Below are positions 1 through 64,000 of a stretch of 64,000 nt of DNA, piece after piece. Location of the stretch: the IMG/VR virus record IMGVR_UViG_3300035208_006940; one strand, given 5' to 3'. How positions within the stretch are numbered: the stretch's first letter is position 1; each line of letters opens with the position of its first letter. Under the pieces are notes generated by a model that made no database searches, was not told the origin of the DNA, and saw only the letters and a program-made list of their open reading frames with translations. The stretch comes from an uncultured virus (IMG/VR IMGVR_UViG_3300035208_006940). Taxonomy: Duplodnaviria > Heunggongvirae > Uroviricota > Caudoviricetes. The position numbers and the translations under genes are program-made.

Positions 1-250
1 ACCAGGACCGCCAGGACCGCCAGGACCGCCTACGCCAGGACCGGCTGGCCCGCAGGGACCTCCGGGAACGCCAGGAGGCCCAGGCCCCCAAGGCCCTGTA
101 GGGCCGACAGGCCCCACCGGTCCTGCCGGTCCGACAGGCCCAACGGGTCCACAAGGTCCAGCCAATGGTCCCTCAGGTCCCGCAGGTCCGCAGGGGCCTG
201 AGGGACCGGAAGGTCCACGGGGACCCGGCGGTCCGCAAGGTCCGAAGGGC
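1..250 (+). repeat. 9-nt periodic GGN-CCN-NNN repeat encoding collagen triplets
   Basis: caggaccgc tandem units and a GGNCCN pattern throughout. Confidence 0.9.
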
Positions 251-670
251 GACAGCGGCATGGGCAGTGGTAGCGGAAAGTCCGCCATCGTGGCCTACAC
301 GCCGGAAAATGGCGAAGAGCAGTACGTTGGGATGATGTGCGTGGAAATGCCCGAGACACGGTTCGAGGACACGGTGCACGCGTTCATCTGTCACCGCGGT
401 ACTGTGGCACTGGATGCGTGCTTCGTGGCCATTTGCGAGCCGGACTCGTTCGAGGTCGTGGGCCGCAACACGTCGCACCCGATTCCGCTGGGCGTATCGC
501 TGCGAGGGACCGACGTGCAATTGGAACTGGCGTACCGTGCCGAGACAGTGGTGCACGTGACCGTGCGTGTGAGCGGCATCCGTAAGGGATCTGCTGGTCG
601 GTTCCGCCAGTTCACCAAGGAGCAGATGGAACGCAACGAGGCGTTCTGGAGACAGGCGCGTGAAGACTGA
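2..670 (+). CDS. Collagen-like (Gly-X-Y repeat) protein, 5'-truncated; probable tail-fibre or virion appendage
   Basis: Frame from position 2 reads [22 protein letters not shown]...[10 protein letters not shown] and runs without a stop into ORF 260..670. Confidence 0.85.
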
Positions 671-1673
671 GAAGCGGTTCTACCTGGCATTCAGAGTGCC
701 CGTGGCACCCGGCGACATGACCATGGTCACCGCTCTCGTTCGCGACCTCAAGCTCACCTACGGTGACCGCTACGCCATCGACGTGCAACAGAAGTTTCCG
801 GCGGTCTGGCGGAACAACCCGCATCTGACACCACTCAACCGCCGCGATCCTCAAGTACGCACGATCTACCTCGACTACCGCAGCTCGCTCAAGCTGCCGC
901 AAGAGGGAAAGCTGGTGCACTATGTCTCCGCGTTCCATCGCATCTTCGAGGCGGAGACCAAGATCCATGTCCCGTTGCTGTTCCCCAAGCCGGACTTGCA
1001 CCTGAGCGAGGAGGAGAAGAGCACGCCGCTGATCTCTGGTCGCTACTGGATCGTGGTTCCCGGCGGCAAGTTGGACATGACCAACAAGTGGTGGCCGACG
1101 GAGTACTGGGAGGAAGTGATCCAGAAGCTACGGCCATGGGGTCTGCGATTCGTACAGGAAGGGGCCGCCAAGAAGCTTCACGAGCATGCTCCCGTACACA
1201 ACGTGCTGAACATGGTGGGGCTCACAGGGCAGCGCGACCTGATGCGCAACGTCTACCACGCAGAGGGTGTGATCTGTGGCGTCAGCTTCCCGATGCACCT
1301 GGCAGGAGCCTTTGACCGTCCTTGCGTCGTGATCGCGGGCGGTCGAGAAGAGCCCTGGTGGGAAGCATACTGCAACGACTTTCGGGCTTTCGGCCCGCAG
1401 TGTGCCCCGGTTAAGATGCCGCATCAGTTCTTGCACACGCTCGGGCAGCTGCCCTGCTGCGAACACAAAGGGTGCTGGCGACGTCGCGTAGTTCCCCTGG
1501 GCGACGACCGGCCCAAGTACGATGAGGACCTCTGCTACCGTCCGTTGCTTGAATTCACACCACCCCGGCCGACGTGCATGGAGATGATCAAGCCAGGACA
1601 CGTCATGAACGCCGTGATGCGGTACTATGAGGAAAAGTTCCTGCCGCCTCCCCTAGCCCACGCACAACCATGA
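660..1673 (+). CDS. Glycosyltransferase family 9 (heptosyltransferase-like, GT-B)
   Basis: [16 protein letters not shown]-terminal motif and [23 protein letters not shown]-terminal motif; Cys-rich tail. Confidence 0.85.
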
Positions 1674-2707
1674 AGCCCATTGGATCCGCCGACTCTCCTT
1701 ACGACCTGCCGCCCACGGGCAAGTTCCCAGCGATCTGCCCACGTTGCGGTACCAGCCTGGCCCAGTTCATCGCGGGCGAGCCCTTGCCGCCGTCTTTGCC
1801 TGCGTCAACACTGCAGACGTTACCGCATCCGCCGGAGCCCGGCGACCTGTACGTACCCCCGGAGCCTCGGCTAGTGAATCCGACGGAGCTGATGCGAATA
1901 GGTGCGGTCACAGCTCCGCCTGCACCTGTGGCGCATCCAACCGCGAGCACGTTGTCGGTGCTGGACGATCCCAAGATCGGTGGCAAGGTGACGATCTGTG
2001 TGCTGTTGTTCGGGGCACACCACAATCTGCACCGGCGATGCTTGAACTCGATCATGACCACGGTGCCGCCTTCGCGGATGGACCTGCGCGTGGCCACAAA
2101 CCAGGTAGCCCCAGAAACTGTCACGTATCTGCAGACACTGCCCATCACCAAGGTGTACGCAGACACGCGGGCACGCCGCAAGTACCCTGCGATGCGGGAG
2201 ATGTTCTGGGACCCGGTGTTGCCTATCAACACGCAGTGGTTGATATGGTTCGACGATGACACATGGGTGCGGCCCGAGTGCAGTCGCTGGCTCTCCCTGC
2301 TCGGTGACGCCATCGTGAGCGACCCGGACCCCTTGCTGGGTATGCTGGGCATGCGACGGCAGCACCCTCTGATTCATGCGAGTCCTCGTCGCGACCCGCG
2401 TCAGTGGTTTCGGTCCGCGACCTGGTGGCGCAACCGCTCGATGCGCGACGCAAAGGGCAATCCGATACCCAACGGCTCGCGAATTCATTTCTGCCCCGGC
2501 GGGTTCTTTGCCTTGCGCGTGGACGCGATGAAAGCCTGCGACATCCCCGACACGCGGCTCTGTCATAACGGCGGCGACATCGTGATCGGGGAGCAGCTGT
2601 GGCAGGGCGGGTTCACGTTGCGCAGCTTCAACGAGGAGAAGAGCGTGGTGGCCCAGAACGACTCACCTCGCCGCGGTTTCCGCGAACGGTTCCCCTTCTA
2701 TGTCTGA
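1670..2707 (+). CDS. GT-A / family 2-like glycosyltransferase with Pro-rich N-terminal extension
   Basis: KVTICVL..RCLNSI, WFDDDTW DXD motif, GGFF, HNGGDIVIGE; ATGA coupling to the GT9 gene. Confidence 0.75.
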   Translation: MKPIGSADSPYDLPPTGKFPAICPRCGTSLAQFIAGEPLPPSLPASTLQTLPHPPEPGDLYVPPEPRLVNPTELMRIGAVTAPPAPVAHPTASTLSVLDDPKIGGKVTICVLLFGAHHNLHRRCLNSIMTTVPPSRMDLRVATNQVAPETVTYLQTLPITKVYADTRARRKYPAMREMFWDPVLPINTQWLIWFDDDTWVRPECSRWLSLLGDAIVSDPDPLLGMLGMRRQHPLIHASPRRDPRQWFRSATWWRNRSMRDAKGNPIPNGSRIHFCPGGFFALRVDAMKACDIPDTRLCHNGGDIVIGEQLWQGGFTLRSFNEEKSVVAQNDSPRRGFRERFPFYV

Positions 2708-3077
2708 GCCCAGATCCGACAAGGTGTTTCGTCTGGACGTGCCCGGGATCGTGCAGCTCCTGGGCTGTCCTGATTTCTATGTGGCCTGCCCGGCCTACTT
2801 CTATCTGCGCGCCCAGGGCCTGGAGACGTATCGGCGGCACATGCGAGCCATCGCGACTCGGGGCACCCCGGACCACGTTCCTGAGTGGGACAACCTGCGG
2901 ATGTTCGGGCCGTTGCTGGGGTCGTTCGTCAAGCACACGATTGCGATGCACGAGACAGACCCGGCGATGCTGGAACCGTTCTACGCGTACCTGACGAAGA
3001 AGCTGGGCTACCGGCCCACGGCGGTTCTGCTAACATACAGAGACGGCAAGGAGAGTAACGAGCTTCTGCTGTACTGA
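2700..3077 (+). CDS. Hypothetical protein
   Basis: Overlaps upstream stop; weak similarity to 3543..3857. Confidence 0.6.
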   Translation: MSEPRSDKVFRLDVPGIVQLLGCPDFYVACPAYFYLRAQGLETYRRHMRAIATRGTPDHVPEWDNLRMFGPLLGSFVKHTIAMHETDPAMLEPFYAYLTKKLGYRPTAVLLTYRDGKESNELLLY

Positions 3078-3093
3078 GTGCAAGGAGGCACGC

Positions 3094-3540
3094 ATGTCCA
3101 GTCGGGGAATCACGCTGCTGCTGCAGCCCCAGGAACGCGTCTACGTCCCCAATCGCGGCGAGGGTTTCCGGCTCCGCGTCACAGCCACAGACGCTGTGGA
3201 CATGCCCGCGGAGATCTTCCTCCATCAGACGCGACTGGTCGATCCAGTGGAAGCAGTGAGCGGCGATGAGTTCATGTGCATCTGCTCGCCCTTCGACCTC
3301 ACCATCTACCCGGCCCAGGAGCCCGACCTGCTCCAATTCCCGCAGTTCTTTCGCAAGAGCGTGCTGGACGTCATCCTGCCCTCGCAGGCGGTGGCCGAGG
3401 AGAGCTGGCTGGCGATCTACGGCGAGGTCAATGGGCTGATCGAAGCGCTTAACAAGCTGGAGTATCTGTTGCCCGGTGAGTCTGTACGCTGTGGCGAGCC
3501 GTTGGCTGTTGACGATTCCGAGTCTGTCACTGAGGACTGA
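3094..3540 (+). CDS. Hypothetical protein
   Basis: AAGGAGG RBS upstream of ATG; typical codon usage. Confidence 0.7.
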   Translation: MSSRGITLLLQPQERVYVPNRGEGFRLRVTATDAVDMPAEIFLHQTRLVDPVEAVSGDEFMCICSPFDLTIYPAQEPDLLQFPQFFRKSVLDVILPSQAVAEESWLAIYGEVNGLIEALNKLEYLLPGESVRCGEPLAVDDSESVTED

Positions 3541-3542
3541 GC

Positions 3543-3857
3543 ATGCCGCTGCCCAAAACACCCAACGTCGACTTGACGGACGACAACTTGGTCCGCATTA
3601 TGCGCGATCCGAACTTCACCATCGCCTTTCCGTTCCTGGCCACGGCGATGGCAAGGGCCCAGGGCACCACGAAGAAGTGCGGCGGGTGCGGACGGAAGAA
3701 AAGGGCCAACCGCCACATCGATTTCAACCTCATCCGGCGACAAATTGTGGAGCTGCCGGTGGCCGAAAAGGGTCGCATGAAGGCCCTGCTGAACACGAAT
3801 CAGGTGATTATTCACTACCTGAAGACCAACGGGCAGAAGCACAAAATTCGCTTCTGA
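3543..3857 (+). CDS. Hypothetical basic protein (CGGC motif)
   Basis: Operonic spacing and codon usage. Confidence 0.65.
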   Translation: MPLPKTPNVDLTDDNLVRIMRDPNFTIAFPFLATAMARAQGTTKKCGGCGRKKRANRHIDFNLIRRQIVELPVAEKGRMKALLNTNQVIIHYLKTNGQKHKIRF

Positions 3858-3899
3858 TTTTGGGCTAAATTCGGGGTCAAAACGGGGCATAATACCTTG

Positions 3900-4500
3900 G
3901 TCCCAGAGCTTATGTTCTGCGGGCCACTTCTAGGGGTGCTGGCAAAGGCTCTTCTCGCACCTCGCGCTGTCTACCGCGGCCTGCCAAGGCCAATGACGGC
4001 GCTTCTCGGCATCGGACAAGTCCGATGACCAAATATCCGGGGACCTCTGTGACAAGAGGCGGCCTGCTCAACGCAGGACGAACGGTTGCACACCGCCCCA
4101 ATCGAGCTGTGACTCAGCTCGTTCGGCCATTGTTTACGGGTCGGAACCCGCGAACAACTGGCAAGCCACGGACCGCAAGGACCCTGGCCCATCGAACGAC
4201 AGAGTACGAACCTCTTCGCGGGGGTCTCGATACAAACGTGCCATTCTGTGTGGTAGATCCGTCGGAAGCCCTCCATGTCCGCAAGGCTGGAGTATTGGCA
4301 ACATGAACTTCCGACGTTGTAAGAGCCAATCTACTGCACACACGTGATCAAAATGGGCCTCGGGAGGCCTCCCCGCGTTTATCTGGGGAGGACGTGGCGC
4401 CTGCGGAACCTTCGGACCGCTCCGACAAGAGGGGCGGTTGGAGGGGATGCTGCATGGAACACCCGCTCATGCCGGACAACCGGCTATGCGAGGAGCCAGG
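3900..4500 (+). ncRNA. Candidate large structured ncRNA (~600 nt), family unassigned
   Basis: ~700-nt gap between real genes packed with hairpins; 5'/3' end pairing 3947-3959 with 4487-4497; nested helices 4247-4258/4329-4340 and 4260-4268/4308-4316; CATAAT upstream; terminator downstream. Confidence 0.65.
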
Positions 4501-4512
4501 TAAGTGTGCTCA

Positions 4513-4545
4513 CCGGGCCGCGTAAGGGCCCGGGCTTTGTTTTTC
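4513..4545 (+). terminator. Rho-independent terminator
   Basis: CCGGGCC/GGCCCGG stem followed by GCTTTGTTTTT. Confidence 0.65.
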
Positions 4546-4574
4546 TGTTGTCCCCCTACTACAAGGAGCCAATC

Positions 4575-4853
4575 ATGGCTAAGAAGCAAGCTACCATCGT
4601 TGACGACATCAATGAAACCTGCTGTGCCGGGTTCGCCAAGGGCCGCGAGACGGCCGACGCGTACCCGATGCTGCCGTCATCGCTGTTCATCGGAGCAGCG
4701 GTGGTGGGCTACGTGACCGAGTCCGTGTGCCAGGTGGCCAACTGCGTGGCCGCGTTGTTCGAGAGCGAGGAGGAGCCGGTGCCCGTTGTGGTCGCTGCCG
4801 GTCCGATTCGCCGCGGCCGCGGCCCCGCCAAGAAGCGGACCAGCAAGGAATAA
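4575..4853 (+). CDS. Small hypothetical protein with a hydrophobic segment
   Basis: AAGGAG RBS then ATG at 4575 (MAKKQATIV), in frame with ORF 4344..4853. Confidence 0.7.
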   Translation: MAKKQATIVDDINETCCAGFAKGRETADAYPMLPSSLFIGAAVVGYVTESVCQVANCVAALFESEEEPVPVVVAAGPIRRGRGPAKKRTSKE

Positions 4854-4856
4854 GTC

Positions 4857-5075
4857 GGGGGACTTAGGCGGTAGAGCCCGCCGAGGTTCCCCACCAGGCC
4901 CTCGGCGGGCCACCCGCTTTCCCCTGCGGTCTTCGGACCGATGAAAACAACCCCCATGGGTTGACGTTTGTTCGCACCGCTCCTCCCCCGCCGGGCCAAG
5001 GAGCTGGTGCAGCAGACGTCGCCTGTGGGGGCTTGTTACACTGACTACTCTTCCTCATAGCTATGGACCTTTTTC
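4857..5075 (+). ncRNA. Second structured intergenic element starting with a CCA-ended minihelix
   Basis: GGGGGAC/GTTCCCC-ACCA stem, GGTC-TTCG-GACC, CAACCC/GGGTTG, GCTCCT/AGGAGC, ending in a T-run. Confidence 0.4.
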
Positions 5076-5088
5076 TTTAGGTATCAAG

Positions 5089-5664
5089 ATGCGAAGACGC
5101 CGCAAGGGGGGCAAAGACCCCGAACCACGGAAGCCTGCAAAGAAGTCGATCGAGCACCCGATGATTCTGGCCAGCGGTCCTTGTGGCATCGATCCGCCCG
5201 CGCACGCCACGCCCAGGTATCGGCACAAGGATCTCCTCCCCTACCCGTTGATGCGAGCCAGTGTGAACACAGAGGACGAGTCCACCACGGGCTGCCCGTG
5301 GGTCGACGAGAAGTACGGGCTGGAGTACATCCGCTACTGGGAGAACGCCAAAGTCCCGCCGACGTGGATGGACCCCGAGCGGTTCGTGCGGATGTGCCAG
5401 GCCGACCCAGCGATCAAAGCGATCCTGGCTCGGTGCATCAAACGGAACACGCAGCTGCCCGGCCGTAGAGAACTGCCCGCCGAGCTGGACCGGATCATGG
5501 AGGAGGTCTACTTGCCCCATGTGTTGCGGCTGTTCGAGCGGCACAAGTGGCTGCTGGCCCAGTGGCTGCTGGCCAATCATGCGGACAAGGTGCACCACCG
5601 GGCCGAGCTGGAGAAGGAGCGCAAGTACCGAAGAACCCTTGGTACGAGCGAGCCGGACGAGTAG
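5089..5664 (+). CDS. Hypothetical protein
   Basis: ORF with typical codon usage. Confidence 0.6.
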   Translation: MRRRRKGGKDPEPRKPAKKSIEHPMILASGPCGIDPPAHATPRYRHKDLLPYPLMRASVNTEDESTTGCPWVDEKYGLEYIRYWENAKVPPTWMDPERFVRMCQADPAIKAILARCIKRNTQLPGRRELPAELDRIMEEVYLPHVLRLFERHKWLLAQWLLANHADKVHHRAELEKERKYRRTLGTSEPDE

Positions 5665-5733
5665 AATAACGCCGTTATGACCGTCGCCCCAGGATCGGGG
5701 CGGAAAAGGATTTCCATGTGAAAGGAGTCACCT

Positions 5734-6063
5734 GTGGGACTGCAAGTCGTAGACGCATTTCAAGGAACGGACGGCGAGCTGCAAGGCACTGTGATCAAGG
5801 GGCAGGCCGGAACGGTCTGTTTGAAGAGCACGATGGTCAAGCAGGCAGAATTCCCCCGCGCGATCGACGAGCTGCGAAGCTCGGCGGCCAAACAGGAAGC
5901 GCTCGTGATCGCCGCCCAGCGGGGCGTGGCCGACCCGCGGATCAACGGCATGTCGTTGGCCCCGTATCCGGTTGACGCGCAAGGCAACAGCATCACCAAC
6001 CCACTCGTCCAGAAGACGGCCGAGTACCGAGTGGACATCCCCGTCACAGGACGCTTGGTGTGA
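5734..6063 (+). CDS. Hypothetical protein
   Basis: AAAGGAG RBS before GTG. Confidence 0.7.
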   Translation: MGLQVVDAFQGTDGELQGTVIKGQAGTVCLKSTMVKQAEFPRAIDELRSSAAKQEALVIAAQRGVADPRINGMSLAPYPVDAQGNSITNPLVQKTAEYRVDIPVTGRLV

Positions 6064-6623
6064 TCGTCGAACTGCCCACCATCAGCGAACTGCAGCACCT
6101 GCTCCACGCTCTACCACGGGACCAGTTCAATCGCACCGCGCGTTCCGTGTGCCGACTGGATCCCGACAAGGTCGCGGAGCAGGTGAGCAGTTGGGCGCTG
6201 TTGGCCTTGGAGCTTGCTGATGTGATGGCCGTGGTCACACCGCTGGGCGAGATGGAGCAGACGCTGCTGCTTCAGCAGATGGAGCCTTGCCTTACTCGGC
6301 AGCTGGAGCAGCTGTTGAAGGTCCAGGACGAGCCCGTCTTCACCGTGAGGCCGTGCTTACTCTCGCTGGCCGAGCTGCGATACGCGGCATGGCCGGACGT
6401 GGAGCAAGACAGCTTGTGGGACACCAAGGAAGCCAAGTGGATTCCCCGGCTGCCGCGGCCTCCTTTGTATTTCTCAGCAATCGACGTCAACGCGGTGTTT
6501 CTGTTCAACCGCACCCAACTGCTCTGTTCGCGACAGGCAGGCGCAATGGTAAAGGCACGGAGGCCTGACTATGCCGATAGGGATGGACGCCCGGAAGAAC
6601 ATCCGCCAGCTGCTGACGGATGA
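6060..6623 (+). CDS. Hypothetical protein
   Basis: GTGA overlap with upstream stop. Confidence 0.6.
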   Translation: MIVELPTISELQHLLHALPRDQFNRTARSVCRLDPDKVAEQVSSWALLALELADVMAVVTPLGEMEQTLLLQQMEPCLTRQLEQLLKVQDEPVFTVRPCLLSLAELRYAAWPDVEQDSLWDTKEAKWIPRLPRPPLYFSAIDVNAVFLFNRTQLLCSRQAGAMVKARRPDYADRDGRPEEHPPAADG

Positions 6624-7269
6624 GACTACGTTTGCCACGACGCTTCTCGTGCTGCTGCTGGACATGTATGGTCCCGATGCACTGGAATGGGACCCCCAGA
6701 CAGTGGTGCTAGAGTTCGCGGACGACTTCGGCGTCGAGCTTTCCCGTGAGAACCTCGACAAGCTGATGACGGCCCGGGAGATCTTCACCAGCGACGATTT
6801 CTTCCGCCGCTTGCCGATCTTCGTCCAGTTCTGTAACATCCTGGCTGGCGACGACGTCCGCCCGGACATGTTCAACCCGGCCGACGCGGCCGAGTGCGCC
6901 TGGGGAATCGTGGAGGGGCTGCTGATCTGCCCGCCGGAAGATGACGAGCCTTTTTGTGATGAAATCCGGTACTACGTCGGCAAGGCTCTGGACGATGAGG
7001 GCATCAAGAACCCGCCCGACGTCCTCCGCATTGCTCTGTACGCGTCCGACGGGGAGCCCAGCAGCGAAGCGGATTTCGGCAGCATGTCGCTCACTGATCC
7101 AGCAATGTTCGGCGGCGAGTTCCAGATACAGCAGTCTAAGGCCGATGAAATCTCTCGGATGATCAAGGAGAACCTGAACGACCTGATCCGACAACTGCAC
7201 TCCCTGCCCTTACAAACCGGACGCACGGAGGCGTTGCTGGAGAAGATCCAGGCTCAAGGCTGGCGGTAG
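6571..7269 (+). CDS. Hypothetical acidic phage protein
   Basis: GGAGG RBS; long ORF. Confidence 0.7.
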   Translation: MPIGMDARKNIRQLLTDETTFATTLLVLLLDMYGPDALEWDPQTVVLEFADDFGVELSRENLDKLMTAREIFTSDDFFRRLPIFVQFCNILAGDDVRPDMFNPADAAECAWGIVEGLLICPPEDDEPFCDEIRYYVGKALDDEGIKNPPDVLRIALYASDGEPSSEADFGSMSLTDPAMFGGEFQIQQSKADEISRMIKENLNDLIRQLHSLPLQTGRTEALLEKIQAQGWR

Positions 7270-7292
7270 ATATTCCGCACGTAAGTAATTTC
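7270..7292. promoter_or_regulatory. Copy 1 of a 23-bp quasi-palindromic site (core CGCACGTA)
   Basis: atattccgcacgtaagtaatttc; related copies at 25666, 31683 and 55438. Confidence 0.55.
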
Positions 7293-7294
7293 GC

Positions 7295-7320
7295 AGGGCC
7301 CCTTCACCGGGGCCCTTTCC
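7295..7320 (+). terminator. Hairpin, possible terminator
   Basis: AGGGCCCC/GGGGCCCT stem with a short T tail. Confidence 0.45.
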
Positions 7321-7338
7321 ATGCGCAAGGAGCACGCG

Positions 7339-7446
7339 ATGAGTAGTGACGAGGGTGGCGGCTGCTGTGGCTGCCTGCTGTACGTGATCGGGATCTTGGC
7401 GGCCCTGGCCGTGATCAAGCTCCTGGTGAAGTTCCTGCTCTGGTGA
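7339..7446 (+). CDS. 35-aa membrane peptide (not in ORF track)
   Basis: AAGGAG RBS; MSSDEGGGCCGCLLYVIGILAALAVIKLLVKFLLW. Confidence 0.6.
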   Translation: MSSDEGGGCCGCLLYVIGILAALAVIKLLVKFLLW

Positions 7447-7449
7447 ACC

Positions 7450-7620
7450 ATGATCGTGACGTTGTCCCTGAAAGAGCTGGCGACGGTCCTGGCTGCTCTT
7501 CGGTACTGGCAACAGGACCTGGCTGCGAACCCCGAGGGCCCTATCTCGGAGCACTTCGAGCGATTCAGACCGTTGACTGTCGAACAGATCGACAGGCTGT
7601 GTGAGCGATTGAACAACTGA
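7450..7620 (+). CDS. 56-aa hypothetical phage protein (not in ORF track)
   Basis: MIVTLSLKELATVLAALRYWQQ...QIDRLCERLNN; resembles the C-terminus of 23021..23629. Confidence 0.7.
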   Translation: MIVTLSLKELATVLAALRYWQQDLAANPEGPISEHFERFRPLTVEQIDRLCERLNN

Positions 7621-7656
7621 ACACGTAACCTGTTTCATTCTCCCAAGGAGGCCACA

Positions 7657-7983
7657 ATGGCCGTGACGAAAGCCCCCAAGAAGCGCGAGACCAAAGAAGC
7701 TGCCATGAGCCAGGACATTCCCGCGGAAGTCCTCGCCGAAATCGCCACCAAGGTCGGCCAGCTGGATGGGCTGCAGAAGTCCGTAAAGCTGATGTATGAA
7801 CAAATGGACCCCTTGGAAGCTCGACTCATCGAGCTGCTCAAGGACAAGCCGGACGGTGTGACGCTGGCCGACGGTCGTACGGCGAAGCTCAAGGACAACT
7901 TCATCGATCCCAAGACCGGGCTGCCCCGCAACAAGGCCTTCAAGGCCGCCGGAGTCAACCACTACGAGGTCGAACTCAAGTAG
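7657..7983 (+). CDS. Hypothetical protein
   Basis: AAGGAGG RBS; strong codon bias. Confidence 0.75.
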   Translation: MAVTKAPKKRETKEAAMSQDIPAEVLAEIATKVGQLDGLQKSVKLMYEQMDPLEARLIELLKDKPDGVTLADGRTAKLKDNFIDPKTGLPRNKAFKAAGVNHYEVELK

Positions 7984-8155
7984 TGGACGCTCAGATCATT
8001 CAAGCAGGTGTCGGACCGGGACACCCCAAGTCCACGTGCGACGGCTGCGGTCGCCCTGTTACCAGGGAGGAAGCCGTCGCAACTTGTACCGACACTCGGT
8101 ACGTGACCCTCTGTCCCGCTTGCTATCGTCGAGCAGGCAACACCGTGAGGTGACC

Positions 8156-8344
8156 ATGGCTGAATACCGTTGTCGCGTTGAGATCGACGTCGACGCAAAG
8201 AGCCCCCAGGAAGCAGCGAGAACAGCCTACGAGCTGCTGACAAATCCTGAAGCGATCCCTTGGATCGTGGAGGTCTTTTCCGATGACCAGGGGCCGCCGG
8301 TTGAAGTCGACCTCGACCCGCTGTTGAACAAGGAGCCGGGCTGA
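8156..8344 (+). CDS. Hypothetical protein
   Basis: GAGGTG RBS; MAEYRCRVEIDVDAKSPQEAA. Confidence 0.7.
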   Translation: MAEYRCRVEIDVDAKSPQEAARTAYELLTNPEAIPWIVEVFSDDQGPPVEVDLDPLLNKEPG

Positions 8345-8721
8345 TGACCAAAAAGCCACCCAAGGCAGGCGACGCGGCAAAGGAACTGGTGGCGTTGATT
8401 CAGTCGGACTTGGAACAGCAACCTGCCCTGGGCAAACGTATCATCGTCAACGAGCTTCTGCGATTGCTCGCTCCGCCTGACCCGCCGACCGACAAGCCCG
8501 ACCCGTTAGCGCCGATGACCGACGTCGAAGCCAAGTACTTCGGCGAGAAGGAGATGCAGTACGGGAAGCACGCGGGGGCCAAATACCGAGACATCCCGTT
8601 GCACTATCTGGCCTGGCTGGCCGACGAAAGCAAGCGAACCTGGCAAACGCTGACACGCTACTTGAACAGTAGCCAAGTCCAACGCGAGTGGGACGCAGAA
8701 GTGACTGAGGAGCGACCATGA
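8344..8721 (+). CDS. DUF3820 / exonuclease-X C-terminal-like protein
   Basis: MQYGKHAGAKYRDIPLHYLAWL motif. Confidence 0.7.
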   Translation: MTKKPPKAGDAAKELVALIQSDLEQQPALGKRIIVNELLRLLAPPDPPTDKPDPLAPMTDVEAKYFGEKEMQYGKHAGAKYRDIPLHYLAWLADESKRTWQTLTRYLNSSQVQREWDAEVTEERP

Positions 8722-9314
8722 AGTACGAGATTCGCGAGAACGCAGACCACACCCACACGCTGTACCGCAACGGGGAAGTAGCGATTCCCCGTGGCGGTCG
8801 GCCGAACAACGCCGAGCTGGAGTTCTGGCTGGAGATCGAAGAGCTTCGCGAGAAGCTGCAGAAGGCCGAAGAGACCCAGCTACGGCTTCAAAATCTGTGC
8901 CGGGATGTCCGCAACGCGGTCAACCAGTACCACCGCAGTCATCTTCAAAACGATCTGGATACGCTGGAGACCCTGGTGGCTCAGTGCAACCAGCCCTGGT
9001 TGATCGAGCTGCCTCCTGGGATCTTGCACCGCTTGGCAGAAATTGCCGAGCTGGGCAAAGATACCGAAGCTCGCCGGATCGTGGCCGCGATCAACGAGAT
9101 CCGCAACTCGGACGAAGGCATGGAGATCCATATCCCTAACGACAAAGTGGACTTCGGCCCCGGACCCAACACGGTGATCAGCGTAAGCACCGATTTCAAC
9201 CTCAGGCCCGAGGACGACCACGGCTTTCAGGGCGAGAACCTGGGTGAGTGTCTGCAGAAGGCCCTGACCTGGTTGAAAGGAAACACTGATGGCGAAGAAA
9301 AAGAAGGCGGGTGA
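8718..9314 (+). CDS. Hypothetical protein
   Basis: ATGA coupling, RBS. Confidence 0.65.
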   Translation: MKYEIRENADHTHTLYRNGEVAIPRGGRPNNAELEFWLEIEELREKLQKAEETQLRLQNLCRDVRNAVNQYHRSHLQNDLDTLETLVAQCNQPWLIELPPGILHRLAEIAELGKDTEARRIVAAINEIRNSDEGMEIHIPNDKVDFGPGPNTVISVSTDFNLRPEDDHGFQGENLGECLQKALTWLKGNTDGEEKEGG

Positions 9315-9585
9315 GAACAAGATCACCTCCCACGACTACCACGACCTGGAGGCGTACATAGAGGAGATCGCGCAGGTCCAGATCGAGTGTGTCGTGTGCG
9401 GCGACGTCGAGACGGAGACCCTGCCCGAGATGTCCCTGGTACAACTTCGCCGCGCACTCCAAGGACTAGCTAAGGCCGGGTGGAAAGTGGCCAACCTGCC
9501 CGAGATGCAGACGGAGGGCACGGTCTGTCCGGCCTGCGTGCTGAGAATCACTGCTGGAGAATCTTTTGTAGACGAGGGAGGCTAG
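9289..9585 (+). CDS. Hypothetical Zn-binding protein
   Basis: CVVC...CPAC. Confidence 0.65.
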   Translation: MAKKKKAGENKITSHDYHDLEAYIEEIAQVQIECVVCGDVETETLPEMSLVQLRRALQGLAKAGWKVANLPEMQTEGTVCPACVLRITAGESFVDEGG

Positions 9586-9586
9586 C

Positions 9587-9922
9587 ATGGTGGTTGCGAC
9601 TGACAACAAAGTCCCGGAACCCGGGCCACTGTCTGAAGAGGACTGCGCCAACTTCGAGACACTCAGACGAGCGCACAGATCTGGCGATCTGGCCTTGGTG
9701 TCCGCGATCCGCAAAGCAGACGGCAAGCAAGTAGCACTCGTCTGCGCAATGGGCAGAGACGAGAAGGGCAATTACTGTCCCGTTCCGTTGGCAGTAATGG
9801 TCGAAGGCAACCCGTACGAACTGTTTCACGATCCAACGAGCACAGGAGACGACGATGGCGAGAGCCATTCACGTGAAGAAGGCCCGCAAGGACAATCCCG
9901 CGGCGGGCATCAAGAAGGGTGA
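9587..9922 (+). CDS. DUF6117-like protein
   Basis: NFETLRRA..GDLALV...VCAMGRD...GNPYELF.DP pattern. Confidence 0.6.
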   Translation: MVVATDNKVPEPGPLSEEDCANFETLRRAHRSGDLALVSAIRKADGKQVALVCAMGRDEKGNYCPVPLAVMVEGNPYELFHDPTSTGDDDGESHSREEGPQGQSRGGHQEG

Positions 9923-10409
9923 TGAGTATTGGCACGTCTCCTTTCGCAGCGGACGCTCCAGCTACACGCGGTACTTCACCAGCCCGCCTCGGCCCAGTCA
10001 GCTCACCCAGTCCGAGTTCCTGAGCAACATCTACGCTGCCCAGGAAGTCATCCAGGATGAGCTGCAGGAGCTGAAACAGGGCAAGCTCACTTTTCAGGAG
10101 CTGGCCGACATCATCGACGAGCAGAAGGAAGCTGTGGAGGAGCAGGGGCAGGAATGCGACGACAAGTTTGGCAACATGCCTGACAGCTTACAGGAAGGCC
10201 CCACGGGCGCGCTGCTGCAGTCCCGTGTTGACGAGTGCAACAACACGGCGCAGGAGCTGGACGAGGCGGCGGACACAATCCGCGATCTGGTGGAGAACGA
10301 CGAGATCCCTGAAGAGGCCACCGACGCGACCGCCAGACTGGCTACGGTGAAGGACAAGATCGAAGAAGCCGAGCGCGTCCTGGAGGACATCGGCTGGAAC
10401 ATGGAGTAA
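9855..10409 (+). CDS. Hypothetical phage protein with acidic coiled coil
   Basis: AGGAG RBS; codon bias. Confidence 0.7.
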   Translation: MARAIHVKKARKDNPAAGIKKGDEYWHVSFRSGRSSYTRYFTSPPRPSQLTQSEFLSNIYAAQEVIQDELQELKQGKLTFQELADIIDEQKEAVEEQGQECDDKFGNMPDSLQEGPTGALLQSRVDECNNTAQELDEAADTIRDLVENDEIPEEATDATARLATVKDKIEEAERVLEDIGWNME

Positions 10410-10412
10410 CCC

Positions 10413-10637
10413 GTGCCCCGCATCTACGACTCATCCAACGACCCCATTGACTTCTGCCGAGAGGACTACCCGGAGGAGGCCGACGCCGAAGAACAGTACG
10501 GTGACGTGGCCAAAACCGGCGCGGGGCCGGATGGTCGCGGCAACTGCTTCAGCTACGACGCCGAGCATCCGGCCTACGAGGGCGAGTGCTATCACTGCGT
10601 GACGTGCGGCAAACTTCTGGACTCCGATGACGACTAG
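10413..10637 (+). CDS. Small Cys/His hypothetical protein
   Basis: GGAG RBS; CYHCVTC. Confidence 0.6.
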   Translation: MPRIYDSSNDPIDFCREDYPEEADAEEQYGDVAKTGAGPDGRGNCFSYDAEHPAYEGECYHCVTCGKLLDSDDD

Positions 10638-10646
10638 GGAGATGAC

Positions 10647-10943
10647 GTGCTGTACACGAAATTCGGCGACGACAAAGGATCAACCGCACTGGTGCAAAAG
10701 GCCATGTACGTGGCCGACCGGCTGCAAGATTGGATCGACGAGAATTCCAGTTCCGTGACGCCCTCAGTCAGCGTCACTGTGAGGCGATTTATGATTCACG
10801 TGAAGGTGGGCAACCTCTGTGTCTGGAACACGGAGGACTACACGGAGGCGGAGCTGACCTTCCAGAAGCTCCAGAGCTATTACCGCGAAGAGATCGAGGC
10901 CCTGTCCGTGTTTCTCGCGGACCGGCCCGAGGAGGATGCCTGA
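10647..10943 (+). CDS. Hypothetical protein
   Basis: GGAG RBS; operonic. Confidence 0.6.
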   Translation: MLYTKFGDDKGSTALVQKAMYVADRLQDWIDENSSSVTPSVSVTVRRFMIHVKVGNLCVWNTEDYTEAELTFQKLQSYYREEIEALSVFLADRPEEDA

Positions 10944-11551
10944 TGGCGTTACGTGCATTCAGAACCACGTTTCTGTGCGCCCTCGACAAGGACGAGATCC
11001 CCAACGAGGACCCGATCACCGGAGCAGAGTGCGAGATTGCCGAACCGACGTTGGAGGCCGTGAAGACCTTCTTGCGGGAAGTGCTCCACTTGCAAATCGA
11101 CGACGAAGACGCCGAGGCGGACCCGGTGGGCTTGCTCAGCGTGGAAGTTGCCATCGAAGACCTGGTCGAGCTTCCCGCAGAGGAAGTGGCGAAGCTATAC
11201 CGCCGCACTGTCGACGCCCTGACGGTGTCGAATGAGCCCTTCGGTGGCGCGCACGCCCCGGACTGCCCGTACCGTATGAAGGGCGAGTGCAACTGCTGGC
11301 GGTCTGACCCCGTGCAAAATCGAGAACTGGCCGAAGAACTGGACTCGGTGGAGAAGGCCGACCAGGCTGAACAGATCCGCAAGTTCAGCCCGCCATCAAT
11401 CGACCCGTTGGCAGACTCTCCGCAGAGTTTTCGGGAGGCCTTGCGGTGGTGCCAACGAGTTTTCGGAGCCACGGCGGACACGCGGCTGGCGATCATTGAG
11501 CGGGCTGAGCAAATGCTCGCGGAGGCCCGCAAAGACCTGCAACATCCGTGA
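10943..11551 (+). CDS. Hypothetical protein
   Basis: TGATG coupling and GGAGG RBS at 10943 (MALRAFRT). Confidence 0.65.
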   Translation: MALRAFRTTFLCALDKDEIPNEDPITGAECEIAEPTLEAVKTFLREVLHLQIDDEDAEADPVGLLSVEVAIEDLVELPAEEVAKLYRRTVDALTVSNEPFGGAHAPDCPYRMKGECNCWRSDPVQNRELAEELDSVEKADQAEQIRKFSPPSIDPLADSPQSFREALRWCQRVFGATADTRLAIIERAEQMLAEARKDLQHP

Positions 11552-11567
11552 ACTATAGGAGTTTTGC

Positions 11568-12137
11568 ATGAGATACCGAGTAGTGTTCTACGCGTCCGAG
11601 TCTGGCATGTACACGTGCCAAGTCACCGCCAGAAGTGCCTGGGACGCGGTCGTACTCTCCCAGCTCTGCGACTGGAATAAGGGGGTGATAGAGAGACAGC
11701 CCGAGCAGGTCTACACCTACAAGGGCGTCGAGAAGACGCTGGACGACCCCAACGGGGACTTCCCCTGGGAAGCCGTGGTCTTCGATGACCAGGGACAGCA
11801 GGTTCCGTACGAGCAACCCGAGAACGAGAAGATCCAGGCCACCAAGGAACTGAAGAAGATTGACGCTGCCTTGGACGTGCTCAACACGTTGACGAAGGCC
11901 ATTCCCTCCAACGACATCCCGGTGGTCGTGCTACCCGCGATCGAGCAGATCGAAGCGCTCAAGCGCTGGCTGGAGAGCTGCCAGCTCGACGCCCAGGCCA
12001 GGGAGGAAGCCGCCGAGAAGTGGCTGACAGAGTTGCGCGCGTTCAAGTTCATCCGGCTCAAGGACATCATGGAGGAAACCCGGCCGCAGTGGCTGGCGGA
12101 AGTCCGTAAGCAGATGGAGGCGGCGAACTACGCATGA
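11568..12137 (+). CDS. Hypothetical protein
   Basis: AGGAG RBS. Confidence 0.7.
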   Translation: MRYRVVFYASESGMYTCQVTARSAWDAVVLSQLCDWNKGVIERQPEQVYTYKGVEKTLDDPNGDFPWEAVVFDDQGQQVPYEQPENEKIQATKELKKIDAALDVLNTLTKAIPSNDIPVVVLPAIEQIEALKRWLESCQLDAQAREEAAEKWLTELRAFKFIRLKDIMEETRPQWLAEVRKQMEAANYA

Positions 12138-12376
12138 TCACGATTCAAGAAGACGTGTCGCGAGGGCTGTGGGTCGCTGACTGGCAACAGTTGACCGGCC
12201 CACGGCCTGCAGGAGAAGGGACCAACCCGCGAGCTGCGTTGGGCGACCTGTTCCATAAGCTGCTCGCACAACAATCCGTCACGAACTACCTGTCCCTGAA
12301 CCTGGCAAACATCACCAGCCCGGCAGACCTGTCCGTGGTGGTCCTGCGACGGGGCAAGTGGCGACGACTGGAGTAA
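12134..12376 (+). CDS. Hypothetical protein
   Basis: ATGA coupling. Confidence 0.55.
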   Translation: MITIQEDVSRGLWVADWQQLTGPRPAGEGTNPRAALGDLFHKLLAQQSVTNYLSLNLANITSPADLSVVVLRRGKWRRLE

Positions 12377-12378
12377 CC

Positions 12379-12624
12379 ATGCCGAAATATCGGATCGAGG
12401 CCCGTGAACGGTTCACCGTGATCACGGTCTACAACGAAGTCGAAGCCGAGGACGTCGAGCACGCGATCTCCAAGTGCAAGCACGGCACCGCGGCCTACGA
12501 CAGCAGCCAGCCGGATGACGACGGAGATGACGAGTACCTGGAAACCCTATCCGTAGAAAAGATCAACGACGACGGAAGGTCCGTGTCACAACAGGACACA
12601 GGACCTGATGCTAAGCCGGGGTAA
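12379..12624 (+). CDS. Hypothetical protein
   Basis: GGAG RBS; MPKYRIEARE. Confidence 0.6.
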   Translation: MPKYRIEARERFTVITVYNEVEAEDVEHAISKCKHGTAAYDSSQPDDDGDDEYLETLSVEKINDDGRSVSQQDTGPDAKPG

Positions 12625-13327
12625 CACCAAGCTTGGCCGCGAGATCTGGGCGTTCAACTTGCCGCGACGCAAAACCTGTCCCGTGACCTCTGCACTGTGT
12701 CGTGAACTGTGCTACGCAGACCGAGGCCACTTCATCTTGGACAGCGTCCAAGTCGCCCACGAAGCCAACTGGAGCGAAGCCAAGCGCTCCGACTTCGTGG
12801 CACGCGTCAACGCCCAGATCCTTTTGGAGTACATCCACACCGTACGGTTGCACGCCTCGGGCGATTTCTACAGCGTGGCCTACTTGAACAAGTGGATCGC
12901 TATCGCACGCAAGAACCGCCACGTGCGGTTCTTCGTGTACGCCCGCTGCTGGACTCGCAAGGACTACCTTGCGGCTCTTCGCATTCTGTCTCGCCTGCCG
13001 AACGTGCAGGTGTGGCTGAGCACCGACCGAACGATGGACCGACCGCCGAGAATCAAGGGAATGCGCATCGCCTGGATGGCGGAGAACGACACCGACGTGC
13101 CGCTCTACCCCGTGGACCTGGTCTTCCGCAATCGGCCGCGAACACCGATGAAGCGGATGGGCCCGCAGCGCGCTCTCGTTTGTCCTTACGAACAACTCAT
13201 TTCCCAGCGGCGTTTTCGCATCACTTGTTCGCGTTGCGGAATCTGCTACAACCCCCCAAGGAAGCGTACCCATGGCACGCCAACTCGATCCCCGTGTCCG
13301 TCCCGCCCTCGCCACGTTGCTCGCTGA
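12608..13327 (+). CDS. Gp88-like phage protein (radical-SAM-like Cys motif)
   Basis: GNTKLG, TCPVTSALCRELCYA, RLHASGDFYS, C-terminal CP...CSRCGIC. Confidence 0.8.
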   Translation: MLSRGNTKLGREIWAFNLPRRKTCPVTSALCRELCYADRGHFILDSVQVAHEANWSEAKRSDFVARVNAQILLEYIHTVRLHASGDFYSVAYLNKWIAIARKNRHVRFFVYARCWTRKDYLAALRILSRLPNVQVWLSTDRTMDRPPRIKGMRIAWMAENDTDVPLYPVDLVFRNRPRTPMKRMGPQRALVCPYEQLISQRRFRITCSRCGICYNPPRKRTHGTPTRSPCPSRPRHVAR

Positions 13328-13667
13328 AGAGCCGCTCGCGTCGGTGCCCTTTTTGCACAAGTCGCTGAAGACGAAGGGCATCAAGGTCTCGGACTCCACT
13401 GTCGCACGGCTCAAGAAGACCATCGTGGAGGAGCTGTCCCGGCCCAGCAAGAAGGATCCTAACCCGCCGAAGCCTGGCAAGCAGACGCTGCAACCGAAGT
13501 ACGGCAAGAAGGCCGTTGCGGGGAAGCGGAAGCATCGCAAGAACGGCGGGACGGGCAGCAAGGCTCCGCAGGTGTGGTCGCTCGCCATCGGCGACGTGAA
13601 CGCCGAGATCGACATGCTGCGGAAGGAGAACGACAAGCTGCGGGCGGTGATCGCTGTTCTCCTCTAA
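13272..13667 (+). CDS. Hypothetical basic protein
   Basis: ORF, codon bias. Confidence 0.6.
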   Translation: MARQLDPRVRPALATLLAEEPLASVPFLHKSLKTKGIKVSDSTVARLKKTIVEELSRPSKKDPNPPKPGKQTLQPKYGKKAVAGKRKHRKNGGTGSKAPQVWSLAIGDVNAEIDMLRKENDKLRAVIAVLL

Positions 13668-13716
13668 TCCGCCCAGGACCACGTATCCGTAACCCTGTTT
13701 CGTGTGAGCAAGACCA

Positions 13717-14058
13717 ATGGCAAAGAAGAAACCCGTTCTGGACACCCTCAACACGTGGAAGGTGTGTGCTCTGGGTCAGCGCGGCGGGTTCGCCCACCGC
13801 TACATCGCCAGCCGCATCTTCGAGCTGGTCCCCGAGAAGCTGGAGAAGTGGCAGATCGCGGCGATCAGCAATGCGCTGCACCGCAACGAGATTCGTGTCA
13901 CCGACTGGCGGATGGGCCGCACCAGCCTGGCCACGACCTACGCCGAGAAAGTCTCGACGCCGGTCAAGGGCGTGAAGGCGGAGAAAGCCATGGAGGGACT
14001 CCGGCTCTACGTCCCGGCCAAGCCCAAAAAGGCCAAGCTGCGTCGCAAGACGGGCTAG
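13717..14058 (+). CDS. Hypothetical basic protein
   Basis: Strong codon bias. Confidence 0.65.
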   Translation: MAKKKPVLDTLNTWKVCALGQRGGFAHRYIASRIFELVPEKLEKWQIAAISNALHRNEIRVTDWRMGRTSLATTYAEKVSTPVKGVKAEKAMEGLRLYVPAKPKKAKLRRKTG

Positions 14059-15248
14059 GCCACCGCGGGCTCGGGAAGCTTCTGGATGAATCGGTTGAGC
14101 ATGGCCAGGTCGGTCAGCTCCTTGGTGGTGAACTGCTCGTGACTCGCGCGCTTCACGACCGGGTGCTGACCGGCCTCGGCCATCAACTGCTCAAAGGAGC
14201 GGGCCGCACCGCGGTCCAACGTCCCGGCCACTTCGGCCATCTTGTCGCCATCGACACCGATGCCGTTGCTGACCTCGTCCGCGATGGCATCACCCAGCAG
14301 CGCCCGCACCTCTTCCAGTGCCAGCTTGGTGAGCTGATCCTTGGAGAAGACGGCGCCCGTGATCAGCTCACAAGCGTCCTTCACGAACTCGCCCGCCAGG
14401 TAGTACGGGGCGGCGAACACGATGTCCTCCGGCCGGGCCAGTCCCTCGGCGTATTTCGTGGTCAGCCCGGCCATGTGATCGAACAAGTCGATCGTCTTGC
14501 ACAGGTTGGCCGTGGCCGCCGGGTCCATGGCCAGTGACGGCTGGCTGGCAACGGTGGCGGCCAGCTTGCGCATCCCGTCGGCCGTCTCCTGGCGAATCTC
14601 CGCCCGCACCATGTTCACCCGGTCGTACATCGCCTGGGCACACTCGCGGGGGTCGTACACGCCGTGACCCGCTTGCTTCTCCAGCAGCTCCCGGTGCTCC
14701 TCGACGTTCGCCCCGAACTCGGCAGCCTTCTCCAGGATCTTGCTGGCGATGGTCTGGCGGTCGTCGAAGTCGTACGTGTCGCGGTTGGCGTCGAACCACT
14801 CCGCGGCGACTTTCACCTCGCCGGGGTTGGTCAGCTGGTAGTGCCGCTCTTTACGGCCGTCCGTGGTCGCCCATACAATGGCGAACGAATCGTCCGGAAG
14901 CTGACTCTCCAGGTTTGCGTGCAGGGAGGCATGCTTTGCTTTCAGTGCTTCCATGTCGCCCTCCGCGCCCCAGTAGGTGGCAGCTTTGGCGAATCGCCGC
15001 TCGATCGGATGACGGAACTTGGCTGCGAGCTGGGACTGCTTGTTGAGGTAGTACACCCAGGAGAGCACCGTGGCGGCCTTCGTGTGCACGGGAAAGCTTC
15101 GCGTGCGGACGTCGGCATACGCTGTGACGGGAAGCCCCTCCGGGTTGCACGTCTCGGGCATCGAAGCTTGCTTGACGTACTCCGGGAGCGGATAGAGCCG
15201 CGAGTAACGATGAAGCTCACGATAGTTTCTATCCTTGGTCTGATCCAT
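14055..15248 (-). CDS. Hypothetical protein rich in K-x-A motifs, possibly virion-associated
   Basis: AAGGAGG RBS on the minus strand spaced for ATG at 15248 (alternative 15254); strong codon bias. Confidence 0.7.
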   Translation of the reverse strand: MDQTKDRNYRELHRYSRLYPLPEYVKQASMPETCNPEGLPVTAYADVRTRSFPVHTKAATVLSWVYYLNKQSQLAAKFRHPIERRFAKAATYWGAEGDMEALKAKHASLHANLESQLPDDSFAIVWATTDGRKERHYQLTNPGEVKVAAEWFDANRDTYDFDDRQTIASKILEKAAEFGANVEEHRELLEKQAGHGVYDPRECAQAMYDRVNMVRAEIRQETADGMRKLAATVASQPSLAMDPAATANLCKTIDLFDHMAGLTTKYAEGLARPEDIVFAAPYYLAGEFVKDACELITGAVFSKDQLTKLALEEVRALLGDAIADEVSNGIGVDGDKMAEVAGTLDRGAARSFEQLMAEAGQHPVVKRASHEQFTTKELTDLAMLNRFIQKLPEPAVA

Positions 15249-15252
15249 CACC

Positions 15253-18039
15253 ATGCCTCCTTGCTTGGTCTCGTTGAATAGCCACGTAAAGTGGATCACG
15301 TTGCTGAAGTTGCTGGGCTCCGAAGTGCGGACGCCTGCGATCCCCGCCGTTGTCCGCTGTCCGATCTGTTCCCACCTTCAGCTGGAAATCCTGCAGGATT
15401 ACATTTCCCACGGCGCATGGGGTGCCTGTCGTCACTGTCATTTCGCGGGGGACATGATCGAGCTGGCCGCAGCCACCTGGAAATTGAGCATCCCCGCGAC
15501 GATCCACAAGCTACAACAGAACGGCGTCGACATCCCCCCGGAAGCCTCACCAGCCGAGACCTACCGGCAGCAATACGTGGAGTACCGTCACCGTTTCCGT
15601 GAATTGTGGACGGAGGCCCAGGCTGGACTTCTCCATAATACCACACACCTCAAAGGCCTAGTATACGAGCTTGGGTGGCGGTGCGAGGTGCCTGCGGACC
15701 GCTGGACGGAGGGGCCCGCCCGAATTCTGGGAGCTGCCAGCACGCGGGATGTCGAGCGCTGTTTCATGCCCGGCACGTTTCGCACCACCGGCCGCAACAC
15801 CAGCAACTCGCGGTTGTTCAAGGGGGGTAAGTGGGACGGGGTCCTGATGATCCCCTTCTACGACCTGCCCGACCGCATGTGCGCCGCGATGTTCATCGGC
15901 CGCCGCGGCGACCCCGAACGCGACCAGGTCTTCCGCAGACTGCGACTGCGACAGACAGGGATCACACTGGCAGAGGGCCGACAGACTGCCGAACCCGCAC
16001 AAGAGGCTGGGCTGGCGTTCCACCCTGACACGTGGGTGGCAGCTGCCGACTGGGACCAGACGCTGTTCGCTTCCGACGATTTGTCGCTGGCGTGGCGGCT
16101 GCAGATGCGGCAGTTCGAGCATTCCGTCCTCCCCTTGCCGCTGGTCGTGTGGCGAGACGGACCCGACACCAAAGGAATCGCAACCCTCTCCCGCTTCGCC
16201 TGGCAAATGTTTGCCAACCAGTCCATCGTCTTCTGGGCACCCCGTCTGCAACCGGCCGCTGTGCGACAGGCCGTGGCCACGGACGGCCGGATCTCTACGG
16301 CAGGCTCCAAGTGCGAAGACGCGCGGCATCTGATCGAGTACACCGCCAAGTTCACGCCCGAAGGGCTCTTGCAGCACGTGCGCAAGACGGCACGGCCGTG
16401 GCCGGAGGTTATCGCCAAGCACCTCGCCGGGATGCCTGCCGAAGCCGCCGAGGACTTCATGCTGCAGCTGCAGCTGGAGACCATCCAGGTCAACCGGGTG
16501 GTGCGTTGCCTGGACGAGAAGATGCGGGAGCGTTGCCGCGACTGGCTCCGGCCGAAGTCACGACCACGCACTGTCATCGTGCGGCAAAAGCGGGTTCTCG
16601 AACAGGAGGACGGCTGGATCCTCCAGCACCAGGTTCGCCGGGCTGAGTTTGTTGCTGAGCTGCTGTGCGACGCTAAGCTGCGAATCGAAGAGGTGATCCA
16701 CTACAAGAAGCTCGATCAGACCTACTACCGCGGACACCTGGAGTACCGTGGCGAGCTGATCCCCTTCTGCGATCTGCGAAGCGAGGTGGAGGCTTCCCCG
16801 TTGTCCTGGATGCGTGGCCTGTTGCTGGCGAAGGGCAAGGGCCTGGTTCGTGGCCTGACGCTGTGGGACAAGTATCTGGTCAACATCGCGTTGCAGTTTC
16901 ATGAGCCGAAGATCCTCTACGGCACGGACACCGTGGGCTGGGACAAGCAGAAGCTGCAGTTCGTGCTGCCGCGATACATTGTGGGGCTCAAGAGCACGCG
17001 GCGCAACGAGGCCGCCGTGATGTCCGACGCGTTGCCTGCCGTCAACCTGATCCCGTTGCGCAATGACGAAACACTGGCCTGGGCTGGTCTCCCTCGCGAA
17101 GCTGAAGCCAGCGACGTCTACTGGGGTGCTACGGTCAACCTGCTGGCAAACGTGCTGGCCCCTGTGTTCAATCAGCCTACGGTGGCGTTGGGCCTTGTGG
17201 GAGACGGTGCGTACGCTGGGCTCGATGTGGCGGCTTGGCTGGGCTGTCTGAACTTGCCGTTGGAGACGGTCGCAGACTCACGCAAGCTGGCCGGGGAAGA
17301 GTTCAAGCACGACTGGCCCGTGGCCGTCGTACCGTCTCGCAGCGTGACGCCAGCGATCTGGCACAACTGGCTCAACCGCCGGGATCGTCCGCACAACTGC
17401 ATCACTCCGCTCGATCCACTGACGGCGGCCGTGCACCATCTGGACGGTGGCTGGCGACTGCTGTCCTGCAAGACGATCCCTGCGTTCGCTCCTCGCTTGA
17501 AGGAGTTCACTCGGCACTTCGTGGTGGTGTACCTGCAGGACCTGTGCAAGCGCAAGCTGCGGCTCAGCAACGATGACGGCGATTGGTTCTTGCGCGTGTG
17601 GGCCGATTGCGCAGACTTCGTGACCCGATCCCACGGCAAGCCTCTGCTGCCCGCCAAGATCCCCGAGAACATCCGCCCGGAGAACGTCGACGCCGAGTTG
17701 TCCTTCGTGGAAATGCTGGCTGAGCTGGTTGCCAAGGGTCAGCTGCGCCTGAGCCTGGGCGGCTACCAGGGGCCGCGAGACGCCAGCGCCCTGCTTCGCG
17801 TAGAGAAAGGCTTCCAGGACAACGAGGGGCTGTACGTGCCCCAGGAGGCCCTCTCCCGCGTGCTGACACGCAAGCGACTGCCAGTGCCCGAGACGGACCG
17901 GATCACCGCCGCGCTGGCGGAGGCGAACGTGCTGGGCGAATGCCGGGACGAAGGCTGGGTCCTCGACAGCCAGTGGTGGTCTCGCCACTTCCGTCGGCTG
18001 GCCACCGTGCAGCAGCGAGCGTTCAAGGTGGTGGGCTAG
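15253..18039 (+). CDS. Large DnaG-like Zn-finger/primase-related protein (apparently degenerate)
   Basis: CPIC...CRHC..GDMIELAA resembles the primase Zn-binding domain; LMIPFYD..DRMCAAMFIGR resembles the DnaG N-subdomain; no clear Toprim acidic motifs. Confidence 0.6.
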   Translation: MPPCLVSLNSHVKWITLLKLLGSEVRTPAIPAVVRCPICSHLQLEILQDYISHGAWGACRHCHFAGDMIELAAATWKLSIPATIHKLQQNGVDIPPEASPAETYRQQYVEYRHRFRELWTEAQAGLLHNTTHLKGLVYELGWRCEVPADRWTEGPARILGAASTRDVERCFMPGTFRTTGRNTSNSRLFKGGKWDGVLMIPFYDLPDRMCAAMFIGRRGDPERDQVFRRLRLRQTGITLAEGRQTAEPAQEAGLAFHPDTWVAAADWDQTLFASDDLSLAWRLQMRQFEHSVLPLPLVVWRDGPDTKGIATLSRFAWQMFANQSIVFWAPRLQPAAVRQAVATDGRISTAGSKCEDARHLIEYTAKFTPEGLLQHVRKTARPWPEVIAKHLAGMPAEAAEDFMLQLQLETIQVNRVVRCLDEKMRERCRDWLRPKSRPRTVIVRQKRVLEQEDGWILQHQVRRAEFVAELLCDAKLRIEEVIHYKKLDQTYYRGHLEYRGELIPFCDLRSEVEASPLSWMRGLLLAKGKGLVRGLTLWDKYLVNIALQFHEPKILYGTDTVGWDKQKLQFVLPRYIVGLKSTRRNEAAVMSDALPAVNLIPLRNDETLAWAGLPREAEASDVYWGATVNLLANVLAPVFNQPTVALGLVGDGAYAGLDVAAWLGCLNLPLETVADSRKLAGEEFKHDWPVAVVPSRSVTPAIWHNWLNRRDRPHNCITPLDPLTAAVHHLDGGWRLLSCKTIPAFAPRLKEFTRHFVVVYLQDLCKRKLRLSNDDGDWFLRVWADCADFVTRSHGKPLLPAKIPENIRPENVDAELSFVEMLAELVAKGQLRLSLGGYQGPRDASALLRVEKGFQDNEGLYVPQEALSRVLTRKRLPVPETDRITAALAEANVLGECRDEGWVLDSQWWSRHFRRLATVQQRAFKVVG

Positions 18040-19898
18040 GCCCGGTCCGACCAGTCCACGCCTCGCAGCGGGTGTACGGCCTTCAAAGCCTCCGGGTCCG
18101 CCGCCAGCCGAGACACCTCGGCCAGGTTGGGCCAGCGGCGCGCACGATAGAACAACGCGCAGGTGCCGATGTTCACGGCCTGGGCAAAGTCGTCCGGGCC
18201 GACCTGTTCGCTCTGAATCACCGTGTGGATCGGCGTGCCGGTGGCACTCTGGACCTCGTCTTCCATCAGCGACAGGAAGTCGTGCAGCAGTCCTCGCTGC
18301 TCCACGCCCTTGTAGTCGTACTGGAAGAACTTCAACCGGCCGAACTTGATCAGGAAGCACGTCTGCAGTAGCGAACGGGACTTGTCCAAGCGGTAGTGCT
18401 CCCGCTGCAACGTGCGGCGGTTCTGTGGAATGCGTCGCATGATCGGACCGGCGGCCGCACGGAACAGGGCCACGGGGATGATCCGCTTGATCGGGTAGCC
18501 CGAGTTGACGAACAGCGTTTCGCGGATCGCACCGGCACCCGTGTAGTCGTGGGCGATGTGGGAGCAGTGGAACTCGGCACACAGCTTGAGGATCACGCTC
18601 GCTTCCAGGTTGTGATCGTGCGGCGTGAGGGATCGCCAGCCAAACGGAACATGGATCGTGCCGTCCGGGAGCATGCAACACAGAGCGGCCACGGTGAAGC
18701 TGATCTCTTTCTCGCCGCCTCCGCCCCAGTCCACCGCCAGGATCCGGTGGATGTAGTCGTTGCGGTTCTTGCGAATCCGCTCAACCTCGCCGTTGGGTCC
18801 CAGGATGGCAGCTCGTTTGAGATCCGTGATCGTGACCAGCTTGGCCCCGATGTCGTACGACTCGCCACACACCTCGTTGTAGAAGACGTTGGTGGGTGTG
18901 TTGCCGAAGCCTTGCCGCTTGCCTTGCAGAATGGCCCACTTGTCGTGGCTCGCATAGTGCATCGGCAGCAGCAACTGGGGCACGTGGTAGCCCGAGTACT
19001 CGAACCGCAGCTCGGGGTGCGCGTGAACCCAGCGGCCGCGACGGGGGAAGATGACGCGTTCGCACTTGGCACAGCACGTGCCCGGCCGCTCCTCGCTGAT
19101 GTCGTCGGGAACCGTGATCGGCCCCATCATCTTGTCCAGGTCGTGCGACATGCACGGGATGTTCCAGTAGCCGCACGCTTCGCAGCGGATGCACCACTCG
19201 GCCTGGCTCGACATCTGCCACTGTGTTTCGAGCGTGTTGTCCAGCGTCTTCGGAGTTCCACTGAACTCTTGAATGCCCCAGTTCTTCGATCCCGACATCG
19301 TCTCGCGGATGATGGGGATGAACGCCGGGTCGAGATCCTGGACCTCATCGTAGTGAATGCAGTCGCAGTTCAACCCACGCGTCCGGTCCGCATCGAGAAA
19401 AGCAAAGCTGAAATGGATCGTGGAGTGGGTCTTGAACGACCGCTGCAGCACGTTGTTGTAGCAGGCCTGATCCACAAACAGACTTCGCACAGGAGATTCT
19501 TCAATGAAGCCGCGCACGTAGTTCGATGAGAACCGTCGCGTCATTTCGTACAGCGGCGTCACGTACAGCGTGTTGAAGTACGCGATACTGCTCGACCGCA
19601 GCACGTGCTTGGCTGCACCACTGGTGGACTTGCTGGTCTGCCGCCCACACTTCAAGCACAAGTTTCGGGGAGTGTGGGTCGAGAAGAAGGGCTCGAAGGG
19701 GAAATGATCGAGGAGCTTGTAGGGCTCCCCTTTGAGGTTCAGCATGATCGGTAGGACCGGCTTCAAATTGGCGAGCCGCCCTTCCAACAGTACCCGGCGA
19801 GCCGCCTGGAGTTCTTCAGACAGTTCGCTAGCGGAGAGGCCCGCCAAGCCGCTACCGAAGCCCAGGTCGACGAGGCCACTCTTGTTGCACTGGCACAT
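18036..19898 (-). CDS. terL: Terminase large subunit, lambda GpA-like
   Basis: Walker A CGRQTSKST, Walker B YDEVQD, GTPKT coupling motif, CEAC...CAKC Zn motif, nuclease AVDWGGGG and DDFAQA; start approximate. Confidence 0.9.
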   Translation of the reverse strand: MCQCNKSGLVDLGFGSGLAGLSASELSEELQAARRVLLEGRLANLKPVLPIMLNLKGEPYKLLDHFPFEPFFSTHTPRNLCLKCGRQTSKSTSGAAKHVLRSSSIAYFNTLYVTPLYEMTRRFSSNYVRGFIEESPVRSLFVDQACYNNVLQRSFKTHSTIHFSFAFLDADRTRGLNCDCIHYDEVQDLDPAFIPIIRETMSGSKNWGIQEFSGTPKTLDNTLETQWQMSSQAEWCIRCEACGYWNIPCMSHDLDKMMGPITVPDDISEERPGTCCAKCERVIFPRRGRWVHAHPELRFEYSGYHVPQLLLPMHYASHDKWAILQGKRQGFGNTPTNVFYNEVCGESYDIGAKLVTITDLKRAAILGPNGEVERIRKNRNDYIHRILAVDWGGGGEKEISFTVAALCCMLPDGTIHVPFGWRSLTPHDHNLEASVILKLCAEFHCSHIAHDYTGAGAIRETLFVNSGYPIKRIIPVALFRAAAGPIMRRIPQNRRTLQREHYRLDKSRSLLQTCFLIKFGRLKFFQYDYKGVEQRGLLHDFLSLMEDEVQSATGTPIHTVIQSEQVGPDDFAQAVNIGTCALFYRARRWPNLAEVSRLAADPEALKAVHPLRGVDWSDRA

Positions 19899-20019
19899 GG
19901 GTACTGCATCCTTGCAGGCGACGTAGTGGGTCGCCGAAAACTCTGCTATGCTGAGGTCAGGAGGACCTAGCATTCTCCGCGGACATGATGTCCACACCGC
20001 AATATAGGAGGAGACTGAA

Positions 20020-20301
20020 GTGGGCCACAATAGCGCTTGCTGTCCTGCCGTTGGTGTTCCCGTGCCCTTGGGAATGACCCTCAACAGCGCCAAGAACTTC
20101 TTGGAACGCCAGGGCATCCTCCGCGCGGATCGCTGTCCGATGCCGCGCACTTCACCGGGATGGTGGAAGGTCCACACGATCCCTTTGGCGCCCCCGCTTC
20201 CGCTACCTCCTCTGCAGTTCTACCTCCTGGGCGACCCGCCGCCAGACCGCGGGGTGACCCGCGACTGGCCGCATCCGAAGTCCGTGGAGGACGAGACCTG
20301 A
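20020..20301 (+). CDS. Hypothetical protein (frame uncertain; alternative 20037..20450 has a hydrophobic C-terminus)
   Basis: GGAGGAG RBS before GTG at 20020. Confidence 0.4.
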   Translation: MGHNSACCPAVGVPVPLGMTLNSAKNFLERQGILRADRCPMPRTSPGWWKVHTIPLAPPLPLPPLQFYLLGDPPPDRGVTRDWPHPKSVEDET

Positions 20302-20464
20302 AGGAGCGCATCTTGGACAAAGTCCCGATGCCGGTGGCGGCTACCATGCTCGGTAGCGCCATCTTGGCCATTCCCGTCCTGGGATGGTGGCCACTTGTGG
20401 GAATCGTGGCGGCCGTAGGTGCGGCCGCTGTGGTTGTTCGCAAGTTCTAGCACGGAGGCAACTC

Positions 20465-20857
20465 ATGCAAACGGTTGTTGAATTGGTGCTGTGTGTTTTC
20501 GCTTCGGCTGGGCTGGTGGAGGTTTTCCACCACGGCAGCATATTCCTTCGATTCCGGCGATGGGGGTACGACCACATCAAGCACGACAAATGGGCGGTCG
20601 CTGTGGCTGCCAAGTTCGTGACCTGTGCTTTTTGTGAGTCGCATTGGACCTCCGCCCTTGCCGTGTTCGGGGTGTTTTACACCTCCAAGCTGCTGCCCTG
20701 CATTGGACCGTGGGCGTGGTTCTTCGTTGCCGCGTTCGCGGTCACCCGAGGCGCCAACCTGCTCAATGACTTGACGCATGCCCACTGTCGGTCCCCTCGG
20801 GATGAAGACGAAGACGAGGAAGACCAAACAGCGGAGGTCGACAAGTTCGTCGACTAG
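20465..20857 (+). CDS. DUF1360-like membrane protein
   Basis: GGAGG RBS; TM segments; FVTCAFCESHW motif. Confidence 0.65.
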   Translation: MQTVVELVLCVFASAGLVEVFHHGSIFLRFRRWGYDHIKHDKWAVAVAAKFVTCAFCESHWTSALAVFGVFYTSKLLPCIGPWAWFFVAAFAVTRGANLLNDLTHAHCRSPRDEDEDEEDQTAEVDKFVD

Positions 20858-20872
20858 CCGACTGATCTCACC

Positions 20873-20918
20873 TACCCCGGCGCCTCTTGTGGTTTGAGGG
20901 GCGCCGGGGTATCTTTTC
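20873..20918 (+). terminator. Rho-independent terminator
   Basis: TACCCCGGCGCCTCT/AGGGGCGCCGGGGTA 15-bp stem followed by TCTTTTCT. Confidence 0.8.
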
Positions 20919-20936
20919 TGCACTAGGAGACTCTCT

Positions 20937-21428
20937 ATGGCCGACGAATCTGCTCCGCTCACGTTCCAGGACAAAGTCGCCCTCTTCTTTCGCGACGGGA
21001 TCGTCAAAGCCTGTAAGGAGATCCCCGAGCTGCGATCGGTCGCCGTTATCTTCGACTGGAAGAACGAGCTGAACGAGGGTGCCCTGCCGTTCTTGTGGGG
21101 CAACGAACGAGAATCGATCACCGCCGACCAAGTGCAGGCAATTGTCGGGATGATGGAGCAAACCCAGAAGTTCGTTCAAGCCCAGGCGAAGGTCATGCTC
21201 CAGACCATCGCCCTGTGCCAGCACACAGTGGAACAGTTACATGAAAAAGCGGAAGCTGCCCAGCCGCGAGGGCCCTCGGCCCCGTTGTCCGTTCCCGGCA
21301 TCCCGGAGCCTCCCCCTGGACCTTTCCGACAGCTCCGACATCCCCTTGAAGCGTACTCCTCGCCCGCTGCGGCAAAAGCTTTTGAAGGCCCGGACGCTGG
21401 AGGACATTCTGCGGGCCCTTCACATTAA
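20937..21428 (+). CDS. Hypothetical protein
   Basis: AGGAG RBS. Confidence 0.65.
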   Translation: MADESAPLTFQDKVALFFRDGIVKACKEIPELRSVAVIFDWKNELNEGALPFLWGNERESITADQVQAIVGMMEQTQKFVQAQAKVMLQTIALCQHTVEQLHEKAEAAQPRGPSAPLSVPGIPEPPPGPFRQLRHPLEAYSSPAAAKAFEGPDAGGHSAGPSH

Positions 21429-21918
21429 GGAGTGGGACTACTTGATCGTAGGCGATGGTTCGGCCACCACCTGGGATCACGAGATGGGCTGGGGCTCGAC
21501 CGTCATCGCTCGTGCAGGTTTCCTGCGCCCGCCGCCGTTCCACGGCTCGTTCTCCCGTGGCACGAACATCATGGCGGAGATGATGGCCTTTGTGCATCCA
21601 CTGCTCTGGCTGGCCTCACAGAAACTGGGCCGGGCTGTGGTGCATGTGCTCACCGATTGCGAGATCGTCCGCAACTGCGGCAAGGGCGTGGCCACGCGAA
21701 AGGCCAACTCCGAGCTGTGGTTCATGGTCTCTGCCTTCTCGCGCAAAGGCATCCATGTGCACTACCACTGGATCCCGCGCGACACGATTGCCCTGAACAA
21801 GCTCGCCCACGACCTGGCCAACAAGGCTCGACTCGATGCCAAGGCACTCGCCACCAATCTGGGGGCCGTGATGGGGAAGCACGGGGCCACGATCTACGAC
21901 GTCAATCCAAGCGTCTAG
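21241..21918 (+). CDS. rnhA: Ribonuclease HI-like protein
   Basis: VGDGSA, TNIMAEMMA, VLTDCE, HWIPR, NKLAHDLA: RNase H acidic pattern; start uncertain. Confidence 0.8.
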   Translation: MKKRKLPSREGPRPRCPFPASRSLPLDLSDSSDIPLKRTPRPLRQKLLKARTLEDILRALHIKEWDYLIVGDGSATTWDHEMGWGSTVIARAGFLRPPPFHGSFSRGTNIMAEMMAFVHPLLWLASQKLGRAVVHVLTDCEIVRNCGKGVATRKANSELWFMVSAFSRKGIHVHYHWIPRDTIALNKLAHDLANKARLDAKALATNLGAVMGKHGATIYDVNPSV

Positions 21919-22055
21919 GCAGGCAGGCTCCAACCACCCACCCTTGACCGACCAGGCCCGCCACGGGCCTGTGGTGAGTTCCTGGGGCCTATTCCGGCCA
22001 CGTTCTCGGGCTTCGGTTCCTTCCCTGTCCTGTTTACCCCCCACAAAGGACCAAT

Positions 22056-23018
22056 ATGCCATTCTCAATCCCCACCATAGAGGACCAACACAAACTGGCC
22101 GCTGGTGCTACCGTCCGGGGTCTGCGGTTGAAGGTTTTCAACGACCGGCTCCACTGGCAGCTTCGCGACGAGAAGAACGACGTGATCGTCAACTGGTGGC
22201 CCACGACAGGTCGGACGGAGTTTTGTGCTCCGCACGCGGCCAAGGGGCCCTACCCGACGATCAACAGCGCGGACGACATGCTTGCATTCCTGGACGCCTA
22301 CCGTGTGCGAGGCAACAAAGAGGAACAAGCCAGGGTCATCGTCAGCCCCTACGACATGCAGTCGCTGGGCGAGGTACATCCGAAAGGCAACCCTCACTGC
22401 CTTACTTGTTGCGGCCGCGGCTGGTACGTGGGCGTGATGAACGACGACGCCATGGCACCGGACGGGACGCGGGCCGTGTTTGCTTGCGAAGACTGCAACG
22501 TGTACTCCACGAACATGGACGCAGCGAGGGCTGCTTGCGAGGCGGGCCTGCTCGTCAACAATGCCTACCATCCCTGCTTCATCGCGGACGACCCCACCAA
22601 CAAAATACTGTTCAGCCGCTATGGGTGCCCCAACGGCACAACGACCGGCTGGCAGTTTCAGTTCCAGGCCAAGCTGCGTGTCGAGCTGATTCGGTACGGC
22701 ATCCTGGTGATCGGCCGAGTGTTGTACATGGACGATTCACTGCGACGCGACGAGGACACTACGGAGCCCAAGATCTTGCTCACCGTGCTCGACGACAACT
22801 TCTCGCTATGCTCGGACGCCCATCCGCAGCTGACAGCAAGCAAGCTGTTCGTGCGGGGCGCCAATCGCAAGAAGGACAATCAGCCGTTCGTCGCACGATG
22901 CGAAAGCGAAGTAGAGGCAACGAAGCTCTGTGAACGGATTGCCCGGGCTGTGCGACTGCTCAACCGGCCACAGCCAGTACGAGTCACAAGGTCACTAGAC
23001 GTTCAAGTTCTGGAGTAA
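22056..23018 (+). CDS. Hypothetical multi-module protein (Cys motifs)
   Basis: AAAGGA RBS; CLTCCG...CEDC. Confidence 0.65.
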   Translation: MPFSIPTIEDQHKLAAGATVRGLRLKVFNDRLHWQLRDEKNDVIVNWWPTTGRTEFCAPHAAKGPYPTINSADDMLAFLDAYRVRGNKEEQARVIVSPYDMQSLGEVHPKGNPHCLTCCGRGWYVGVMNDDAMAPDGTRAVFACEDCNVYSTNMDAARAACEAGLLVNNAYHPCFIADDPTNKILFSRYGCPNGTTTGWQFQFQAKLRVELIRYGILVIGRVLYMDDSLRRDEDTTEPKILLTVLDDNFSLCSDAHPQLTASKLFVRGANRKKDNQPFVARCESEVEATKLCERIARAVRLLNRPQPVRVTRSLDVQVLE

Positions 23019-23020
23019 CC

Positions 23021-23629
23021 ATGTCCGACGGATACCGACACCGGTACCCGACGAAGTGCCCGGGCTGTGGCACAGACCTGACCCGAGAAGAAATTATCTC
23101 GGTGGAGTTTACTGCGGCGGACCACGAGTTTGCGCGACGGTCTCGTGTGGACGAAGAGGGCTGGCTGATCGACGTGGACCGGCTAGTCGAGAACGGCTAC
23201 CACTCCGGCAGCGAGTGCGTGCGATGCAACGAGGATCTGACTGAACACGAGATTCACGAGGGGCAGACGTTCTACAAGACCCAGGGCGAAGAAGACAACA
23301 GCGACATGGAGAACCCCTGGTACGTGCGACGGGTCAAGGGCGAATGTATCGCAGTCCTGGACTCGGAGCACCTGGCCGACATGTTGCTGGAGTCGTTGAA
23401 CGGCGACCGGCCGTTGTTGACGCAGCAGGAGGTGTGCACCATCGCTGCCGCGTTGTCCCACTTCGTGGCGTGCTTTCCGGACACAGCGACCGCCCGTGAT
23501 GGTTTCGCGGCCTTCTCGCACGTCACGCCGTTGTTACAGGCGAGCGAGATCGACGCCCTGCGGTTGCGACTGACGGGCGACCCGGACGACGACGGTGTTG
23601 ACGAACCCGAGGAAAAGGAGGACCCATGA
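23021..23629 (+). CDS. Hypothetical Zn-ribbon protein; C-terminus resembles 7450..7620
   Basis: CPGC...CVRC; TIAAALSHF...EIDALRLRL. Confidence 0.65.
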   Translation: MSDGYRHRYPTKCPGCGTDLTREEIISVEFTAADHEFARRSRVDEEGWLIDVDRLVENGYHSGSECVRCNEDLTEHEIHEGQTFYKTQGEEDNSDMENPWYVRRVKGECIAVLDSEHLADMLLESLNGDRPLLTQQEVCTIAAALSHFVACFPDTATARDGFAAFSHVTPLLQASEIDALRLRLTGDPDDDGVDEPEEKEDP

Positions 23630-23979
23630 AGTTCAGCGATCTGGTCACTGCGTTTGTAATCAAGAAGGATTCCGAGAAGGTCAGGCGGAACACCCACGAC
23701 GACTTCAACCTGGGCCCAGGCTGGTACTACCTTGGCGGCCACTGGCCTGACGGCAAGCCCGGCCGAGACGACTGGACCAGTGTATGGGGCGAGGTTCAGC
23801 ACGCCCAGTGCGTCGCAGCCGCCCCAGCCATGTGTGTTGGATTGGGCTGCATCGAGTTCACCCGCGTGGGCACCAAGATCCACGCCATCGCTCGGGACCG
23901 ACGGTTTCTGAGCCAACACGATTTCGGGGAGATCGAGGATCTCCCGGCGGAACTTCAGTTCATTATTCGCGAAAGGTAG
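23626..23979 (+). CDS. Hypothetical protein
   Basis: AAGGAGG RBS; ATGA coupling. Confidence 0.65.
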   Translation: MKFSDLVTAFVIKKDSEKVRRNTHDDFNLGPGWYYLGGHWPDGKPGRDDWTSVWGEVQHAQCVAAAPAMCVGLGCIEFTRVGTKIHAIARDRRFLSQHDFGEIEDLPAELQFIIRER

Positions 23980-23981
23980 TC

Positions 23982-24341
23982 ATGCAGACCAAGACGATCC
24001 ACGTTCCCGAGACGTTCGAGGACCTCCAGGCGCTGATGATCATGGCACAGAAGCCAGCGCCCGCCGGACAGCTCAAGATTCGCATCGCGATGCCCAGCTA
24101 CCTGTCGTCCCGTGTGATGATCACCGGGGAGGATCGAGAGCTGGTCGAATTGGACAAAAACCAGCGGTGGGATGCTGGCGAGTTCGTGCGATGGCTGGGC
24201 AAGCAAGCCGGGCTGGAGCTGCAGCTGCCCGGCGAAGAAGAGGAGGAGCAGGAGGAAGAGGATGCGGACGACGAGGGGGAGGAAGAGGAAACTCCGCCGC
24301 GCAAGAAGCCACCGTTCCCACCGTCCAAGGGCCGCCGGTAG
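23982..24341 (+). CDS. Hypothetical protein with acidic tail
   Basis: AAAGG RBS; MQTKTIHV. Confidence 0.65.
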   Translation: MQTKTIHVPETFEDLQALMIMAQKPAPAGQLKIRIAMPSYLSSRVMITGEDRELVELDKNQRWDAGEFVRWLGKQAGLELQLPGEEEEEQEEEDADDEGEEEETPPRKKPPFPPSKGRR

Positions 24342-24650
24342 TCCCCAATCAGTGCAAGGGTTGGTGCAGTACATGTACTGCACCAACCCGGACGGGGTCT
24401 GACTGATTCAGGCGGACCATCCACCTTTCACTGAGAACCCCAAAGGCGTCAGGCCGAGCTGAGCGAAGCGAAGCGCAGGCCAACAGGAAGCGAGGAGGGT
24501 ACCGACGAGATTCCAGGGATGGAGTCACGAAGTGACGTAATCCCTTAGCTTATAGAGTGTATGCTAACTGGGGACTAATTATTCTTACGGCGGGCCCTCT
24601 GGTAGAATTATTTGACTGAGGGTATAACTTACCCTGTTTAGAGAAAGGAG
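24342..24650. other. Candidate replication origin / priming region
   Basis: Palindrome, GCGAAGC twice, GTCAC-GAA-GTGAC, AT-rich 24540-24640, adjacent Rep-like gene. Confidence 0.45.
24358..24389. repeat. Perfect 32-bp palindrome
   Basis: GGGTTGGTGCAGTACATGTACTGCACCAACCC equals its own reverse complement. Confidence 0.95.
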
Positions 24651-24655
24651 CCTAT

Positions 24656-25666
24656 GTGACTGAGGTGCAACAGTACCCCTGGCACGACTACAAAATCACC
24701 AAGGTCTTCGGCTGTGAAGTGGACAAGGCGGAGCGGTTTGCGATCTCCAATTTGTTCCCCAAACCCGCCGAGGCTGAGGCTGTCGACGACATGCCCGACA
24801 AGTTGGTGGTGATGCAGGCCGCAATGCGGCACATTCAGGATCGCTGGCGGGGTCGGATGAACGCTTTGCGGGCGTCCGGCTGGAAGCGGTTCTCCAAGGG
24901 CAAGGAGTGGCTCTTTGCGCAGACCTGCCCGCCGGTCACGGTGAAGACCAACAAGCCGTTGCGGGTGTGCCACGAGTACCTGATCTGCCCCTTCTGTTGG
25001 ACACGCTACTACGCTCGGGAGCTGTTCGGCCGGGTGGAGTTCGCGATGTACGGTTCCAACCGGGTGAGCTATCTGGACGCCGCGTCGCGGCAGCTCCAGG
25101 AGTACCAGCCGGTGTTCGTGGACTTGGTGACCGTCGTCACGAAGTGGTGGTACCCCGTCGCCAAGTACACCGTGGAAGATCGCTTCCGGGAGATCCAGAA
25201 GCACCGTTCGCGGTTTCTGGACCAGAGTCTGCCCAACGAGGGTGCCTTTGCGCTGTGGACGATTGAGCCCGACCAGATCAACGAGGGTCGCGAGTGGGCC
25301 TGGCTGGTGACCCAGCGTGTGTTGGCCCTGATCAACCCCGGTCAGGAGGATCCGCCGCGGAATGTGGTGGATGACGACGTGCACTGCACGCGAAACGTGT
25401 CGCGGTACGCTGGGGCGACACGCAAGAACTCGGTTCCGGCCGTGGGGCAGGTGTGCCTATATCCGGCGGGATTGCTGCGAGGTCCGGCGGAAATGGTTCT
25501 TCAAATTCTCAAGGCACGCTACACTGACGCCGACTGGGCTGGCGTGGCCGAGGGGAAATATCCACAGCGGGGCGGTGTGCGGATGTCCTCCTACTATGGT
25601 GCACTGCGTAACCGGGAGAAGCGGTTGCGTGGGGTTGCGTCAGCGTTGCCCCGAGAAGAACCATGA
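24656..25666 (+). CDS. Rolling-circle Rep (Rep_1/HUH)-like protein, HUH motif degenerate
   Basis: CHEYLICPFCWTR, FVDLVTV, WLVTQRVLALI, VCLYP and RMSSYYGALR follow the Rep_1 motif order; AAAGGAG RBS. Confidence 0.55.
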   Translation: MTEVQQYPWHDYKITKVFGCEVDKAERFAISNLFPKPAEAEAVDDMPDKLVVMQAAMRHIQDRWRGRMNALRASGWKRFSKGKEWLFAQTCPPVTVKTNKPLRVCHEYLICPFCWTRYYARELFGRVEFAMYGSNRVSYLDAASRQLQEYQPVFVDLVTVVTKWWYPVAKYTVEDRFREIQKHRSRFLDQSLPNEGAFALWTIEPDQINEGREWAWLVTQRVLALINPGQEDPPRNVVDDDVHCTRNVSRYAGATRKNSVPAVGQVCLYPAGLLRGPAEMVLQILKARYTDADWAGVAEGKYPQRGGVRMSSYYGALRNREKRLRGVASALPREEP

Positions 25667-25688
25667 TTTTACGCACGTACGGAGAATT
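25666..25688. promoter_or_regulatory. Copy 2 of the 23-bp quasi-palindromic site
   Basis: attttacgcacgtacggagaatt. Confidence 0.5.
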
Positions 25689-25693
25689 GGACC

Positions 25694-25966
25694 GTGACCG
25701 AGTTGACCGCATCGCAGACCGAGCTGTTGTCGAGCCCCTTGAGTGTGTTGGAAAAGCTGACGGTGCGTACCATCAACACGTTGGAGAAAAACCAGATCCT
25801 CACGGTGCGGGATCTACTGATGACTCGTCCCGAAACGATCCTCTGTTTCGCCAACGTCGGCGAAAAGACTTTGGAGGAGATTTACGCGGCACTGGCTGAG
25901 CACGGCTTCGTCCGTGCAAAGAAAGGAAGATCCCATGGCAGCGGACGAGAAGCCCCGCTTTCGTGA
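25694..25966 (+). CDS. Stand-alone RNA polymerase alpha C-terminal domain protein
   Basis: LTVRTINTLEKNQILTVRDLL...ILCFANVGEKTLEEI matches the alpha-CTD consensus. Confidence 0.85.
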   Translation: MTELTASQTELLSSPLSVLEKLTVRTINTLEKNQILTVRDLLMTRPETILCFANVGEKTLEEIYAALAEHGFVRAKKGRSHGSGREAPLS

Positions 25967-26492
25967 AACCTCTCGCCAGGCATTCCTGGCCGTCATCAAC
26001 AGCTTGACGTTTGCTCGATGCTGTCAAGCATGTGCGGCGGGTGCGTTCCAGGTTGTCCTGTCGCACCCCGAGGATGCTCGGTTCACGCGGCAGGAGATTG
26101 CCAAGTTCACCAACGACACCAACGATAGCATCAGTCGTCGCTGCATCGACTTGGTCGAGATGGGTGTGTTTCGCGAGAACGGCACGCGGTTCAACAAGCA
26201 GGCGGACGGGACGGACGGCCACGAGGCCACCGCCTATGAGTTCACCGGGGAGTGGGGAGCCAAGGGCCAGCGGCCCTACAAGCGGGCGGTCACCAAGATC
26301 GCGCCGAGCGAAGCGCTCTCTCGTCTCATTGTCGAGGTTCGCAAGGTCGCCACGGAAGCTGGCGAGGTGTCGGTCCAGGATGGCCTGGGCGTAGCGGTAG
26401 TCGCTTTGGCCGGGCTCGTGCAGAACCTGGAATACTATGCCAAGGAGGCGGAGGAGCGGCGTCCCCGCACTCCGGAAGAAACGCATGGCTGA
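25935..26492 (+). CDS. Winged-HTH DNA-binding protein
   Basis: FTRQEIAKFT...SISRRCIDLVEMGVFRENG. Confidence 0.6.
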   Translation: MAADEKPRFRETSRQAFLAVINSLTFARCCQACAAGAFQVVLSHPEDARFTRQEIAKFTNDTNDSISRRCIDLVEMGVFRENGTRFNKQADGTDGHEATAYEFTGEWGAKGQRPYKRAVTKIAPSEALSRLIVEVRKVATEAGEVSVQDGLGVAVVALAGLVQNLEYYAKEAEERRPRTPEETHG

Positions 26493-26988
26493 CCGATCCC
26501 GGCCTGAACATCCTCTCATGTGTGCTCACGACGATGGCACGTTCAGTGTGAGCATGCGTCTCACACGGGGGGAACTCAACAGGATCACGCAAGGCTCTGT
26601 ACTGATCACGGGGCTGGCGACACTGCCCGACGATGACGCGGCGCCCATCGACGTGTTTGTTGGGTCTTTGCTGGTCGCGTACTTCGATCCCAAACACAAT
26701 TCGCCTTCCGAGGTGGCCAATCGCATCGGGCGGTTTGCCGTCGACAACGAGATCATCCAGGGTTCCTACCTCATGGTGGAGTTGGACTGGAACGCCCGTC
26801 GCTTGCTCTACGACGATCAGATCGCCACCTTCTCGCCGTCGACTGCGGCCGCCATGATTCTGGGTCCGTACTGGGCCAGGCTTCGCGACTACATTCTCGT
26901 GTACGCGGAAGACGTGGCCGATCAGGTGGCGGCGATGCGGCGGCGTTACCCCGGAATACCCGCGCAGCTGGAGGAGAAAAGACAGTGA
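26485..26988 (+). CDS. Hypothetical protein
   Basis: Operonic ORF. Confidence 0.6.
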   Translation: MADRSRPEHPLMCAHDDGTFSVSMRLTRGELNRITQGSVLITGLATLPDDDAAPIDVFVGSLLVAYFDPKHNSPSEVANRIGRFAVDNEIIQGSYLMVELDWNARRLLYDDQIATFSPSTAAAMILGPYWARLRDYILVYAEDVADQVAAMRRRYPGIPAQLEEKRQ

Positions 26989-27132
26989 AGTTTCACGTGT
27001 ACTCGCCCGTTTTGGAAGCGTACGTCGCCATGGACCTCGCCAGCCGCACGGAGGCCGCGAAGTTCATCGGCAATTACCCCGACAGGCAGGAAGCCAAGCA
27101 AATGACAGTAGTTCTCGCATCTGAGGCACCTC

Positions 27133-27510
27133 ATGTCCCGTCGTCAAACCCAGCAGGGTTTCCCCGCCTGGCCCGGTTCTAAATCGGGCATCGGCTTCTC
27201 TCAACGCGTCGGCCCTTACACAGGGGTCGACTTCGATCGAACGATCGAGTTCTCCAACGGGCGGAAGTTCCGCATCATCACGTACCAGGCCTACAACGCG
27301 TGTGGGCTCATTGGTTCCGAGTACAACGGAGTGGCGATCCTGGACGAGGATCAGCACCGGGTACTGTGTGACAACATCGCAGCGGAGAGCACGGGGTACA
27401 ACGGCGTGTCCCGGCGGCAGTGGAAAGAAGCCATCCGCATCTGTCGCATGCCTTGGGAGCATTTCGAGGCCTTCGTCGACACCAACCCGCGGAAAAGATA
27501 TTCGCTATGA
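27133..27510 (+). CDS. Hypothetical protein
   Basis: GAGG RBS; codon usage. Confidence 0.6.
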   Translation: MSRRQTQQGFPAWPGSKSGIGFSQRVGPYTGVDFDRTIEFSNGRKFRIITYQAYNACGLIGSEYNGVAILDEDQHRVLCDNIAAESTGYNGVSRRQWKEAIRICRMPWEHFEAFVDTNPRKRYSL

Positions 27511-29265
27511 GTGAAACACGGCAGCTCCAGATGCACCCCCAAACTGCTGCTGGATGTGATCCAGCGGCAGGCGGGGACGCTGGCCAAGGCGATGCTGGAA
27601 GGCGCGATGAACGCCGACGACGCACGGGCCAAGCACTGCACGATGACGCTTAACGAGACGGTCCTCACGATTGAGGACGACGGCACCGGCTTTCGCAGCC
27701 GCGAGGAGATCGAGACCTTCTTCGAGGTTTTTGGCCAGCCCCACAACGAGAAGGAGGAGAAGAAGTACGGCACGTTCCGCATGGGACGCGGCCAACTCTT
27801 CGCCTTCGGCAAGAATGTGTGGCGGTCGGGCGACTGGAAGATGACCGTGGATGTGAAGACCACGGGGCTGAACTACGTCCTGGCCAAGCTCAAGCAACCC
27901 GTCAAGGGCTGCCGGATTGAGGTCACGCTCTACCAGCCTCTGTTGCTGGTCCAGCATGCCGAGACAGTTCGCGAGGTAGAGAACCTGGTCAAGTGGATGA
28001 CCCTGCCGATTACGTTGAATGGCAAGCCGATCTCCAAGGACCCAGCCAAGTCCAAGTGGGATCACGAGAGCGACAACTGTTATCTGAAGCTGACGGCGAC
28101 GGGCGACTTCCGGGCCTACAACCTGGGTGCGTTCATTCGTTCCTATAGCGGGTTCCACTTCGGTTGCGGGGGCGAAGTCGTCTCCAAGAAGCAGCTCAAG
28201 GTGAACTTCGCTCGAAACGATGTGATGGCCGACTGCCCAATTTGGCAGGAGGTCAAGGCGCATGTCCGCCGTCAGTCGGGGCAGCTCGTGCGGAGCAAGC
28301 CCCTCAACGACAGCGGCCGCAAGCACCTGGCTGACCAGTTTCGCTTTGGCGAGGTCGACTACGAGGCTATTGCCAGCAAGAAGTTGCTCACCGACGTCAG
28401 TGGGCGTCACTGGACGCCGCACGAGTTTGGCAACTGTTACCGGCGGTACAACAAGCGGCTGAGCGTGACCAAGGACGGCAACCGGCTGGGCGACAAGCTG
28501 CACCAAGCCAGGATGGCTTTCATTCTGGGGCAGTCCACATTGGATCGGTGGGAGATGGGCACAGTCGAGGATCTGTTGAAGCTTTTCACAGGCGTCGATG
28601 TGCAGCGGTGGAGGTACAAGTTTAACTCGGTGTGGACTGTGACGCCGTTCGCTGACCTCACCGCGGGCTTCAGCAACAATTACCGCATCGTGCCTGAGGA
28701 TACGTGGACTCTCCGCGAGATGGCCGCCATCGCCCTGTGCGAAGCGGCAGCTGGTGAGATGCTGCCTGCTGATTGGAAAGGCAGGGAGTACGTCGGAGCA
28801 ACCACGCAACAGCGACGGATCGTGATTGGTGTCTCTGATCAGGCATACGGGTGGACTGATGGGTCAACATACATCGCCATTGAACGGGAGTGGCTATCAC
28901 ATCAGACACTGCACACTGTGCGAGGGCTCCACTACCTGGGGTCGCTGCTGCTTCACGAGTACTGCCACGACTCTTCCGACATGGATACGCACATCCACAG
29001 CCCCGAGTTCTACCAGCTATTCCATGACAACATCCATCAGGTGGCCTACTTCGTGGACTGGAGCATGCCCCGGCTGCACAGGATCGTGGCTTCGTTACAG
29101 CGGAGGGCCACCAAGAACCAGATCAATCTGGCCGACGAGAAGACCAGGTTCGAGAAGCTGGAATCGCACCCCGTCCTCGCCGCGGCGGTGACGATGGGGG
29201 AACTCAAAAAGAAGAAAGGAAAGCGATGCCAAAAGGCACGAAGAGAATCGATCCCGAGCGGTTGA
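27507..29265 (+). CDS. GHKL (Hsp90/MORC/RIIA-like) ATPase with C-terminal HEXXH; apparent +1 frameshift at 27536-27540
   Basis: EGAMNADDA, IEDDGTGF, YGTFRMG GHKL motifs; LLHEYCHD; ATG 27507 overlaps the upstream TGA but is out of frame by one C. Confidence 0.8.
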
Positions 29266-29636
29266 CGATTGGGGTGATTGCGGCGGCCATTGGAATTCCC
29301 GCACGGCAGTGGCCGGGTCGCTGCCACGAGATTGCCACGGCGATGTGTGAAAAGGGCGTGATCGCCGGGGCTCTGCAGGGTCACGATATTTCGCCCCCGG
29401 CGGCTTCGGCAGATACGAAGTTTTTCAACCTAGCGGTCGGCGGGGCCTGCTGCAAGTTCCTCACGGAGCTGGTGGGCGGTGCCCGCCTCAACAAGGCACA
29501 GGGGTTCTGGCTGGCGAACTTGCCACCACAGCGACTGGGCAACCACGCCAAAGAGATCTACGAGGCTTTTGAGAAGGCCGACCGCAAGGCGTGGATCCCT
29601 TGCGACAACTGGCACTACGTCTTCAAGACGTACTGA
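29226..29636 (+). CDS. Hypothetical protein
   Basis: AAAGGA RBS. Confidence 0.55.
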   Translation: MPKGTKRIDPERLTIGVIAAAIGIPARQWPGRCHEIATAMCEKGVIAGALQGHDISPPAASADTKFFNLAVGGACCKFLTELVGGARLNKAQGFWLANLPPQRLGNHAKEIYEAFEKADRKAWIPCDNWHYVFKTY

Positions 29637-29649
29637 TTGTGCGGATCAA

Positions 29650-29684
29650 CGAGCGAGGGACGGTCCCTTGCTGCTCGGTTTTGT
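29650..29684 (+). terminator. Hairpin, possible terminator
   Basis: CGAGCGAGGGAC/GTCCCTTG..GCTCG followed by GTTTTG. Confidence 0.45.
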
Positions 29685-29701
29685 TCGTTCAGGAGCGTCA
29701 C

Positions 29702-30673
29702 ATGGTCAAGGACACGGAAAAGGACAAGGGGGACGACGGCGCGGAAAAGAAGCTGCCCAGGGTCAGCCTGGAGCCGGTGAGCACGAAGAGCAAGCTGCAC
29801 TACACGATCCTCAGTGACGCGCAAGTGCCGCTGACGCTGCAGAAGGCGAACGAGTACATCGACCTCGCCATCTTCGAGGGCGAACGCGATTTGAGCCAGG
29901 GCGGTATCCAGAAGCTGCTCGACGAGATGCAGGCGGGGAACTTCAACCCCAACTCCACCGTGCTGGCGAAGGCTCGGTTCAAGGGCCGGGACTACAAGAT
30001 CAACGGTCAGCACATGTGCTGGGCGGTGACGTTCACCGATCCGTTCAAGCTCTACACGGTGCGTGAGACCTATTTCGAGGTGCACACACTGGAAGCTCTC
30101 CGGGCGCTGTACGGCACGTACGACCGTGGCCGGGCGCGTACCGACTCCCACATGATCAAGGTGGTCTTGGTGGGTACGCCCACCGCACGGGGAGTGCATG
30201 CAGGGCTGCTGCAACGGCTGGCGTCCGGCTTCAAATTCTGGCACTGGGACAACGACACGGTGCGACGCCGCATCGCCGTACGCGACGTGGCTGCGGCTAT
30301 CGTGGCCGACGAGTCGGGTGCCTTCAACCGCACGGGGCTGTTCCTCAGCCGGTTGAAGGGTCTGGAGAGTCGCGTACTCCGCGTGCCGGTGATCGCGGCG
30401 ATGATGGCGACCTTCAGCAAGAGCGCCAAGGCGGACCAGTTCTGGGAGCCCATCGTGGAGAACCTGGGGCTGACAAGCAAGCGGGACCCGCGGTACTTGC
30501 TGCGGAAGACGCTGGACGAGGTTTCATATCGTCGCACGGGTGCCCAGGTGGCCAAGAAGTTCATCAGCGAGGAGGTCTTCTTTCGCTTGGCCATCTCGGC
30601 GTATAACCACTGGCGCAAGAACGAGGAGGTGCAGTACCTCAAGCAGCCTAAGAAGCGCGTCAAGCCGATCTAG
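29702..30673 (+). CDS. ParB-N / DGQHR-like domain protein
   Basis: EMQAGNF, INGQHMCWAV (DGQHR variant), YDRGRART; AGGAG RBS. Confidence 0.65.
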   Translation: MVKDTEKDKGDDGAEKKLPRVSLEPVSTKSKLHYTILSDAQVPLTLQKANEYIDLAIFEGERDLSQGGIQKLLDEMQAGNFNPNSTVLAKARFKGRDYKINGQHMCWAVTFTDPFKLYTVRETYFEVHTLEALRALYGTYDRGRARTDSHMIKVVLVGTPTARGVHAGLLQRLASGFKFWHWDNDTVRRRIAVRDVAAAIVADESGAFNRTGLFLSRLKGLESRVLRVPVIAAMMATFSKSAKADQFWEPIVENLGLTSKRDPRYLLRKTLDEVSYRRTGAQVAKKFISEEVFFRLAISAYNHWRKNEEVQYLKQPKKRVKPI

Positions 30674-30686
30674 CCCGGAGGGCTAT

Positions 30687-31469
30687 ATGCTGACACGGAG
30701 GTCGTTTCTGTTCGCGGTAGCGGCTGGTGCGTCGGCAGTGAGGGCTGCCGATGAAAGGCCGGAGGCGGCATGGATCGTATTGCCCGCTCAGCGAAGCGTG
30801 GATGCTTGTCGGCTGGGCGCTGTTCTTGCCGACATCGAGGGGCACCTTCCCCTTACCCACCCCTACCGCGATACTGACCCGCTGACATGGGCCCACGAAG
30901 GAACCCACGGGGTCAACTCGTTGATTCGCAACAGTTACCGCGGGCGATTCAACGGCTTCTACTTTCCCTTCAACCGGGCCCTGGTGGTAGAGGAGCCGCC
31001 ACTGCAGTTGTCTCGCGTGGGTCGTTATGTTCCTGGATCGCTGCGAGGGCAGAACTACCAGCAGCATCTATACCAGTCGCTCCCCGACTGGAACGACCGA
31101 CCGCTGTACTTGTTCGATGAGTGGACAGCGTACGGCAATTCCAGCCAGTCCGCGTTGGAGTGTGTGGTACCTATAGGAGCACGGATTCGGTTCACACTGG
31201 AGTCCGCCGTGTACTGCACCACGCTGGTTGCTGTTGTTGCAGGCGAGATCCCTAGCTATGATGGCCGCCAGCTATACGGGACACTGCGGTGGAGTTGGCG
31301 GCGAACGATGTCGCTGCTACGGGGCCTACGAGGTTACGCTATCACGCGGGATGCAGTGACGGAGGATTACCTTCACCGACTGCAAACCGCCACGGATGCC
31401 GCATGGATGCGGACATTCCTCCGGGACGCCCTGGGCGCGGCCCTGGCCCAGGAGGTACTGGAAACATAG
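30687..31469 (+). CDS. Putative Tat-exported HEXXH metallopeptidase-like protein
   Basis: MLTRRSFLFAVAAGASAVRA signal; WAHEGTHG; FDEW. Confidence 0.7.
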   Translation: MLTRRSFLFAVAAGASAVRAADERPEAAWIVLPAQRSVDACRLGAVLADIEGHLPLTHPYRDTDPLTWAHEGTHGVNSLIRNSYRGRFNGFYFPFNRALVVEEPPLQLSRVGRYVPGSLRGQNYQQHLYQSLPDWNDRPLYLFDEWTAYGNSSQSALECVVPIGARIRFTLESAVYCTTLVAVVAGEIPSYDGRQLYGTLRWSWRRTMSLLRGLRGYAITRDAVTEDYLHRLQTATDAAWMRTFLRDALGAALAQEVLET

Positions 31470-31472
31470 GGA

Positions 31473-31682
31473 ATGGTGGAGATGGATCTCCCAGCGCCGC
31501 CACAACCAGGCGAACGGCAGTGCCTGCGTTGTAACGTGTTTTTTCTTTCGCCCGACCGGGTGCGGCTGCGGCTGTGCCCAGTGTGCCGCAAGCTCAACGA
31601 GCAAGACAGCGGCATTCGCACGGTCTCTTCTGGTCAGTTCAACGCGGCGGTCCGTTCGGTAATGGACTCCGGCGAAATCTGA
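31473..31682 (+). CDS. Small Zn-ribbon protein
   Basis: RQCLRC...RLCPVC. Confidence 0.7.
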   Translation: MVEMDLPAPPQPGERQCLRCNVFFLSPDRVRLRLCPVCRKLNEQDSGIRTVSSGQFNAAVRSVMDSGEI

Positions 31683-31707
31683 ATTCTCCGCACGTAAGGA
31701 ATATCTT
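31683..31707. promoter_or_regulatory. Copy 3 of the 23-bp quasi-palindromic site
   Basis: tccgcacgtaaggaatatctt (31687-31707) is identical to 55442-55462. Confidence 0.6.
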
Positions 31708-31709
31708 TC

Positions 31710-32156
31710 ATGCCCGACCGCTACCAATATGCGCAGTGCTGCGTCGATGGCGAGGCAGAGGCACTGACCGCCATGATGGATCAGGCGACCGACGTGACGT
31801 ATCGCACGATGTTTCGGCACTGTATCGACCTACTCGACTGGGCCAAGTCCCACGGGTACGAGACTGACTCCCGGAGGGGGCTCACGCTCCGGCAGGACTG
31901 GGCGGTGTCCTACCACCGTTCAAAATTCAAAGGACTTCGCTGCTACTACTTGCGGTGGTCCGGGATCGAGTTCATATTCTTGCCTGAGGGCACGCTCGGG
32001 CGGATCACCAGAGAGGGTGCTTACGGCTATGGGACACAGGAAAAGAAAACACGGACGACCGGCGACGGCAAAGACGCAACGCCCCGGCTGGGTGTCGCGG
32101 GGGCAAGTGGGCGACACGGAGGAGTTTGTTCTGATCGCTTCGATCTCGCAAGATGA
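31710..32156 (+). CDS. Hypothetical phage protein
   Basis: LRQDWAVSYHRSKFKG..CYYLRWSGIEFIF. Confidence 0.65.
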   Translation: MPDRYQYAQCCVDGEAEALTAMMDQATDVTYRTMFRHCIDLLDWAKSHGYETDSRRGLTLRQDWAVSYHRSKFKGLRCYYLRWSGIEFIFLPEGTLGRITREGAYGYGTQEKKTRTTGDGKDATPRLGVAGASGRHGGVCSDRFDLAR

Positions 32157-32586
32157 CGTGGCTAAGATTCGCGACGGTCGTTTTGTGCGGATGCGGCTGT
32201 ACCCCGACGAGAGCGAGGCGCCGGACGCGGAGATGTCTGCCATTCTCACGTTGTGTGAAACCGAAGACGTCAACACGGCACTGGCCACTGCGGAGATCTA
32301 CGCGGAAGCGCAGAAAACAGGGCAGATGGTCCGGGTCAGCGTGCGGGCTCTCGATGAGCGGTTCTTCGAGACACTCACCACGCGGGGATTTCACATCGGT
32401 TCCGAGGATTTTCAGGACGATCCTGCGTGGTCGGGGCTAACGACGCTCGTGATAATGCTCGCGGATACGCGAGAGGAGTATGCTCAGCGATTGCTGGAGT
32501 TCCGGCAATACGTCGCGGACGGTCGCATAAAGCGACTGGAGGATGAACGGGCGAGGGCTTCCGAACATGGTGCCTTGGAGAAGTAG
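32029..32586 (+). CDS. Hypothetical protein, paralog of 32589..33155
   Basis: MGHRKRK start; MLADTREEY. Confidence 0.65.
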   Translation: MGHRKRKHGRPATAKTQRPGWVSRGQVGDTEEFVLIASISQDDVAKIRDGRFVRMRLYPDESEAPDAEMSAILTLCETEDVNTALATAEIYAEAQKTGQMVRVSVRALDERFFETLTTRGFHIGSEDFQDDPAWSGLTTLVIMLADTREEYAQRLLEFRQYVADGRIKRLEDERARASEHGALEK

Positions 32587-32588
32587 GC

Positions 32589-33155
32589 ATGGGCCACAGA
32601 AATAAAAAGAAGAGATCGCAGCGGCCGCAGCGGCCGGACGACGTGCCCTGGATTCGATTCTGCGGTATCGAGGGTACCGCAAACTACATGGCCGTGATAC
32701 CGCTAACGCGGTCTCAGTACGCGGAGATTCTCAAGGGTGACTGGGTGGGGGCGGAACTACTGGGGTCGTACGAGGAGATCCAGAGCGACCGTAACATGCT
32801 CGTTGTCTGCACGCTTCCCGAGTCCAAGGACCTGAATGTCGCCAACTGTCTCATGCGGTACGTGCCACAAGGTCGCAAGATGGTTTTCATTCCGATCTCG
32901 TTCACAGACGCCAGCCGACAAGACTTGGACGAAGTGGGCTACACGATGATGGCGTGCCCGGAGAACGGGAAGATGGCGAAGATCCCCGGCTGGGGACGTG
33001 TGCGTGTGTTCATGTTCATACTGGCCGACACCATGGAGGAGCTTGACCGTCGGTGTGACGAACTAGCAAAGAAAGCAAGAGAGGCGGATACCAATGGCGA
33101 AGAGGGTCAGCAAACCGAGCCCGAGCGCGAAGCCCCTGGCGATCTTCCTGGCTGA
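32589..33155 (+). CDS. Hypothetical protein, paralog of 32029..32586
   Basis: MGHRNKKK start; ILADTMEEL. Confidence 0.65.
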   Translation: MGHRNKKKRSQRPQRPDDVPWIRFCGIEGTANYMAVIPLTRSQYAEILKGDWVGAELLGSYEEIQSDRNMLVVCTLPESKDLNVANCLMRYVPQGRKMVFIPISFTDASRQDLDEVGYTMMACPENGKMAKIPGWGRVRVFMFILADTMEELDRRCDELAKKAREADTNGEEGQQTEPEREAPGDLPG

Positions 33156-34287
33156 CGCGCACGCGGATGAAGGGACCTGGGCGAGCTACCCGGACCTCCG
33201 GGGAGACTCGTTCTGGGCGCTGGAGCAGGTTCACCAGCACGCGGCGACGCATCGCGTGCCGTGGATTGTCGGTGCCGGGGACATGCTCAATCGAAAGGCG
33301 AACGAGGCCGCGGTGGCCGGGTTCATTCGGCGGTGGATGGAATCACTCCACGCCGACGGAGTCAGCCTGGCGTTCAGCCAGGGTCAGCACGATCACCAGA
33401 AGATCCCATGGCTTTGTGAATTGAGCGATCAGGCGATCTGGCTGGACGCCAAGCCCGGTGCGGTGTTGGAGATCGAAGGCTGCCCGATCCAGGGTTTCGA
33501 CTGGACGCCCGCGGACAGGCTTGCGATCCGGCTGCGGGAAGAAGTGCAGCCCAACACGGCGATCCTGTTCTTGCACCAGGTGTGCGACGCGTTCATGGGA
33601 GATGTCGCGATGCCTGAGCTGAACTTCAGTCAGGTGCCCTACGTGTCGTTGCTTGGCGTGGGGGACTACCACGAGCACAGGGTGCTGAAGACCTTGGGCG
33701 CCAATGGACAGTCGCTCACCGTGCTCTCACCAGGGAGCACGTGCATGCAGAAGATCAACGAGCCGCCCATCAAGCACTTCTTCGTGATCTACGATGATCT
33801 GAGTTTCACCAGCCAGCCTTTCCTGTCGCGACCCTTCCTGGACATCCCGTCGATTCTCGACACGGATGGCCTGGAAGACTTTGAGGCGACCATTGGCAAC
33901 CAGCTGGACGAGGTACGGGACAGTGCGGCGACGGCCAAGTTGCCGGAGTCGGTGCGGAAGCCTATCGTGCACGTGGAGTTCAGCTTGGCAGTAGCCGGGG
34001 CGCATCGTCGAATCATGAAGGCTGTGGGTGACCGGGCCCATCTGTTCATGCCCACCACGGACCCGCGGCGGCCGACCGAGGCTGGGGCGATCAAGGACGA
34101 GGCCGCACGGGCCCGCCGTCATGAGATCGCTGCTAAGGGTCTGCTGGGCTGTCTGGATCAGGACGTGGATCGGAAGCGGGAGCCCGTGCTGTACTCGCTC
34201 CTGCACGATCTGTTCACCACGGACGATCCCGACGCGGTAATTCGTGAGAAACGGAAGGACTATGACCTTGAGGCAAAGGGAGCGTAG
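33094..34287 (+). CDS. sbcD: SbcD/Mre11 metallophosphoesterase nuclease
   Basis: LADAH, AGDML, GQHD, FLHQ, GDYHEH, SPGS motifs. Confidence 0.9.
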   Translation: MAKRVSKPSPSAKPLAIFLADAHADEGTWASYPDLRGDSFWALEQVHQHAATHRVPWIVGAGDMLNRKANEAAVAGFIRRWMESLHADGVSLAFSQGQHDHQKIPWLCELSDQAIWLDAKPGAVLEIEGCPIQGFDWTPADRLAIRLREEVQPNTAILFLHQVCDAFMGDVAMPELNFSQVPYVSLLGVGDYHEHRVLKTLGANGQSLTVLSPGSTCMQKINEPPIKHFFVIYDDLSFTSQPFLSRPFLDIPSILDTDGLEDFEATIGNQLDEVRDSAATAKLPESVRKPIVHVEFSLAVAGAHRRIMKAVGDRAHLFMPTTDPRRPTEAGAIKDEAARARRHEIAAKGLLGCLDQDVDRKREPVLYSLLHDLFTTDDPDAVIREKRKDYDLEAKGA

Positions 34288-36417
34288 ATGAGGATCGACC
34301 TGTTCGAGTTGGGCAACTTCTGCCAGCACCGTTCGCTGCGATGGAAGTTCAAGCCGGGTCTCGTGGGGGTCTGCGGGCCCAACGGAGTCGGCAAATCGAA
34401 TGCGGTGAGCGTGGGCATCTACGCCTGTCTCACAGGAGATTACAGTCGCCATCCGCTCGGCAAGGCCGGTTGCATCTGCCAGCAAATGGAGGAGGGCGAG
34501 TCCTCGTTCATGCGGCTGTGTGGGCAGCAAGGGGCCACGGTGTTCGACTTGCGCCGTGGCTTGGCCAACCCCGAAAACCATCGGTTGGCCATCAAGGGGA
34601 TCAAGGAGGTGATCACCAAGGCTCCCGAGATCCAGACGAAGCTGGAGAGCGTGTTGGGGCTGCAGCGGCGGTTGATCGACGACTACGTGTTCATCAACCA
34701 GGGCGACATGTTTGCGGTGCTCTCGGCTCTTCCGGCCAAGCGGGCCCAGAGTTTTGCACGCCTCTGCGCCACGGCAAAGGCCGAGGCGGCTTGGAAGGCG
34801 TTGGGCCCGTGGATCGACAAGGATATGCCGCTGACCGTGGCCAGCGTGGGTGATCTGGCAGTGATCGAGGAGGAGCTGGCGACGTTCCGCAAGCGTGTCC
34901 GGGTGGCGAGCCGGAAGCTGAAAGAGGCCAAGCACCTGTTGCTCAAGCTCGCCGCAAAGAAGGAGCAGGAGCAAATCGTTCGTGACTTTGCACGACGCGA
35001 GGAGTTGGCGACGCGGATCAAGGAGCTGGACAGGGACGAGCAGAAGCTGCTGTTCGCAGCCAGAACGGCGTCCAGCGCCTATCGCGACGCCGAGGAAGAG
35101 GCTCACGGTGCCAGCGTTGCGATTGGTGTGCTGCGAGAGCACGTGCAGCGGGACGCGGACGATGTGGCGGCGTACGAGGAGCGGAAGAAGCTCTGGGAGC
35201 GCAAGCAGGAACTCGACAAGGAGCGGGAGACGCTGACAGACGCCGAGTGGCCTGAGCTGGAGTGTCCCTGCGACGCTACGGTGGAGGCTCTGGTGACCGA
35301 GCAGGCCGAGGGGCAGGCGGCGGTCCGGGAACTGGAGAAACGGGCCGAGCTGCTGTGCGCCGGGGAGTGCCCAACGTGCGGAAAGCCGTTCGACGACCCC
35401 GACGAGACGGTTGAGGATGTCGAGGCGCGTGTGAAGGACCTCAAGGCCCGCCTGGCATTCCTTGTGCGGCTGATACCCGCTCGGCGGCTGTACGAGAACC
35501 AACTTGCCAAGCAGCGGCAATTGCAGGCTGTCGCCTCTTCTCGGCTGAAACAGGTCAAGAAGGAGCTGGTGGAGTTGGTTGGTGTGTCTGCGCCGCCTGC
35601 TAGCGCGGCCAAGAAGGCCGAGGAAGTCAAGAAGCTGCGCAAGGAGATTAGCGACAAGGAGGCCGCACAGGAAACGCGGGTGACGCGACGCGACGGGTTG
35701 CTCAGAGTGCGAGAGCAGCGAGTCGCAGAGCACAGGGCGAAGAAGCAGGCACTGTCCGCAGCTCACGACGAGTACGACAAGATCGCTGTGACCAAGGTCG
35801 ACAAGGACAGCGCGGAGAAGGTGCTGCAAGCCAATCGCGACAACGAGCTGGCCGTGGAACGGCACCGGGCTAAGTTGGAAGAGTTCCAGCGTACGGTGGA
35901 AGAGAAGGAGCGGGCGCTGGAGCAGGGCCGTGCAGTTCGTGATCGTGGTGCACGCGCGGCGGTGTGGGTGACATTGCTCTCACGGGCGAGGGAGAAAGCG
36001 CATCGTGACAATCTCCCGGCGAAGGTGCACCACGCCGCGTTGGAGGACCTGGAGGAAAAGGTCAACGAGTCGCTGGGCGAGTTCGACTCGCCGTTTCGGG
36101 TGAGCGCCACGGAGGACCTGTCCTTCACGGCACACTTCAATAACGGCACTGTAGTCCCTGCGGCGGCGTTGTCCGGGGGGCAGAAAATGCTCCTTGCCAT
36201 TTCTTTCCGACTGGTAGTGAACTCCACCTACGCCGACCAAATGGGCATAATGATCCTGGACGAACCCACCGACGGGCTCGACCAGGCCAATCGTGCCCTG
36301 GCCGCGGACGTCTTTGTCCGTCTGGGCGATCTTGCCAAGCGGCGAGGCCACCAGATCATTGTGGTCACCCACGACGAGATCCTACACCGAACCTTTGACG
36401 AGATCCTCTCGCTGTGA
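34288..36417 (+). CDS. sbcC: SbcC/Rad50 SMC-like ATPase
   Basis: GPNGVGKS, coiled coil with CPTC Zn hook, LSGGQ, ILDEPT, VTH. Confidence 0.95.
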   Translation: MRIDLFELGNFCQHRSLRWKFKPGLVGVCGPNGVGKSNAVSVGIYACLTGDYSRHPLGKAGCICQQMEEGESSFMRLCGQQGATVFDLRRGLANPENHRLAIKGIKEVITKAPEIQTKLESVLGLQRRLIDDYVFINQGDMFAVLSALPAKRAQSFARLCATAKAEAAWKALGPWIDKDMPLTVASVGDLAVIEEELATFRKRVRVASRKLKEAKHLLLKLAAKKEQEQIVRDFARREELATRIKELDRDEQKLLFAARTASSAYRDAEEEAHGASVAIGVLREHVQRDADDVAAYEERKKLWERKQELDKERETLTDAEWPELECPCDATVEALVTEQAEGQAAVRELEKRAELLCAGECPTCGKPFDDPDETVEDVEARVKDLKARLAFLVRLIPARRLYENQLAKQRQLQAVASSRLKQVKKELVELVGVSAPPASAAKKAEEVKKLRKEISDKEAAQETRVTRRDGLLRVREQRVAEHRAKKQALSAAHDEYDKIAVTKVDKDSAEKVLQANRDNELAVERHRAKLEEFQRTVEEKERALEQGRAVRDRGARAAVWVTLLSRAREKAHRDNLPAKVHHAALEDLEEKVNESLGEFDSPFRVSATEDLSFTAHFNNGTVVPAAALSGGQKMLLAISFRLVVNSTYADQMGIMILDEPTDGLDQANRALAADVFVRLGDLAKRRGHQIIVVTHDEILHRTFDEILSL

Positions 36418-37517
36418 TAGTCACCAACGTGAACGAGATTAAGATGCACGTCCAGCGGCGGGCGGGCGACATGTCGACCCTCTGCCTCTGGTACACCAAG
36501 GACGGCGAGTGTGCTCCGTATTACCTGCCGCTTGACCAGCTGATGGATGAGCCCTGGCTGCAACAGCCTTCGCGCATCCGTTTGCTGGGGGCGGCGGAGA
36601 ACGCCGAGCTGATCGAGCAGTTGTACAAAGAGAAGGAGCTTCACAGTCGGCCCTGGGAGATTCACCTGGGGAGCCCATCACTGTGCGGATTGGGTCCCTC
36701 TCGCCCGCTCGACCACATCCCGCACCTGTTCGAGCGTATGGACCATTTGACACAGCTGCCTGGCAGCGTGGGCGGGTTCCACAGCATGAACGAGCGTGAG
36801 CTGACTGGCTACTCGCTGGCGCGCACGGTGTGGAAATCACGAGGGCGGGTCACGCGACTGGGGAAAAAATTGCTGCACGCTCACCCAGCCTGGTCTGCCC
36901 TGTCCTTCATTCCTCAGATGGACGAAACGCGGGCGGCGCTGTTGCTATCAATGCTGGTAGACCCCCGCTGGCATGTTGACCCCATGCACCCTTCGCGGTC
37001 GGCCCGACTCAAGGAGTATTTCGGACTGGGGGAGTCTCGCGACGGTATCACTTCCGTGGACGTCGTCCAGGCGGTGTTGTCGCAGAAGACCGACGCGTTG
37101 CCCATCGCCGTACAGCACCGCGCAATGATGGCGAGGATCGTGTTGGACACATGGACTGGTGGGGAGTTCGACAAGGAACCACAAGATCTAGTAGACCCCC
37201 GCGATTTTTTGTGGCGGAAGGCGATGGAGTTTCGCGGACAGAAGGGCGGTCTTGCACTGGGACTGCTGCGGGCTTCCCACTGGTTCCTGCGTGTCGTGTC
37301 GGCGGTGTGGCTCGACAATCTCACCCCACCCTGGACAGCGGTCCAGGCTGTGGAAAGACTGGGGAGAGGCGACAAGTGGCGGAAGGTTGTCACGGTCCGG
37401 CCGAAGCTGCCACCAAGCCAAAGCTACGCGCCGCGGCTGTTCGAGCCGGAATGGTATTTTAAGGATTCTGCCGTGATTACTGCATGGCGGCAGCACACGG
37501 CCAACAAGCCTGTTTGA
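36414..37517 (+). CDS. IS110/Tas-like Nop-domain protein, catalytically degenerate
   Basis: HPAWSALSFIPQMDETRAALLLSMLVDPRW...ARLKEYFGL and LLRASHWFLRVVSAVW resemble the IS110 Transposase_20/Nop domain. Confidence 0.55.
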   Translation: MIVTNVNEIKMHVQRRAGDMSTLCLWYTKDGECAPYYLPLDQLMDEPWLQQPSRIRLLGAAENAELIEQLYKEKELHSRPWEIHLGSPSLCGLGPSRPLDHIPHLFERMDHLTQLPGSVGGFHSMNERELTGYSLARTVWKSRGRVTRLGKKLLHAHPAWSALSFIPQMDETRAALLLSMLVDPRWHVDPMHPSRSARLKEYFGLGESRDGITSVDVVQAVLSQKTDALPIAVQHRAMMARIVLDTWTGGEFDKEPQDLVDPRDFLWRKAMEFRGQKGGLALGLLRASHWFLRVVSAVWLDNLTPPWTAVQAVERLGRGDKWRKVVTVRPKLPPSQSYAPRLFEPEWYFKDSAVITAWRQHTANKPV

Positions 37518-37570
37518 CTTTGCCGGGTGATCTGTTATCTTGGCGGGTCCCGGCTGGTGGAGGTGCAAGG

Positions 37571-38122
37571 ATGCGCGAGCTGTCAGTAAGGATCTGTTTC
37601 ACGGCCCACTGTCTGGGCAACGTCAAGAAATTCCACATCGAGAAAGGCAAGAAGCGCACCTACTTCCTCATGCCCAAGACGCATGACGGGAAGGTGATCT
37701 TCATGCCGGTCTGGTGGAAGGCCATCTTGGCTAAAGCGGCGGATGTGTTCTGTCGACACCAGGACGAGGTGAAGAAGATCGTGTTCAGCATGGAGGTCGA
37801 CGGGAATCCCCGGGCGATCCCCGAGCAGTTTTACCATCGCTACTATGCCGAGGACCGGTTCTCGAAGCACGAAGCGTTTTTCCCCGGGGATGTGATCGGG
37901 GTGACCTGCATCGTCCCTGATGCGATCAGCGACCAAGACTTCGGCCGGTTGATGACGCTGGCGGGCAAGTACTGCGGGATCAGCCCCGCGAGGCCTAACG
38001 AGTATGGTTTCTTCTCCGTTGTGTCCGTGCAGCCTTCGGGCCTGTCGCGGATGCAGCAGATGCGGCCTGAGATCGCAGGAGAGCGAGATGGCGTGATAGA
38101 AACGAGCCGAGCCACCGGTTAA
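37571..38122 (+). CDS. Stand-alone RAMP (Cas7/Csm3-like) protein
   Basis: LSVRICFTAHCLG; PKTHDGKVIFMPVWWKAILAKAA; HEAFFPGDVI; C-terminal G-loop AGKYCGISPARPNEYGFFSV. Start is the ATG at 37571 within ORF 37484..38122. Confidence 0.65.
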   Translation: MRELSVRICFTAHCLGNVKKFHIEKGKKRTYFLMPKTHDGKVIFMPVWWKAILAKAADVFCRHQDEVKKIVFSMEVDGNPRAIPEQFYHRYYAEDRFSKHEAFFPGDVIGVTCIVPDAISDQDFGRLMTLAGKYCGISPARPNEYGFFSVVSVQPSGLSRMQQMRPEIAGERDGVIETSRATG

Positions 38123-38200
38123 GGGCCCGGTGGCTCGGTTGAACGAACGAAGGCATCGTGTGCCAAGACCGCGCTCATTGTACGGTCTTTCGTGCCATTG
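38105..38200 (+). other. Structured segment between the RAMP-like gene and the helicase
   Basis: CCGAGCCACCGG/CCGGTGGCTCGG stem; ACGA..TCGT enclosing GGCA/TGCC and AAGACCG/CGGTCTT. Confidence 0.5.
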
Positions 38201-38223
38201 GCAAGCCCTGTTTAGGCAGTGGA

Positions 38224-39756
38224 ATGAAAGATCGCGTGCGAAAAGTCCGGTTCAAGCGCAACGGCGGCTTGCTCTCGACAGACACACCGAATCGCCAGGT
38301 TTGGAAAATCCTGGAAGATGAGCTGACGTACAACCACGTCACCTTCCTCAAGGGCCAGGCGGCCCGACGCGCACAGAGCAACGTCCACGTCACCCCGGTC
38401 TACTGCTACAGTTACGTGGACGACCCCGACGGGATTCTCCCGCCCGAGTTCAATACTGCCTCTGGTTTCCTGCCACGCATCAAGCGTACGTTGAAGCAAC
38501 ACGGCTACCGGGTGGTGGTTGAAGACAACACGCCGACACGTCCCGAGCTGTTCGTTCCACGCATGGAGCGGATCAGGCCTCCAGTGGATTTTCGTTGGGG
38601 GCAGGAGGGCGTGCTGTACCAGATCCTCACGCACAACTACGGTCGGATCCGCTGCCCCACTGGTTACGGCAAGTCGATGCTGATCCGCGTGCTCTGCCAG
38701 TTGCTGCCCCACGCGAAGATCGCTGTAGCCACGCACTCCAAGGATGTTCTGGAGCAGCTGTACTTCGAGATCGCGGCGGCAATCCCCGGCGTGGGGATCG
38801 TGACCGGAGCAAAGAAGAACTTCGGCAGGCGGATCACCTGCTACTCGGGTAAGAGCCTGCACCACGCGGCCGGTGACGAGGACCTACTGTTGGTGGACGA
38901 GGGGCATGAGTGGGGCACGCAGGACTACATCGAGCGCGTGGCTCGTTTCAAGCACGCTCGCCGTTTCATGTTCTCGGCCAGCCAGGAGCGTGCGGACGGT
39001 GCCCACTTCGAGCTGGAGGGTGCGTTCGGGGATCTGATCGTCGACATCTCCTATCAGGACGCTGTCGACCACGGCTGCATCGTGCCCATCGAAGTGCGGA
39101 TGAAGGACGTGGTCATGGACGAGAACCCGGCCGATGGCAAGGACGATGTTTCCAAGGAGCGCTGGGGCATCTGGCGCAACCGGGTCCGCAACGAGATCAT
39201 TGCCGAGACGGTGCACGAGTACCCCAACCTGCAGAAGCTGGTGATGGTCAACACCATCGAGCATGCCTGCTTTCTCAAGAAGCTGCTTCCCGAGGCCACG
39301 CTGGCCTATGCCGAGGATGGTATGACCAGTGACGACCGTCGTCGCTACATCGCTTGGAATCTGTTACCCAAGGATGAGCCGGTCATGACCCGGGAGCGTC
39401 GTCGCTGGCTCAAGGTCGAGTTCGAGCGAGGCAACCTGGAGCTGGTGATCTCCAACTCCGTATGGAAGCGGGGAGTGGACTTCAAGAACTTGCCCGTACT
39501 GATCCGCGGCGATGCCCAGGACAGTGCGATTGCGGATACGCAGATTCCGGGCCGCGTGGCCCGTTTGCCAGGTGAAGTTTCCGAGGGCGTGACCCCGGAG
39601 AAGGAGGTGGGTCTGGTCATTGACTTACTGGATCAGTTCGACACCGGCTATCACCGCAAGGCGAACCGGCGTGTGCACCGCTACAAGGAGTTCGGATGGA
39701 ACGTGGTTATGCCCGCAGCGCGACCGTCGCGGTTCGGTCAGCGCTACCTATTTTAG
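38224..39756 (+). CDS. Superfamily 2 (UvsW/DEAH-like) helicase
   Basis: PTGYGKS, VDEGH, SAS, RGVD, QIPGRVAR. Confidence 0.9.
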   Translation: MKDRVRKVRFKRNGGLLSTDTPNRQVWKILEDELTYNHVTFLKGQAARRAQSNVHVTPVYCYSYVDDPDGILPPEFNTASGFLPRIKRTLKQHGYRVVVEDNTPTRPELFVPRMERIRPPVDFRWGQEGVLYQILTHNYGRIRCPTGYGKSMLIRVLCQLLPHAKIAVATHSKDVLEQLYFEIAAAIPGVGIVTGAKKNFGRRITCYSGKSLHHAAGDEDLLLVDEGHEWGTQDYIERVARFKHARRFMFSASQERADGAHFELEGAFGDLIVDISYQDAVDHGCIVPIEVRMKDVVMDENPADGKDDVSKERWGIWRNRVRNEIIAETVHEYPNLQKLVMVNTIEHACFLKKLLPEATLAYAEDGMTSDDRRRYIAWNLLPKDEPVMTRERRRWLKVEFERGNLELVISNSVWKRGVDFKNLPVLIRGDAQDSAIADTQIPGRVARLPGEVSEGVTPEKEVGLVIDLLDQFDTGYHRKANRRVHRYKEFGWNVVMPAARPSRFGQRYLF

Positions 39757-39765
39757 AGGCCTTCA

Positions 39766-40500
39766 ATGCTCGATCCCGGAAAGCAGCCGCAACGGCGACG
39801 CTGCCTCAGGACAGCGGAGCTGGTGGAGGTCATGGCGATTCACATTCGTCAGGCCTACATCTACGAACGCCGTCTGAGCGAGGAGATGCACACAGGACGG
39901 CCGAGTACGTACAACTCGTCGTCCTTCTGGGACGGCAGGCCAGCGACGCAGGAGACCAGCGGACGGCAGGCGGTCTGGCCGCGGCTGGCCGAGTTCATGT
40001 TGGCCAACCAGCTCGACCCAGCCGCGTACATCCACGCAGCATTTCAAATCCAGGGCTGGCAACACCCACCCAAGCCCAACCAACTCAAATGTGCGGCGGT
40101 GCTGGACAACTACCGGCGGCAGTCGCAGCAGGAGCAGCGGGCCGTCGAGATCGCCTTTGCGCATCAACAAAGTTTGTTTCACGCCACGGTCCGGATGCTG
40201 GCCGACCCTGCGGCGTTGATGACCTACGAACAGTCTGTGCAGTTCGTACTGCTAGACGAGAATCTGTCCCTGTCGGCCCTGTTCCGTTACTGCATCGCAC
40301 GCCGAGCGAAGTGTTTCGACATCGCGAGGCGCTATCGAACTTCCGCTGCTGTGCAGTATGTGCGGCAGCGGGAGCTATACGACACTGTCTGGGGAGCGCT
40401 GATTCCCCCAAAGTTCAAGATGAAAGCCCAGTCAATCCGCCAGAGCATGCTCGACAAGATGCTCGGGGGTGAGGGAGAGAAGGAGCGACACAATGGATAA
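39766..40500 (+). CDS. Hypothetical replication-module protein
   Basis: GAGG RBS; lies between two helicase genes. Confidence 0.65.
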   Translation: MLDPGKQPQRRRCLRTAELVEVMAIHIRQAYIYERRLSEEMHTGRPSTYNSSSFWDGRPATQETSGRQAVWPRLAEFMLANQLDPAAYIHAAFQIQGWQHPPKPNQLKCAAVLDNYRRQSQQEQRAVEIAFAHQQSLFHATVRMLADPAALMTYEQSVQFVLLDENLSLSALFRYCIARRAKCFDIARRYRTSAAVQYVRQRELYDTVWGALIPPKFKMKAQSIRQSMLDKMLGGEGEKERHNG

Positions 40501-42148
40501 CAAGCCCGAACGGAAAATCGAACGACGGCTCCCGCTCACGGACATCCAGAAGCAACTGATGCTGATGATTGTGCTGCGGAAAGACTCGGTGTTCCAGATT
40601 GCGAGATCACAGCTCAAGCCGGAGCATTTCAATGCCGGAGAGCAAGCGTATGCTGTGATCTGGGCGGCCGTGCTGGACCACTGGAAGGAGCTGAACGAGC
40701 TGCCGGGCGAACGGGCTTTGCTGGCCGAAATCGACCGGCGGATCAAGGATGACCCAGGCGCGCTGACTGACGACGAGATCGAGTTCGTGGACGGCTTTCT
40801 GGCCGACGCGTTCGCGGTCAAGAAGAGGCTGCTCAGCGATCGCGTGGCGATGAAGTACATGCGGATCTTCTTGGAGGACCGGCTGACGGACCGGGCCCGG
40901 GAGATGTTTCATCTCAGCCCACGCACGCCCAAAGATCTATTTGCCCTCACCAGTCGGCTGGCCGAAGAGGCTGGGACGATCTGTGCGATGGACAGCAGCG
41001 GCGCTCCCGAGCCGTTCCCCAAGGACTGGGACAAGGGCGAAGCGCCGGTGGTCAAGATCACCACGCAGATCCCGTTTCTGGATCGGTTCTACAACGGCGG
41101 CGACTCGCCGGGCGAGGCCTATGGCCTGCTAGCGCCCTTCGGCAGTTGCAAAACGACGTTGGCGGTGCAGTGGTCTACACTGCGAGCACGGTTGCTGCAG
41201 AACATGTGGCTCGACGCGCACAAGCGTGTGCCGTTGCCGGTCCTGTACTACTTCTTCCATGAAGGCACGATGGCCGAGTTCCGGGTGCGGGCGTTGTCGC
41301 ACCTGGCCCAGATCGACCGTGAGCTGCTGGAGACCGGAGACTGGGGCAAGCTCAGCACGGGACCGCACGATCTGAAGCCCTACGAGCGAGCGATGTTTGC
41401 CTCGCAGCTTGCGCAGGGGTTGCCGGTGTTGTCGGAGATGCAGCGGAAGGTGATTGCGGAGAACATCCTCAATCGCAACTGGCGGGCGATCGACATGACC
41501 GGGAACGATCCGTCGACTGTGGGTCGTGGCTGGGGCCTGGTGGATGAGTACGCGGCGTACATCCGTCGCGACCAGGCGATCAGCCGGGGTCGCGGTCTAC
41601 CGATCTGCTGTGGCGGGATCGTGTCGGACTTCGTAGGTGCCGCAGTGGATTCATTCATCGAGCACCACAATCTGCGACGCAAGGATGAGATGCGGTTTCT
41701 GATCGCCAACTTTGCCCTTCACGCGAAGAACAAGTTGGCGATCCCGTTCAAGTGCCCGGTGTACCTCAACCACCAGCTCAACGGCGAAGCCAATGCGTTT
41801 GGCCCAGGCAGGATTCCGCACTACACGGATTCGGCCGAGGGCAAGGCGTTCGCCATGCACCTGGACTTCTGCTGCTGCATCGGTGGCAAGAACAACGAGG
41901 GCCTGATGGGCATGGCCTGCCGCAAGGCACGTCGCGCCCCGATCCAGACCGAATCGGTGATTCGCTTGGATGGCAAGTTGTCCACCGTGCGCGACACGGA
42001 GGGCGAGTACGTAATCGATCCGATGGCTCACGCCATCGTCAAAGCCGAGGACATGCACAAGGTTCGCGACAAGGAGAAAACCGTTCGGCCGCGTGACCTG
42101 GACCGGTCAGCGCGAAGCCAACTGAGCAGCTTTATGCAGGGTAAATGA
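40493..42148 (+). CDS. dnaB: DnaB-like replicative helicase
   Basis: N-domain LKPEHFN..YAVIWAAV; Walker A APFGSCKT; SDFVG; NHQLN; RKARR. Confidence 0.8.
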   Translation: MDNKPERKIERRLPLTDIQKQLMLMIVLRKDSVFQIARSQLKPEHFNAGEQAYAVIWAAVLDHWKELNELPGERALLAEIDRRIKDDPGALTDDEIEFVDGFLADAFAVKKRLLSDRVAMKYMRIFLEDRLTDRAREMFHLSPRTPKDLFALTSRLAEEAGTICAMDSSGAPEPFPKDWDKGEAPVVKITTQIPFLDRFYNGGDSPGEAYGLLAPFGSCKTTLAVQWSTLRARLLQNMWLDAHKRVPLPVLYYFFHEGTMAEFRVRALSHLAQIDRELLETGDWGKLSTGPHDLKPYERAMFASQLAQGLPVLSEMQRKVIAENILNRNWRAIDMTGNDPSTVGRGWGLVDEYAAYIRRDQAISRGRGLPICCGGIVSDFVGAAVDSFIEHHNLRRKDEMRFLIANFALHAKNKLAIPFKCPVYLNHQLNGEANAFGPGRIPHYTDSAEGKAFAMHLDFCCCIGGKNNEGLMGMACRKARRAPIQTESVIRLDGKLSTVRDTEGEYVIDPMAHAIVKAEDMHKVRDKEKTVRPRDLDRSARSQLSSFMQGK

Positions 42149-43338
42149 TGGAGGTTCTCAACCAGACGCTATTCGACCGCCTGGAGATGCGATTCGGGCG
42201 TGGCAAGGTAGACGTTGTGGCGCCCGGCATGGAGATTCAGTGGCACGTGGAACGCCGGGCGACACTGGAGGAAGACAAGACCTACGAGAAGCGAAAGGTC
42301 GATCAGAGCGGAGAGGAGTACAAGGTCTGTTGCCCGTTTTGCAACGACACCCGCGGGCGGTTGTTCATCAACCACATGTGGGGCGTCCCCGACGAGGAGC
42401 TTGGCGGCCGTAATCTGTTCCTGGCTCAGTGTTTCAACGAGACGCGGTGTCTCGACAACAGCCAGATGCAGAAGCAGCTCTACGAGCAGGTGTACATGGT
42501 CGGCGGGCGACCGCCGAGCCGGATCCATTTGCGGCCGGGGAAGACTGTGGCGACCAAGGTCGGCCCAGTCAGCTGGCCGGGCCCTGTAACGCGACTGGAC
42601 GTCCTGATGGAGCGACATCCGCACCACAGGGCCATCGAGTATCTCGAATCCCGGTTCATCGATCCGGTGAAACTGGGGAAGCTTTACGAAGTAGGCTACT
42701 GTGCCGAGAGCCGCTACCACTACGCCTCCGACCGGCTTATTTTCCCGATCCTCATGGGCGGTCAGCTCGTGGGCTGGCAGGCTCGCTACATCGGAGACAG
42801 CGTGCTGGGCGTTCCCTTCAACAAGGCGAAGGTGCCCAAGTATTGGAGTTGCCCGGACATGCCGCGCAAGCTGGTGGCATTCAACTACGACCGGGCGATT
42901 CAGCATCCCACGATTGCCATCGTCGAAGGACCCACCGACGTCTACGGCTTCGGTGTCCAGGCCCTGGCGGTGCTAGGCACCACGATGAGCGTGGAACTGC
43001 AGAAACGCTTCGCGGCGGACGTGAAGCGGAACTGGGGGAAGAAAGCGGTTGTGCTGATCATCTTGGATCCGAAACAGAACGCGGTCTCTGCTGCCAAGGG
43101 CAAACCGCATCACATCAAGGTGCTGGAGATGTCGCTACGTGCACATCTTCCGCACATCGTTCCCGTGTACCTACCCGACGTCGAGTCCGATCCGGGCTCG
43201 CTGGACCGAGACCTGTTGCGTGAGATCTGCAAGGACGCAGCGAAGAAGAAGCGACTCACGCTGGACTTCAACAAACCGAAGAAGCTACATGTCGACCCAA
43301 GCACCCTCCCGAAAGCCCCCGGCCGCCTTCACCGCTAA
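42145..43338 (+). CDS. dnaG: DnaG-type DNA primase
   Basis: CPFC...CFNE..C Zn domain; RLIFPI..GWQAR; Toprim VEGPTD. Confidence 0.9.
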   Translation: MMEVLNQTLFDRLEMRFGRGKVDVVAPGMEIQWHVERRATLEEDKTYEKRKVDQSGEEYKVCCPFCNDTRGRLFINHMWGVPDEELGGRNLFLAQCFNETRCLDNSQMQKQLYEQVYMVGGRPPSRIHLRPGKTVATKVGPVSWPGPVTRLDVLMERHPHHRAIEYLESRFIDPVKLGKLYEVGYCAESRYHYASDRLIFPILMGGQLVGWQARYIGDSVLGVPFNKAKVPKYWSCPDMPRKLVAFNYDRAIQHPTIAIVEGPTDVYGFGVQALAVLGTTMSVELQKRFAADVKRNWGKKAVVLIILDPKQNAVSAAKGKPHHIKVLEMSLRAHLPHIVPVYLPDVESDPGSLDRDLLREICKDAAKKKRLTLDFNKPKKLHVDPSTLPKAPGRLHR

Positions 43339-46300
43339 GCCTGCCAACGTCGAGTTGAAGTATCGCAAGGTGGACCCCGGCCAGCCGATGTTTCCCCTGA
43401 ATGCCCCGGGGATGCCCTTGCCCGGGCCGTTGCCCTACGAGCATGCAAGGGCATTGGGCGACACGACCGAGATCGTGGGCAAAGCGAAGTCGCGGCAGCT
43501 TGCGCAGGTGGGCGAGATGCTGACGAACCTCTACCACCAGATCCTCTACAGCCCGACGAGCTATGTCCCTGCCAAGACCAAGGCCGGGGAGATTCGCATG
43601 ATGCGTTGCGTGCCGGGCCATCTCTGGGGCGGTGACGTCACGGGGCCGGTGCGTGCGACCGTGATGGTCATTGGCAAGATGCTGGGAGAGGATGAGCGCA
43701 ACAGTGGCCGTAACTTTGCGGGGCCCACTGGACGACTGTTGCTGGACTCGTGCAACAAGCTAGGCATCCACCCGGCCCAGTGGTACGTGACCAATCTGAT
43801 GAAGACCGAGCATCCCAATGCGGCCAATGGCGACACGGACGTGCGCAAGGCCATGATCGACGAGTGGCTGCCGCTCCTGCACCAGGAGCTGCGACTGGTG
43901 TGCCCGGACTACATCCTCTGCTTGGGCACGGATGCCAGCAAGGCGCTGTTAGGCAAGGACGCCACGGTGTCGAAGATGGACGGGCGGGTGGTCGAGTACC
44001 GCATCCCGCTACGAAAGTCACAGGATGACGAAGACGAGACCCATGTGGCGCAGGTGATGACCATCGTCCACCCTGCCTGGGTTTTGCGAGAGCCCAACGA
44101 CCTGGACAAGTTCGAGAATGGGCTGAACCGCTTTGGTCAGCTGATCGGCGGCACGCGGTGGGACCAGAAAGAGGACGGGCTGGACCATCGCGTGATCGAT
44201 AACCTGAAGGACCTCAAGAAGCTGTACTTCGAGATCCAGCGGGATTGCAAGGACGGTCTGCTGGGCGTCGACTTGGAATGGCACGGCGAGCACCCGGTCA
44301 ACAAGGGTGCATACGTGCGAACCTTCCAGGTTTCCTGGGCGCACAAGAAGGCCGCGTGCATCAGCCTGCGGCATCCAGGAGGCAAGCTTCGTTTCCAGGG
44401 CGGGATTCTCAACGCCCATCGGTGGATCCAAAAGATCTGCCGAGACAAGATCCTGGTGGGTCACTTCTTCGCGGCGGACATGGAGTGGGCGCAGGCTGCC
44501 GGACTCAAGGAGGTGTTGAAGACGTTCTTCTCTGTGCCACGCACGTGGCAGGCTTACATGCGACGATGTCTCGCGGGCAAAGGGCCCGCGGGGTTCGACA
44601 CCGGGTACGCAGCGCACGCAGTGTGCGAGACGGATTCGTTCGACCTGACCTCGCTCACGCTCAAGTACACGGCCGCGCCGCGGTACGACTTGAAGCTGGA
44701 AGCGTGGAAGACGCAGTACTGCAAAGACCACAAGATGAAGGTCGGGGACATGGAGGGATACGGAGAGTGTCCCAACGACGTCCTGGAGCCCTACGGCTGC
44801 TACGACGCAGACGTCACGCGACGGATTGCGGTCAAGCTCCTCAAGCTCCTGTGCAGCGACGGCTTCGGCAACAACTGCTGGGAGCCGTTCTGGATCAACA
44901 TGCGGGCGGTGCCTGCGATCTTGGAGATCAACACCACCGGGCTGCCGGTGGATCGCAAGCGGATGGAGCTGCTCACCGAGACCTATCGCAGTGCGTGCGC
45001 GAGCATGGAACGGCAGATTCGCGAGTGGGCGAAGTGGTCGGACTTCAACCTGAATTCGGTATTCGATGTTCGCGAGTACCTGTTCGGCGAGAAGTACAAC
45101 GGCAAGAAGCGGGTGAATCCCACCGATCCACCCATTCGGCTGCGACCGGCCAAGGCGAAGTCTCTTCGACTGATGCCCGTGCTCACCACCGACAAACGGT
45201 CCATGCAGTGGGCTGAGGTGATCGAGCGAGGGCTGGAGGCCGAGAAGACGCCGAGCACGGGCAAGCTCGCCCTGGCGATCCTGATGCAGGAGTCCATGGA
45301 GGTCGTGCGGAAGAAGCACGGCCAGCAGTACATCGAGGATTGCAGCAAGCAAGTGGGCTGGATCCGCGATCACCGTTTCATCCGGCAGGTGCTGAAGTAC
45401 ACGTTGCGGCCGCCCAACATGAAGGACGGCTTGGAGGAGTTTGAGCGAGACGAAGACGGCGAGCTGGTCTACGACAAGGGCCTGCCCGCATCGATCTGCG
45501 ACGACGGCTACGTCCGTACACACATTTCACCGACCAAGGAGACAGGTCGCTGGGGTTCGTCACGGCCGTCGATGCAGAACTTTACCAAGCGCCGCGAGAA
45601 GGACTACAAGCGGATCTTGGGGCCCGACTACAAGTACCCGTTGCGTACGATCATCACCGCACCGCCGGGGTGCGTGATCATCGAAGCGGACTACATTGGT
45701 GCCGAGCTGGCCGGAATGGCGTTCATGTCGGGCGACCCGACGATGATCGACCACGTGATGCGGGCCCAGTTGCCCGAGAGCGATCCCCGGTACTACGACA
45801 TCCACTCGCACATCGCCTGCCTAGCTTTTCAACTCCAGTGCGTGCCCACCAAGCACGGCCTGGACAAGATCGGCAAGAAGCACTTGCGCGACGTGGCCAA
45901 GACGGTGGTGTTCGGGATCGCGTACGGTCGCGGGGCCAAGGCGATTGCTTTGGCCGCGCGAGAGGAGAGTATTTTCATCAGCGTCGCCGAGGCTCAGGCG
46001 GTCATCGACGCCGTATTTGAGATGTACCCAGGCCTGGTGCCGTACTTCGCGGCCTGCCGGGAGCGCGCGTTGACCGCACGCTGGTTGTGCGGTGCCTACG
46101 GTCGGTTCCGCCGATTCCCTGTCACCCAGGATCGCAAGGTCGCTGGGGACTTCGAGCGGGAGGCGCAGAACTTCCCGATTCAGGGCTTCGTGGCCGACAT
46201 GGTTGGCCGTGCCGTGGACCACGTGTACCACTACCGAGAAAAGCATCCCGACCTCTGGTACCGGCTGGCGTTGCAGATCCATGATTCGCTCATGGTAGTC

Positions 46301-46597
46301 ACCAAGGGGTCGTTAGTGCCCCAGACAATCCAGATGTTGCGCACGTGCATGCGGGACCGCGTTCCGCTGTACCCGTGTCATCTGGACGGTACGCCGGACG
46401 GGACTGGCCCGCATTACCTCGACGTCGACATCAACATCTTCACGCACTGGATGCAGCAAATGATGCCGGACGAGTGTTTGAGCCTCGGTTTTTCGCCCAA
46501 ATACGCGGGGTGGCTGAAGGTCGAACGGGGGTGGCTGCATCCGTCGTTCGACAAGAAAATCTGGCGGAAAGGACAGCTTTACGACATCGCTGTCTGA
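43289..46597 (+). CDS. polA: Family A DNA polymerase with N-terminal uracil-DNA-glycosylase-like and 3'-5' exonuclease domains
   Basis: UDG4-like VIGKMLGEDE..GRNFAGPTG, YVTN, HPA; exo VDLE, YGCYDAD; motifs A ADYIGAEL, B RDVAKTVVFGIAYG, C QIHDS. Confidence 0.95.
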   Translation: MSTQAPSRKPPAAFTAKPANVELKYRKVDPGQPMFPLNAPGMPLPGPLPYEHARALGDTTEIVGKAKSRQLAQVGEMLTNLYHQILYSPTSYVPAKTKAGEIRMMRCVPGHLWGGDVTGPVRATVMVIGKMLGEDERNSGRNFAGPTGRLLLDSCNKLGIHPAQWYVTNLMKTEHPNAANGDTDVRKAMIDEWLPLLHQELRLVCPDYILCLGTDASKALLGKDATVSKMDGRVVEYRIPLRKSQDDEDETHVAQVMTIVHPAWVLREPNDLDKFENGLNRFGQLIGGTRWDQKEDGLDHRVIDNLKDLKKLYFEIQRDCKDGLLGVDLEWHGEHPVNKGAYVRTFQVSWAHKKAACISLRHPGGKLRFQGGILNAHRWIQKICRDKILVGHFFAADMEWAQAAGLKEVLKTFFSVPRTWQAYMRRCLAGKGPAGFDTGYAAHAVCETDSFDLTSLTLKYTAAPRYDLKLEAWKTQYCKDHKMKVGDMEGYGECPNDVLEPYGCYDADVTRRIAVKLLKLLCSDGFGNNCWEPFWINMRAVPAILEINTTGLPVDRKRMELLTETYRSACASMERQIREWAKWSDFNLNSVFDVREYLFGEKYNGKKRVNPTDPPIRLRPAKAKSLRLMPVLTTDKRSMQWAEVIERGLEAEKTPSTGKLALAILMQESMEVVRKKHGQQYIEDCSKQVGWIRDHRFIRQVLKYTLRPPNMKDGLEEFERDEDGELVYDKGLPASICDDGYVRTHISPTKETGRWGSSRPSMQNFTKRREKDYKRILGPDYKYPLRTIITAPPGCVIIEADYIGAELAGMAFMSGDPTMIDHVMRAQLPESDPRYYDIHSHIACLAFQLQCVPTKHGLDKIGKKHLRDVAKTVVFGIAYGRGAKAIALAAREESIFISVAEAQAVIDAVFEMYPGLVPYFAACRERALTARWLCGAYGRFRRFPVTQDRKVAGDFEREAQNFPIQGFVADMVGRAVDHVYHYREKHPDLWYRLALQIHDSLMVVTKGSLVPQTIQMLRTCMRDRVPLYPCHLDGTPDGTGPHYLDVDINIFTHWMQQMMPDECLSLGFSPKYAGWLKVERGWLHPSFDKKIWRKGQLYDIAV

Positions 46598-46605
46598 GCC
46601 CGCCG

Positions 46606-46722
46606 CGTCTCGTGGACATGGGGAGGGGAAGATGCTACAGTGGCGTGCCTAGACTGTCTCCAGAAGACCGGCACAGGGGAGCCGCAGTGCTCAGCGGGCT
46701 GTGCTATGAGACGGACCTTTTT
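46606..46722 (+). promoter_or_regulatory. Structured leader / attenuator-like element
   Basis: CGTCTCGTGG/CTATGAGACG closing stem, internal hairpins, then TTTTT before the RBS. Confidence 0.45.
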
Positions 46723-46741
46723 GAACCTAACGGAGGGTATC

Positions 46742-48757
46742 GTGACAGTGAAAACGAAGAAGAAGCCCCGACCGCAGTTGGGCCACACCGAGGCGCGTGC
46801 CAATGCTCAGCGCCCTGGGTTGAATGCCGACGGTCCTCGCGAGCGGACCTATCGCATGGACAAGCACGGCGGTCGCCGGGGCAACATTCCGCCGGGCGAC
46901 TTGACCATCCGCGCCGACGCGCCGGTGCAGGTGATCTTTCCCGACTTGGACAACGGCCCGACCATCTTCCGGCCGGTGCCGATGTTCAAGGCCGAGAAGG
47001 GCAAGAGCGCGTTCGACAGCACACACATCGCGTACGATGGCGGTGTGATGCTGGGCGATGGTTGTCGGCGGCTACCGGTCGTGCGGTACGTGGGCATCGC
47101 GGAGCAGTTCAGCTTCCTGCTGTACGATCCGCGGAACGAGCATGTCTCTCGCAACAACCACCCGTACTACGTGCTCTTCAAGGCGGTGTGGGACGCGTGC
47201 AAGAAGACGAAGACCGCACCGCGAGAATGGGACAACTACATCGAAGGGAAGAAGAAGCCGCTCAGCGCTCCAACCGACAACTTCTACACCTTCGGCCTCG
47301 TCTACGCTCGCGGCCGTGACTACTACGTGGGCGAGGGTGCCACGCCGAAGGGCCTGGCCGCCGACGATCTGATGCCCTTGCTGGAGTTGCCGTGGTCGGC
47401 CGGATCCGACTTCGTTGCCGCGTTGGAGGAACTCAAGGAGGGCATGCGCCCCGATGCCGAGCGTCCCAACCGCAATTATCTGTACGGGGACGTGTACGGC
47501 CCCAAGCAGGGTGCGTTCGTTTCGATCTACAATCCGAAGATCGATTCGCCGCCGGGCGCTCCGAAGAAGACGCGGGAGAACGACGACCGCGGCGGACCGA
47601 CCAAGTACAAGTGCTGGATCGAGCCCACGCTGCGTGTTGCCGGTCGCACCTATCCCAAGATGAGCCCGGTGCTGGAGGGCGAGCGGCTGGAGCTGATCCG
47701 TCGCAAGCTGCCCTGGTGGGACGACGTGCTGTACTTCCCCGAGTGGACGGAGATCTGCTCCTTGATCGCCCGTGGCTTCAAGGACAACCGAGAGATTCTC
47801 GACTTCGCGTGGCAAGAGCACCCGCACTTCTTCACGAAGGACGTCGAAAGCGTTCTGCGTGGTGCGAAGTCGGCGCCTTCGATCGCGATCCCCCGCGATG
47901 AATCGAGCAATGGCTCCCAGCGTCAGGCCGCGTCGTCCGGTCGTCGCTCGGGTTTGGTTACGGACGACACACCAGAACTAGAAAGCGAGGCGGACGTGGA
48001 AATCACGAAAGGACTGCGTGTATCCTTCTCTCTCAAGGGCAAGCCTGTCGAGGGTGAAGTGATCGAGGTGTTGGAGGCCGACGAGAAGGCCCGTGTGCGG
48101 CTCGACGACGAGCAGGTCTTCAAGGTCCGCTTTGCCCAGCTGACCGTGATCGAGGACGAAGAGCCCGAGGCGGAAGAAGAGGAAGACGCCGAGCCCGAAG
48201 CCGATCCCGAGGAGTACGACGAGTACGAGTCGGAGGAGGAAGCGGGCGAAGACGACGAGGAGGAGGGGGAGGAAGAGGACGAGGAGGAAGAGGAAGAAGA
48301 GGAACCCGCCCCCAAGTCCAAGGCCAAGAAGGGCAAGAAGGCTCCGAAGGTCGAAGAGGAGGAGGACGAGGAGGAGGACGAGGAGGAGGACGCCGAGGAA
48401 GAGGGGGAGGAAGAGGACGAGGAGGAAGAGGACGAGGAGGAAGACGCCGAAGAGGGGGAGGAAGAGGACGAGGAGGAAGACGCCGAAGAGGGGGAGGACG
48501 AAGAGGAAGAGGCGGAAGAGGAGGAAGAGCCCTCCCGGCTCGACGAGAAGCGGCTGGAGGATGCGTACAAGGCCGCCAGCCGTCGTTCCAGCCGTCGCGG
48601 CGGTCAGGAGGCCCCGGCGGCCGAGAAGCCCAAGGGCAAGCACCCAAAGGCCCCGGCAGCCAAGCCGGTCAAGACGGCCAAGAAGGCACCTCCGGCGGCA
48701 CCCGCCGCCAAGCCGGTGAAGAAGGCCCCCCCGAAAGGTAAGAAGGGGAAGAAGTAA
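46742..48757 (+). CDS. Putative gp32-like ssDNA-binding protein with SH3/KOW-like domain, long acidic tract and K/A/P-rich tail
   Basis: Position between polA and recA; TIFRPVP motif; GLRVSF..GEVIEV..ARVRLDD; D/E tract; GGAGG RBS. Confidence 0.55.
   Translation: MTVKTKKKPRPQLGHTEARANAQRPGLNADGPRERTYRMDKHGGRRGNIPPGDLTIRADAPVQVIFPDLDNGPTIFRPVPMFKAEKGKSAFDSTHIAYDGGVMLGDGCRRLPVVRYVGIAEQFSFLLYDPRNEHVSRNNHPYYVLFKAVWDACKKTKTAPREWDNYIEGKKKPLSAPTDNFYTFGLVYARGRDYYVGEGATPKGLAADDLMPLLELPWSAGSDFVAALEELKEGMRPDAERPNRNYLYGDVYGPKQGAFVSIYNPKIDSPPGAPKKTRENDDRGGPTKYKCWIEPTLRVAGRTYPKMSPVLEGERLELIRRKLPWWDDVLYFPEWTEICSLIARGFKDNREILDFAWQEHPHFFTKDVESVLRGAKSAPSIAIPRDESSNGSQRQAASSGRRSGLVTDDTPELESEADVEITKGLRVSFSLKGKPVEGEVIEVLEADEKARVRLDDEQVFKVRFAQLTVIEDEEPEAEEEEDAEPEADPEEYDEYESEEEAGEDDEEEGEEEDEEEEEEEEPAPKSKAKKGKKAPKVEEEEDEEEDEEEDAEEEGEEEDEEEEDEEEDAEEGEEEDEEEDAEEGEDEEEEAEEEEEPSRLDEKRLEDAYKAASRRSSRRGGQEAPAAEKPKGKHPKAPAAKPVKTAKKAPPAAPAAKPVKKAPPKGKKGKK
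48150..48530 (+). repeat. Purine-rich low-complexity coding repeat (poly-Glu/Asp)
   Basis: GAG/GAA/GAC arrays with repeated gacgccgaagagggggagga units. Confidence 0.9.
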
Positions 48758-48786
48758 GTTGAAGACGTGACGTTGGGTCACGCTTT

Positions 48787-48827
48787 GGGGTGGGCCTGCT
48801 CTCCGTGGGCAGGCCCACCCCGTCTTT
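48787..48827 (+). terminator. Rho-independent terminator
   Basis: GGGGTGGGCCTGC/GCAGGCCCACCCC 13-bp stem followed by GTCTTT. Confidence 0.75.
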
Positions 48828-48841
48828 GTCGAGGAGATCGC

Positions 48842-50209
48842 ATGGCGGTAAAGAAAAAGGCGGAGCGACGGAAAACGAAAACGGAACTGCTTGCCGAGAA
48901 GTACGCACCGGGCAAGGCACTGAAATCGCACTCTGCGGCCGTCGTGCGGGCTACGATGTCGCAGTTCCGGGAACATGGCGGCCTGGCGATGACCGCAGGC
49001 GAGGCAGGGCAGTCCGTGGTCGGCATTCCCTGTCCCTCGTTCGCGTTCGAGTACCTGGTGCAGAATACCGCGATGCCGCTGGACCGCTTCTACCAGATCG
49101 TGGGCCAGCCTGCGACCTACAAGAGCGCGTTGGGCTTCGAGTTCGCGAGATGGTTTCGCAAGATGAACGGCGCGGCGGTGTTGCTGGAACACGAGTCGAA
49201 GTACAGCCCGGACTGGTCGCTGAGCTTCATGGGCTGGGACGACCCCGACGCGTTGGGCTACGTCCCGTGCGGGTCGATCAACGACTGGCAACGGTGTTTG
49301 CAGGACGCATTCGCCCTGGCGAAGACGATCATGGTCGGCACCAAGAAGGAGCCGGGCCCTGGTCGCACGTGGCCCTACCTGGCGATCATCGACTCGATCA
49401 TGGGGAAGTCCACTGAAGAGACGCAGAAGAAGATCGAGGAGAAAGGCTTCGCCGGACGAGCATTTTCCGACGAGGCGCGAATGATCACGGCCTTCTTGCG
49501 TGGCAAGGGGACCGAGATCATGCGAGGGTGGCCGTTCGTGACGGTGGCCATCAACCACCTCAAGCTGCCGCGCGACGAGCGTACTGGACTGACCAACCGC
49601 AGCAAGGTCGGCGGCAAGCACATCGACTTCCAAGAAACTTGGGAGCTGGAGACGTCGTGGCAGGGCGACAAGAAGATCCGCAAGAAGGGCTACGACGGCA
49701 CGCGGTTGTTCATCGCCTGCAAGAAGAACTCCCTGGGGATCACCGATCAAAAGATTCCCGTGGATGTGTTGTGGCACGAGGAGATGGTCTACGACGGGTC
49801 GATTGGCGAAGAGGCCTGGCGGCAGGTGTCGAAGTGGGACTGGTTCAGTTCCTCGATCCAGCTGCTGCTGAAGCTGCCGATCCTCAACGAGGCGAAAGCA
49901 GTCGACGCCAAGAAGATCTGCAACGTGCAGACGTCGAAGGGACTGATCTTCTGCCGCGAGCTGGGAATTTCCAAGAAGAGCCCGCTGTCCACAGAGGAGG
50001 CGGGGATGGTGCTGCAGGAAACCCCGGCGGTGCTCAATGAGCTGCGACGGTTGTTCGGCATCAAGGTGCGTCGCATATTCGATTGCACCATGGACTATCG
50101 TAAGCAGCTGGTCATCGAGAAGCGGAACATCAAGAAGAAAATCCGGGCCCACGAAAGGCAGCAGGAGGTTCAGAGTGATGACTACGAGGAACCCGAACTC
50201 GAAACGTAA
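48842..50209 (+). CDS. recA: RecA/UvsX-like recombinase
   Basis: GQPATYKS, IIDSI, VAINH, GGKHIDF, KKNSLG; GAGGAG RBS. Confidence 0.85.
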   Translation: MAVKKKAERRKTKTELLAEKYAPGKALKSHSAAVVRATMSQFREHGGLAMTAGEAGQSVVGIPCPSFAFEYLVQNTAMPLDRFYQIVGQPATYKSALGFEFARWFRKMNGAAVLLEHESKYSPDWSLSFMGWDDPDALGYVPCGSINDWQRCLQDAFALAKTIMVGTKKEPGPGRTWPYLAIIDSIMGKSTEETQKKIEEKGFAGRAFSDEARMITAFLRGKGTEIMRGWPFVTVAINHLKLPRDERTGLTNRSKVGGKHIDFQETWELETSWQGDKKIRKKGYDGTRLFIACKKNSLGITDQKIPVDVLWHEEMVYDGSIGEEAWRQVSKWDWFSSSIQLLLKLPILNEAKAVDAKKICNVQTSKGLIFCRELGISKKSPLSTEEAGMVLQETPAVLNELRRLFGIKVRRIFDCTMDYRKQLVIEKRNIKKKIRAHERQQEVQSDDYEEPELET

Positions 50210-50750
50210 TCCGATGGACGGGTTGCTCGGCAAGGTGAGCGATGGGAAGAGTTTCGCACGTCGCGACCATGAGCGGTTTGAGGCCGGGGTAGTGGAGCAC
50301 CTGTGCAAGCATTTTCGTCTTCCGAGCAAGGCCAAGTCGGCGATGCGGTCGCAGTTCGGTGCACGCACCGGTGAATACCGCCTTACGCTGGACGCTTTCT
50401 ACGAGCAGTTTCCCGCCTGCCCGGTGTACTTCGTGGCCCGCGTGTTTCGCAAGGTGGCGATGAAGAGCACTGTGTCGAGACTCCTCTCCCGATTTTTGGA
50501 ACAGGCCTTCACCAAGGCGTTTGCAGGCCTGGACGACGATGTCCCGGTTGACATCCAAGACAGTCACGCGATCGCCTTGGTGTTCCCCTGGCCGTATCTG
50601 CCGGACGGCATGGTGTTGCACAACCGGACGCGGGAAAACGACACAGCGGGCGGGCGGTTTACGTGGGTCTCTGCCACCGGGGCTTACCTGACGATGGAAC
50701 CGATGTCGGTGTTTCTCAAAACAATCGATCCCGGGTGGGCCAATGTCTGA
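50178..50750 (+). CDS. Hypothetical protein
   Basis: AGGAGG RBS; start uncertain (50178 or 50214). Confidence 0.6.
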   Translation: MTTRNPNSKRNPMDGLLGKVSDGKSFARRDHERFEAGVVEHLCKHFRLPSKAKSAMRSQFGARTGEYRLTLDAFYEQFPACPVYFVARVFRKVAMKSTVSRLLSRFLEQAFTKAFAGLDDDVPVDIQDSHAIALVFPWPYLPDGMVLHNRTRENDTAGGRFTWVSATGAYLTMEPMSVFLKTIDPGWANV

Positions 50751-50774
50751 GCACAAAAGACAGAGGAGACAAAT

Positions 50775-51198
50775 GTGAGCCAGAAGACCAAATGGTTCGA
50801 CGCTAAGGATAAGCGGGCCGTCTCTTCGCCACTGCCATTGCCCAGTCCGATTCTCAACACGGCCCAGTTGGCCCAGCCGGATATTGACGAGTTCATTGCG
50901 GTAATCAAGACTCGTGCGTCTGGACCTTGCTATGCCCTGTTTATCTCGCTCGCTACCCAGCCTGCNNNNNNNNNNCCGGGTGCGGCTGGGGCGTAACCTC
51001 AAGGTACTCATCGAGCGGATGGTGGAACGGCCCATCGACTCGATCATGTGCGACGGGTTACGAGCGGACGAGCAACAGGCACTGATCGAGATTGAGAAAC
51101 TTGGGCTGACGATGCCCATGCGGGTGACGGCCCAAGCGTTGCTCAACATCAATGAGCGATACCAGTTGGCTTTGGCACTAGGGCAGGCTTTTCAGTGA
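50775..51198 (+). CDS. Hypothetical protein interrupted by an assembly gap (N10 at 50966-50975)
   Basis: Two ORF halves in different frames flank the gap; GAGGAG RBS. Confidence 0.5.
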
Positions 51199-52352
51199 GT
51201 CCGACCATGATCACTCCCCGCAAGTTGGCGGTTCCTTCTCGCGTTCGCCGTTTCCGGTGTTCCGAGGAGAAGCTGTTTCGCGAGCACTTGGCGTCGCAGG
51301 AGGCGTCGTTTCTGTTTGAGGTCAAGAAGGCCTCCGATGTTTTGCTGGACGACCGAGGGCGTGTCCAGGGCGAGTACCAGTTCACCACTACGGCCCTCAG
51401 CCAGCTGTGCTCGCGACTGGCTCCGGGGCTGGGCCAGGCGCTCTCCGACGTGGCCGGGTTGCAGGGCGAAACCGACACGGCAAATTCGTTCCGGCTGGCA
51501 GTGAGCATCATCAACGCGATTATCAAGTTGCGATTTGCCACGAGGGTCTGCGGCCTGCGGTTGCTGTTCGACCGCCGGTCGCACCGGGTGGAGGGGGTTG
51601 TCGGTCCCCGCTACAATCTGTTGCCCAACGGAGAGCTGCTGGAGCGTTGCCAGCAGTTCGTCAACGAGCTGAGCGGCGGCACGTGCGTGTTTCACGAGGC
51701 GGTACTGGAAGGGCGACAGATGCTGCTCCGCTATCGCAACGTCGCCCGGGCCTTCACATTGCCGGTGGAGTCCGGCGGCAACACGATGAAGGACTCGTTC
51801 ACCTGGGGCTGGCACTTCACCAACTCCGAGGTCGGGGACAAGAGCGTGCAGGGTGCGGCGCTGCTGATTCGTGACTTTGACAGCAGCGCGTCACTAGCCC
51901 CCAGCACCGACGTGAACCGTGTGATCCATGTTCGCAGTGATCACTTCCGAGAAAAGGTCACGGAGGCCCTAGAGCAGTTGCGACGACGGACAATGGCGTC
52001 GAACGAGATGCGGACATCGTTGGTCAAGTTATGCCAACAGTCCCTTGACGCAGGGCTGACCACGGTGGCAGGCTATACCGCGCGGCGGAAGTCGCTGGTC
52101 AGCAAGCTGGTACGGGCGAAGGTTCCAGCGAAGTTGGCGGAGCAAGTTGTGGATCGTGCTTTGGTTGCGGGAAGCTTTTCACGTGTGTCGGTTGAGGTGA
52201 CCCCGCAGCTTCTCGACCGAATCCGTGGGCGGAGTGCCTACGACGTGTACACCAGCCTGACGCACATCGCGCGTAGGCAAGAGATCAACCGGCGAGAACT
52301 GACGGAACAGCTCGCCTATCGCATGTTGACCGGACGATTTACTCTAACGTAG
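51195..52352 (+). CDS. DUF932-family protein
   Basis: FTTTALSQLC, GVVGPRYNLLPNGELL, FTNSEVGDKSV. Confidence 0.75.
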   Translation: MSPTMITPRKLAVPSRVRRFRCSEEKLFREHLASQEASFLFEVKKASDVLLDDRGRVQGEYQFTTTALSQLCSRLAPGLGQALSDVAGLQGETDTANSFRLAVSIINAIIKLRFATRVCGLRLLFDRRSHRVEGVVGPRYNLLPNGELLERCQQFVNELSGGTCVFHEAVLEGRQMLLRYRNVARAFTLPVESGGNTMKDSFTWGWHFTNSEVGDKSVQGAALLIRDFDSSASLAPSTDVNRVIHVRSDHFREKVTEALEQLRRRTMASNEMRTSLVKLCQQSLDAGLTTVAGYTARRKSLVSKLVRAKVPAKLAEQVVDRALVAGSFSRVSVEVTPQLLDRIRGRSAYDVYTSLTHIARRQEINRRELTEQLAYRMLTGRFTLT

Positions 52353-52364
52353 TGGGAGACGCTC

Positions 52365-53543
52365 ATGGCGAAGGTGAAGAAAGCGAAGAAGAAGGCGAAG
52401 CCGGAAAGTTCGACGAGTACGGCGGTGGCAACGGTTCCGCTGGATGTGCGGATGGAACAGAAGCGGGTCGCGGAGATGACCCCGGCGCTGCGCAAGGAAT
52501 ACGTGCCGATTCGCGAGGCGCGGGCGGCGATGCTGCGGGGCGACATCGAGACCTGGTATCGCATCGGCGAGCGGGTCAAGAACATCATGGAGCAGCCCAA
52601 CAAGTACGGCACCGAGGGCGTGGCCCAGATTGCCGAGGCCCTGGGCGACCTGACGGCCAGCCCGCTGTACGAGGCTGCACGGATCGTGAAGACCTACGAC
52701 TGGCCGCATCTGGAGCGCTTGCTCGGCCGGGCGTCGAAGGTTGGGCTGCGCATCGGGATCAGTCACATTCGCGCGTTGACGTACGTCAAGGAGCCACACG
52801 CAGAAGAGCGGCGGACGAAGCTGGAGGAAGGGCTGCTCAAGGGCACGGTGACCTTCAAGAAGATCATGGAGGAGGTCCAGCGCGGCCGGACGGCACCCAC
52901 CGGCACAGGCACGAAGGCGGCCAAGGCGGCCAAGACGCCCAACGGCGCGTGCCAGCAGATCCGCAAGTTCGCGGAGGTGTTCGAGAAGCAAGCGGACACA
53001 TGGGACACCTCACTGTTCGACTGGGTGGCCGAGGCACCGCCGGAACGCTGCACGGAAGCGCTGTTGGCCTCGGTCAAGGAGACAGGCGAGACGCTGCTCA
53101 ACCTCCATGCGAGCATCGATCCGCTCCTGGACAAGTTCAACAAGGCCGTGGCACGGCTGGAGCAGGTGATCGAGCGTCGCGAAGAGCTGGAGCAGGCGGC
53201 GGACGGCAAGAGACCTCGTCGCGGGACGCGGAACACGCATCCCACGGTGACTCACCGCGAGAAACCGGAGCAGGAGGTGGACGAGGAGCCCGAGTTGGAG
53301 AGCGAAGAGCCCGAGGCGGAGGCCCCGGTCAAGAAAAAGAAGAAGCATGTGACGTCGCACAAGCCGCGCGACGAAGAGCCCGAGGCCGAGGCGCCCGCAC
53401 GGAAGCCTGCGGCGACGCACAAGGGACACAAGCGTCCCAAGTCGGTGTCGCCCAAGCATGCGCCGCCGCCATCCGCGAAGGGCGGAAAGCCGGACTCGGT
53501 GAAGGAGCGGATTGCCCGGGCCAAGGCGGCCGCCGGGCGGTAG
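52365..53543 (+). CDS. DUF1016/YhcG N-terminal-like helical DNA-binding protein
   Basis: WYRIGERV...KYGTEGVAQIAEAL...LYEAARIV...GISHIRAL. Confidence 0.6.
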   Translation: MAKVKKAKKKAKPESSTSTAVATVPLDVRMEQKRVAEMTPALRKEYVPIREARAAMLRGDIETWYRIGERVKNIMEQPNKYGTEGVAQIAEALGDLTASPLYEAARIVKTYDWPHLERLLGRASKVGLRIGISHIRALTYVKEPHAEERRTKLEEGLLKGTVTFKKIMEEVQRGRTAPTGTGTKAAKAAKTPNGACQQIRKFAEVFEKQADTWDTSLFDWVAEAPPERCTEALLASVKETGETLLNLHASIDPLLDKFNKAVARLEQVIERREELEQAADGKRPRRGTRNTHPTVTHREKPEQEVDEEPELESEEPEAEAPVKKKKKHVTSHKPRDEEPEAEAPARKPAATHKGHKRPKSVSPKHAPPPSAKGGKPDSVKERIARAKAAAGR

Positions 53544-53573
53544 TATTCGACTATTCACGGAAGGACGACAAGG

Positions 53574-54593
53574 ATGTCGTGGGAAAGGATCTCCCTCTGT
53601 ACGCTGTTGTATGGCGACTACCCGGAGCTGGCCCAGCGGGTGCTGACCGGCATCGGGATCAATCTTCCCTGGGGACACGCATGGGTCCAGGACGTACGCA
53701 TCGGACTGAACGAGGTTGGCGACGCGACTGCCAGATATGTCGATCAGTGGGCACAGCGACAGCCAGTGCCTGTGACGACGTATGATGCGGGCCGGAACGT
53801 GTACAAGTATCCGCTCATGCGGCGGATGTTTCGCGACAAGGTTCCGGGCTTCCCGGCTCTGGCAACTTGGGCCAACTGGTTCGACGATGATAGCTACCTG
53901 GACCCATGCTTTCCCTGGGACGAGCTGATGATGGAAGCCGAAGTGGCGGACATGATCGGCAAGCCCTACGTGTGGTTTGTGCGCGGCCGCCAGTGGGACT
54001 GGGTACAGGCCCAACCGTGGCACGATCCTCGTGTGGGGCCTCCCAAGGCGTATCGTGGGAAGCCGGTATTTCACTTTTTTCAAGGCGGATGGTGGCTGCT
54101 TCGCCAATCGGTGATCTGTCGCTATAATTGGCCCTTCGAGGAACTTGTGCATCGCGGCGGGGACTCCACACTGGGTGAGCTGATGCGGCAACAGGGGCTA
54201 CGAACGGTCCTGGGTGCTCATCGTCGCCACTTGGGTTTCCTGAGCCGCGTGCACACCAATGCGGATGCGGCTGGGAGGGATTCCAAGTCGCCACGTCGTG
54301 GCTACTCGGGGGACTGCCTGGGCGAAGCGTACGATCCGCATCGGTCGATTGACTTGAGTCATCACCACTTTGATCTGACGGCCCGGGTGTATGCCACGGA
54401 CGCGAACACTGGGCAGCGGACAGTGAAGGAACACTTTTTACCAGGGCCCCACCATGAAGATTCTCGTGAACACGTTCAACCTGCTCGCACAGCTGCAGGC
54501 CTGCCAGCCGGACAAGATTCAGGCGATGGTCCACATCCGTCGCCCGAACAAGCGGACCGAGGCTGGGATGGCGGCCGCCCGACCGCAGGATGA
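53574..54593 (+). CDS. GT-A glycosyltransferase, paralog of 1670..2707
   Basis: KYPLMRRMF, WFDDDSY, FFQGGWW, HRGGDSTLGE, SPRRGY. Confidence 0.75.
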   Translation: MSWERISLCTLLYGDYPELAQRVLTGIGINLPWGHAWVQDVRIGLNEVGDATARYVDQWAQRQPVPVTTYDAGRNVYKYPLMRRMFRDKVPGFPALATWANWFDDDSYLDPCFPWDELMMEAEVADMIGKPYVWFVRGRQWDWVQAQPWHDPRVGPPKAYRGKPVFHFFQGGWWLLRQSVICRYNWPFEELVHRGGDSTLGELMRQQGLRTVLGAHRRHLGFLSRVHTNADAAGRDSKSPRRGYSGDCLGEAYDPHRSIDLSHHHFDLTARVYATDANTGQRTVKEHFLPGPHHEDSREHVQPARTAAGLPAGQDSGDGPHPSPEQADRGWDGGRPTAG

Positions 54594-54882
54594 GCCCTGG
54601 CTGACACTTCACGGACCGTTGCCCAACGACGCCACGCCGCCGCGGTGGGTGACCAGCAAAAGCGGAGAGTTCGTGTGCGTGCCGCTGTTCCCCTATAAGC
54701 TCAAGTCGAGCACAGGTGAGACGCTGGTGCAGTTCGGGGCACAGGCGGGCGCATCGCTTGCGCAGTTAGTACCCAAGGAGCGGAAGATCCGCAAGCTGTT
54801 CATTGCGGTAGGCAATGTTTTTCAACGGCAGGACCAGCCGGGCTACGAGGTGTGGCTTGGCGTGGCCGCCGAAATCGAGTGA
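54454..54882 (+). CDS. Hypothetical protein
   Basis: ORF, codon usage. Confidence 0.6.
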   Translation: MKILVNTFNLLAQLQACQPDKIQAMVHIRRPNKRTEAGMAAARPQDEPWLTLHGPLPNDATPPRWVTSKSGEFVCVPLFPYKLKSSTGETLVQFGAQAGASLAQLVPKERKIRKLFIAVGNVFQRQDQPGYEVWLGVAAEIE

Positions 54883-54893
54883 AAGGACACACC

Positions 54894-55340
54894 ATGTCGA
54901 CGGCAGCGGCGATGACGGAAGCGATGGCGGGGATTCCTGGCGGGATTGCCTACGAACAAGCGGCGGCAGGCCTGCGGCAGATGTTCGGCCGTTGGCATGT
55001 GGCGGAGGGCGGGTTCCAGCAGATCTCGGGGCTGATGGAGGGCAAACAGGAGGGCCCGATCATCTCTTGGCCGTCAGGGCATCTTGACGAGGATGGCAAA
55101 CTGCTCATGACCGAGCTGGACGTGGAAGCCCTCCTGAAGAGTTTGGCGACAGAGGACCAGCGAAACGGATTTCTCGGGCCCCTGAGTAACTTTGTAGCAG
55201 GGGAGACGGAAAAATGGCTGGCAGGTCTCTTGAAGTACGCGATGATCGCGGCAATGCACACGAACCCCGAACTGCTGCCGCGGCTCCTGCAGGAGCTGAA
55301 GTTGACGCTGGGGTCATCCCGGGGGCAGGCCCCGAGCTGA
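54894..55340 (+). CDS. Hypothetical protein
   Basis: AAAGGA RBS; MSTAAAM. Confidence 0.65.
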   Translation: MSTAAAMTEAMAGIPGGIAYEQAAAGLRQMFGRWHVAEGGFQQISGLMEGKQEGPIISWPSGHLDEDGKLLMTELDVEALLKSLATEDQRNGFLGPLSNFVAGETEKWLAGLLKYAMIAAMHTNPELLPRLLQELKLTLGSSRGQAPS

Positions 55341-55795
55341 GTGTTCTGTCCCACCATGACGGTTACCGCGTCGAGGCGGACAGCATTCTCAAGGTGGGCG
55401 GGCGGGAGCTGCAGATCACGCTGGTGTTCCTTGCGGGAAATTCCGCACGTAAGGAATATCTTGTCTGGCAACACCTGGACTCGCGGCGAGCCCGCGGACA
55501 GTGGCGGCAACAACAGCTGCTCTGGGAGGCTCTTTGCCGCTATATGAACAGTGGCGGATCGCTGACAGCATTGTCCGCAATGCTGGCGGCGAAGTCGCCC
55601 GAGTTTCCCGCAGTCAGTCCACCGCCGGGCTTCTTCTTGCTGAGCACGACGTTCACGGCGGACGAGATGTTCAAGCACGCGCAGCACATCTTCGCCAATC
55701 CCGACAACGGCGTGGCGCTGGTGGTCGCAGAAGACGACTTTGCCGAGATTGTTCTGCTGGAGGACGTGTTGGACGAAGACCAGAGAGAGGGTTGA
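55340..55795 (+). CDS. Hypothetical protein (start uncertain)
   Basis: Fills the gap between neighbours in the frame of ORF 55214..55795. Confidence 0.5.
   Translation, partial: SVLSHHDGYRVEADSILKVGGRELQITLVFLAGNSARKEYLVWQHLDSRRARGQWRQQQLLWEALCRYMNSGGSLTALSAMLAAKSPEFPAVSPPPGFFLLSTTFTADEMFKHAQHIFANPDNGVALVVAEDDFAEIVLLEDVLDEDQREG
55438..55462. promoter_or_regulatory. Copy 4 of the 23-bp quasi-palindromic site
   Basis: aaattccgcacgtaaggaatatctt. Confidence 0.6.
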
Positions 55796-55797
55796 CC

Positions 55798-56670
55798 ATG
55801 CCCAGGCCGATGAGCGTAACGACTGTGCTCCGGCTGAAGGAGCATATTCAAAACGACCCGGAGATTGTGGCTTACATCGGAGTGTCTTTGGAAGGCGACG
55901 ATTTCACGGAGTTTGCCACAGCGATTCACGAGCGACTGCCCTCCTCCGTCCCCTTTCCACCGGTCTATGAGTCCCTGGCCTACCTGGCGGGCAGACCGAT
56001 CACCGCTCTCGAACTGGATGCGGCGGTCTGGCGACTGGCGGGCAACCTGCAACAGTTGCGACGGCACCACCCGGTTCATGCGTGGAATGGGCAGAGCGAA
56101 GAGGAGTGGGTCCCGTTCCAGGTCCTGGCGGTTCAGCTTCAGGCGACTCGCCGTGGCGACCTGGCCGGAGAGTTCTACTGCCAAGCTTTGGCTGGGTCTC
56201 CCTGCCCTATGATCCTGCGGAAGTTCTGGACGCGGAAGTTCTGCGCGTTCTTCGGCCGTCACCTGGGCTTCACGTCGTACCGCCGCGATCATCCTTTTCG
56301 GGACATCGGGGAGTATGTGAACCTCCGGTTCAGCGGGCTGATCGACCCCTCGCTGTGCGGACAGATGCCCGACTTCGAGAAACTGGACGTAACGGCGACG
56401 CAACTCACCTGGAACCGTCGCTACCTCGCGATGCGTTCACGCAAGGGTCACTTTCGGTGCCCACTGGACTACCCGCTGGCACACCCCTGCTACCTGTGCC
56501 CACAGGGACTGGACAGCTGCCCGGCGGCTACACACGAGCTGACGTTTCGGGAGGATTATTGCAGCGGGTGCGACAGCCAGAGCTACTACGATCCGCTGTT
56601 TCCGCAGCGGACGGTTTGCGTGAACTGTCATCAACATGAACTGATCCGCCAGCGAAAGGCGGGGGAGTGA
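55798..56670 (+). CDS. Hypothetical protein with Cys-rich C-terminal Zn-binding region
   Basis: CP..CYLC..CPAATH..CSGC..CVNC; GAGG RBS. Confidence 0.7.
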   Translation: MPRPMSVTTVLRLKEHIQNDPEIVAYIGVSLEGDDFTEFATAIHERLPSSVPFPPVYESLAYLAGRPITALELDAAVWRLAGNLQQLRRHHPVHAWNGQSEEEWVPFQVLAVQLQATRRGDLAGEFYCQALAGSPCPMILRKFWTRKFCAFFGRHLGFTSYRRDHPFRDIGEYVNLRFSGLIDPSLCGQMPDFEKLDVTATQLTWNRRYLAMRSRKGHFRCPLDYPLAHPCYLCPQGLDSCPAATHELTFREDYCSGCDSQSYYDPLFPQRTVCVNCHQHELIRQRKAGE

Positions 56671-56673
56671 ACA

Positions 56674-57457
56674 ATGAGCCAAGGCACAGCGTTGTTGCAG
56701 TTTCGACTGAGTACCAATCGCGAGGCCGGTTCCGAGACGCAAGCCACCTGGAACGAGGCGGTGACGTTGATCGGGCAGGCCCTCAAGAAGGCCCAGGTGA
56801 CCGGCCATTACCTGATTAGACCCACACGGCAGATCGCATGGGGCAAGGGAAGGTCGTTGGGAGAGATCCGTGTTGTGCGACAGGATCGCAACTCGATCCT
56901 GCTGTACGTCAAGTCAGGTAGGTCGGGAAAATGAACACAGCTGGGAGTACGCGCTGATGTGCCCCAGTGACAGCATAGACGGCGTGATGGAGTCGTTGAC
57001 CGGGCTGCTGGGAAAGCTTGTCCCCGAGGCCACGCCGGTGCCTGAGACGCCGGTGTCGGTCAGCGACGTAATCGCGCCGAGCGGTGCAGAGGTGGCCGCC
57101 CTCAAGACCAACGGGAAGGCGGCCAAGCCCGCCGTGCCTCCGGTGCCCGCCGAAGAGGACCCAGCCACGGACATGTCTTTGGGTGACATCGTCACTCGCT
57201 TCCGTTCGCTGGAAGAGGCTGCCAAGCGTATTCGCGGGAGACGCTTGGCTATCAAGGCCGTACAGGAGGAGAGGAAGGCGCTGCAGAAGCAAATCGCGCA
57301 GTTGCAGCTCAAGCTGGACCAGGTCGACGAAAAGGAGCTGCAGCTGATCTCACAGGACGACGCCGACACCGAGGCCAAGACGGCGATGGAGGCCATGAAA
57401 GCCCTACGCGGGTTTTTCACGGGGATGTCCGCCGAATTGGATCCGCAGTCGCCCTAG
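56674..57457 (+). pseudogene. Hypothetical coiled-coil protein split by a 4-bp duplication (AGGT-AGGT)
   Basis: Removing one AGGT at 56916-56923 fuses 56674..56934 and 56870..57457 (..YVKSG-RENEHSWEY..). Confidence 0.55.
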
Positions 57458-57507
57458 CATGGACATGGCCCAGTAGTCATCATTTTCAACCCACAAGGAG
57501 AGGAATC

Positions 57508-58077
57508 ATGGCGAGTGTTTGTAGTCGTTGTGGTCGTCGTGGTCCTCTGGCCAAGGATTCGGCAACGTCGACAGGGTCATCGTCGTGGTGCCGTCGTTGC
57601 AAACGAGAAGCGGTTTCGAGCTGGGCCAAATCACCGCGTGGGCGGGCAGTTCGTGCGTGGCTGTCGCTGGCCATGCGGGCTGGCAATAGGAACGGGAAAG
57701 CGCCAGCCTATGCCACAGTCGAGGTGCGAATGACTCGCGAAGAGTTTCTTGCGTGGGCTATTCCGGCTCACACGAGGTGGATGTGTCGACATCCGGGTGA
57801 ATGCCCCTCTGTCGATCGTAAGAATCCTGAAGGGCATTATGAGATTGGAAATCTTCAAATCTTGTCGCAACCTGCCAACAGTGCCAAACACCGAGAGGAT
57901 AAGAATCGTCGGGCACCTCGCGGCAAGGCGTGGTGTAGTGGGTTCTGTAAGCAGTATTTGCCTGTAGCCTGTTTCAACAAAAATCGGTCAACCGCGAACG
58001 GGCTTCAGCCCGTCTGCAGAACATGTTCCAAGGAGTTTGGTACAAGATGGAGAAGAAAAGCAAAGCTTCGCAAGTAA
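57508..58077 (+). CDS. HNH-family endonuclease with Zn-finger DNA-binding modules (free-standing homing endonuclease-like)
   Basis: SVDRKNPEGHYEIGNLQIL...ANSAK; CSRC..CRRC; CSGFC..CRTC; lower GC than flanks. Confidence 0.8.
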   Translation: MASVCSRCGRRGPLAKDSATSTGSSSWCRRCKREAVSSWAKSPRGRAVRAWLSLAMRAGNRNGKAPAYATVEVRMTREEFLAWAIPAHTRWMCRHPGECPSVDRKNPEGHYEIGNLQILSQPANSAKHREDKNRRAPRGKAWCSGFCKQYLPVACFNKNRSTANGLQPVCRTCSKEFGTRWRRKAKLRK

Positions 58078-59198
58078 GGACGTTCCCACCGCTATACAAA
58101 ACCACGGCGACGGGAAAGATTCAACGATGGCAGATCACCGTACGGCCAAACCAGGACGGAAGTGCGGACATTACTGTGTCGCAGGGCCAGGTAGATGGTG
58201 CCCAGCAACTGTACCGAGAAACCATCACCGAGGGAAAAAACACAGGAAGGGCCAACGCCACCACACCTCTGGAGCAAGCGGTTCTGGAGGCAACGGCGGA
58301 GTGGGAGAAAAAGCAATCACGGAAGCATTACGGTCTGGATGCTCAGGGCACCGAGTCGGCGGAGAAGCGGGCGCTGGCCCCGATGCTGGCCCTGCCGTAT
58401 CCCAAGCAGTTCAAGAAGGTGGACTGGTCCCATGCCTTCGCCCAGCCCAAGTACGACGGCTTTCGCTGCATCGCTCGCTGCGATGGCACGGGCAAGAACA
58501 AGAAGGTCTCGCTTGCCTCGCGCGAGGGCAAGCCGTTCATTCCCATCGGGCACATCGAAGAGGGGTTGTTGTCGCTGATGCGTGACGGGGATGTGGTGGA
58601 TGGCGAGCTGTACATCCACGGCAAGCCGCTCAACACGATCAGCTCCTACGCCAAGCGAGTCCAGGAAGGCACGGAGCTGTTGCAGTACCATCTGTACGAC
58701 TCGCCGTCCGATGACGAGTTCGAGAAGCGGTACGCGGCCCTGACGCGGATGTTTCGAGGCAAGTCCGAGTTCGGGCCGTTGCACCTGGTCGACACGGCCA
58801 AGGTCGGCAACGAAGAGGAGTTGATGCGATTCCAGGGCGAGTGCATCGAACTGGGATACGAGGGAGCCATGCTGCGGCACGGCGAAGCGGAGTACGAGGC
58901 GGGCAAGCGTTCTTCCAGCCTGCTCAAGGTGAAGACGTTCGTGGATGCGGAGTTTGCCATCGTCGGGGTCAAGGAAGGCCGGGGCACACACAAGGGGATG
59001 GCGATCTTCACCTGCATCACCGGAGACGGGTTCGAGTTCGAGGTGACTGCTCCTGGCACGCACGACGAGAAGAAGGCCGCGTGGGACGACCGCGGGACGT
59101 ACCTGGGCAAGATGCTCACTGTGAAGTTCCAGTACATGACCAAGACCGAGTCGCCGGTGCCGTTCTTGCCGGTGGCCAAGGGGATCAAGGGGGACTGA
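58047..59198 (+). CDS. lig: ATP-dependent DNA ligase with WGR-like N-terminal domain
   Basis: QPKYDGFRC, DGELY, YHLYD, EGAMLR, LLKVK; OB-fold tail LTVKFQ. Confidence 0.95.
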   Translation: MEKKSKASQVRTFPPLYKTTATGKIQRWQITVRPNQDGSADITVSQGQVDGAQQLYRETITEGKNTGRANATTPLEQAVLEATAEWEKKQSRKHYGLDAQGTESAEKRALAPMLALPYPKQFKKVDWSHAFAQPKYDGFRCIARCDGTGKNKKVSLASREGKPFIPIGHIEEGLLSLMRDGDVVDGELYIHGKPLNTISSYAKRVQEGTELLQYHLYDSPSDDEFEKRYAALTRMFRGKSEFGPLHLVDTAKVGNEEELMRFQGECIELGYEGAMLRHGEAEYEAGKRSSSLLKVKTFVDAEFAIVGVKEGRGTHKGMAIFTCITGDGFEFEVTAPGTHDEKKAAWDDRGTYLGKMLTVKFQYMTKTESPVPFLPVAKGIKGD

Positions 59199-60197
59199 AT
59201 GGGGACGCGCAAGCACACCGAGGAGTCGACCTTGTCCGTTAAGCTACGGGTCTACGTGGCAGGCAAGATCACCAAGGGTGATTGGAGAGACCGGTTGATA
59301 GGACATCGTCCGAAGTTTGACCTATGTGGCGCGGGGTTGAGCGCTTCAAACAGCTGCATGACGAGCGAGGAGGATTATGCAGAATGGCCCGAGGTACCGC
59401 TCACCCCAGATGTTCTCGGAGTCGCGGGCGTTATCTATACAGGTCCCTATTTCCTCTCCGACGACCACGGCTGTTTCCATGGTCCTAGCTCACACGGTTG
59501 TTTGCCGCTGGACCACTGCGAGGATGATCGTGTGAGAATTCGTTGCGAGGATGGCCGAAAAAAGGCGCTTCGTCACTACCGCGATCTTGTGGTGGTGAGG
59601 TGCTTGGAAGCCATCTCCGCAGCGGATCTGTTGTATGCGTGGGTAGAGAATCCCACGTGTTTCGGCACAATGGCCGAGATTGGCTTTGCGCGTGGTGCAG
59701 GCAAAGCTGTTTTCATCGCGTCGCCGGGGGCAGGATGGAACTACTGGGAAGATTTGTGGTTTGTCAGTCACCTGGCGTGCGAAGGTGGCTGGTACGACGA
59801 CCCGGTGGATGGCCTGCGCGCTGCTGTACTGTGGTGGCAGCGATCTGGATGGATTTCCCAACAGGCCGCGTTGCCTCTTGACCCGGTGGAGTCTTCTGTA
59901 CTGGCTGTGCGTAAAACCACTGCTCGCGCTGGTCCTTACAGCGTCGAAGAGCTGAAGGAGGTCTACAAGAAGGACCGGGCCAAGTATTTTGCAACCGAGC
60001 ACTGGCAGGCCGTACGCAACGCAAGGATACGAATTGCCAAAAATCGCTGCGAGAAATGCCGGAAGTACCTTGCTCGGGGCTTCTGGATACACCACCTCAA
60101 CTACGAGCGGATTGGGTGCGAGGTGGATGACGATGTTCGAGCCTGGTGCAAGGAGTGCCACGAGAAAGAGCACGGTGTTCCTCCAGGGGAGCGTTAA
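59199..60197 (+). CDS. Nucleoside 2-deoxyribosyltransferase-like domain fused to an HNH endonuclease
   Basis: VYVAGKI...AISAADLLYAW..TCFGTMAEIGFA..GKAVF; CEKC..HHLNY..CKECHEKEH. Confidence 0.75.
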   Translation: MGTRKHTEESTLSVKLRVYVAGKITKGDWRDRLIGHRPKFDLCGAGLSASNSCMTSEEDYAEWPEVPLTPDVLGVAGVIYTGPYFLSDDHGCFHGPSSHGCLPLDHCEDDRVRIRCEDGRKKALRHYRDLVVVRCLEAISAADLLYAWVENPTCFGTMAEIGFARGAGKAVFIASPGAGWNYWEDLWFVSHLACEGGWYDDPVDGLRAAVLWWQRSGWISQQAALPLDPVESSVLAVRKTTARAGPYSVEELKEVYKKDRAKYFATEHWQAVRNARIRIAKNRCEKCRKYLARGFWIHHLNYERIGCEVDDDVRAWCKECHEKEHGVPPGER

Positions 60198-60200
60198 AGC

Positions 60201-60674
60201 ATGCCGCGATACCGAGTGCTGACAACAAACGCGATGGTCACGGCGCTTTTCGCGGTCCGAGATTATTGTGACGACCTAACAGATCAGCCGTGGATCACTG
60301 TTGAGAAACTGCTGACAAGAGCGTTACAGCTGGTCGACAAAGATCAGCGACGGGCCGAGAACTCAACCAAGTTCGATGGAGCTTACTATGATCCGGCGAT
60401 TGACGATGATCGGCTCGATCGACAGATCGGGCGTGTGTTCGCTGTCATGGCGGATGGTCGCTGGCATCGACTTTCTGGGATTGCTGCTGCGACCGGCGAT
60501 TCAGAGCCTTCCGTGAGCGCCCAGCTGCGACATTTGCGAAAGGCAAAGCACGGCAGCTGGATCATCGATGTGAAGAGGGTCAACGGTCCGGGTGGTTTAT
60601 TTGCTTATCGTATGCGGAACCCGGACGGTACACGACTTCCGCCTGTACAGCCGCTACGTAGCGAAAGAAGCTGA
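60201..60674 (+). CDS. HTH DNA-binding protein
   Basis: DGRWHRLSGIAAATGDSEPSVSAQLRHLRK. Confidence 0.7.
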   Translation: MPRYRVLTTNAMVTALFAVRDYCDDLTDQPWITVEKLLTRALQLVDKDQRRAENSTKFDGAYYDPAIDDDRLDRQIGRVFAVMADGRWHRLSGIAAATGDSEPSVSAQLRHLRKAKHGSWIIDVKRVNGPGGLFAYRMRNPDGTRLPPVQPLRSERS

Positions 60675-60749
60675 GTCGCTTCTGCGACAACGAGTGAACT
60701 GGAAAACAGAAGTTCGGCTGATCTCACTCAAAACAAAGGAAAATTTTCC

Positions 60750-61472
60750 ATGGCCAAGAAAGCCAAAGCTGTTCGTACCCGTCGCGTCTCCGAGTCCACC
60801 GCGATTGCCGTCCCCCCCAGACCGCAGTTGGTGCTGGACGCCCAGCAGGTCAAGCTCGACATCCACGTTGACATGGACCGCATCGAGTCGCTGGCCCGCA
60901 ACGAGATCTCCGCGCCGCTGGAGGCCGAGCGGAGCAAAGTCATCCGCCAGCTGGACGAGGCCCGCGCCGTGCACAAGGACCTGGAGGCCCAGCTCAAGCT
61001 GTGCGCTGTGGCACTGGGACAGACCGTGAATCAGGCCCAGGCGCAGCTGGCCGCCGACACGATGGCCGCGTTCAGCGGCAAGGTGTTCAAGGTCAAGTCC
61101 GACGAGGGCGTGTGCGACGTGGACAAGCAGACCGTGACCGTCACGGTCCGCGTGGGCTACAAGTCGCAGTACTACGACAACAAGTTCGAGGGCGTGCTCT
61201 CCCATGAGGAGACGCTGCCGTTCACCACCAAGATGCGCGACCTGCTGGACCAGCTCGTGGCTCAGAGTGCCACGATCCGGGGCATCCAGACCCGCCTGGA
61301 CACCATCGGCCAGGCACTGTCCGAGGTGCCGCGCTTCGTCGCCAAGGCCGGTGACGCGTTGACCCGCAACTACCTCGAAGGCGGCTTGCAGACCGGCGAC
61401 GATGTGCTCTCGGCCATCGAGATGGTCAAGGCCTCGGTCACCGACCGTCTTCAACTGACTTGCGAGAAGTAG
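60750..61472 (+). CDS. Hypothetical protein (strong codon bias, likely highly expressed)
   Basis: AAAGGA RBS; AT-rich leader. Confidence 0.75.
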   Translation: MAKKAKAVRTRRVSESTAIAVPPRPQLVLDAQQVKLDIHVDMDRIESLARNEISAPLEAERSKVIRQLDEARAVHKDLEAQLKLCAVALGQTVNQAQAQLAADTMAAFSGKVFKVKSDEGVCDVDKQTVTVTVRVGYKSQYYDNKFEGVLSHEETLPFTTKMRDLLDQLVAQSATIRGIQTRLDTIGQALSEVPRFVAKAGDALTRNYLEGGLQTGDDVLSAIEMVKASVTDRLQLTCEK

Positions 61473-61477
61473 GCAAC

Positions 61478-62641
61478 ATGGAACTCAAGGGATCGAAACT
61501 AGCGGTCCCGCCCGAGCGCACCCCCGATTCTCAACAGGTCGGGGGTGCGCTCTTTCGTGGCGCAAGTGAAGACCGCTTCAACATTCCGGCACGTTACGAG
61601 ATCGTGCCGATTTCGCAGATGGAGGCCTTGCTGCGGAGCAACGGCGTGCTCGGTACGGACAACGACCTGATCCAGCGACAGCTGGAACAGCGTCACCCGT
61701 CCCCCACGCCGTTGGCCAGCTACCTCTACTACTACGATGGCGAGGTTCCCATCGACGCGCAAACGCTGGAACGCCAGCGAGCCCGCAACCCGCATCGCCG
61801 CTATCATCGTCGGTACGGCAGTGGCGAGGAGTCCACGGTAGAGTTCGAGGGCTGGTTGTTGTTCGAGCAGCTGTACACCGAGAACGTCAGCCCCGACACG
61901 ATCATGCAGCTGACACAGGAGTACGGGGCGTTGCTGATCCCGCAGGATCACGTGGCCCGCCTGGGCGACACGGAGCGACTGCGGTCACTGGGCTTCGTGG
62001 TGGTGAACCGCCGCTGGGACTTGGCCCAGATCAACTTCAATCCCCAGCGAACCAAGCTGGATGGCTATCGCAAGGCCGTCAAGGAGTACACGCGGCGACA
62101 GCAGAAAATCGATGATCACGTGATCGCCGCCTTCTACTACTGTCTGTCGCCTCAGCGGCACCGCAGGTCGCGTGTGTTCGACAATGTCCAAGTGCACGAG
62201 AACGAGCGAGCGGGTCCGGCCGATGTCAAGGAACTGGCAGAGCTGACGCGTAAGCTATGGCCCAAGGACTACGGTTGGTGGCGAGAGGACCTCGCCTCTT
62301 ACTACTATTGTCCGACCCGCTCAAGCCGAGCGAGCCTCACGTTCGTGGAGGCGATCAAGCAGTGCTTGCCGCTGCTGCACGCGGAAGAGGCCAAGCTTGT
62401 CAAGGAGTGGACGAAGGAGGATGGTGAAGTCATGAAGGGTGGGCTCAAGGATGACGCGCGTCGGTGGCTGTGCAAGTTCATCCGGGCCGAAGCGAAGGCA
62501 CTCGGTTTCAAGATCCCGCCCAAGCCACGGCCGCCCAAGAAAACCAAGAAACGGAGGAAGCATGCTCAGAACAGTCGGCGAACTGCGGGAAGTAATGCGA
62601 AGCTGCCTGGACACGAAGCAGCTGGTGCTGGTGGTCGATGA
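61478..62641 (+). CDS. Hypothetical protein
   Basis: Long ORF. Confidence 0.7.
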   Translation: MELKGSKLAVPPERTPDSQQVGGALFRGASEDRFNIPARYEIVPISQMEALLRSNGVLGTDNDLIQRQLEQRHPSPTPLASYLYYYDGEVPIDAQTLERQRARNPHRRYHRRYGSGEESTVEFEGWLLFEQLYTENVSPDTIMQLTQEYGALLIPQDHVARLGDTERLRSLGFVVVNRRWDLAQINFNPQRTKLDGYRKAVKEYTRRQQKIDDHVIAAFYYCLSPQRHRRSRVFDNVQVHENERAGPADVKELAELTRKLWPKDYGWWREDLASYYYCPTRSSRASLTFVEAIKQCLPLLHAEEAKLVKEWTKEDGEVMKGGLKDDARRWLCKFIRAEAKALGFKIPPKPRPPKKTKKRRKHAQNSRRTAGSNAKLPGHEAAGAGGR

Positions 62642-63161
62642 TCCTCGCGGGGTCTTCATGGCGGAGACGTTCATCGAGTGCAAGCAGGACGACGCCGCAT
62701 TGCTGCGGCTTGCGCAGGTCGACGGCCGTGAGCCGGACGGGCTCAAGAAGAAGCCCGTGCCCGCGCGACGGATCGGCACGTGCTGCATGATCTTCTGCTG
62801 CAACTGCGTGCTGCTGGGTTGGCATAAGCAGCGGCAGGGCTGGGAGTTTCCCGGTGGCGCGTTGGAGGGCGACGAGGAGGTGACCACGACGATTCGTCGT
62901 GAAGTGCAGGAGGAGACCAGTATCGAGCTTCCTCCCGCCCTCTCTTTCGAGGGTTACGACGACAGTCAGCCGGGCTGGCTGAACATGATGTTTTCGTCAC
63001 GGCTGGGGTCGTTCATCGATGTCGGGGTGTTCGAGCACAACGCGCACCGTGAGTGGCAGTGGTTCCCCTGTGCCCGCTTGCCTCGTCCGCTGAACATCAT
63101 TGCCGAGTCGGTCGTCAAGACCGGCGTGTTCTCACGGGCATCGCTCAAACAAAGGGAGTGA
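62562..63161 (+). CDS. Nudix hydrolase
   Basis: Nudix box WEFPGGALEGDEEVTTTIRREVQEETSI; GGAGG RBS. Confidence 0.85.
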   Translation: MLRTVGELREVMRSCLDTKQLVLVVDDPRGVFMAETFIECKQDDAALLRLAQVDGREPDGLKKKPVPARRIGTCCMIFCCNCVLLGWHKQRQGWEFPGGALEGDEEVTTTIRREVQEETSIELPPALSFEGYDDSQPGWLNMMFSSRLGSFIDVGVFEHNAHREWQWFPCARLPRPLNIIAESVVKTGVFSRASLKQRE

Positions 63162-63164
63162 GTG

Positions 63165-63311
63165 ATGCTTTCCGCGGCACTTCCCATTCCCATTCCACGA
63201 GCGACCTACCCGGAGTGGTTCCTGACCGTAGCCAGTCTGGCCACCGTCGCGGCGTGGGTGGTGATCGCGATGGTATTCATAGCCGTGTTTGTAGGAAAGG
63301 ACGGTGAGTAG
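63165..63311 (+). CDS. Small membrane protein (not in ORF track)
   Basis: MLSAALPIPIPRATYPEWFLTVASLATVAAWVVIAMVFIAVFVGKDGE. Confidence 0.55.
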   Translation: MLSAALPIPIPRATYPEWFLTVASLATVAAWVVIAMVFIAVFVGKDGE

Positions 63312-63536
63312 ATGAGCGACAAAACGAAGGCGGTAGCGGTTCTGCTGGTACTGGTCGCCGGGGTGTTCTTTGTCATCGGATACGTTGCAAATAACGTGGA
63401 AAGCGAGGTGCAACTGAAGGCCGACGCAGTAAGCCACGGATACGCAGATTACGTTCTGGACAGTTACGATGGTCGCATCAAGTTTCGGTGGAAGGCTGAG
63501 CGAGGCGTCGGCCGGGTCGACCCTGACCTCAAGTAG
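63312..63536 (+). CDS. Small membrane-anchored protein
   Basis: N-terminal TM; DAVSHGYA...DGRIKFRW. Confidence 0.65.
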   Translation: MSDKTKAVAVLLVLVAGVFFVIGYVANNVESEVQLKADAVSHGYADYVLDSYDGRIKFRWKAERGVGRVDPDLK

Positions 63537-63553
63537 GGAAAGGACGGAGAGTG

Positions 63554-63751
63554 ATGGACTTCATGACTGTAGTGTGGATCGGTTTTGGGGCATTTGCGTG
63601 CATTGGTGCGTTCTGTAGCGGGCACGAGCTTGGGGAAATCCACGCCCGCGAGCGAGTTCAGCGTGAGGCAGCCGCTGCTGTCGCAGGTCGGTGGGTACAA
63701 GGCAAAGACGGGCCGGAGTTCGAGTGGACGGGAAGAAAGGACGGCGAGTGA
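63554..63751 (+). CDS. Small membrane-anchored protein, probable paralog of 63312..63536
   Basis: N-terminal TM; EAAAAVAGRW..KDGPEFEW. Confidence 0.6.
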   Translation: MDFMTVVWIGFGAFACIGAFCSGHELGEIHARERVQREAAAAVAGRWVQGKDGPEFEWTGRKDGE

Positions 63752-64000
63752 TGGCGAAGAAGCCGGTTAGAAAGAAGCCCAAGAGGGTCGTGCACACGCA
63801 CCTCATCCGTTGCGAGGAGTGCGAGGCCTGTAGGATCACCCTGGAGCAACTGGAGCTACGCTGCCAGGCGAAGATCAACATTCGGCAGTGGAACACAGTA
63901 CTGCTGCAAAACCCTTGTCGCGAGTGGGACAAGCCATTGCTTCGTGCCCTGTTCAAGGTCATCCTACAGGCCAACTGCGACGTACGACCGTCCAAGTCTG
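63751..64000 (+). CDS. Hypothetical protein, 3'-truncated
   Basis: MAKKPVRKKPKRVVHTHLIRCEECEAC..., open to the window end. Confidence 0.55.
   Translation, partial: MAKKPVRKKPKRVVHTHLIRCEECEACRITLEQLELRCQAKINIRQWNTVLLQNPCREWDKPLLRALFKVILQANCDVRPSKS

Follow-up and report, generated by a model that had tools for sequence, protein, structure and literature searches.

A stretch of about 650 bases in the window (the whole 64-kb piece of uncultured phage DNA analyzed here) is probably copied, from a promoter common to related phages, into a hairpin-rich RNA without relatives. Our preferred reading is that it is structured RNA cargo specific to its lineage, and the leader of a small gene (4575-4853), in a conserved expression cassette; the cargo is considered lineage-specific because the promoter-to-end-motif unit of related phages, which corresponds to about 3865-5084 in the window, carries varied cargo. 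The orphan, non-coding, hairpin-rich stretch described in an earlier sequence-only reading of this DNA is real, and all of the sequence features named there lie where they were placed. We regard it as a credible new RNA, and at most as a candidate for a new RNA class. The gene-free stretch spans 3858-4574, as judged by GC content at the three codon positions; the features of the locus are collected in Table 1.

Table 1. Features of the cassette and its flanks in the window
Feature	Coordinates	Strand	Basis
Small CxxC protein gene, 104 aa	3543-3857	+	Codon-position GC.51/.38/.82
Promoter-like motif	3865-3899	+	Alignment A3 and pattern counts in relatives
5' hairpin from the inferred +1	3898-3926	+	MFE folds
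Hairpin-rich non-coding RNA body, ~645 nt	3899-4545	+	Inferred start to end of the terminator T-run
Local hairpin array, about 10 consecutive	3933-4190	+	Centroid and MFE folds
Central nested domain	4236-4345	+	z -3.10, 0/200 shuffles as stable; pair probabilities
Intrinsic terminator	4513-4545	+	Terminator scan, pair probabilities about 0.95
RBS (AAGGAG, 4563-4568) and orphan gene, 92 aa	4575-4853	+	Codon-position GC.62/.50/.84
Second, more strongly folded non-coding stretch	4854-5088	+	z -7.89 for 4845-5095
End motif (TAGCTAT 5058-5064, T-run 5070-5077, TAGGTAT 5078-5084)	5058-5084	+	
First conserved downstream gene, 191 aa	5089-5664	+	tblastn to G002 and L041

Real genes of the window have GC contents of about.6/.42/.8 by codon position. 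Two ORFs in the flagged stretch are not gene-like in this respect (.64/.58/.54 for 4025-4306 on the plus strand and.55/.61/.65 for 3971-4276 on the minus strand). Conservation of ORF 4025-4306 as a protein, which the sequence-only reading had named as one of the findings that would speak against an RNA, was not seen: the ORF has 0 matches at E<=0.001 among 1.84 billion representative proteins and no Pfam or PHROG match, and tblastx of the stretch against related loci returned noise only. A coding reading is ruled out by codon-position GC, periodicity and these protein searches. The stretch had also been called the largest non-coding gap in the window; 3886-4575 is indeed 690 nt without 3-base periodicity, but it shares that rank with 57586-58275, a segment that long ORFs overlap.

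No known RNA family accounts for the stretch. A search of the whole 64 kb with the covariance models of Rfam 15 (taking in ROOL, GOLLD, OLE, raiA, HEARO, RNase P, tmRNA, 6S, group I/II introns, riboswitches and T-box) gave 0 matches at gathering score, as the earlier reading had supposed. The sole row at E<=10 on 3800-4650, a minus-strand Glutamine-II alignment (E 7.3; 11 bits, where the gathering score is 33), is attributed to chance, and apart from it no Rfam aptamer that would make a riboswitch leader lies at 3800-4650 (E<=10). ARAGORN found 0 tRNA or tmRNA genes in the window. An intron is ruled out, the upstream CxxC gene ending at the C-terminal motif of its 11 intact homologs; that gene 4575-4853 carries its own RBS and start codon also counts against a group I or group II intron. 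The earlier statement that the stretch lacks any RNase P, tmRNA or group I/II intron signature thus agrees with Rfam, ARAGORN and gene-continuity tests, all negative.

Upstream lies a promoter-like motif consisting of CTAAAT (3865-3870), a 17-nt spacer, CATAAT (3888-3893), 4 nt and TG (3898-3899), from which transcription would start at about G3899. CATAAT, first put forward as a mere -10 guess, is present at that site and gains weight as part of a motif conserved across the clade. Twenty instances, taken from 16 loci, align with T11, A13, A14, G31, C33, A34, T35, A36 and G44 invariant. Of 27 related jumbo-phage loci, 21 have a relaxed form of the motif behind the CxxC gene, as against 24 of 1080 control windows with such a match; the 64-kb window, both strands included, contains a single match. 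The -35-like hexamer agrees with TTGACA at just two of six positions, a generic sigma-70 scan did not call the site, and neither CATAAT contexts nor a repeat search revealed a shared general promoter. The predicted RNA opens with a 12-bp hairpin with a UUAU loop and a bulged C3920 (pair probabilities about 0.93); among the 20 promoter instances, 13 have their first transcribed base paired, compared with 151 of 400 control 45-mers.

The clade that keeps this motif behind the CxxC gene comprises phages of ~180-235 kb, and in them the gene lies directly upstream of the motif. Twelve aligned CxxC sequences (alignment A5) share invariant D13, C49 and K80 and a near-invariant C46, and a profile made from the family matches 45 of 56 related loci. 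At E<=0.1 no Pfam family matches the protein or any of its 11 relatives; the protein's profile finds at best a SUI1 homolog in the PDB (E 0.075), and its predicted structure (AlphaFold2, mean pLDDT 74.8) finds nothing in the PDB at E<=0.001 with Foldseek. By these three routes no Q-family antiterminator is recognizable in it.

At the other end of the stretch, the terminator proposed in the sequence-only reading was recovered by a terminator scan as a stem at 4513-4533 plus GCTTTGTTTT; it has 7 G-C pairs and a 7-nt loop, followed by GCTTTGTTTTT. Inspection by eye of 4300-4512 showed no upstream complement to CCGGGCC for an antiterminator pairing. Gene 4575-4853, the product of which has no Pfam or PHROG match, begins 30 nt past the terminator with its RBS in between and would have to be read by terminator read-through, because its start is so close; a separate promoter for it would not fit into this sequence.

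Behind this gene is the second non-coding stretch, for which 0 of 200 shuffles were as stable (4845-5095); it contains the strongest 200-nt window of the locus and an irregular hairpin of roughly 40 bp (4946-5037), and corresponds in position to the long hairpins and RNAs found in the relatives. The structured RNA of one relative (G002) was considered as a counterpart of the flagged region and rejected, since synteny and the end motif place that counterpart at 4854-5088. The end motif aligns in 24 instances (alignment A4) with invariant TTA..T.T, and 19 of 30 loci contain it in a stricter form; in the window and in G002, no copies other than those in this slot are T-rich upstream. The ATG of the next conserved gene, at 5089, comes just past the motif. 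Its product has no PHROG or Pfam match, and 17 neighboring proteins have no informative PHROG at E<=0.1; the only PHROG rows under 1e-3 among neighboring proteins are unknown-function families for 9855-10409 and 12608-13327.

The flagged RNA folds better than its shuffles, as had been expected: on the plus strand, 3895-4545 has an MFE of -295.9 against a shuffle mean of -255.9 (z -5.42, 0/20 as stable), and the minus strand has a z of -4.38. Folded separately, 3895-4194 has a z of -5.19 (0/200 shuffles as stable) and 4195-4494 a z of -3.27 (1/200). Over native sequence of the same genome the excess is modest. In a ranking of 146 native windows of 650 nt from these 64 kb the region comes second (robust z -2.18, GC-regressed) and, when only local pairs (span <=45) are allowed, first (z -2.86); none of its 200-nt windows falls below -2.2 against the native background. 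The strand cannot be assigned from folding asymmetry, because the energy difference between plus and minus strands (-18.7) is within the genome's norm (mean -13, sd 18).

The predicted structure consists for the most part of a series of about 20 local hairpins rather than the single globally folded RNA of ~600 nt first envisaged. The consecutive hairpins of 3933-4190 have stems of 5-15 bp and loops of 4-6 nt, one of them GCAA. They are followed by the central domain, built of helices 4236-4240/4341-4345, 4247-4258/4329-4340, 4260-4268/4308-4316 and 4271-4280/4285-4292. The pairing of TGTGTGGTAGAT (4247-4258) with ATCTACTGCACA (4329-4340), and the enclosed CGTCGGAAG/CTTCCGACG (4260-4268/4308-4316) and CTCCA/TGGAG, are present as originally described; pair probabilities for the three inner helices are 0.81-1.0 for 25 of 26 scored pairs, with one closing pair at 0.45. 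The end-to-end helix fared less well. GGCTCTTCTCGCA at 3947-3959 can pair with TGCGAGGAGCC at 4487-4497 (6+5 bp, interrupted by a UU bulge), but the helix is not in the MFE structure and has a probability of about 0.25; enforcing it costs +0.9 kcal/mol, so that in the models it is one of several near-equal, competitive alternatives. Long-range pairs of this RNA shift with the ends chosen for folding. The putative pseudoknot (ATTGGC at 4294-4299 with GCCAAT at 4325-4330) amounts to a 6-bp complementarity.

Searches for relatives of the flagged stretch returned the source phage. There was no match by blastn in 50,697 phage records; exact 22-mer and 20-mer scans of IMG/VR found the same genome only; an 18-mer scan of metagenome contigs gave 29 loci, 28 of which match for just 18-26 bases around the probe and are therefore put down to chance. 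Five related phage genomes gave a best blastn E of 0.19, and blastn and nhmmer against 56 related loci found the stretch itself alone. Covariance models of the first 133 nt of the RNA (R2; 795 kb of related phage DNA) and of an L056-type 5' domain (R1; 405 kb) likewise recovered only their source. Both flanking proteins have themselves as sole close relative in IMG/VR; for the CxxC protein the sole word-sharing candidate was itself, and tblastn and a profile found its distant relatives.

The stretch was compared with four sequencing runs, all of them DNA contigs; no RNA run was listed as containing it. In two independent samples (X1 and X2) the flagged stretch is present without any difference. 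A relative in a further run (X3), whose contigs have a depth of about 2.3 and cover 343 of the 1901 bases compared, differs at 2 of 151 bases over 3863-4013 (99% identity, also over the first 115 nt of the RNA) and at 21 of 150 over 4643-4792 in the gene behind (86%). Its only listed variant in the 5' hairpin, C3920T, falls on the bulge, and 8 of 14 listed differences in gene 4575-4853 are at codon position 3. The conservation contrast could be a product of phage mosaicism.

In related phages the slot behind the motif is filled in several ways. Minimal cassettes, of 75-81 nt, have just two hairpins, one at the 5' end and one as terminator, and others hold unrelated, strongly folded RNAs of 260-490 nt, tRNA-Met or small ORFs. 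The tRNA-Met gene lies about 190 nt downstream of the motif in three of 36 loci scanned (L056, L063 and L066), and DNA past the motif is therefore transcribed as stable RNA in these phages. The order promoter, terminator, promoterless genes is also seen in relatives; the RBS of the downstream genes falls on the end motif or directly behind it in G002, L041 and the window, so that there is no room for a separate downstream promoter. This layout, with a terminator and an RBS in the 30 nt before a start codon, minimal cassettes reduced to two hairpins of replaceable sequence, and a promoter that hardly recurs in the genome and adjoins the conserved gene of a small protein, would suit a purely cis-acting leader or gate. 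Promoter, terminator hairpins and end motif would then control read-through or antitermination into 4575-4853 and the conserved downstream genes, the 600 nt between having no sequence-specific role. We think this unlikely: it does not explain the upkeep of 600 nt of hairpin-rich sequence in a gene-dense phage or the higher identity of X3 over 3863-4013 than in the next gene, the searches of the CxxC protein yielded no antiterminator, and tandem cassettes are odd for a single gate.

Each of 13 relative units has a longest plus-strand ORF of <=62 aa and a z of -3.6 to -11.0 on the plus strand, with 0/40 shuffles as stable; the L041 unit reaches -9.90 (0/200). A low z alone is no proof of an RNA gene, because a part-coding unit in L056 also reaches -9.75. 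Double compensatory changes occur at 12 of 50 predicted pairs in L056/L066/L063 and at 3 of 54 in L047/L061, and L057/L058 show one compensatory change among 7 differences, suggesting that pairing is under selection in the cassette RNAs of the relatives. The plus-strand energy is at least as low as that of the minus strand in 11 of the 13 units, and in G002 (L019:13790-14330) the strands differ widely (-257 vs -226 kcal/mol; z -10.75 vs -5.80). This plus-strand advantage points to RNA and not to an element whose inverted repeats would act in DNA, for example an origin of replication or a packaging site. T-odd and T-even phages have origins composed of a promoter and a downstream element, the promoter and end motifs are each nearly unique in the genome, and TAGCTA is palindromic; the slot nevertheless has no iterons, direct repeats or AT-rich unwinding stretch and no GC-skew switch (the skew is flat in the G001 piece and in the window), and such an element is extremely improbable.

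The relatives also bear on whether the window encodes a large ornate RNA that stands on its own, acts in trans and represents a new class, with a global fold comparable to ROOL and GOLLD and with the downstream gene as an unrelated neighbor. Promoter-RNA-end units are arranged in tandem in five loci, resembling RNA genes and fitting free-standing ones better than a single gate; some cassette RNAs are much more strongly folded than that of the window (in G002, with long-range helices of 24-30 bp), and three relatives carry a tRNA gene in the same cassette. The flagged RNA is itself phage-borne, about 645 nt long with its own promoter-like site and terminator, more stable than its shuffles, and able to form the competitive end-to-end helix. 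What makes an ornate RNA improbable is the absence of any homolog, hence of covariation for the flagged RNA, and of an Rfam match; the local character of the fold, with long-range pairs that vary with the chosen ends; the modest excess over native windows; the lack of a promoter for the gene at 4575; and the finding that the RNA bodies of the relatives have no common sequence and no detectable shared model. Of the earlier proposal of a ~600-nt RNA of this class, the non-coding nature, promoter-like site, terminator and absence from Rfam are upheld, and the single global fold is not.

RNA bodies are not consistently better conserved than flanking genes. In three close pairs, identities of unit and CxxC gene are 95.3% vs 87.2% (L051/L052), 92.9% vs 95.7% (L062/L065) and 78.9% vs 88.5% (L056/L066), and between L051/L052 and L062/L065 the hairpin sequence has been wholly swapped with the flanks kept. 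That two of these pairs show no better conservation of the RNA, that the window's sequence is an orphan in a slot with fast cargo turnover, and that its structure is just about 2-3 robust SD from native windows would be natural for a functionless spacer, composed of decayed cargo genes or an insertion remnant, with hairpins incidental to G+C-rich non-coding DNA. Such a spacer is decidedly improbable: the stretch retains no coding periodicity or protein similarity, it tops the 146 windows for local hairpins, and it is identical in X1 and X2 and nearly so over the start of the RNA in X3. Phage genomes rarely keep 0.65 kb of junk.

We therefore favor, tentatively and at a little short of an even chance, a reading in which a transcription unit opens with the flagged stretch, ~645 nt of non-coding sequence, as the cargo of a conserved promoter-proximal cassette. 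Transcription would start at about G3899, at the motif that is conserved behind the CxxC gene, and yield an RNA with a hairpin at +1 and an array of about 20 mostly local hairpins. Most transcripts would stop at the terminator, giving a hairpin-capped and probably stable RNA; polymerases reading through it would express the orphan gene that follows and then meet the fold of 4854-5088 and the end motif (5070-5084) before the conserved genes. The RNA body itself may serve as decoy, scaffold or stabilizer, or do nothing.

Such a cassette would work like lambdoid late promoters, which fire into a terminator and produce an abundant short RNA, later genes needing read-through. The 6S RNA of phage lambda is a promoter-proximal terminated transcript of this kind, from PR'-tR'. 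StxS of Shiga-toxin phages is described as another such transcript of a lambdoid late promoter (PMC7547250). As in those systems, a near-unique promoter behind a small conserved gene appears to fire into a terminator in the window, an abundant non-coding RNA would be expected, the genes behind are promoterless and would need read-through, and accessory cargo including tRNA genes is promoter-proximal in some relatives. Unlike them, the window has no recognizable Q-family antiterminator, its promoter motif is different, and its RNA is three or more times longer; the phages of the clade are uncultured, ~180-235 kb in size and not lambdoid, and read-through control in them is hypothetical.

ROOL and GOLLD RNAs often lie near tRNA genes, and a tRNA gene is found in the cassette of the three relatives named above. 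Both are large ornate RNAs (RF03087 and RF01998; PMC5737381; bioRxiv 10.1101/2024.12.08.627333). The window RNA shares their size class (500-800 nt), phage setting, non-coding nature and lack of a known function. It differs in having no covariance-model match to them even at E<=10 and no conserved family, and in a predicted fold that is a local hairpin array, not a set of comparison-supported multi-way junctions and pseudoknots.

Stable RNAs C and D of phage T4, of about 120-140 nt, belong to a tRNA gene cluster, and T4-like phages conserve them. In L056, L063 and L066 the cassettes resemble them in that structured phage RNAs without a known function share a transcription unit with tRNA genes, whereas no tRNA accompanies the 645-nt orphan RNA of the window. 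Phage morons are promoter-gene-terminator units inserted between conserved genes. The window's cargo is likewise a lineage-specific insert between conserved genes, bracketed by promoter and terminator and swapped between relatives, but here the promoter and end motif belong to the conserved backbone and the cargo is mostly non-coding RNA.

Large structured phage RNAs such as ROOL and GOLLD are few and their functions unknown, and the cassette provides a testable setting for an orphan RNA. That setting has four parts: the motif in 21 of 27 loci, the CxxC gene ahead of it, a conserved end motif, and lineage-variable cargo between. No description of the four-part setting was met in literature searches that covered jumbo-phage structured RNA, ROOL/GOLLD and late-promoter leaders. 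A wider reading, of low but real probability, is that the clade keeps the cassette (CxxC gene, near-unique promoter and end motif) as a hypervariable phage RNA locus of a new kind. Its content would then be fast-turnover structured RNA, from 75 to >600 nt and unrelated between lineages, with the 645-nt RNA of the window as the largest member; the RNAs could be decoys or scaffolds in an arms race with the host, and the CxxC protein their partner or regulator. If the cassette is a promoter-proximal terminated unit, it would offer a handle on the control of gene expression in an uncultured jumbo-phage clade, and a set of naturally occurring RNA cargoes, 75-650 nt long, for comparison.

The candidate structured RNA (about 3899-4545, plus strand) lies between two genes in a stretch that is non-coding (see the table). 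Periodicity of 3 bases is absent from 3886-4575, and the GC content at codon positions 1/2/3, about.6/.42/.8 in the window's genes, is.64/.58/.54 in ORF 4025-4306 (plus strand) and.55/.61/.65 in ORF 3971-4276 (minus strand). Neither ORF has a match in Pfam or PHROGs, and tblastx of the region against related phages gave noise only. The sequence-only reading had allowed that ORF 4025-4306 might be conserved as a protein; a search of 1.84 billion representative proteins gave it no relative at E<=0.001. The sequence features listed in that reading are each present where it placed them, its terminator was also called by a terminator scan, and its view that signatures of RNase P, tmRNA and group I/II introns are missing agrees with the Rfam search (zero family matches at the gathering score). 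At E<=10, a search of 3800-4650 returned a single chance row, and a tRNA search of the window found none; the RNA belongs to no Rfam family. Its likeness to ROOL and GOLLD lies in size, in phage origin, and in the tRNA genes nearby in some relatives of this phage, but those classes are defined by comparative support, which this RNA lacks (PMC5737381; bioRxiv 10.1101/2024.12.08.627333).

The proposal that the region folds better than dinucleotide shuffles was borne out for 3895-4545 (z -5.42, 0/20 shuffles as stable), for its 5' half (z -5.19, 0/200), for its 3' half (z -3.27, 1/200), and, at z -3.10, for the central nested domain. Since native sequence in this genome is itself more stably folded than shuffles, and more variable, 146 native segments of 650 nt, tiled over the 64 kb, were used as background, with energy regressed on G+C. 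The flagged region ranks second among them, behind its right-hand neighbour, and its robust z is just -2.18; with pair span limited to 45 nt it ranks first (z -2.86), and no 200-nt segment within it falls below -2.2. By these ranks and scores it is therefore the window's most hairpin-dense stretch, by a modest margin only; its strand energy difference is inside the genome's norm. The central helices and the terminator pair with high probability. The end-to-end helix proposed earlier can be drawn from its two complementary segments, but its probability is about 0.25 and enforcing it costs +0.9 kcal/mol; the long-range pairs of the minimum-energy fold shift with the choice of folding ends. An ornate, globally folded RNA acting in trans is distinctly unlikely. 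A DNA element is very improbable indeed; no repeats and no skew switch were found.

Homologs of the flagged region were found neither in GenBank phages, by exact probes of IMG/VR, in 5 related genomes, nor in 56 related loci; in a metagenome scan, 28 of 29 loci match just the probe, and a covariance model of the RNA's first 133 nt found no homolog in 795 kb of related DNA. G001, a 64-kb IMG/VR record, has the same sequence as the window across the region, and the protein encoded upstream is also recorded on a 228,799-bp contig. Sequencing run X3 (contig depth about 2.3) supplies the sole natural variant, in which a 151-nt contig over 3863-4013 differs at 2 positions (C3920T, the one listed, is in the first hairpin's bulge) and a 157-nt contig over 4643-4792, within gene 4575-4853, has 21, with 8 of the 14 listed for that gene on codon position 3. 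This contrast hints that the putative promoter and the RNA's first 115 nt may be under constraint, but it could also result from phage mosaicism. We regard a functionless spacer as quite improbable. The flagged stretch is a real feature; as a single RNA, it is an unverifiable orphan.

The window comes from a large, G+C-rich (about 60%) phage encoding helicases and a terminase large subunit (18036-20177, minus strand; phrog_675, E 3e-43). A single 1152-aa ORF (43139-46597) fuses a uracil-DNA-glycosylase-superfamily (UDG) domain with a family-A DNA polymerase. Repeats rich in GAG/GAC/GAA and phased at 9 nt (48149-48540; about 30 overlapping copies in a long run) would give a very acidic protein segment rich in Asp/Glu, and several long minus-strand ORFs (e.g., 33727-35865 and 47978-50368) have codon-position GC like antisense shadows of plus-strand genes. 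A 24-nt motif, GAAATTCCGCACGTAAGGAATATC, occurs in three copies (7269-7292, 31682-31705, and 55437-55460; 79-100% alike) and may be a phage regulatory site; it folds as a small hairpin, ATTCC-GCACGTAA-GGAAT, whose loop is similar to that of the terminator at 4513-4533 (GCGTAAG).

Related loci (56) were gathered by anchoring on conserved protein 6571-7269 (alignment A2). The closer loci (L039-L076) share the gene order 1670-2707, 3094-3540, 3543-3857, a variable slot, (5089-5664), 5734-6063, 6060-6623, and 6571-7269, and the slot is framed by three conserved features: a CxxC gene, a promoter-like motif, and an end motif. Protein 3543-3857 is one of a family of small CxxC-motif proteins (about 100-115 aa; alignment A5), whose profile matches 45 of the 56 loci; in five loci a second paralog, less closely related, lies some 2.8 kb upstream of the copy at the slot (E 1e-23 to 2.5e-27). 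Directly after the CxxC-gene stop comes gCTAAATT - 14/15 nt - G(T/G)CATAAT - NNNN - TG, with 9 invariant columns across 20 aligned instances (alignment A3). Of 27 loci, 21 match a relaxed pattern no more than about 110 nt from the stop, vs 24 of 1080 control windows, and 4 of the 6 remaining loci have near-matches by eye; the motif at 3865-3899 is the sole match on either strand of the 64 kb. The CATAAT earlier read as a -10-like element is thus part of a clade-conserved motif. Transcription would start at about G3899, exactly at the beginning of the first hairpin; the corresponding base is paired in 13/20 motif instances vs 151/400 controls. The end motif, a T-run then TAG(C/G)TAT(TGG), lies directly ahead of the next conserved gene (24 instances in alignment A4; stricter pattern in 19/30 loci), and is T-rich upstream in slot copies only (the window and G002, the nearest related phage).

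Coordinates of features in the window and in related loci (L-numbered)
Feature	Position	Remark
Non-coding stretch	3858-4574	between genes 3543-3857 and 4575-4853
Unit	~3865-5084	promoter-like motif to end motif
Promoter-like motif	CTAAAT 3865-3870; CATAAT 3888-3893; TG 3898-3899	putative promoter, first part of unit
Hairpin array		645 nt, second part
Terminator	4513-4545	third part
RBS AAGGAG	4563	of gene 4575-4853
Orphan gene	4575-4853	fourth part
Second non-coding stretch	4854-5088	fifth part
Irregular ~40-bp hairpin	4946-5037	in second non-coding stretch
End motif	T-run 5070-5077; TAGGTAT 5078-5084	last part; next gene's start codon 5089
tRNA-Met (CAU)	L056 4955-5027; L063 4998-5071; L066 3810-3883	within promoter-to-end-motif cassette
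Distant CxxC paralog	L056 1655-1981; L062 2384-2710; L063 1687-2013; L065 2384-2710; L066 463-789	
UDG-superfamily domain of ORF 43139-46597	residues 169-321	E 1.6e-16
Family-A DNA polymerase domain of ORF 43139-46597		E 1.3e-40

The content of the cassette varies among relatives. Minimal units (L043a, L051, L052, L062, L065) are 75-81 nt and hold only two hairpins, one 5' and one terminator-like; between L051/L052 and L062/L065 the hairpin sequence is wholly replaced and the flanks are kept. Nine others (L041, L043b, L044b, L046, L047, L049b, L061a, L061b, L066) are 259-490 nt, strongly folded, and free of plus-strand ORFs >62 aa. All 13 related units tested have z of -3.6 to -11.0 (0/40 shuffles as stable), and L041 has -9.90 (0/200); in L041 a tandem direct repeat (GGGCGCCTCTATAACTA twice, 4088-4122) lies between hairpins. 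Three of 36 scanned loci (L056, L063, L066) carry a tRNA-Met(CAU) about 190 nt past the promoter-like motif (Rfam 53-64 bits), followed in L056 and L063 by a Cys-rich ORF of about 143 aa. In the G002 cassette four ORFs precede a 530-nt ORF-poor stretch (L019 13790-14330) with helices of 16, 24, and 30 bp and a 5'/3' helix that closes it (z -10.75 on the plus strand vs -5.80 on the minus; no Rfam match at E<=10). Its 24-bp long-range helix (13879-13905/14197-14223) also resembles terminal inverted repeats with ACAC flanks.

Pairing in the relatives' cassette RNAs is under selection: predicted pairs carry double compensatory changes at 12/50 pairs in L056/L066/L063 and 3/54 in L047/L061, and the 7 differences in the L057/L058 long hairpin include one replacement of A-U by G-C. 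The RNA bodies have no common sequence and no detectable common model, and in three close pairs they are not consistently better conserved than flanking genes (unit RNA and CxxC gene identity, respectively: L051/L052, 95.3% and 87.2%; L062/L065, 92.9% and 95.7%; L056/L066, 78.9% and 88.5%).

The window's unit contains a second folded stretch. Folding is far stronger in the gap of 235 nt that separates gene 4575-4853 from gene 5089-5664 than in the flagged region (4845-5095: MFE -130.4 vs a shuffle mean of -91.3, z -7.89, 0/200 shuffles as stable), and this gap terminates in the conserved T-run and TAGGTAT motif. Its position and end motif make this stretch, and not the flagged region, the counterpart of the relatives' long hairpins and the G002 RNA.

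There is no promoter room ahead of gene 4575-4853. We infer that the clade-conserved motif acts as a promoter starting near 3899, that most transcripts would end at 4545 to give a hairpin-capped RNA of about 645 nt, and that read-through would express 4575-4853 before being stopped or processed at the end motif. We tentatively adopt this reading, a promoter-proximal, mostly terminated RNA with the gene expressed by read-through, at somewhat short of even confidence. A purely cis-acting gate is unlikely but deserves weight. Lambda 6S RNA is an example of a short transcript from a lambdoid late promoter. The proposed working of the unit resembles such a promoter, always on and immediately terminated; no Q-like protein is recognisable. 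The short lambdoid transcript can itself be a regulatory RNA (PMC7547250). Tandem cassettes occur in five loci, and free-standing RNA genes fit these better than a lambdoid-type late promoter. The context of the conserved cassette has changed the reading of the flagged region; the cassette is a more useful result than a single orphan RNA, and is testable at the bench.
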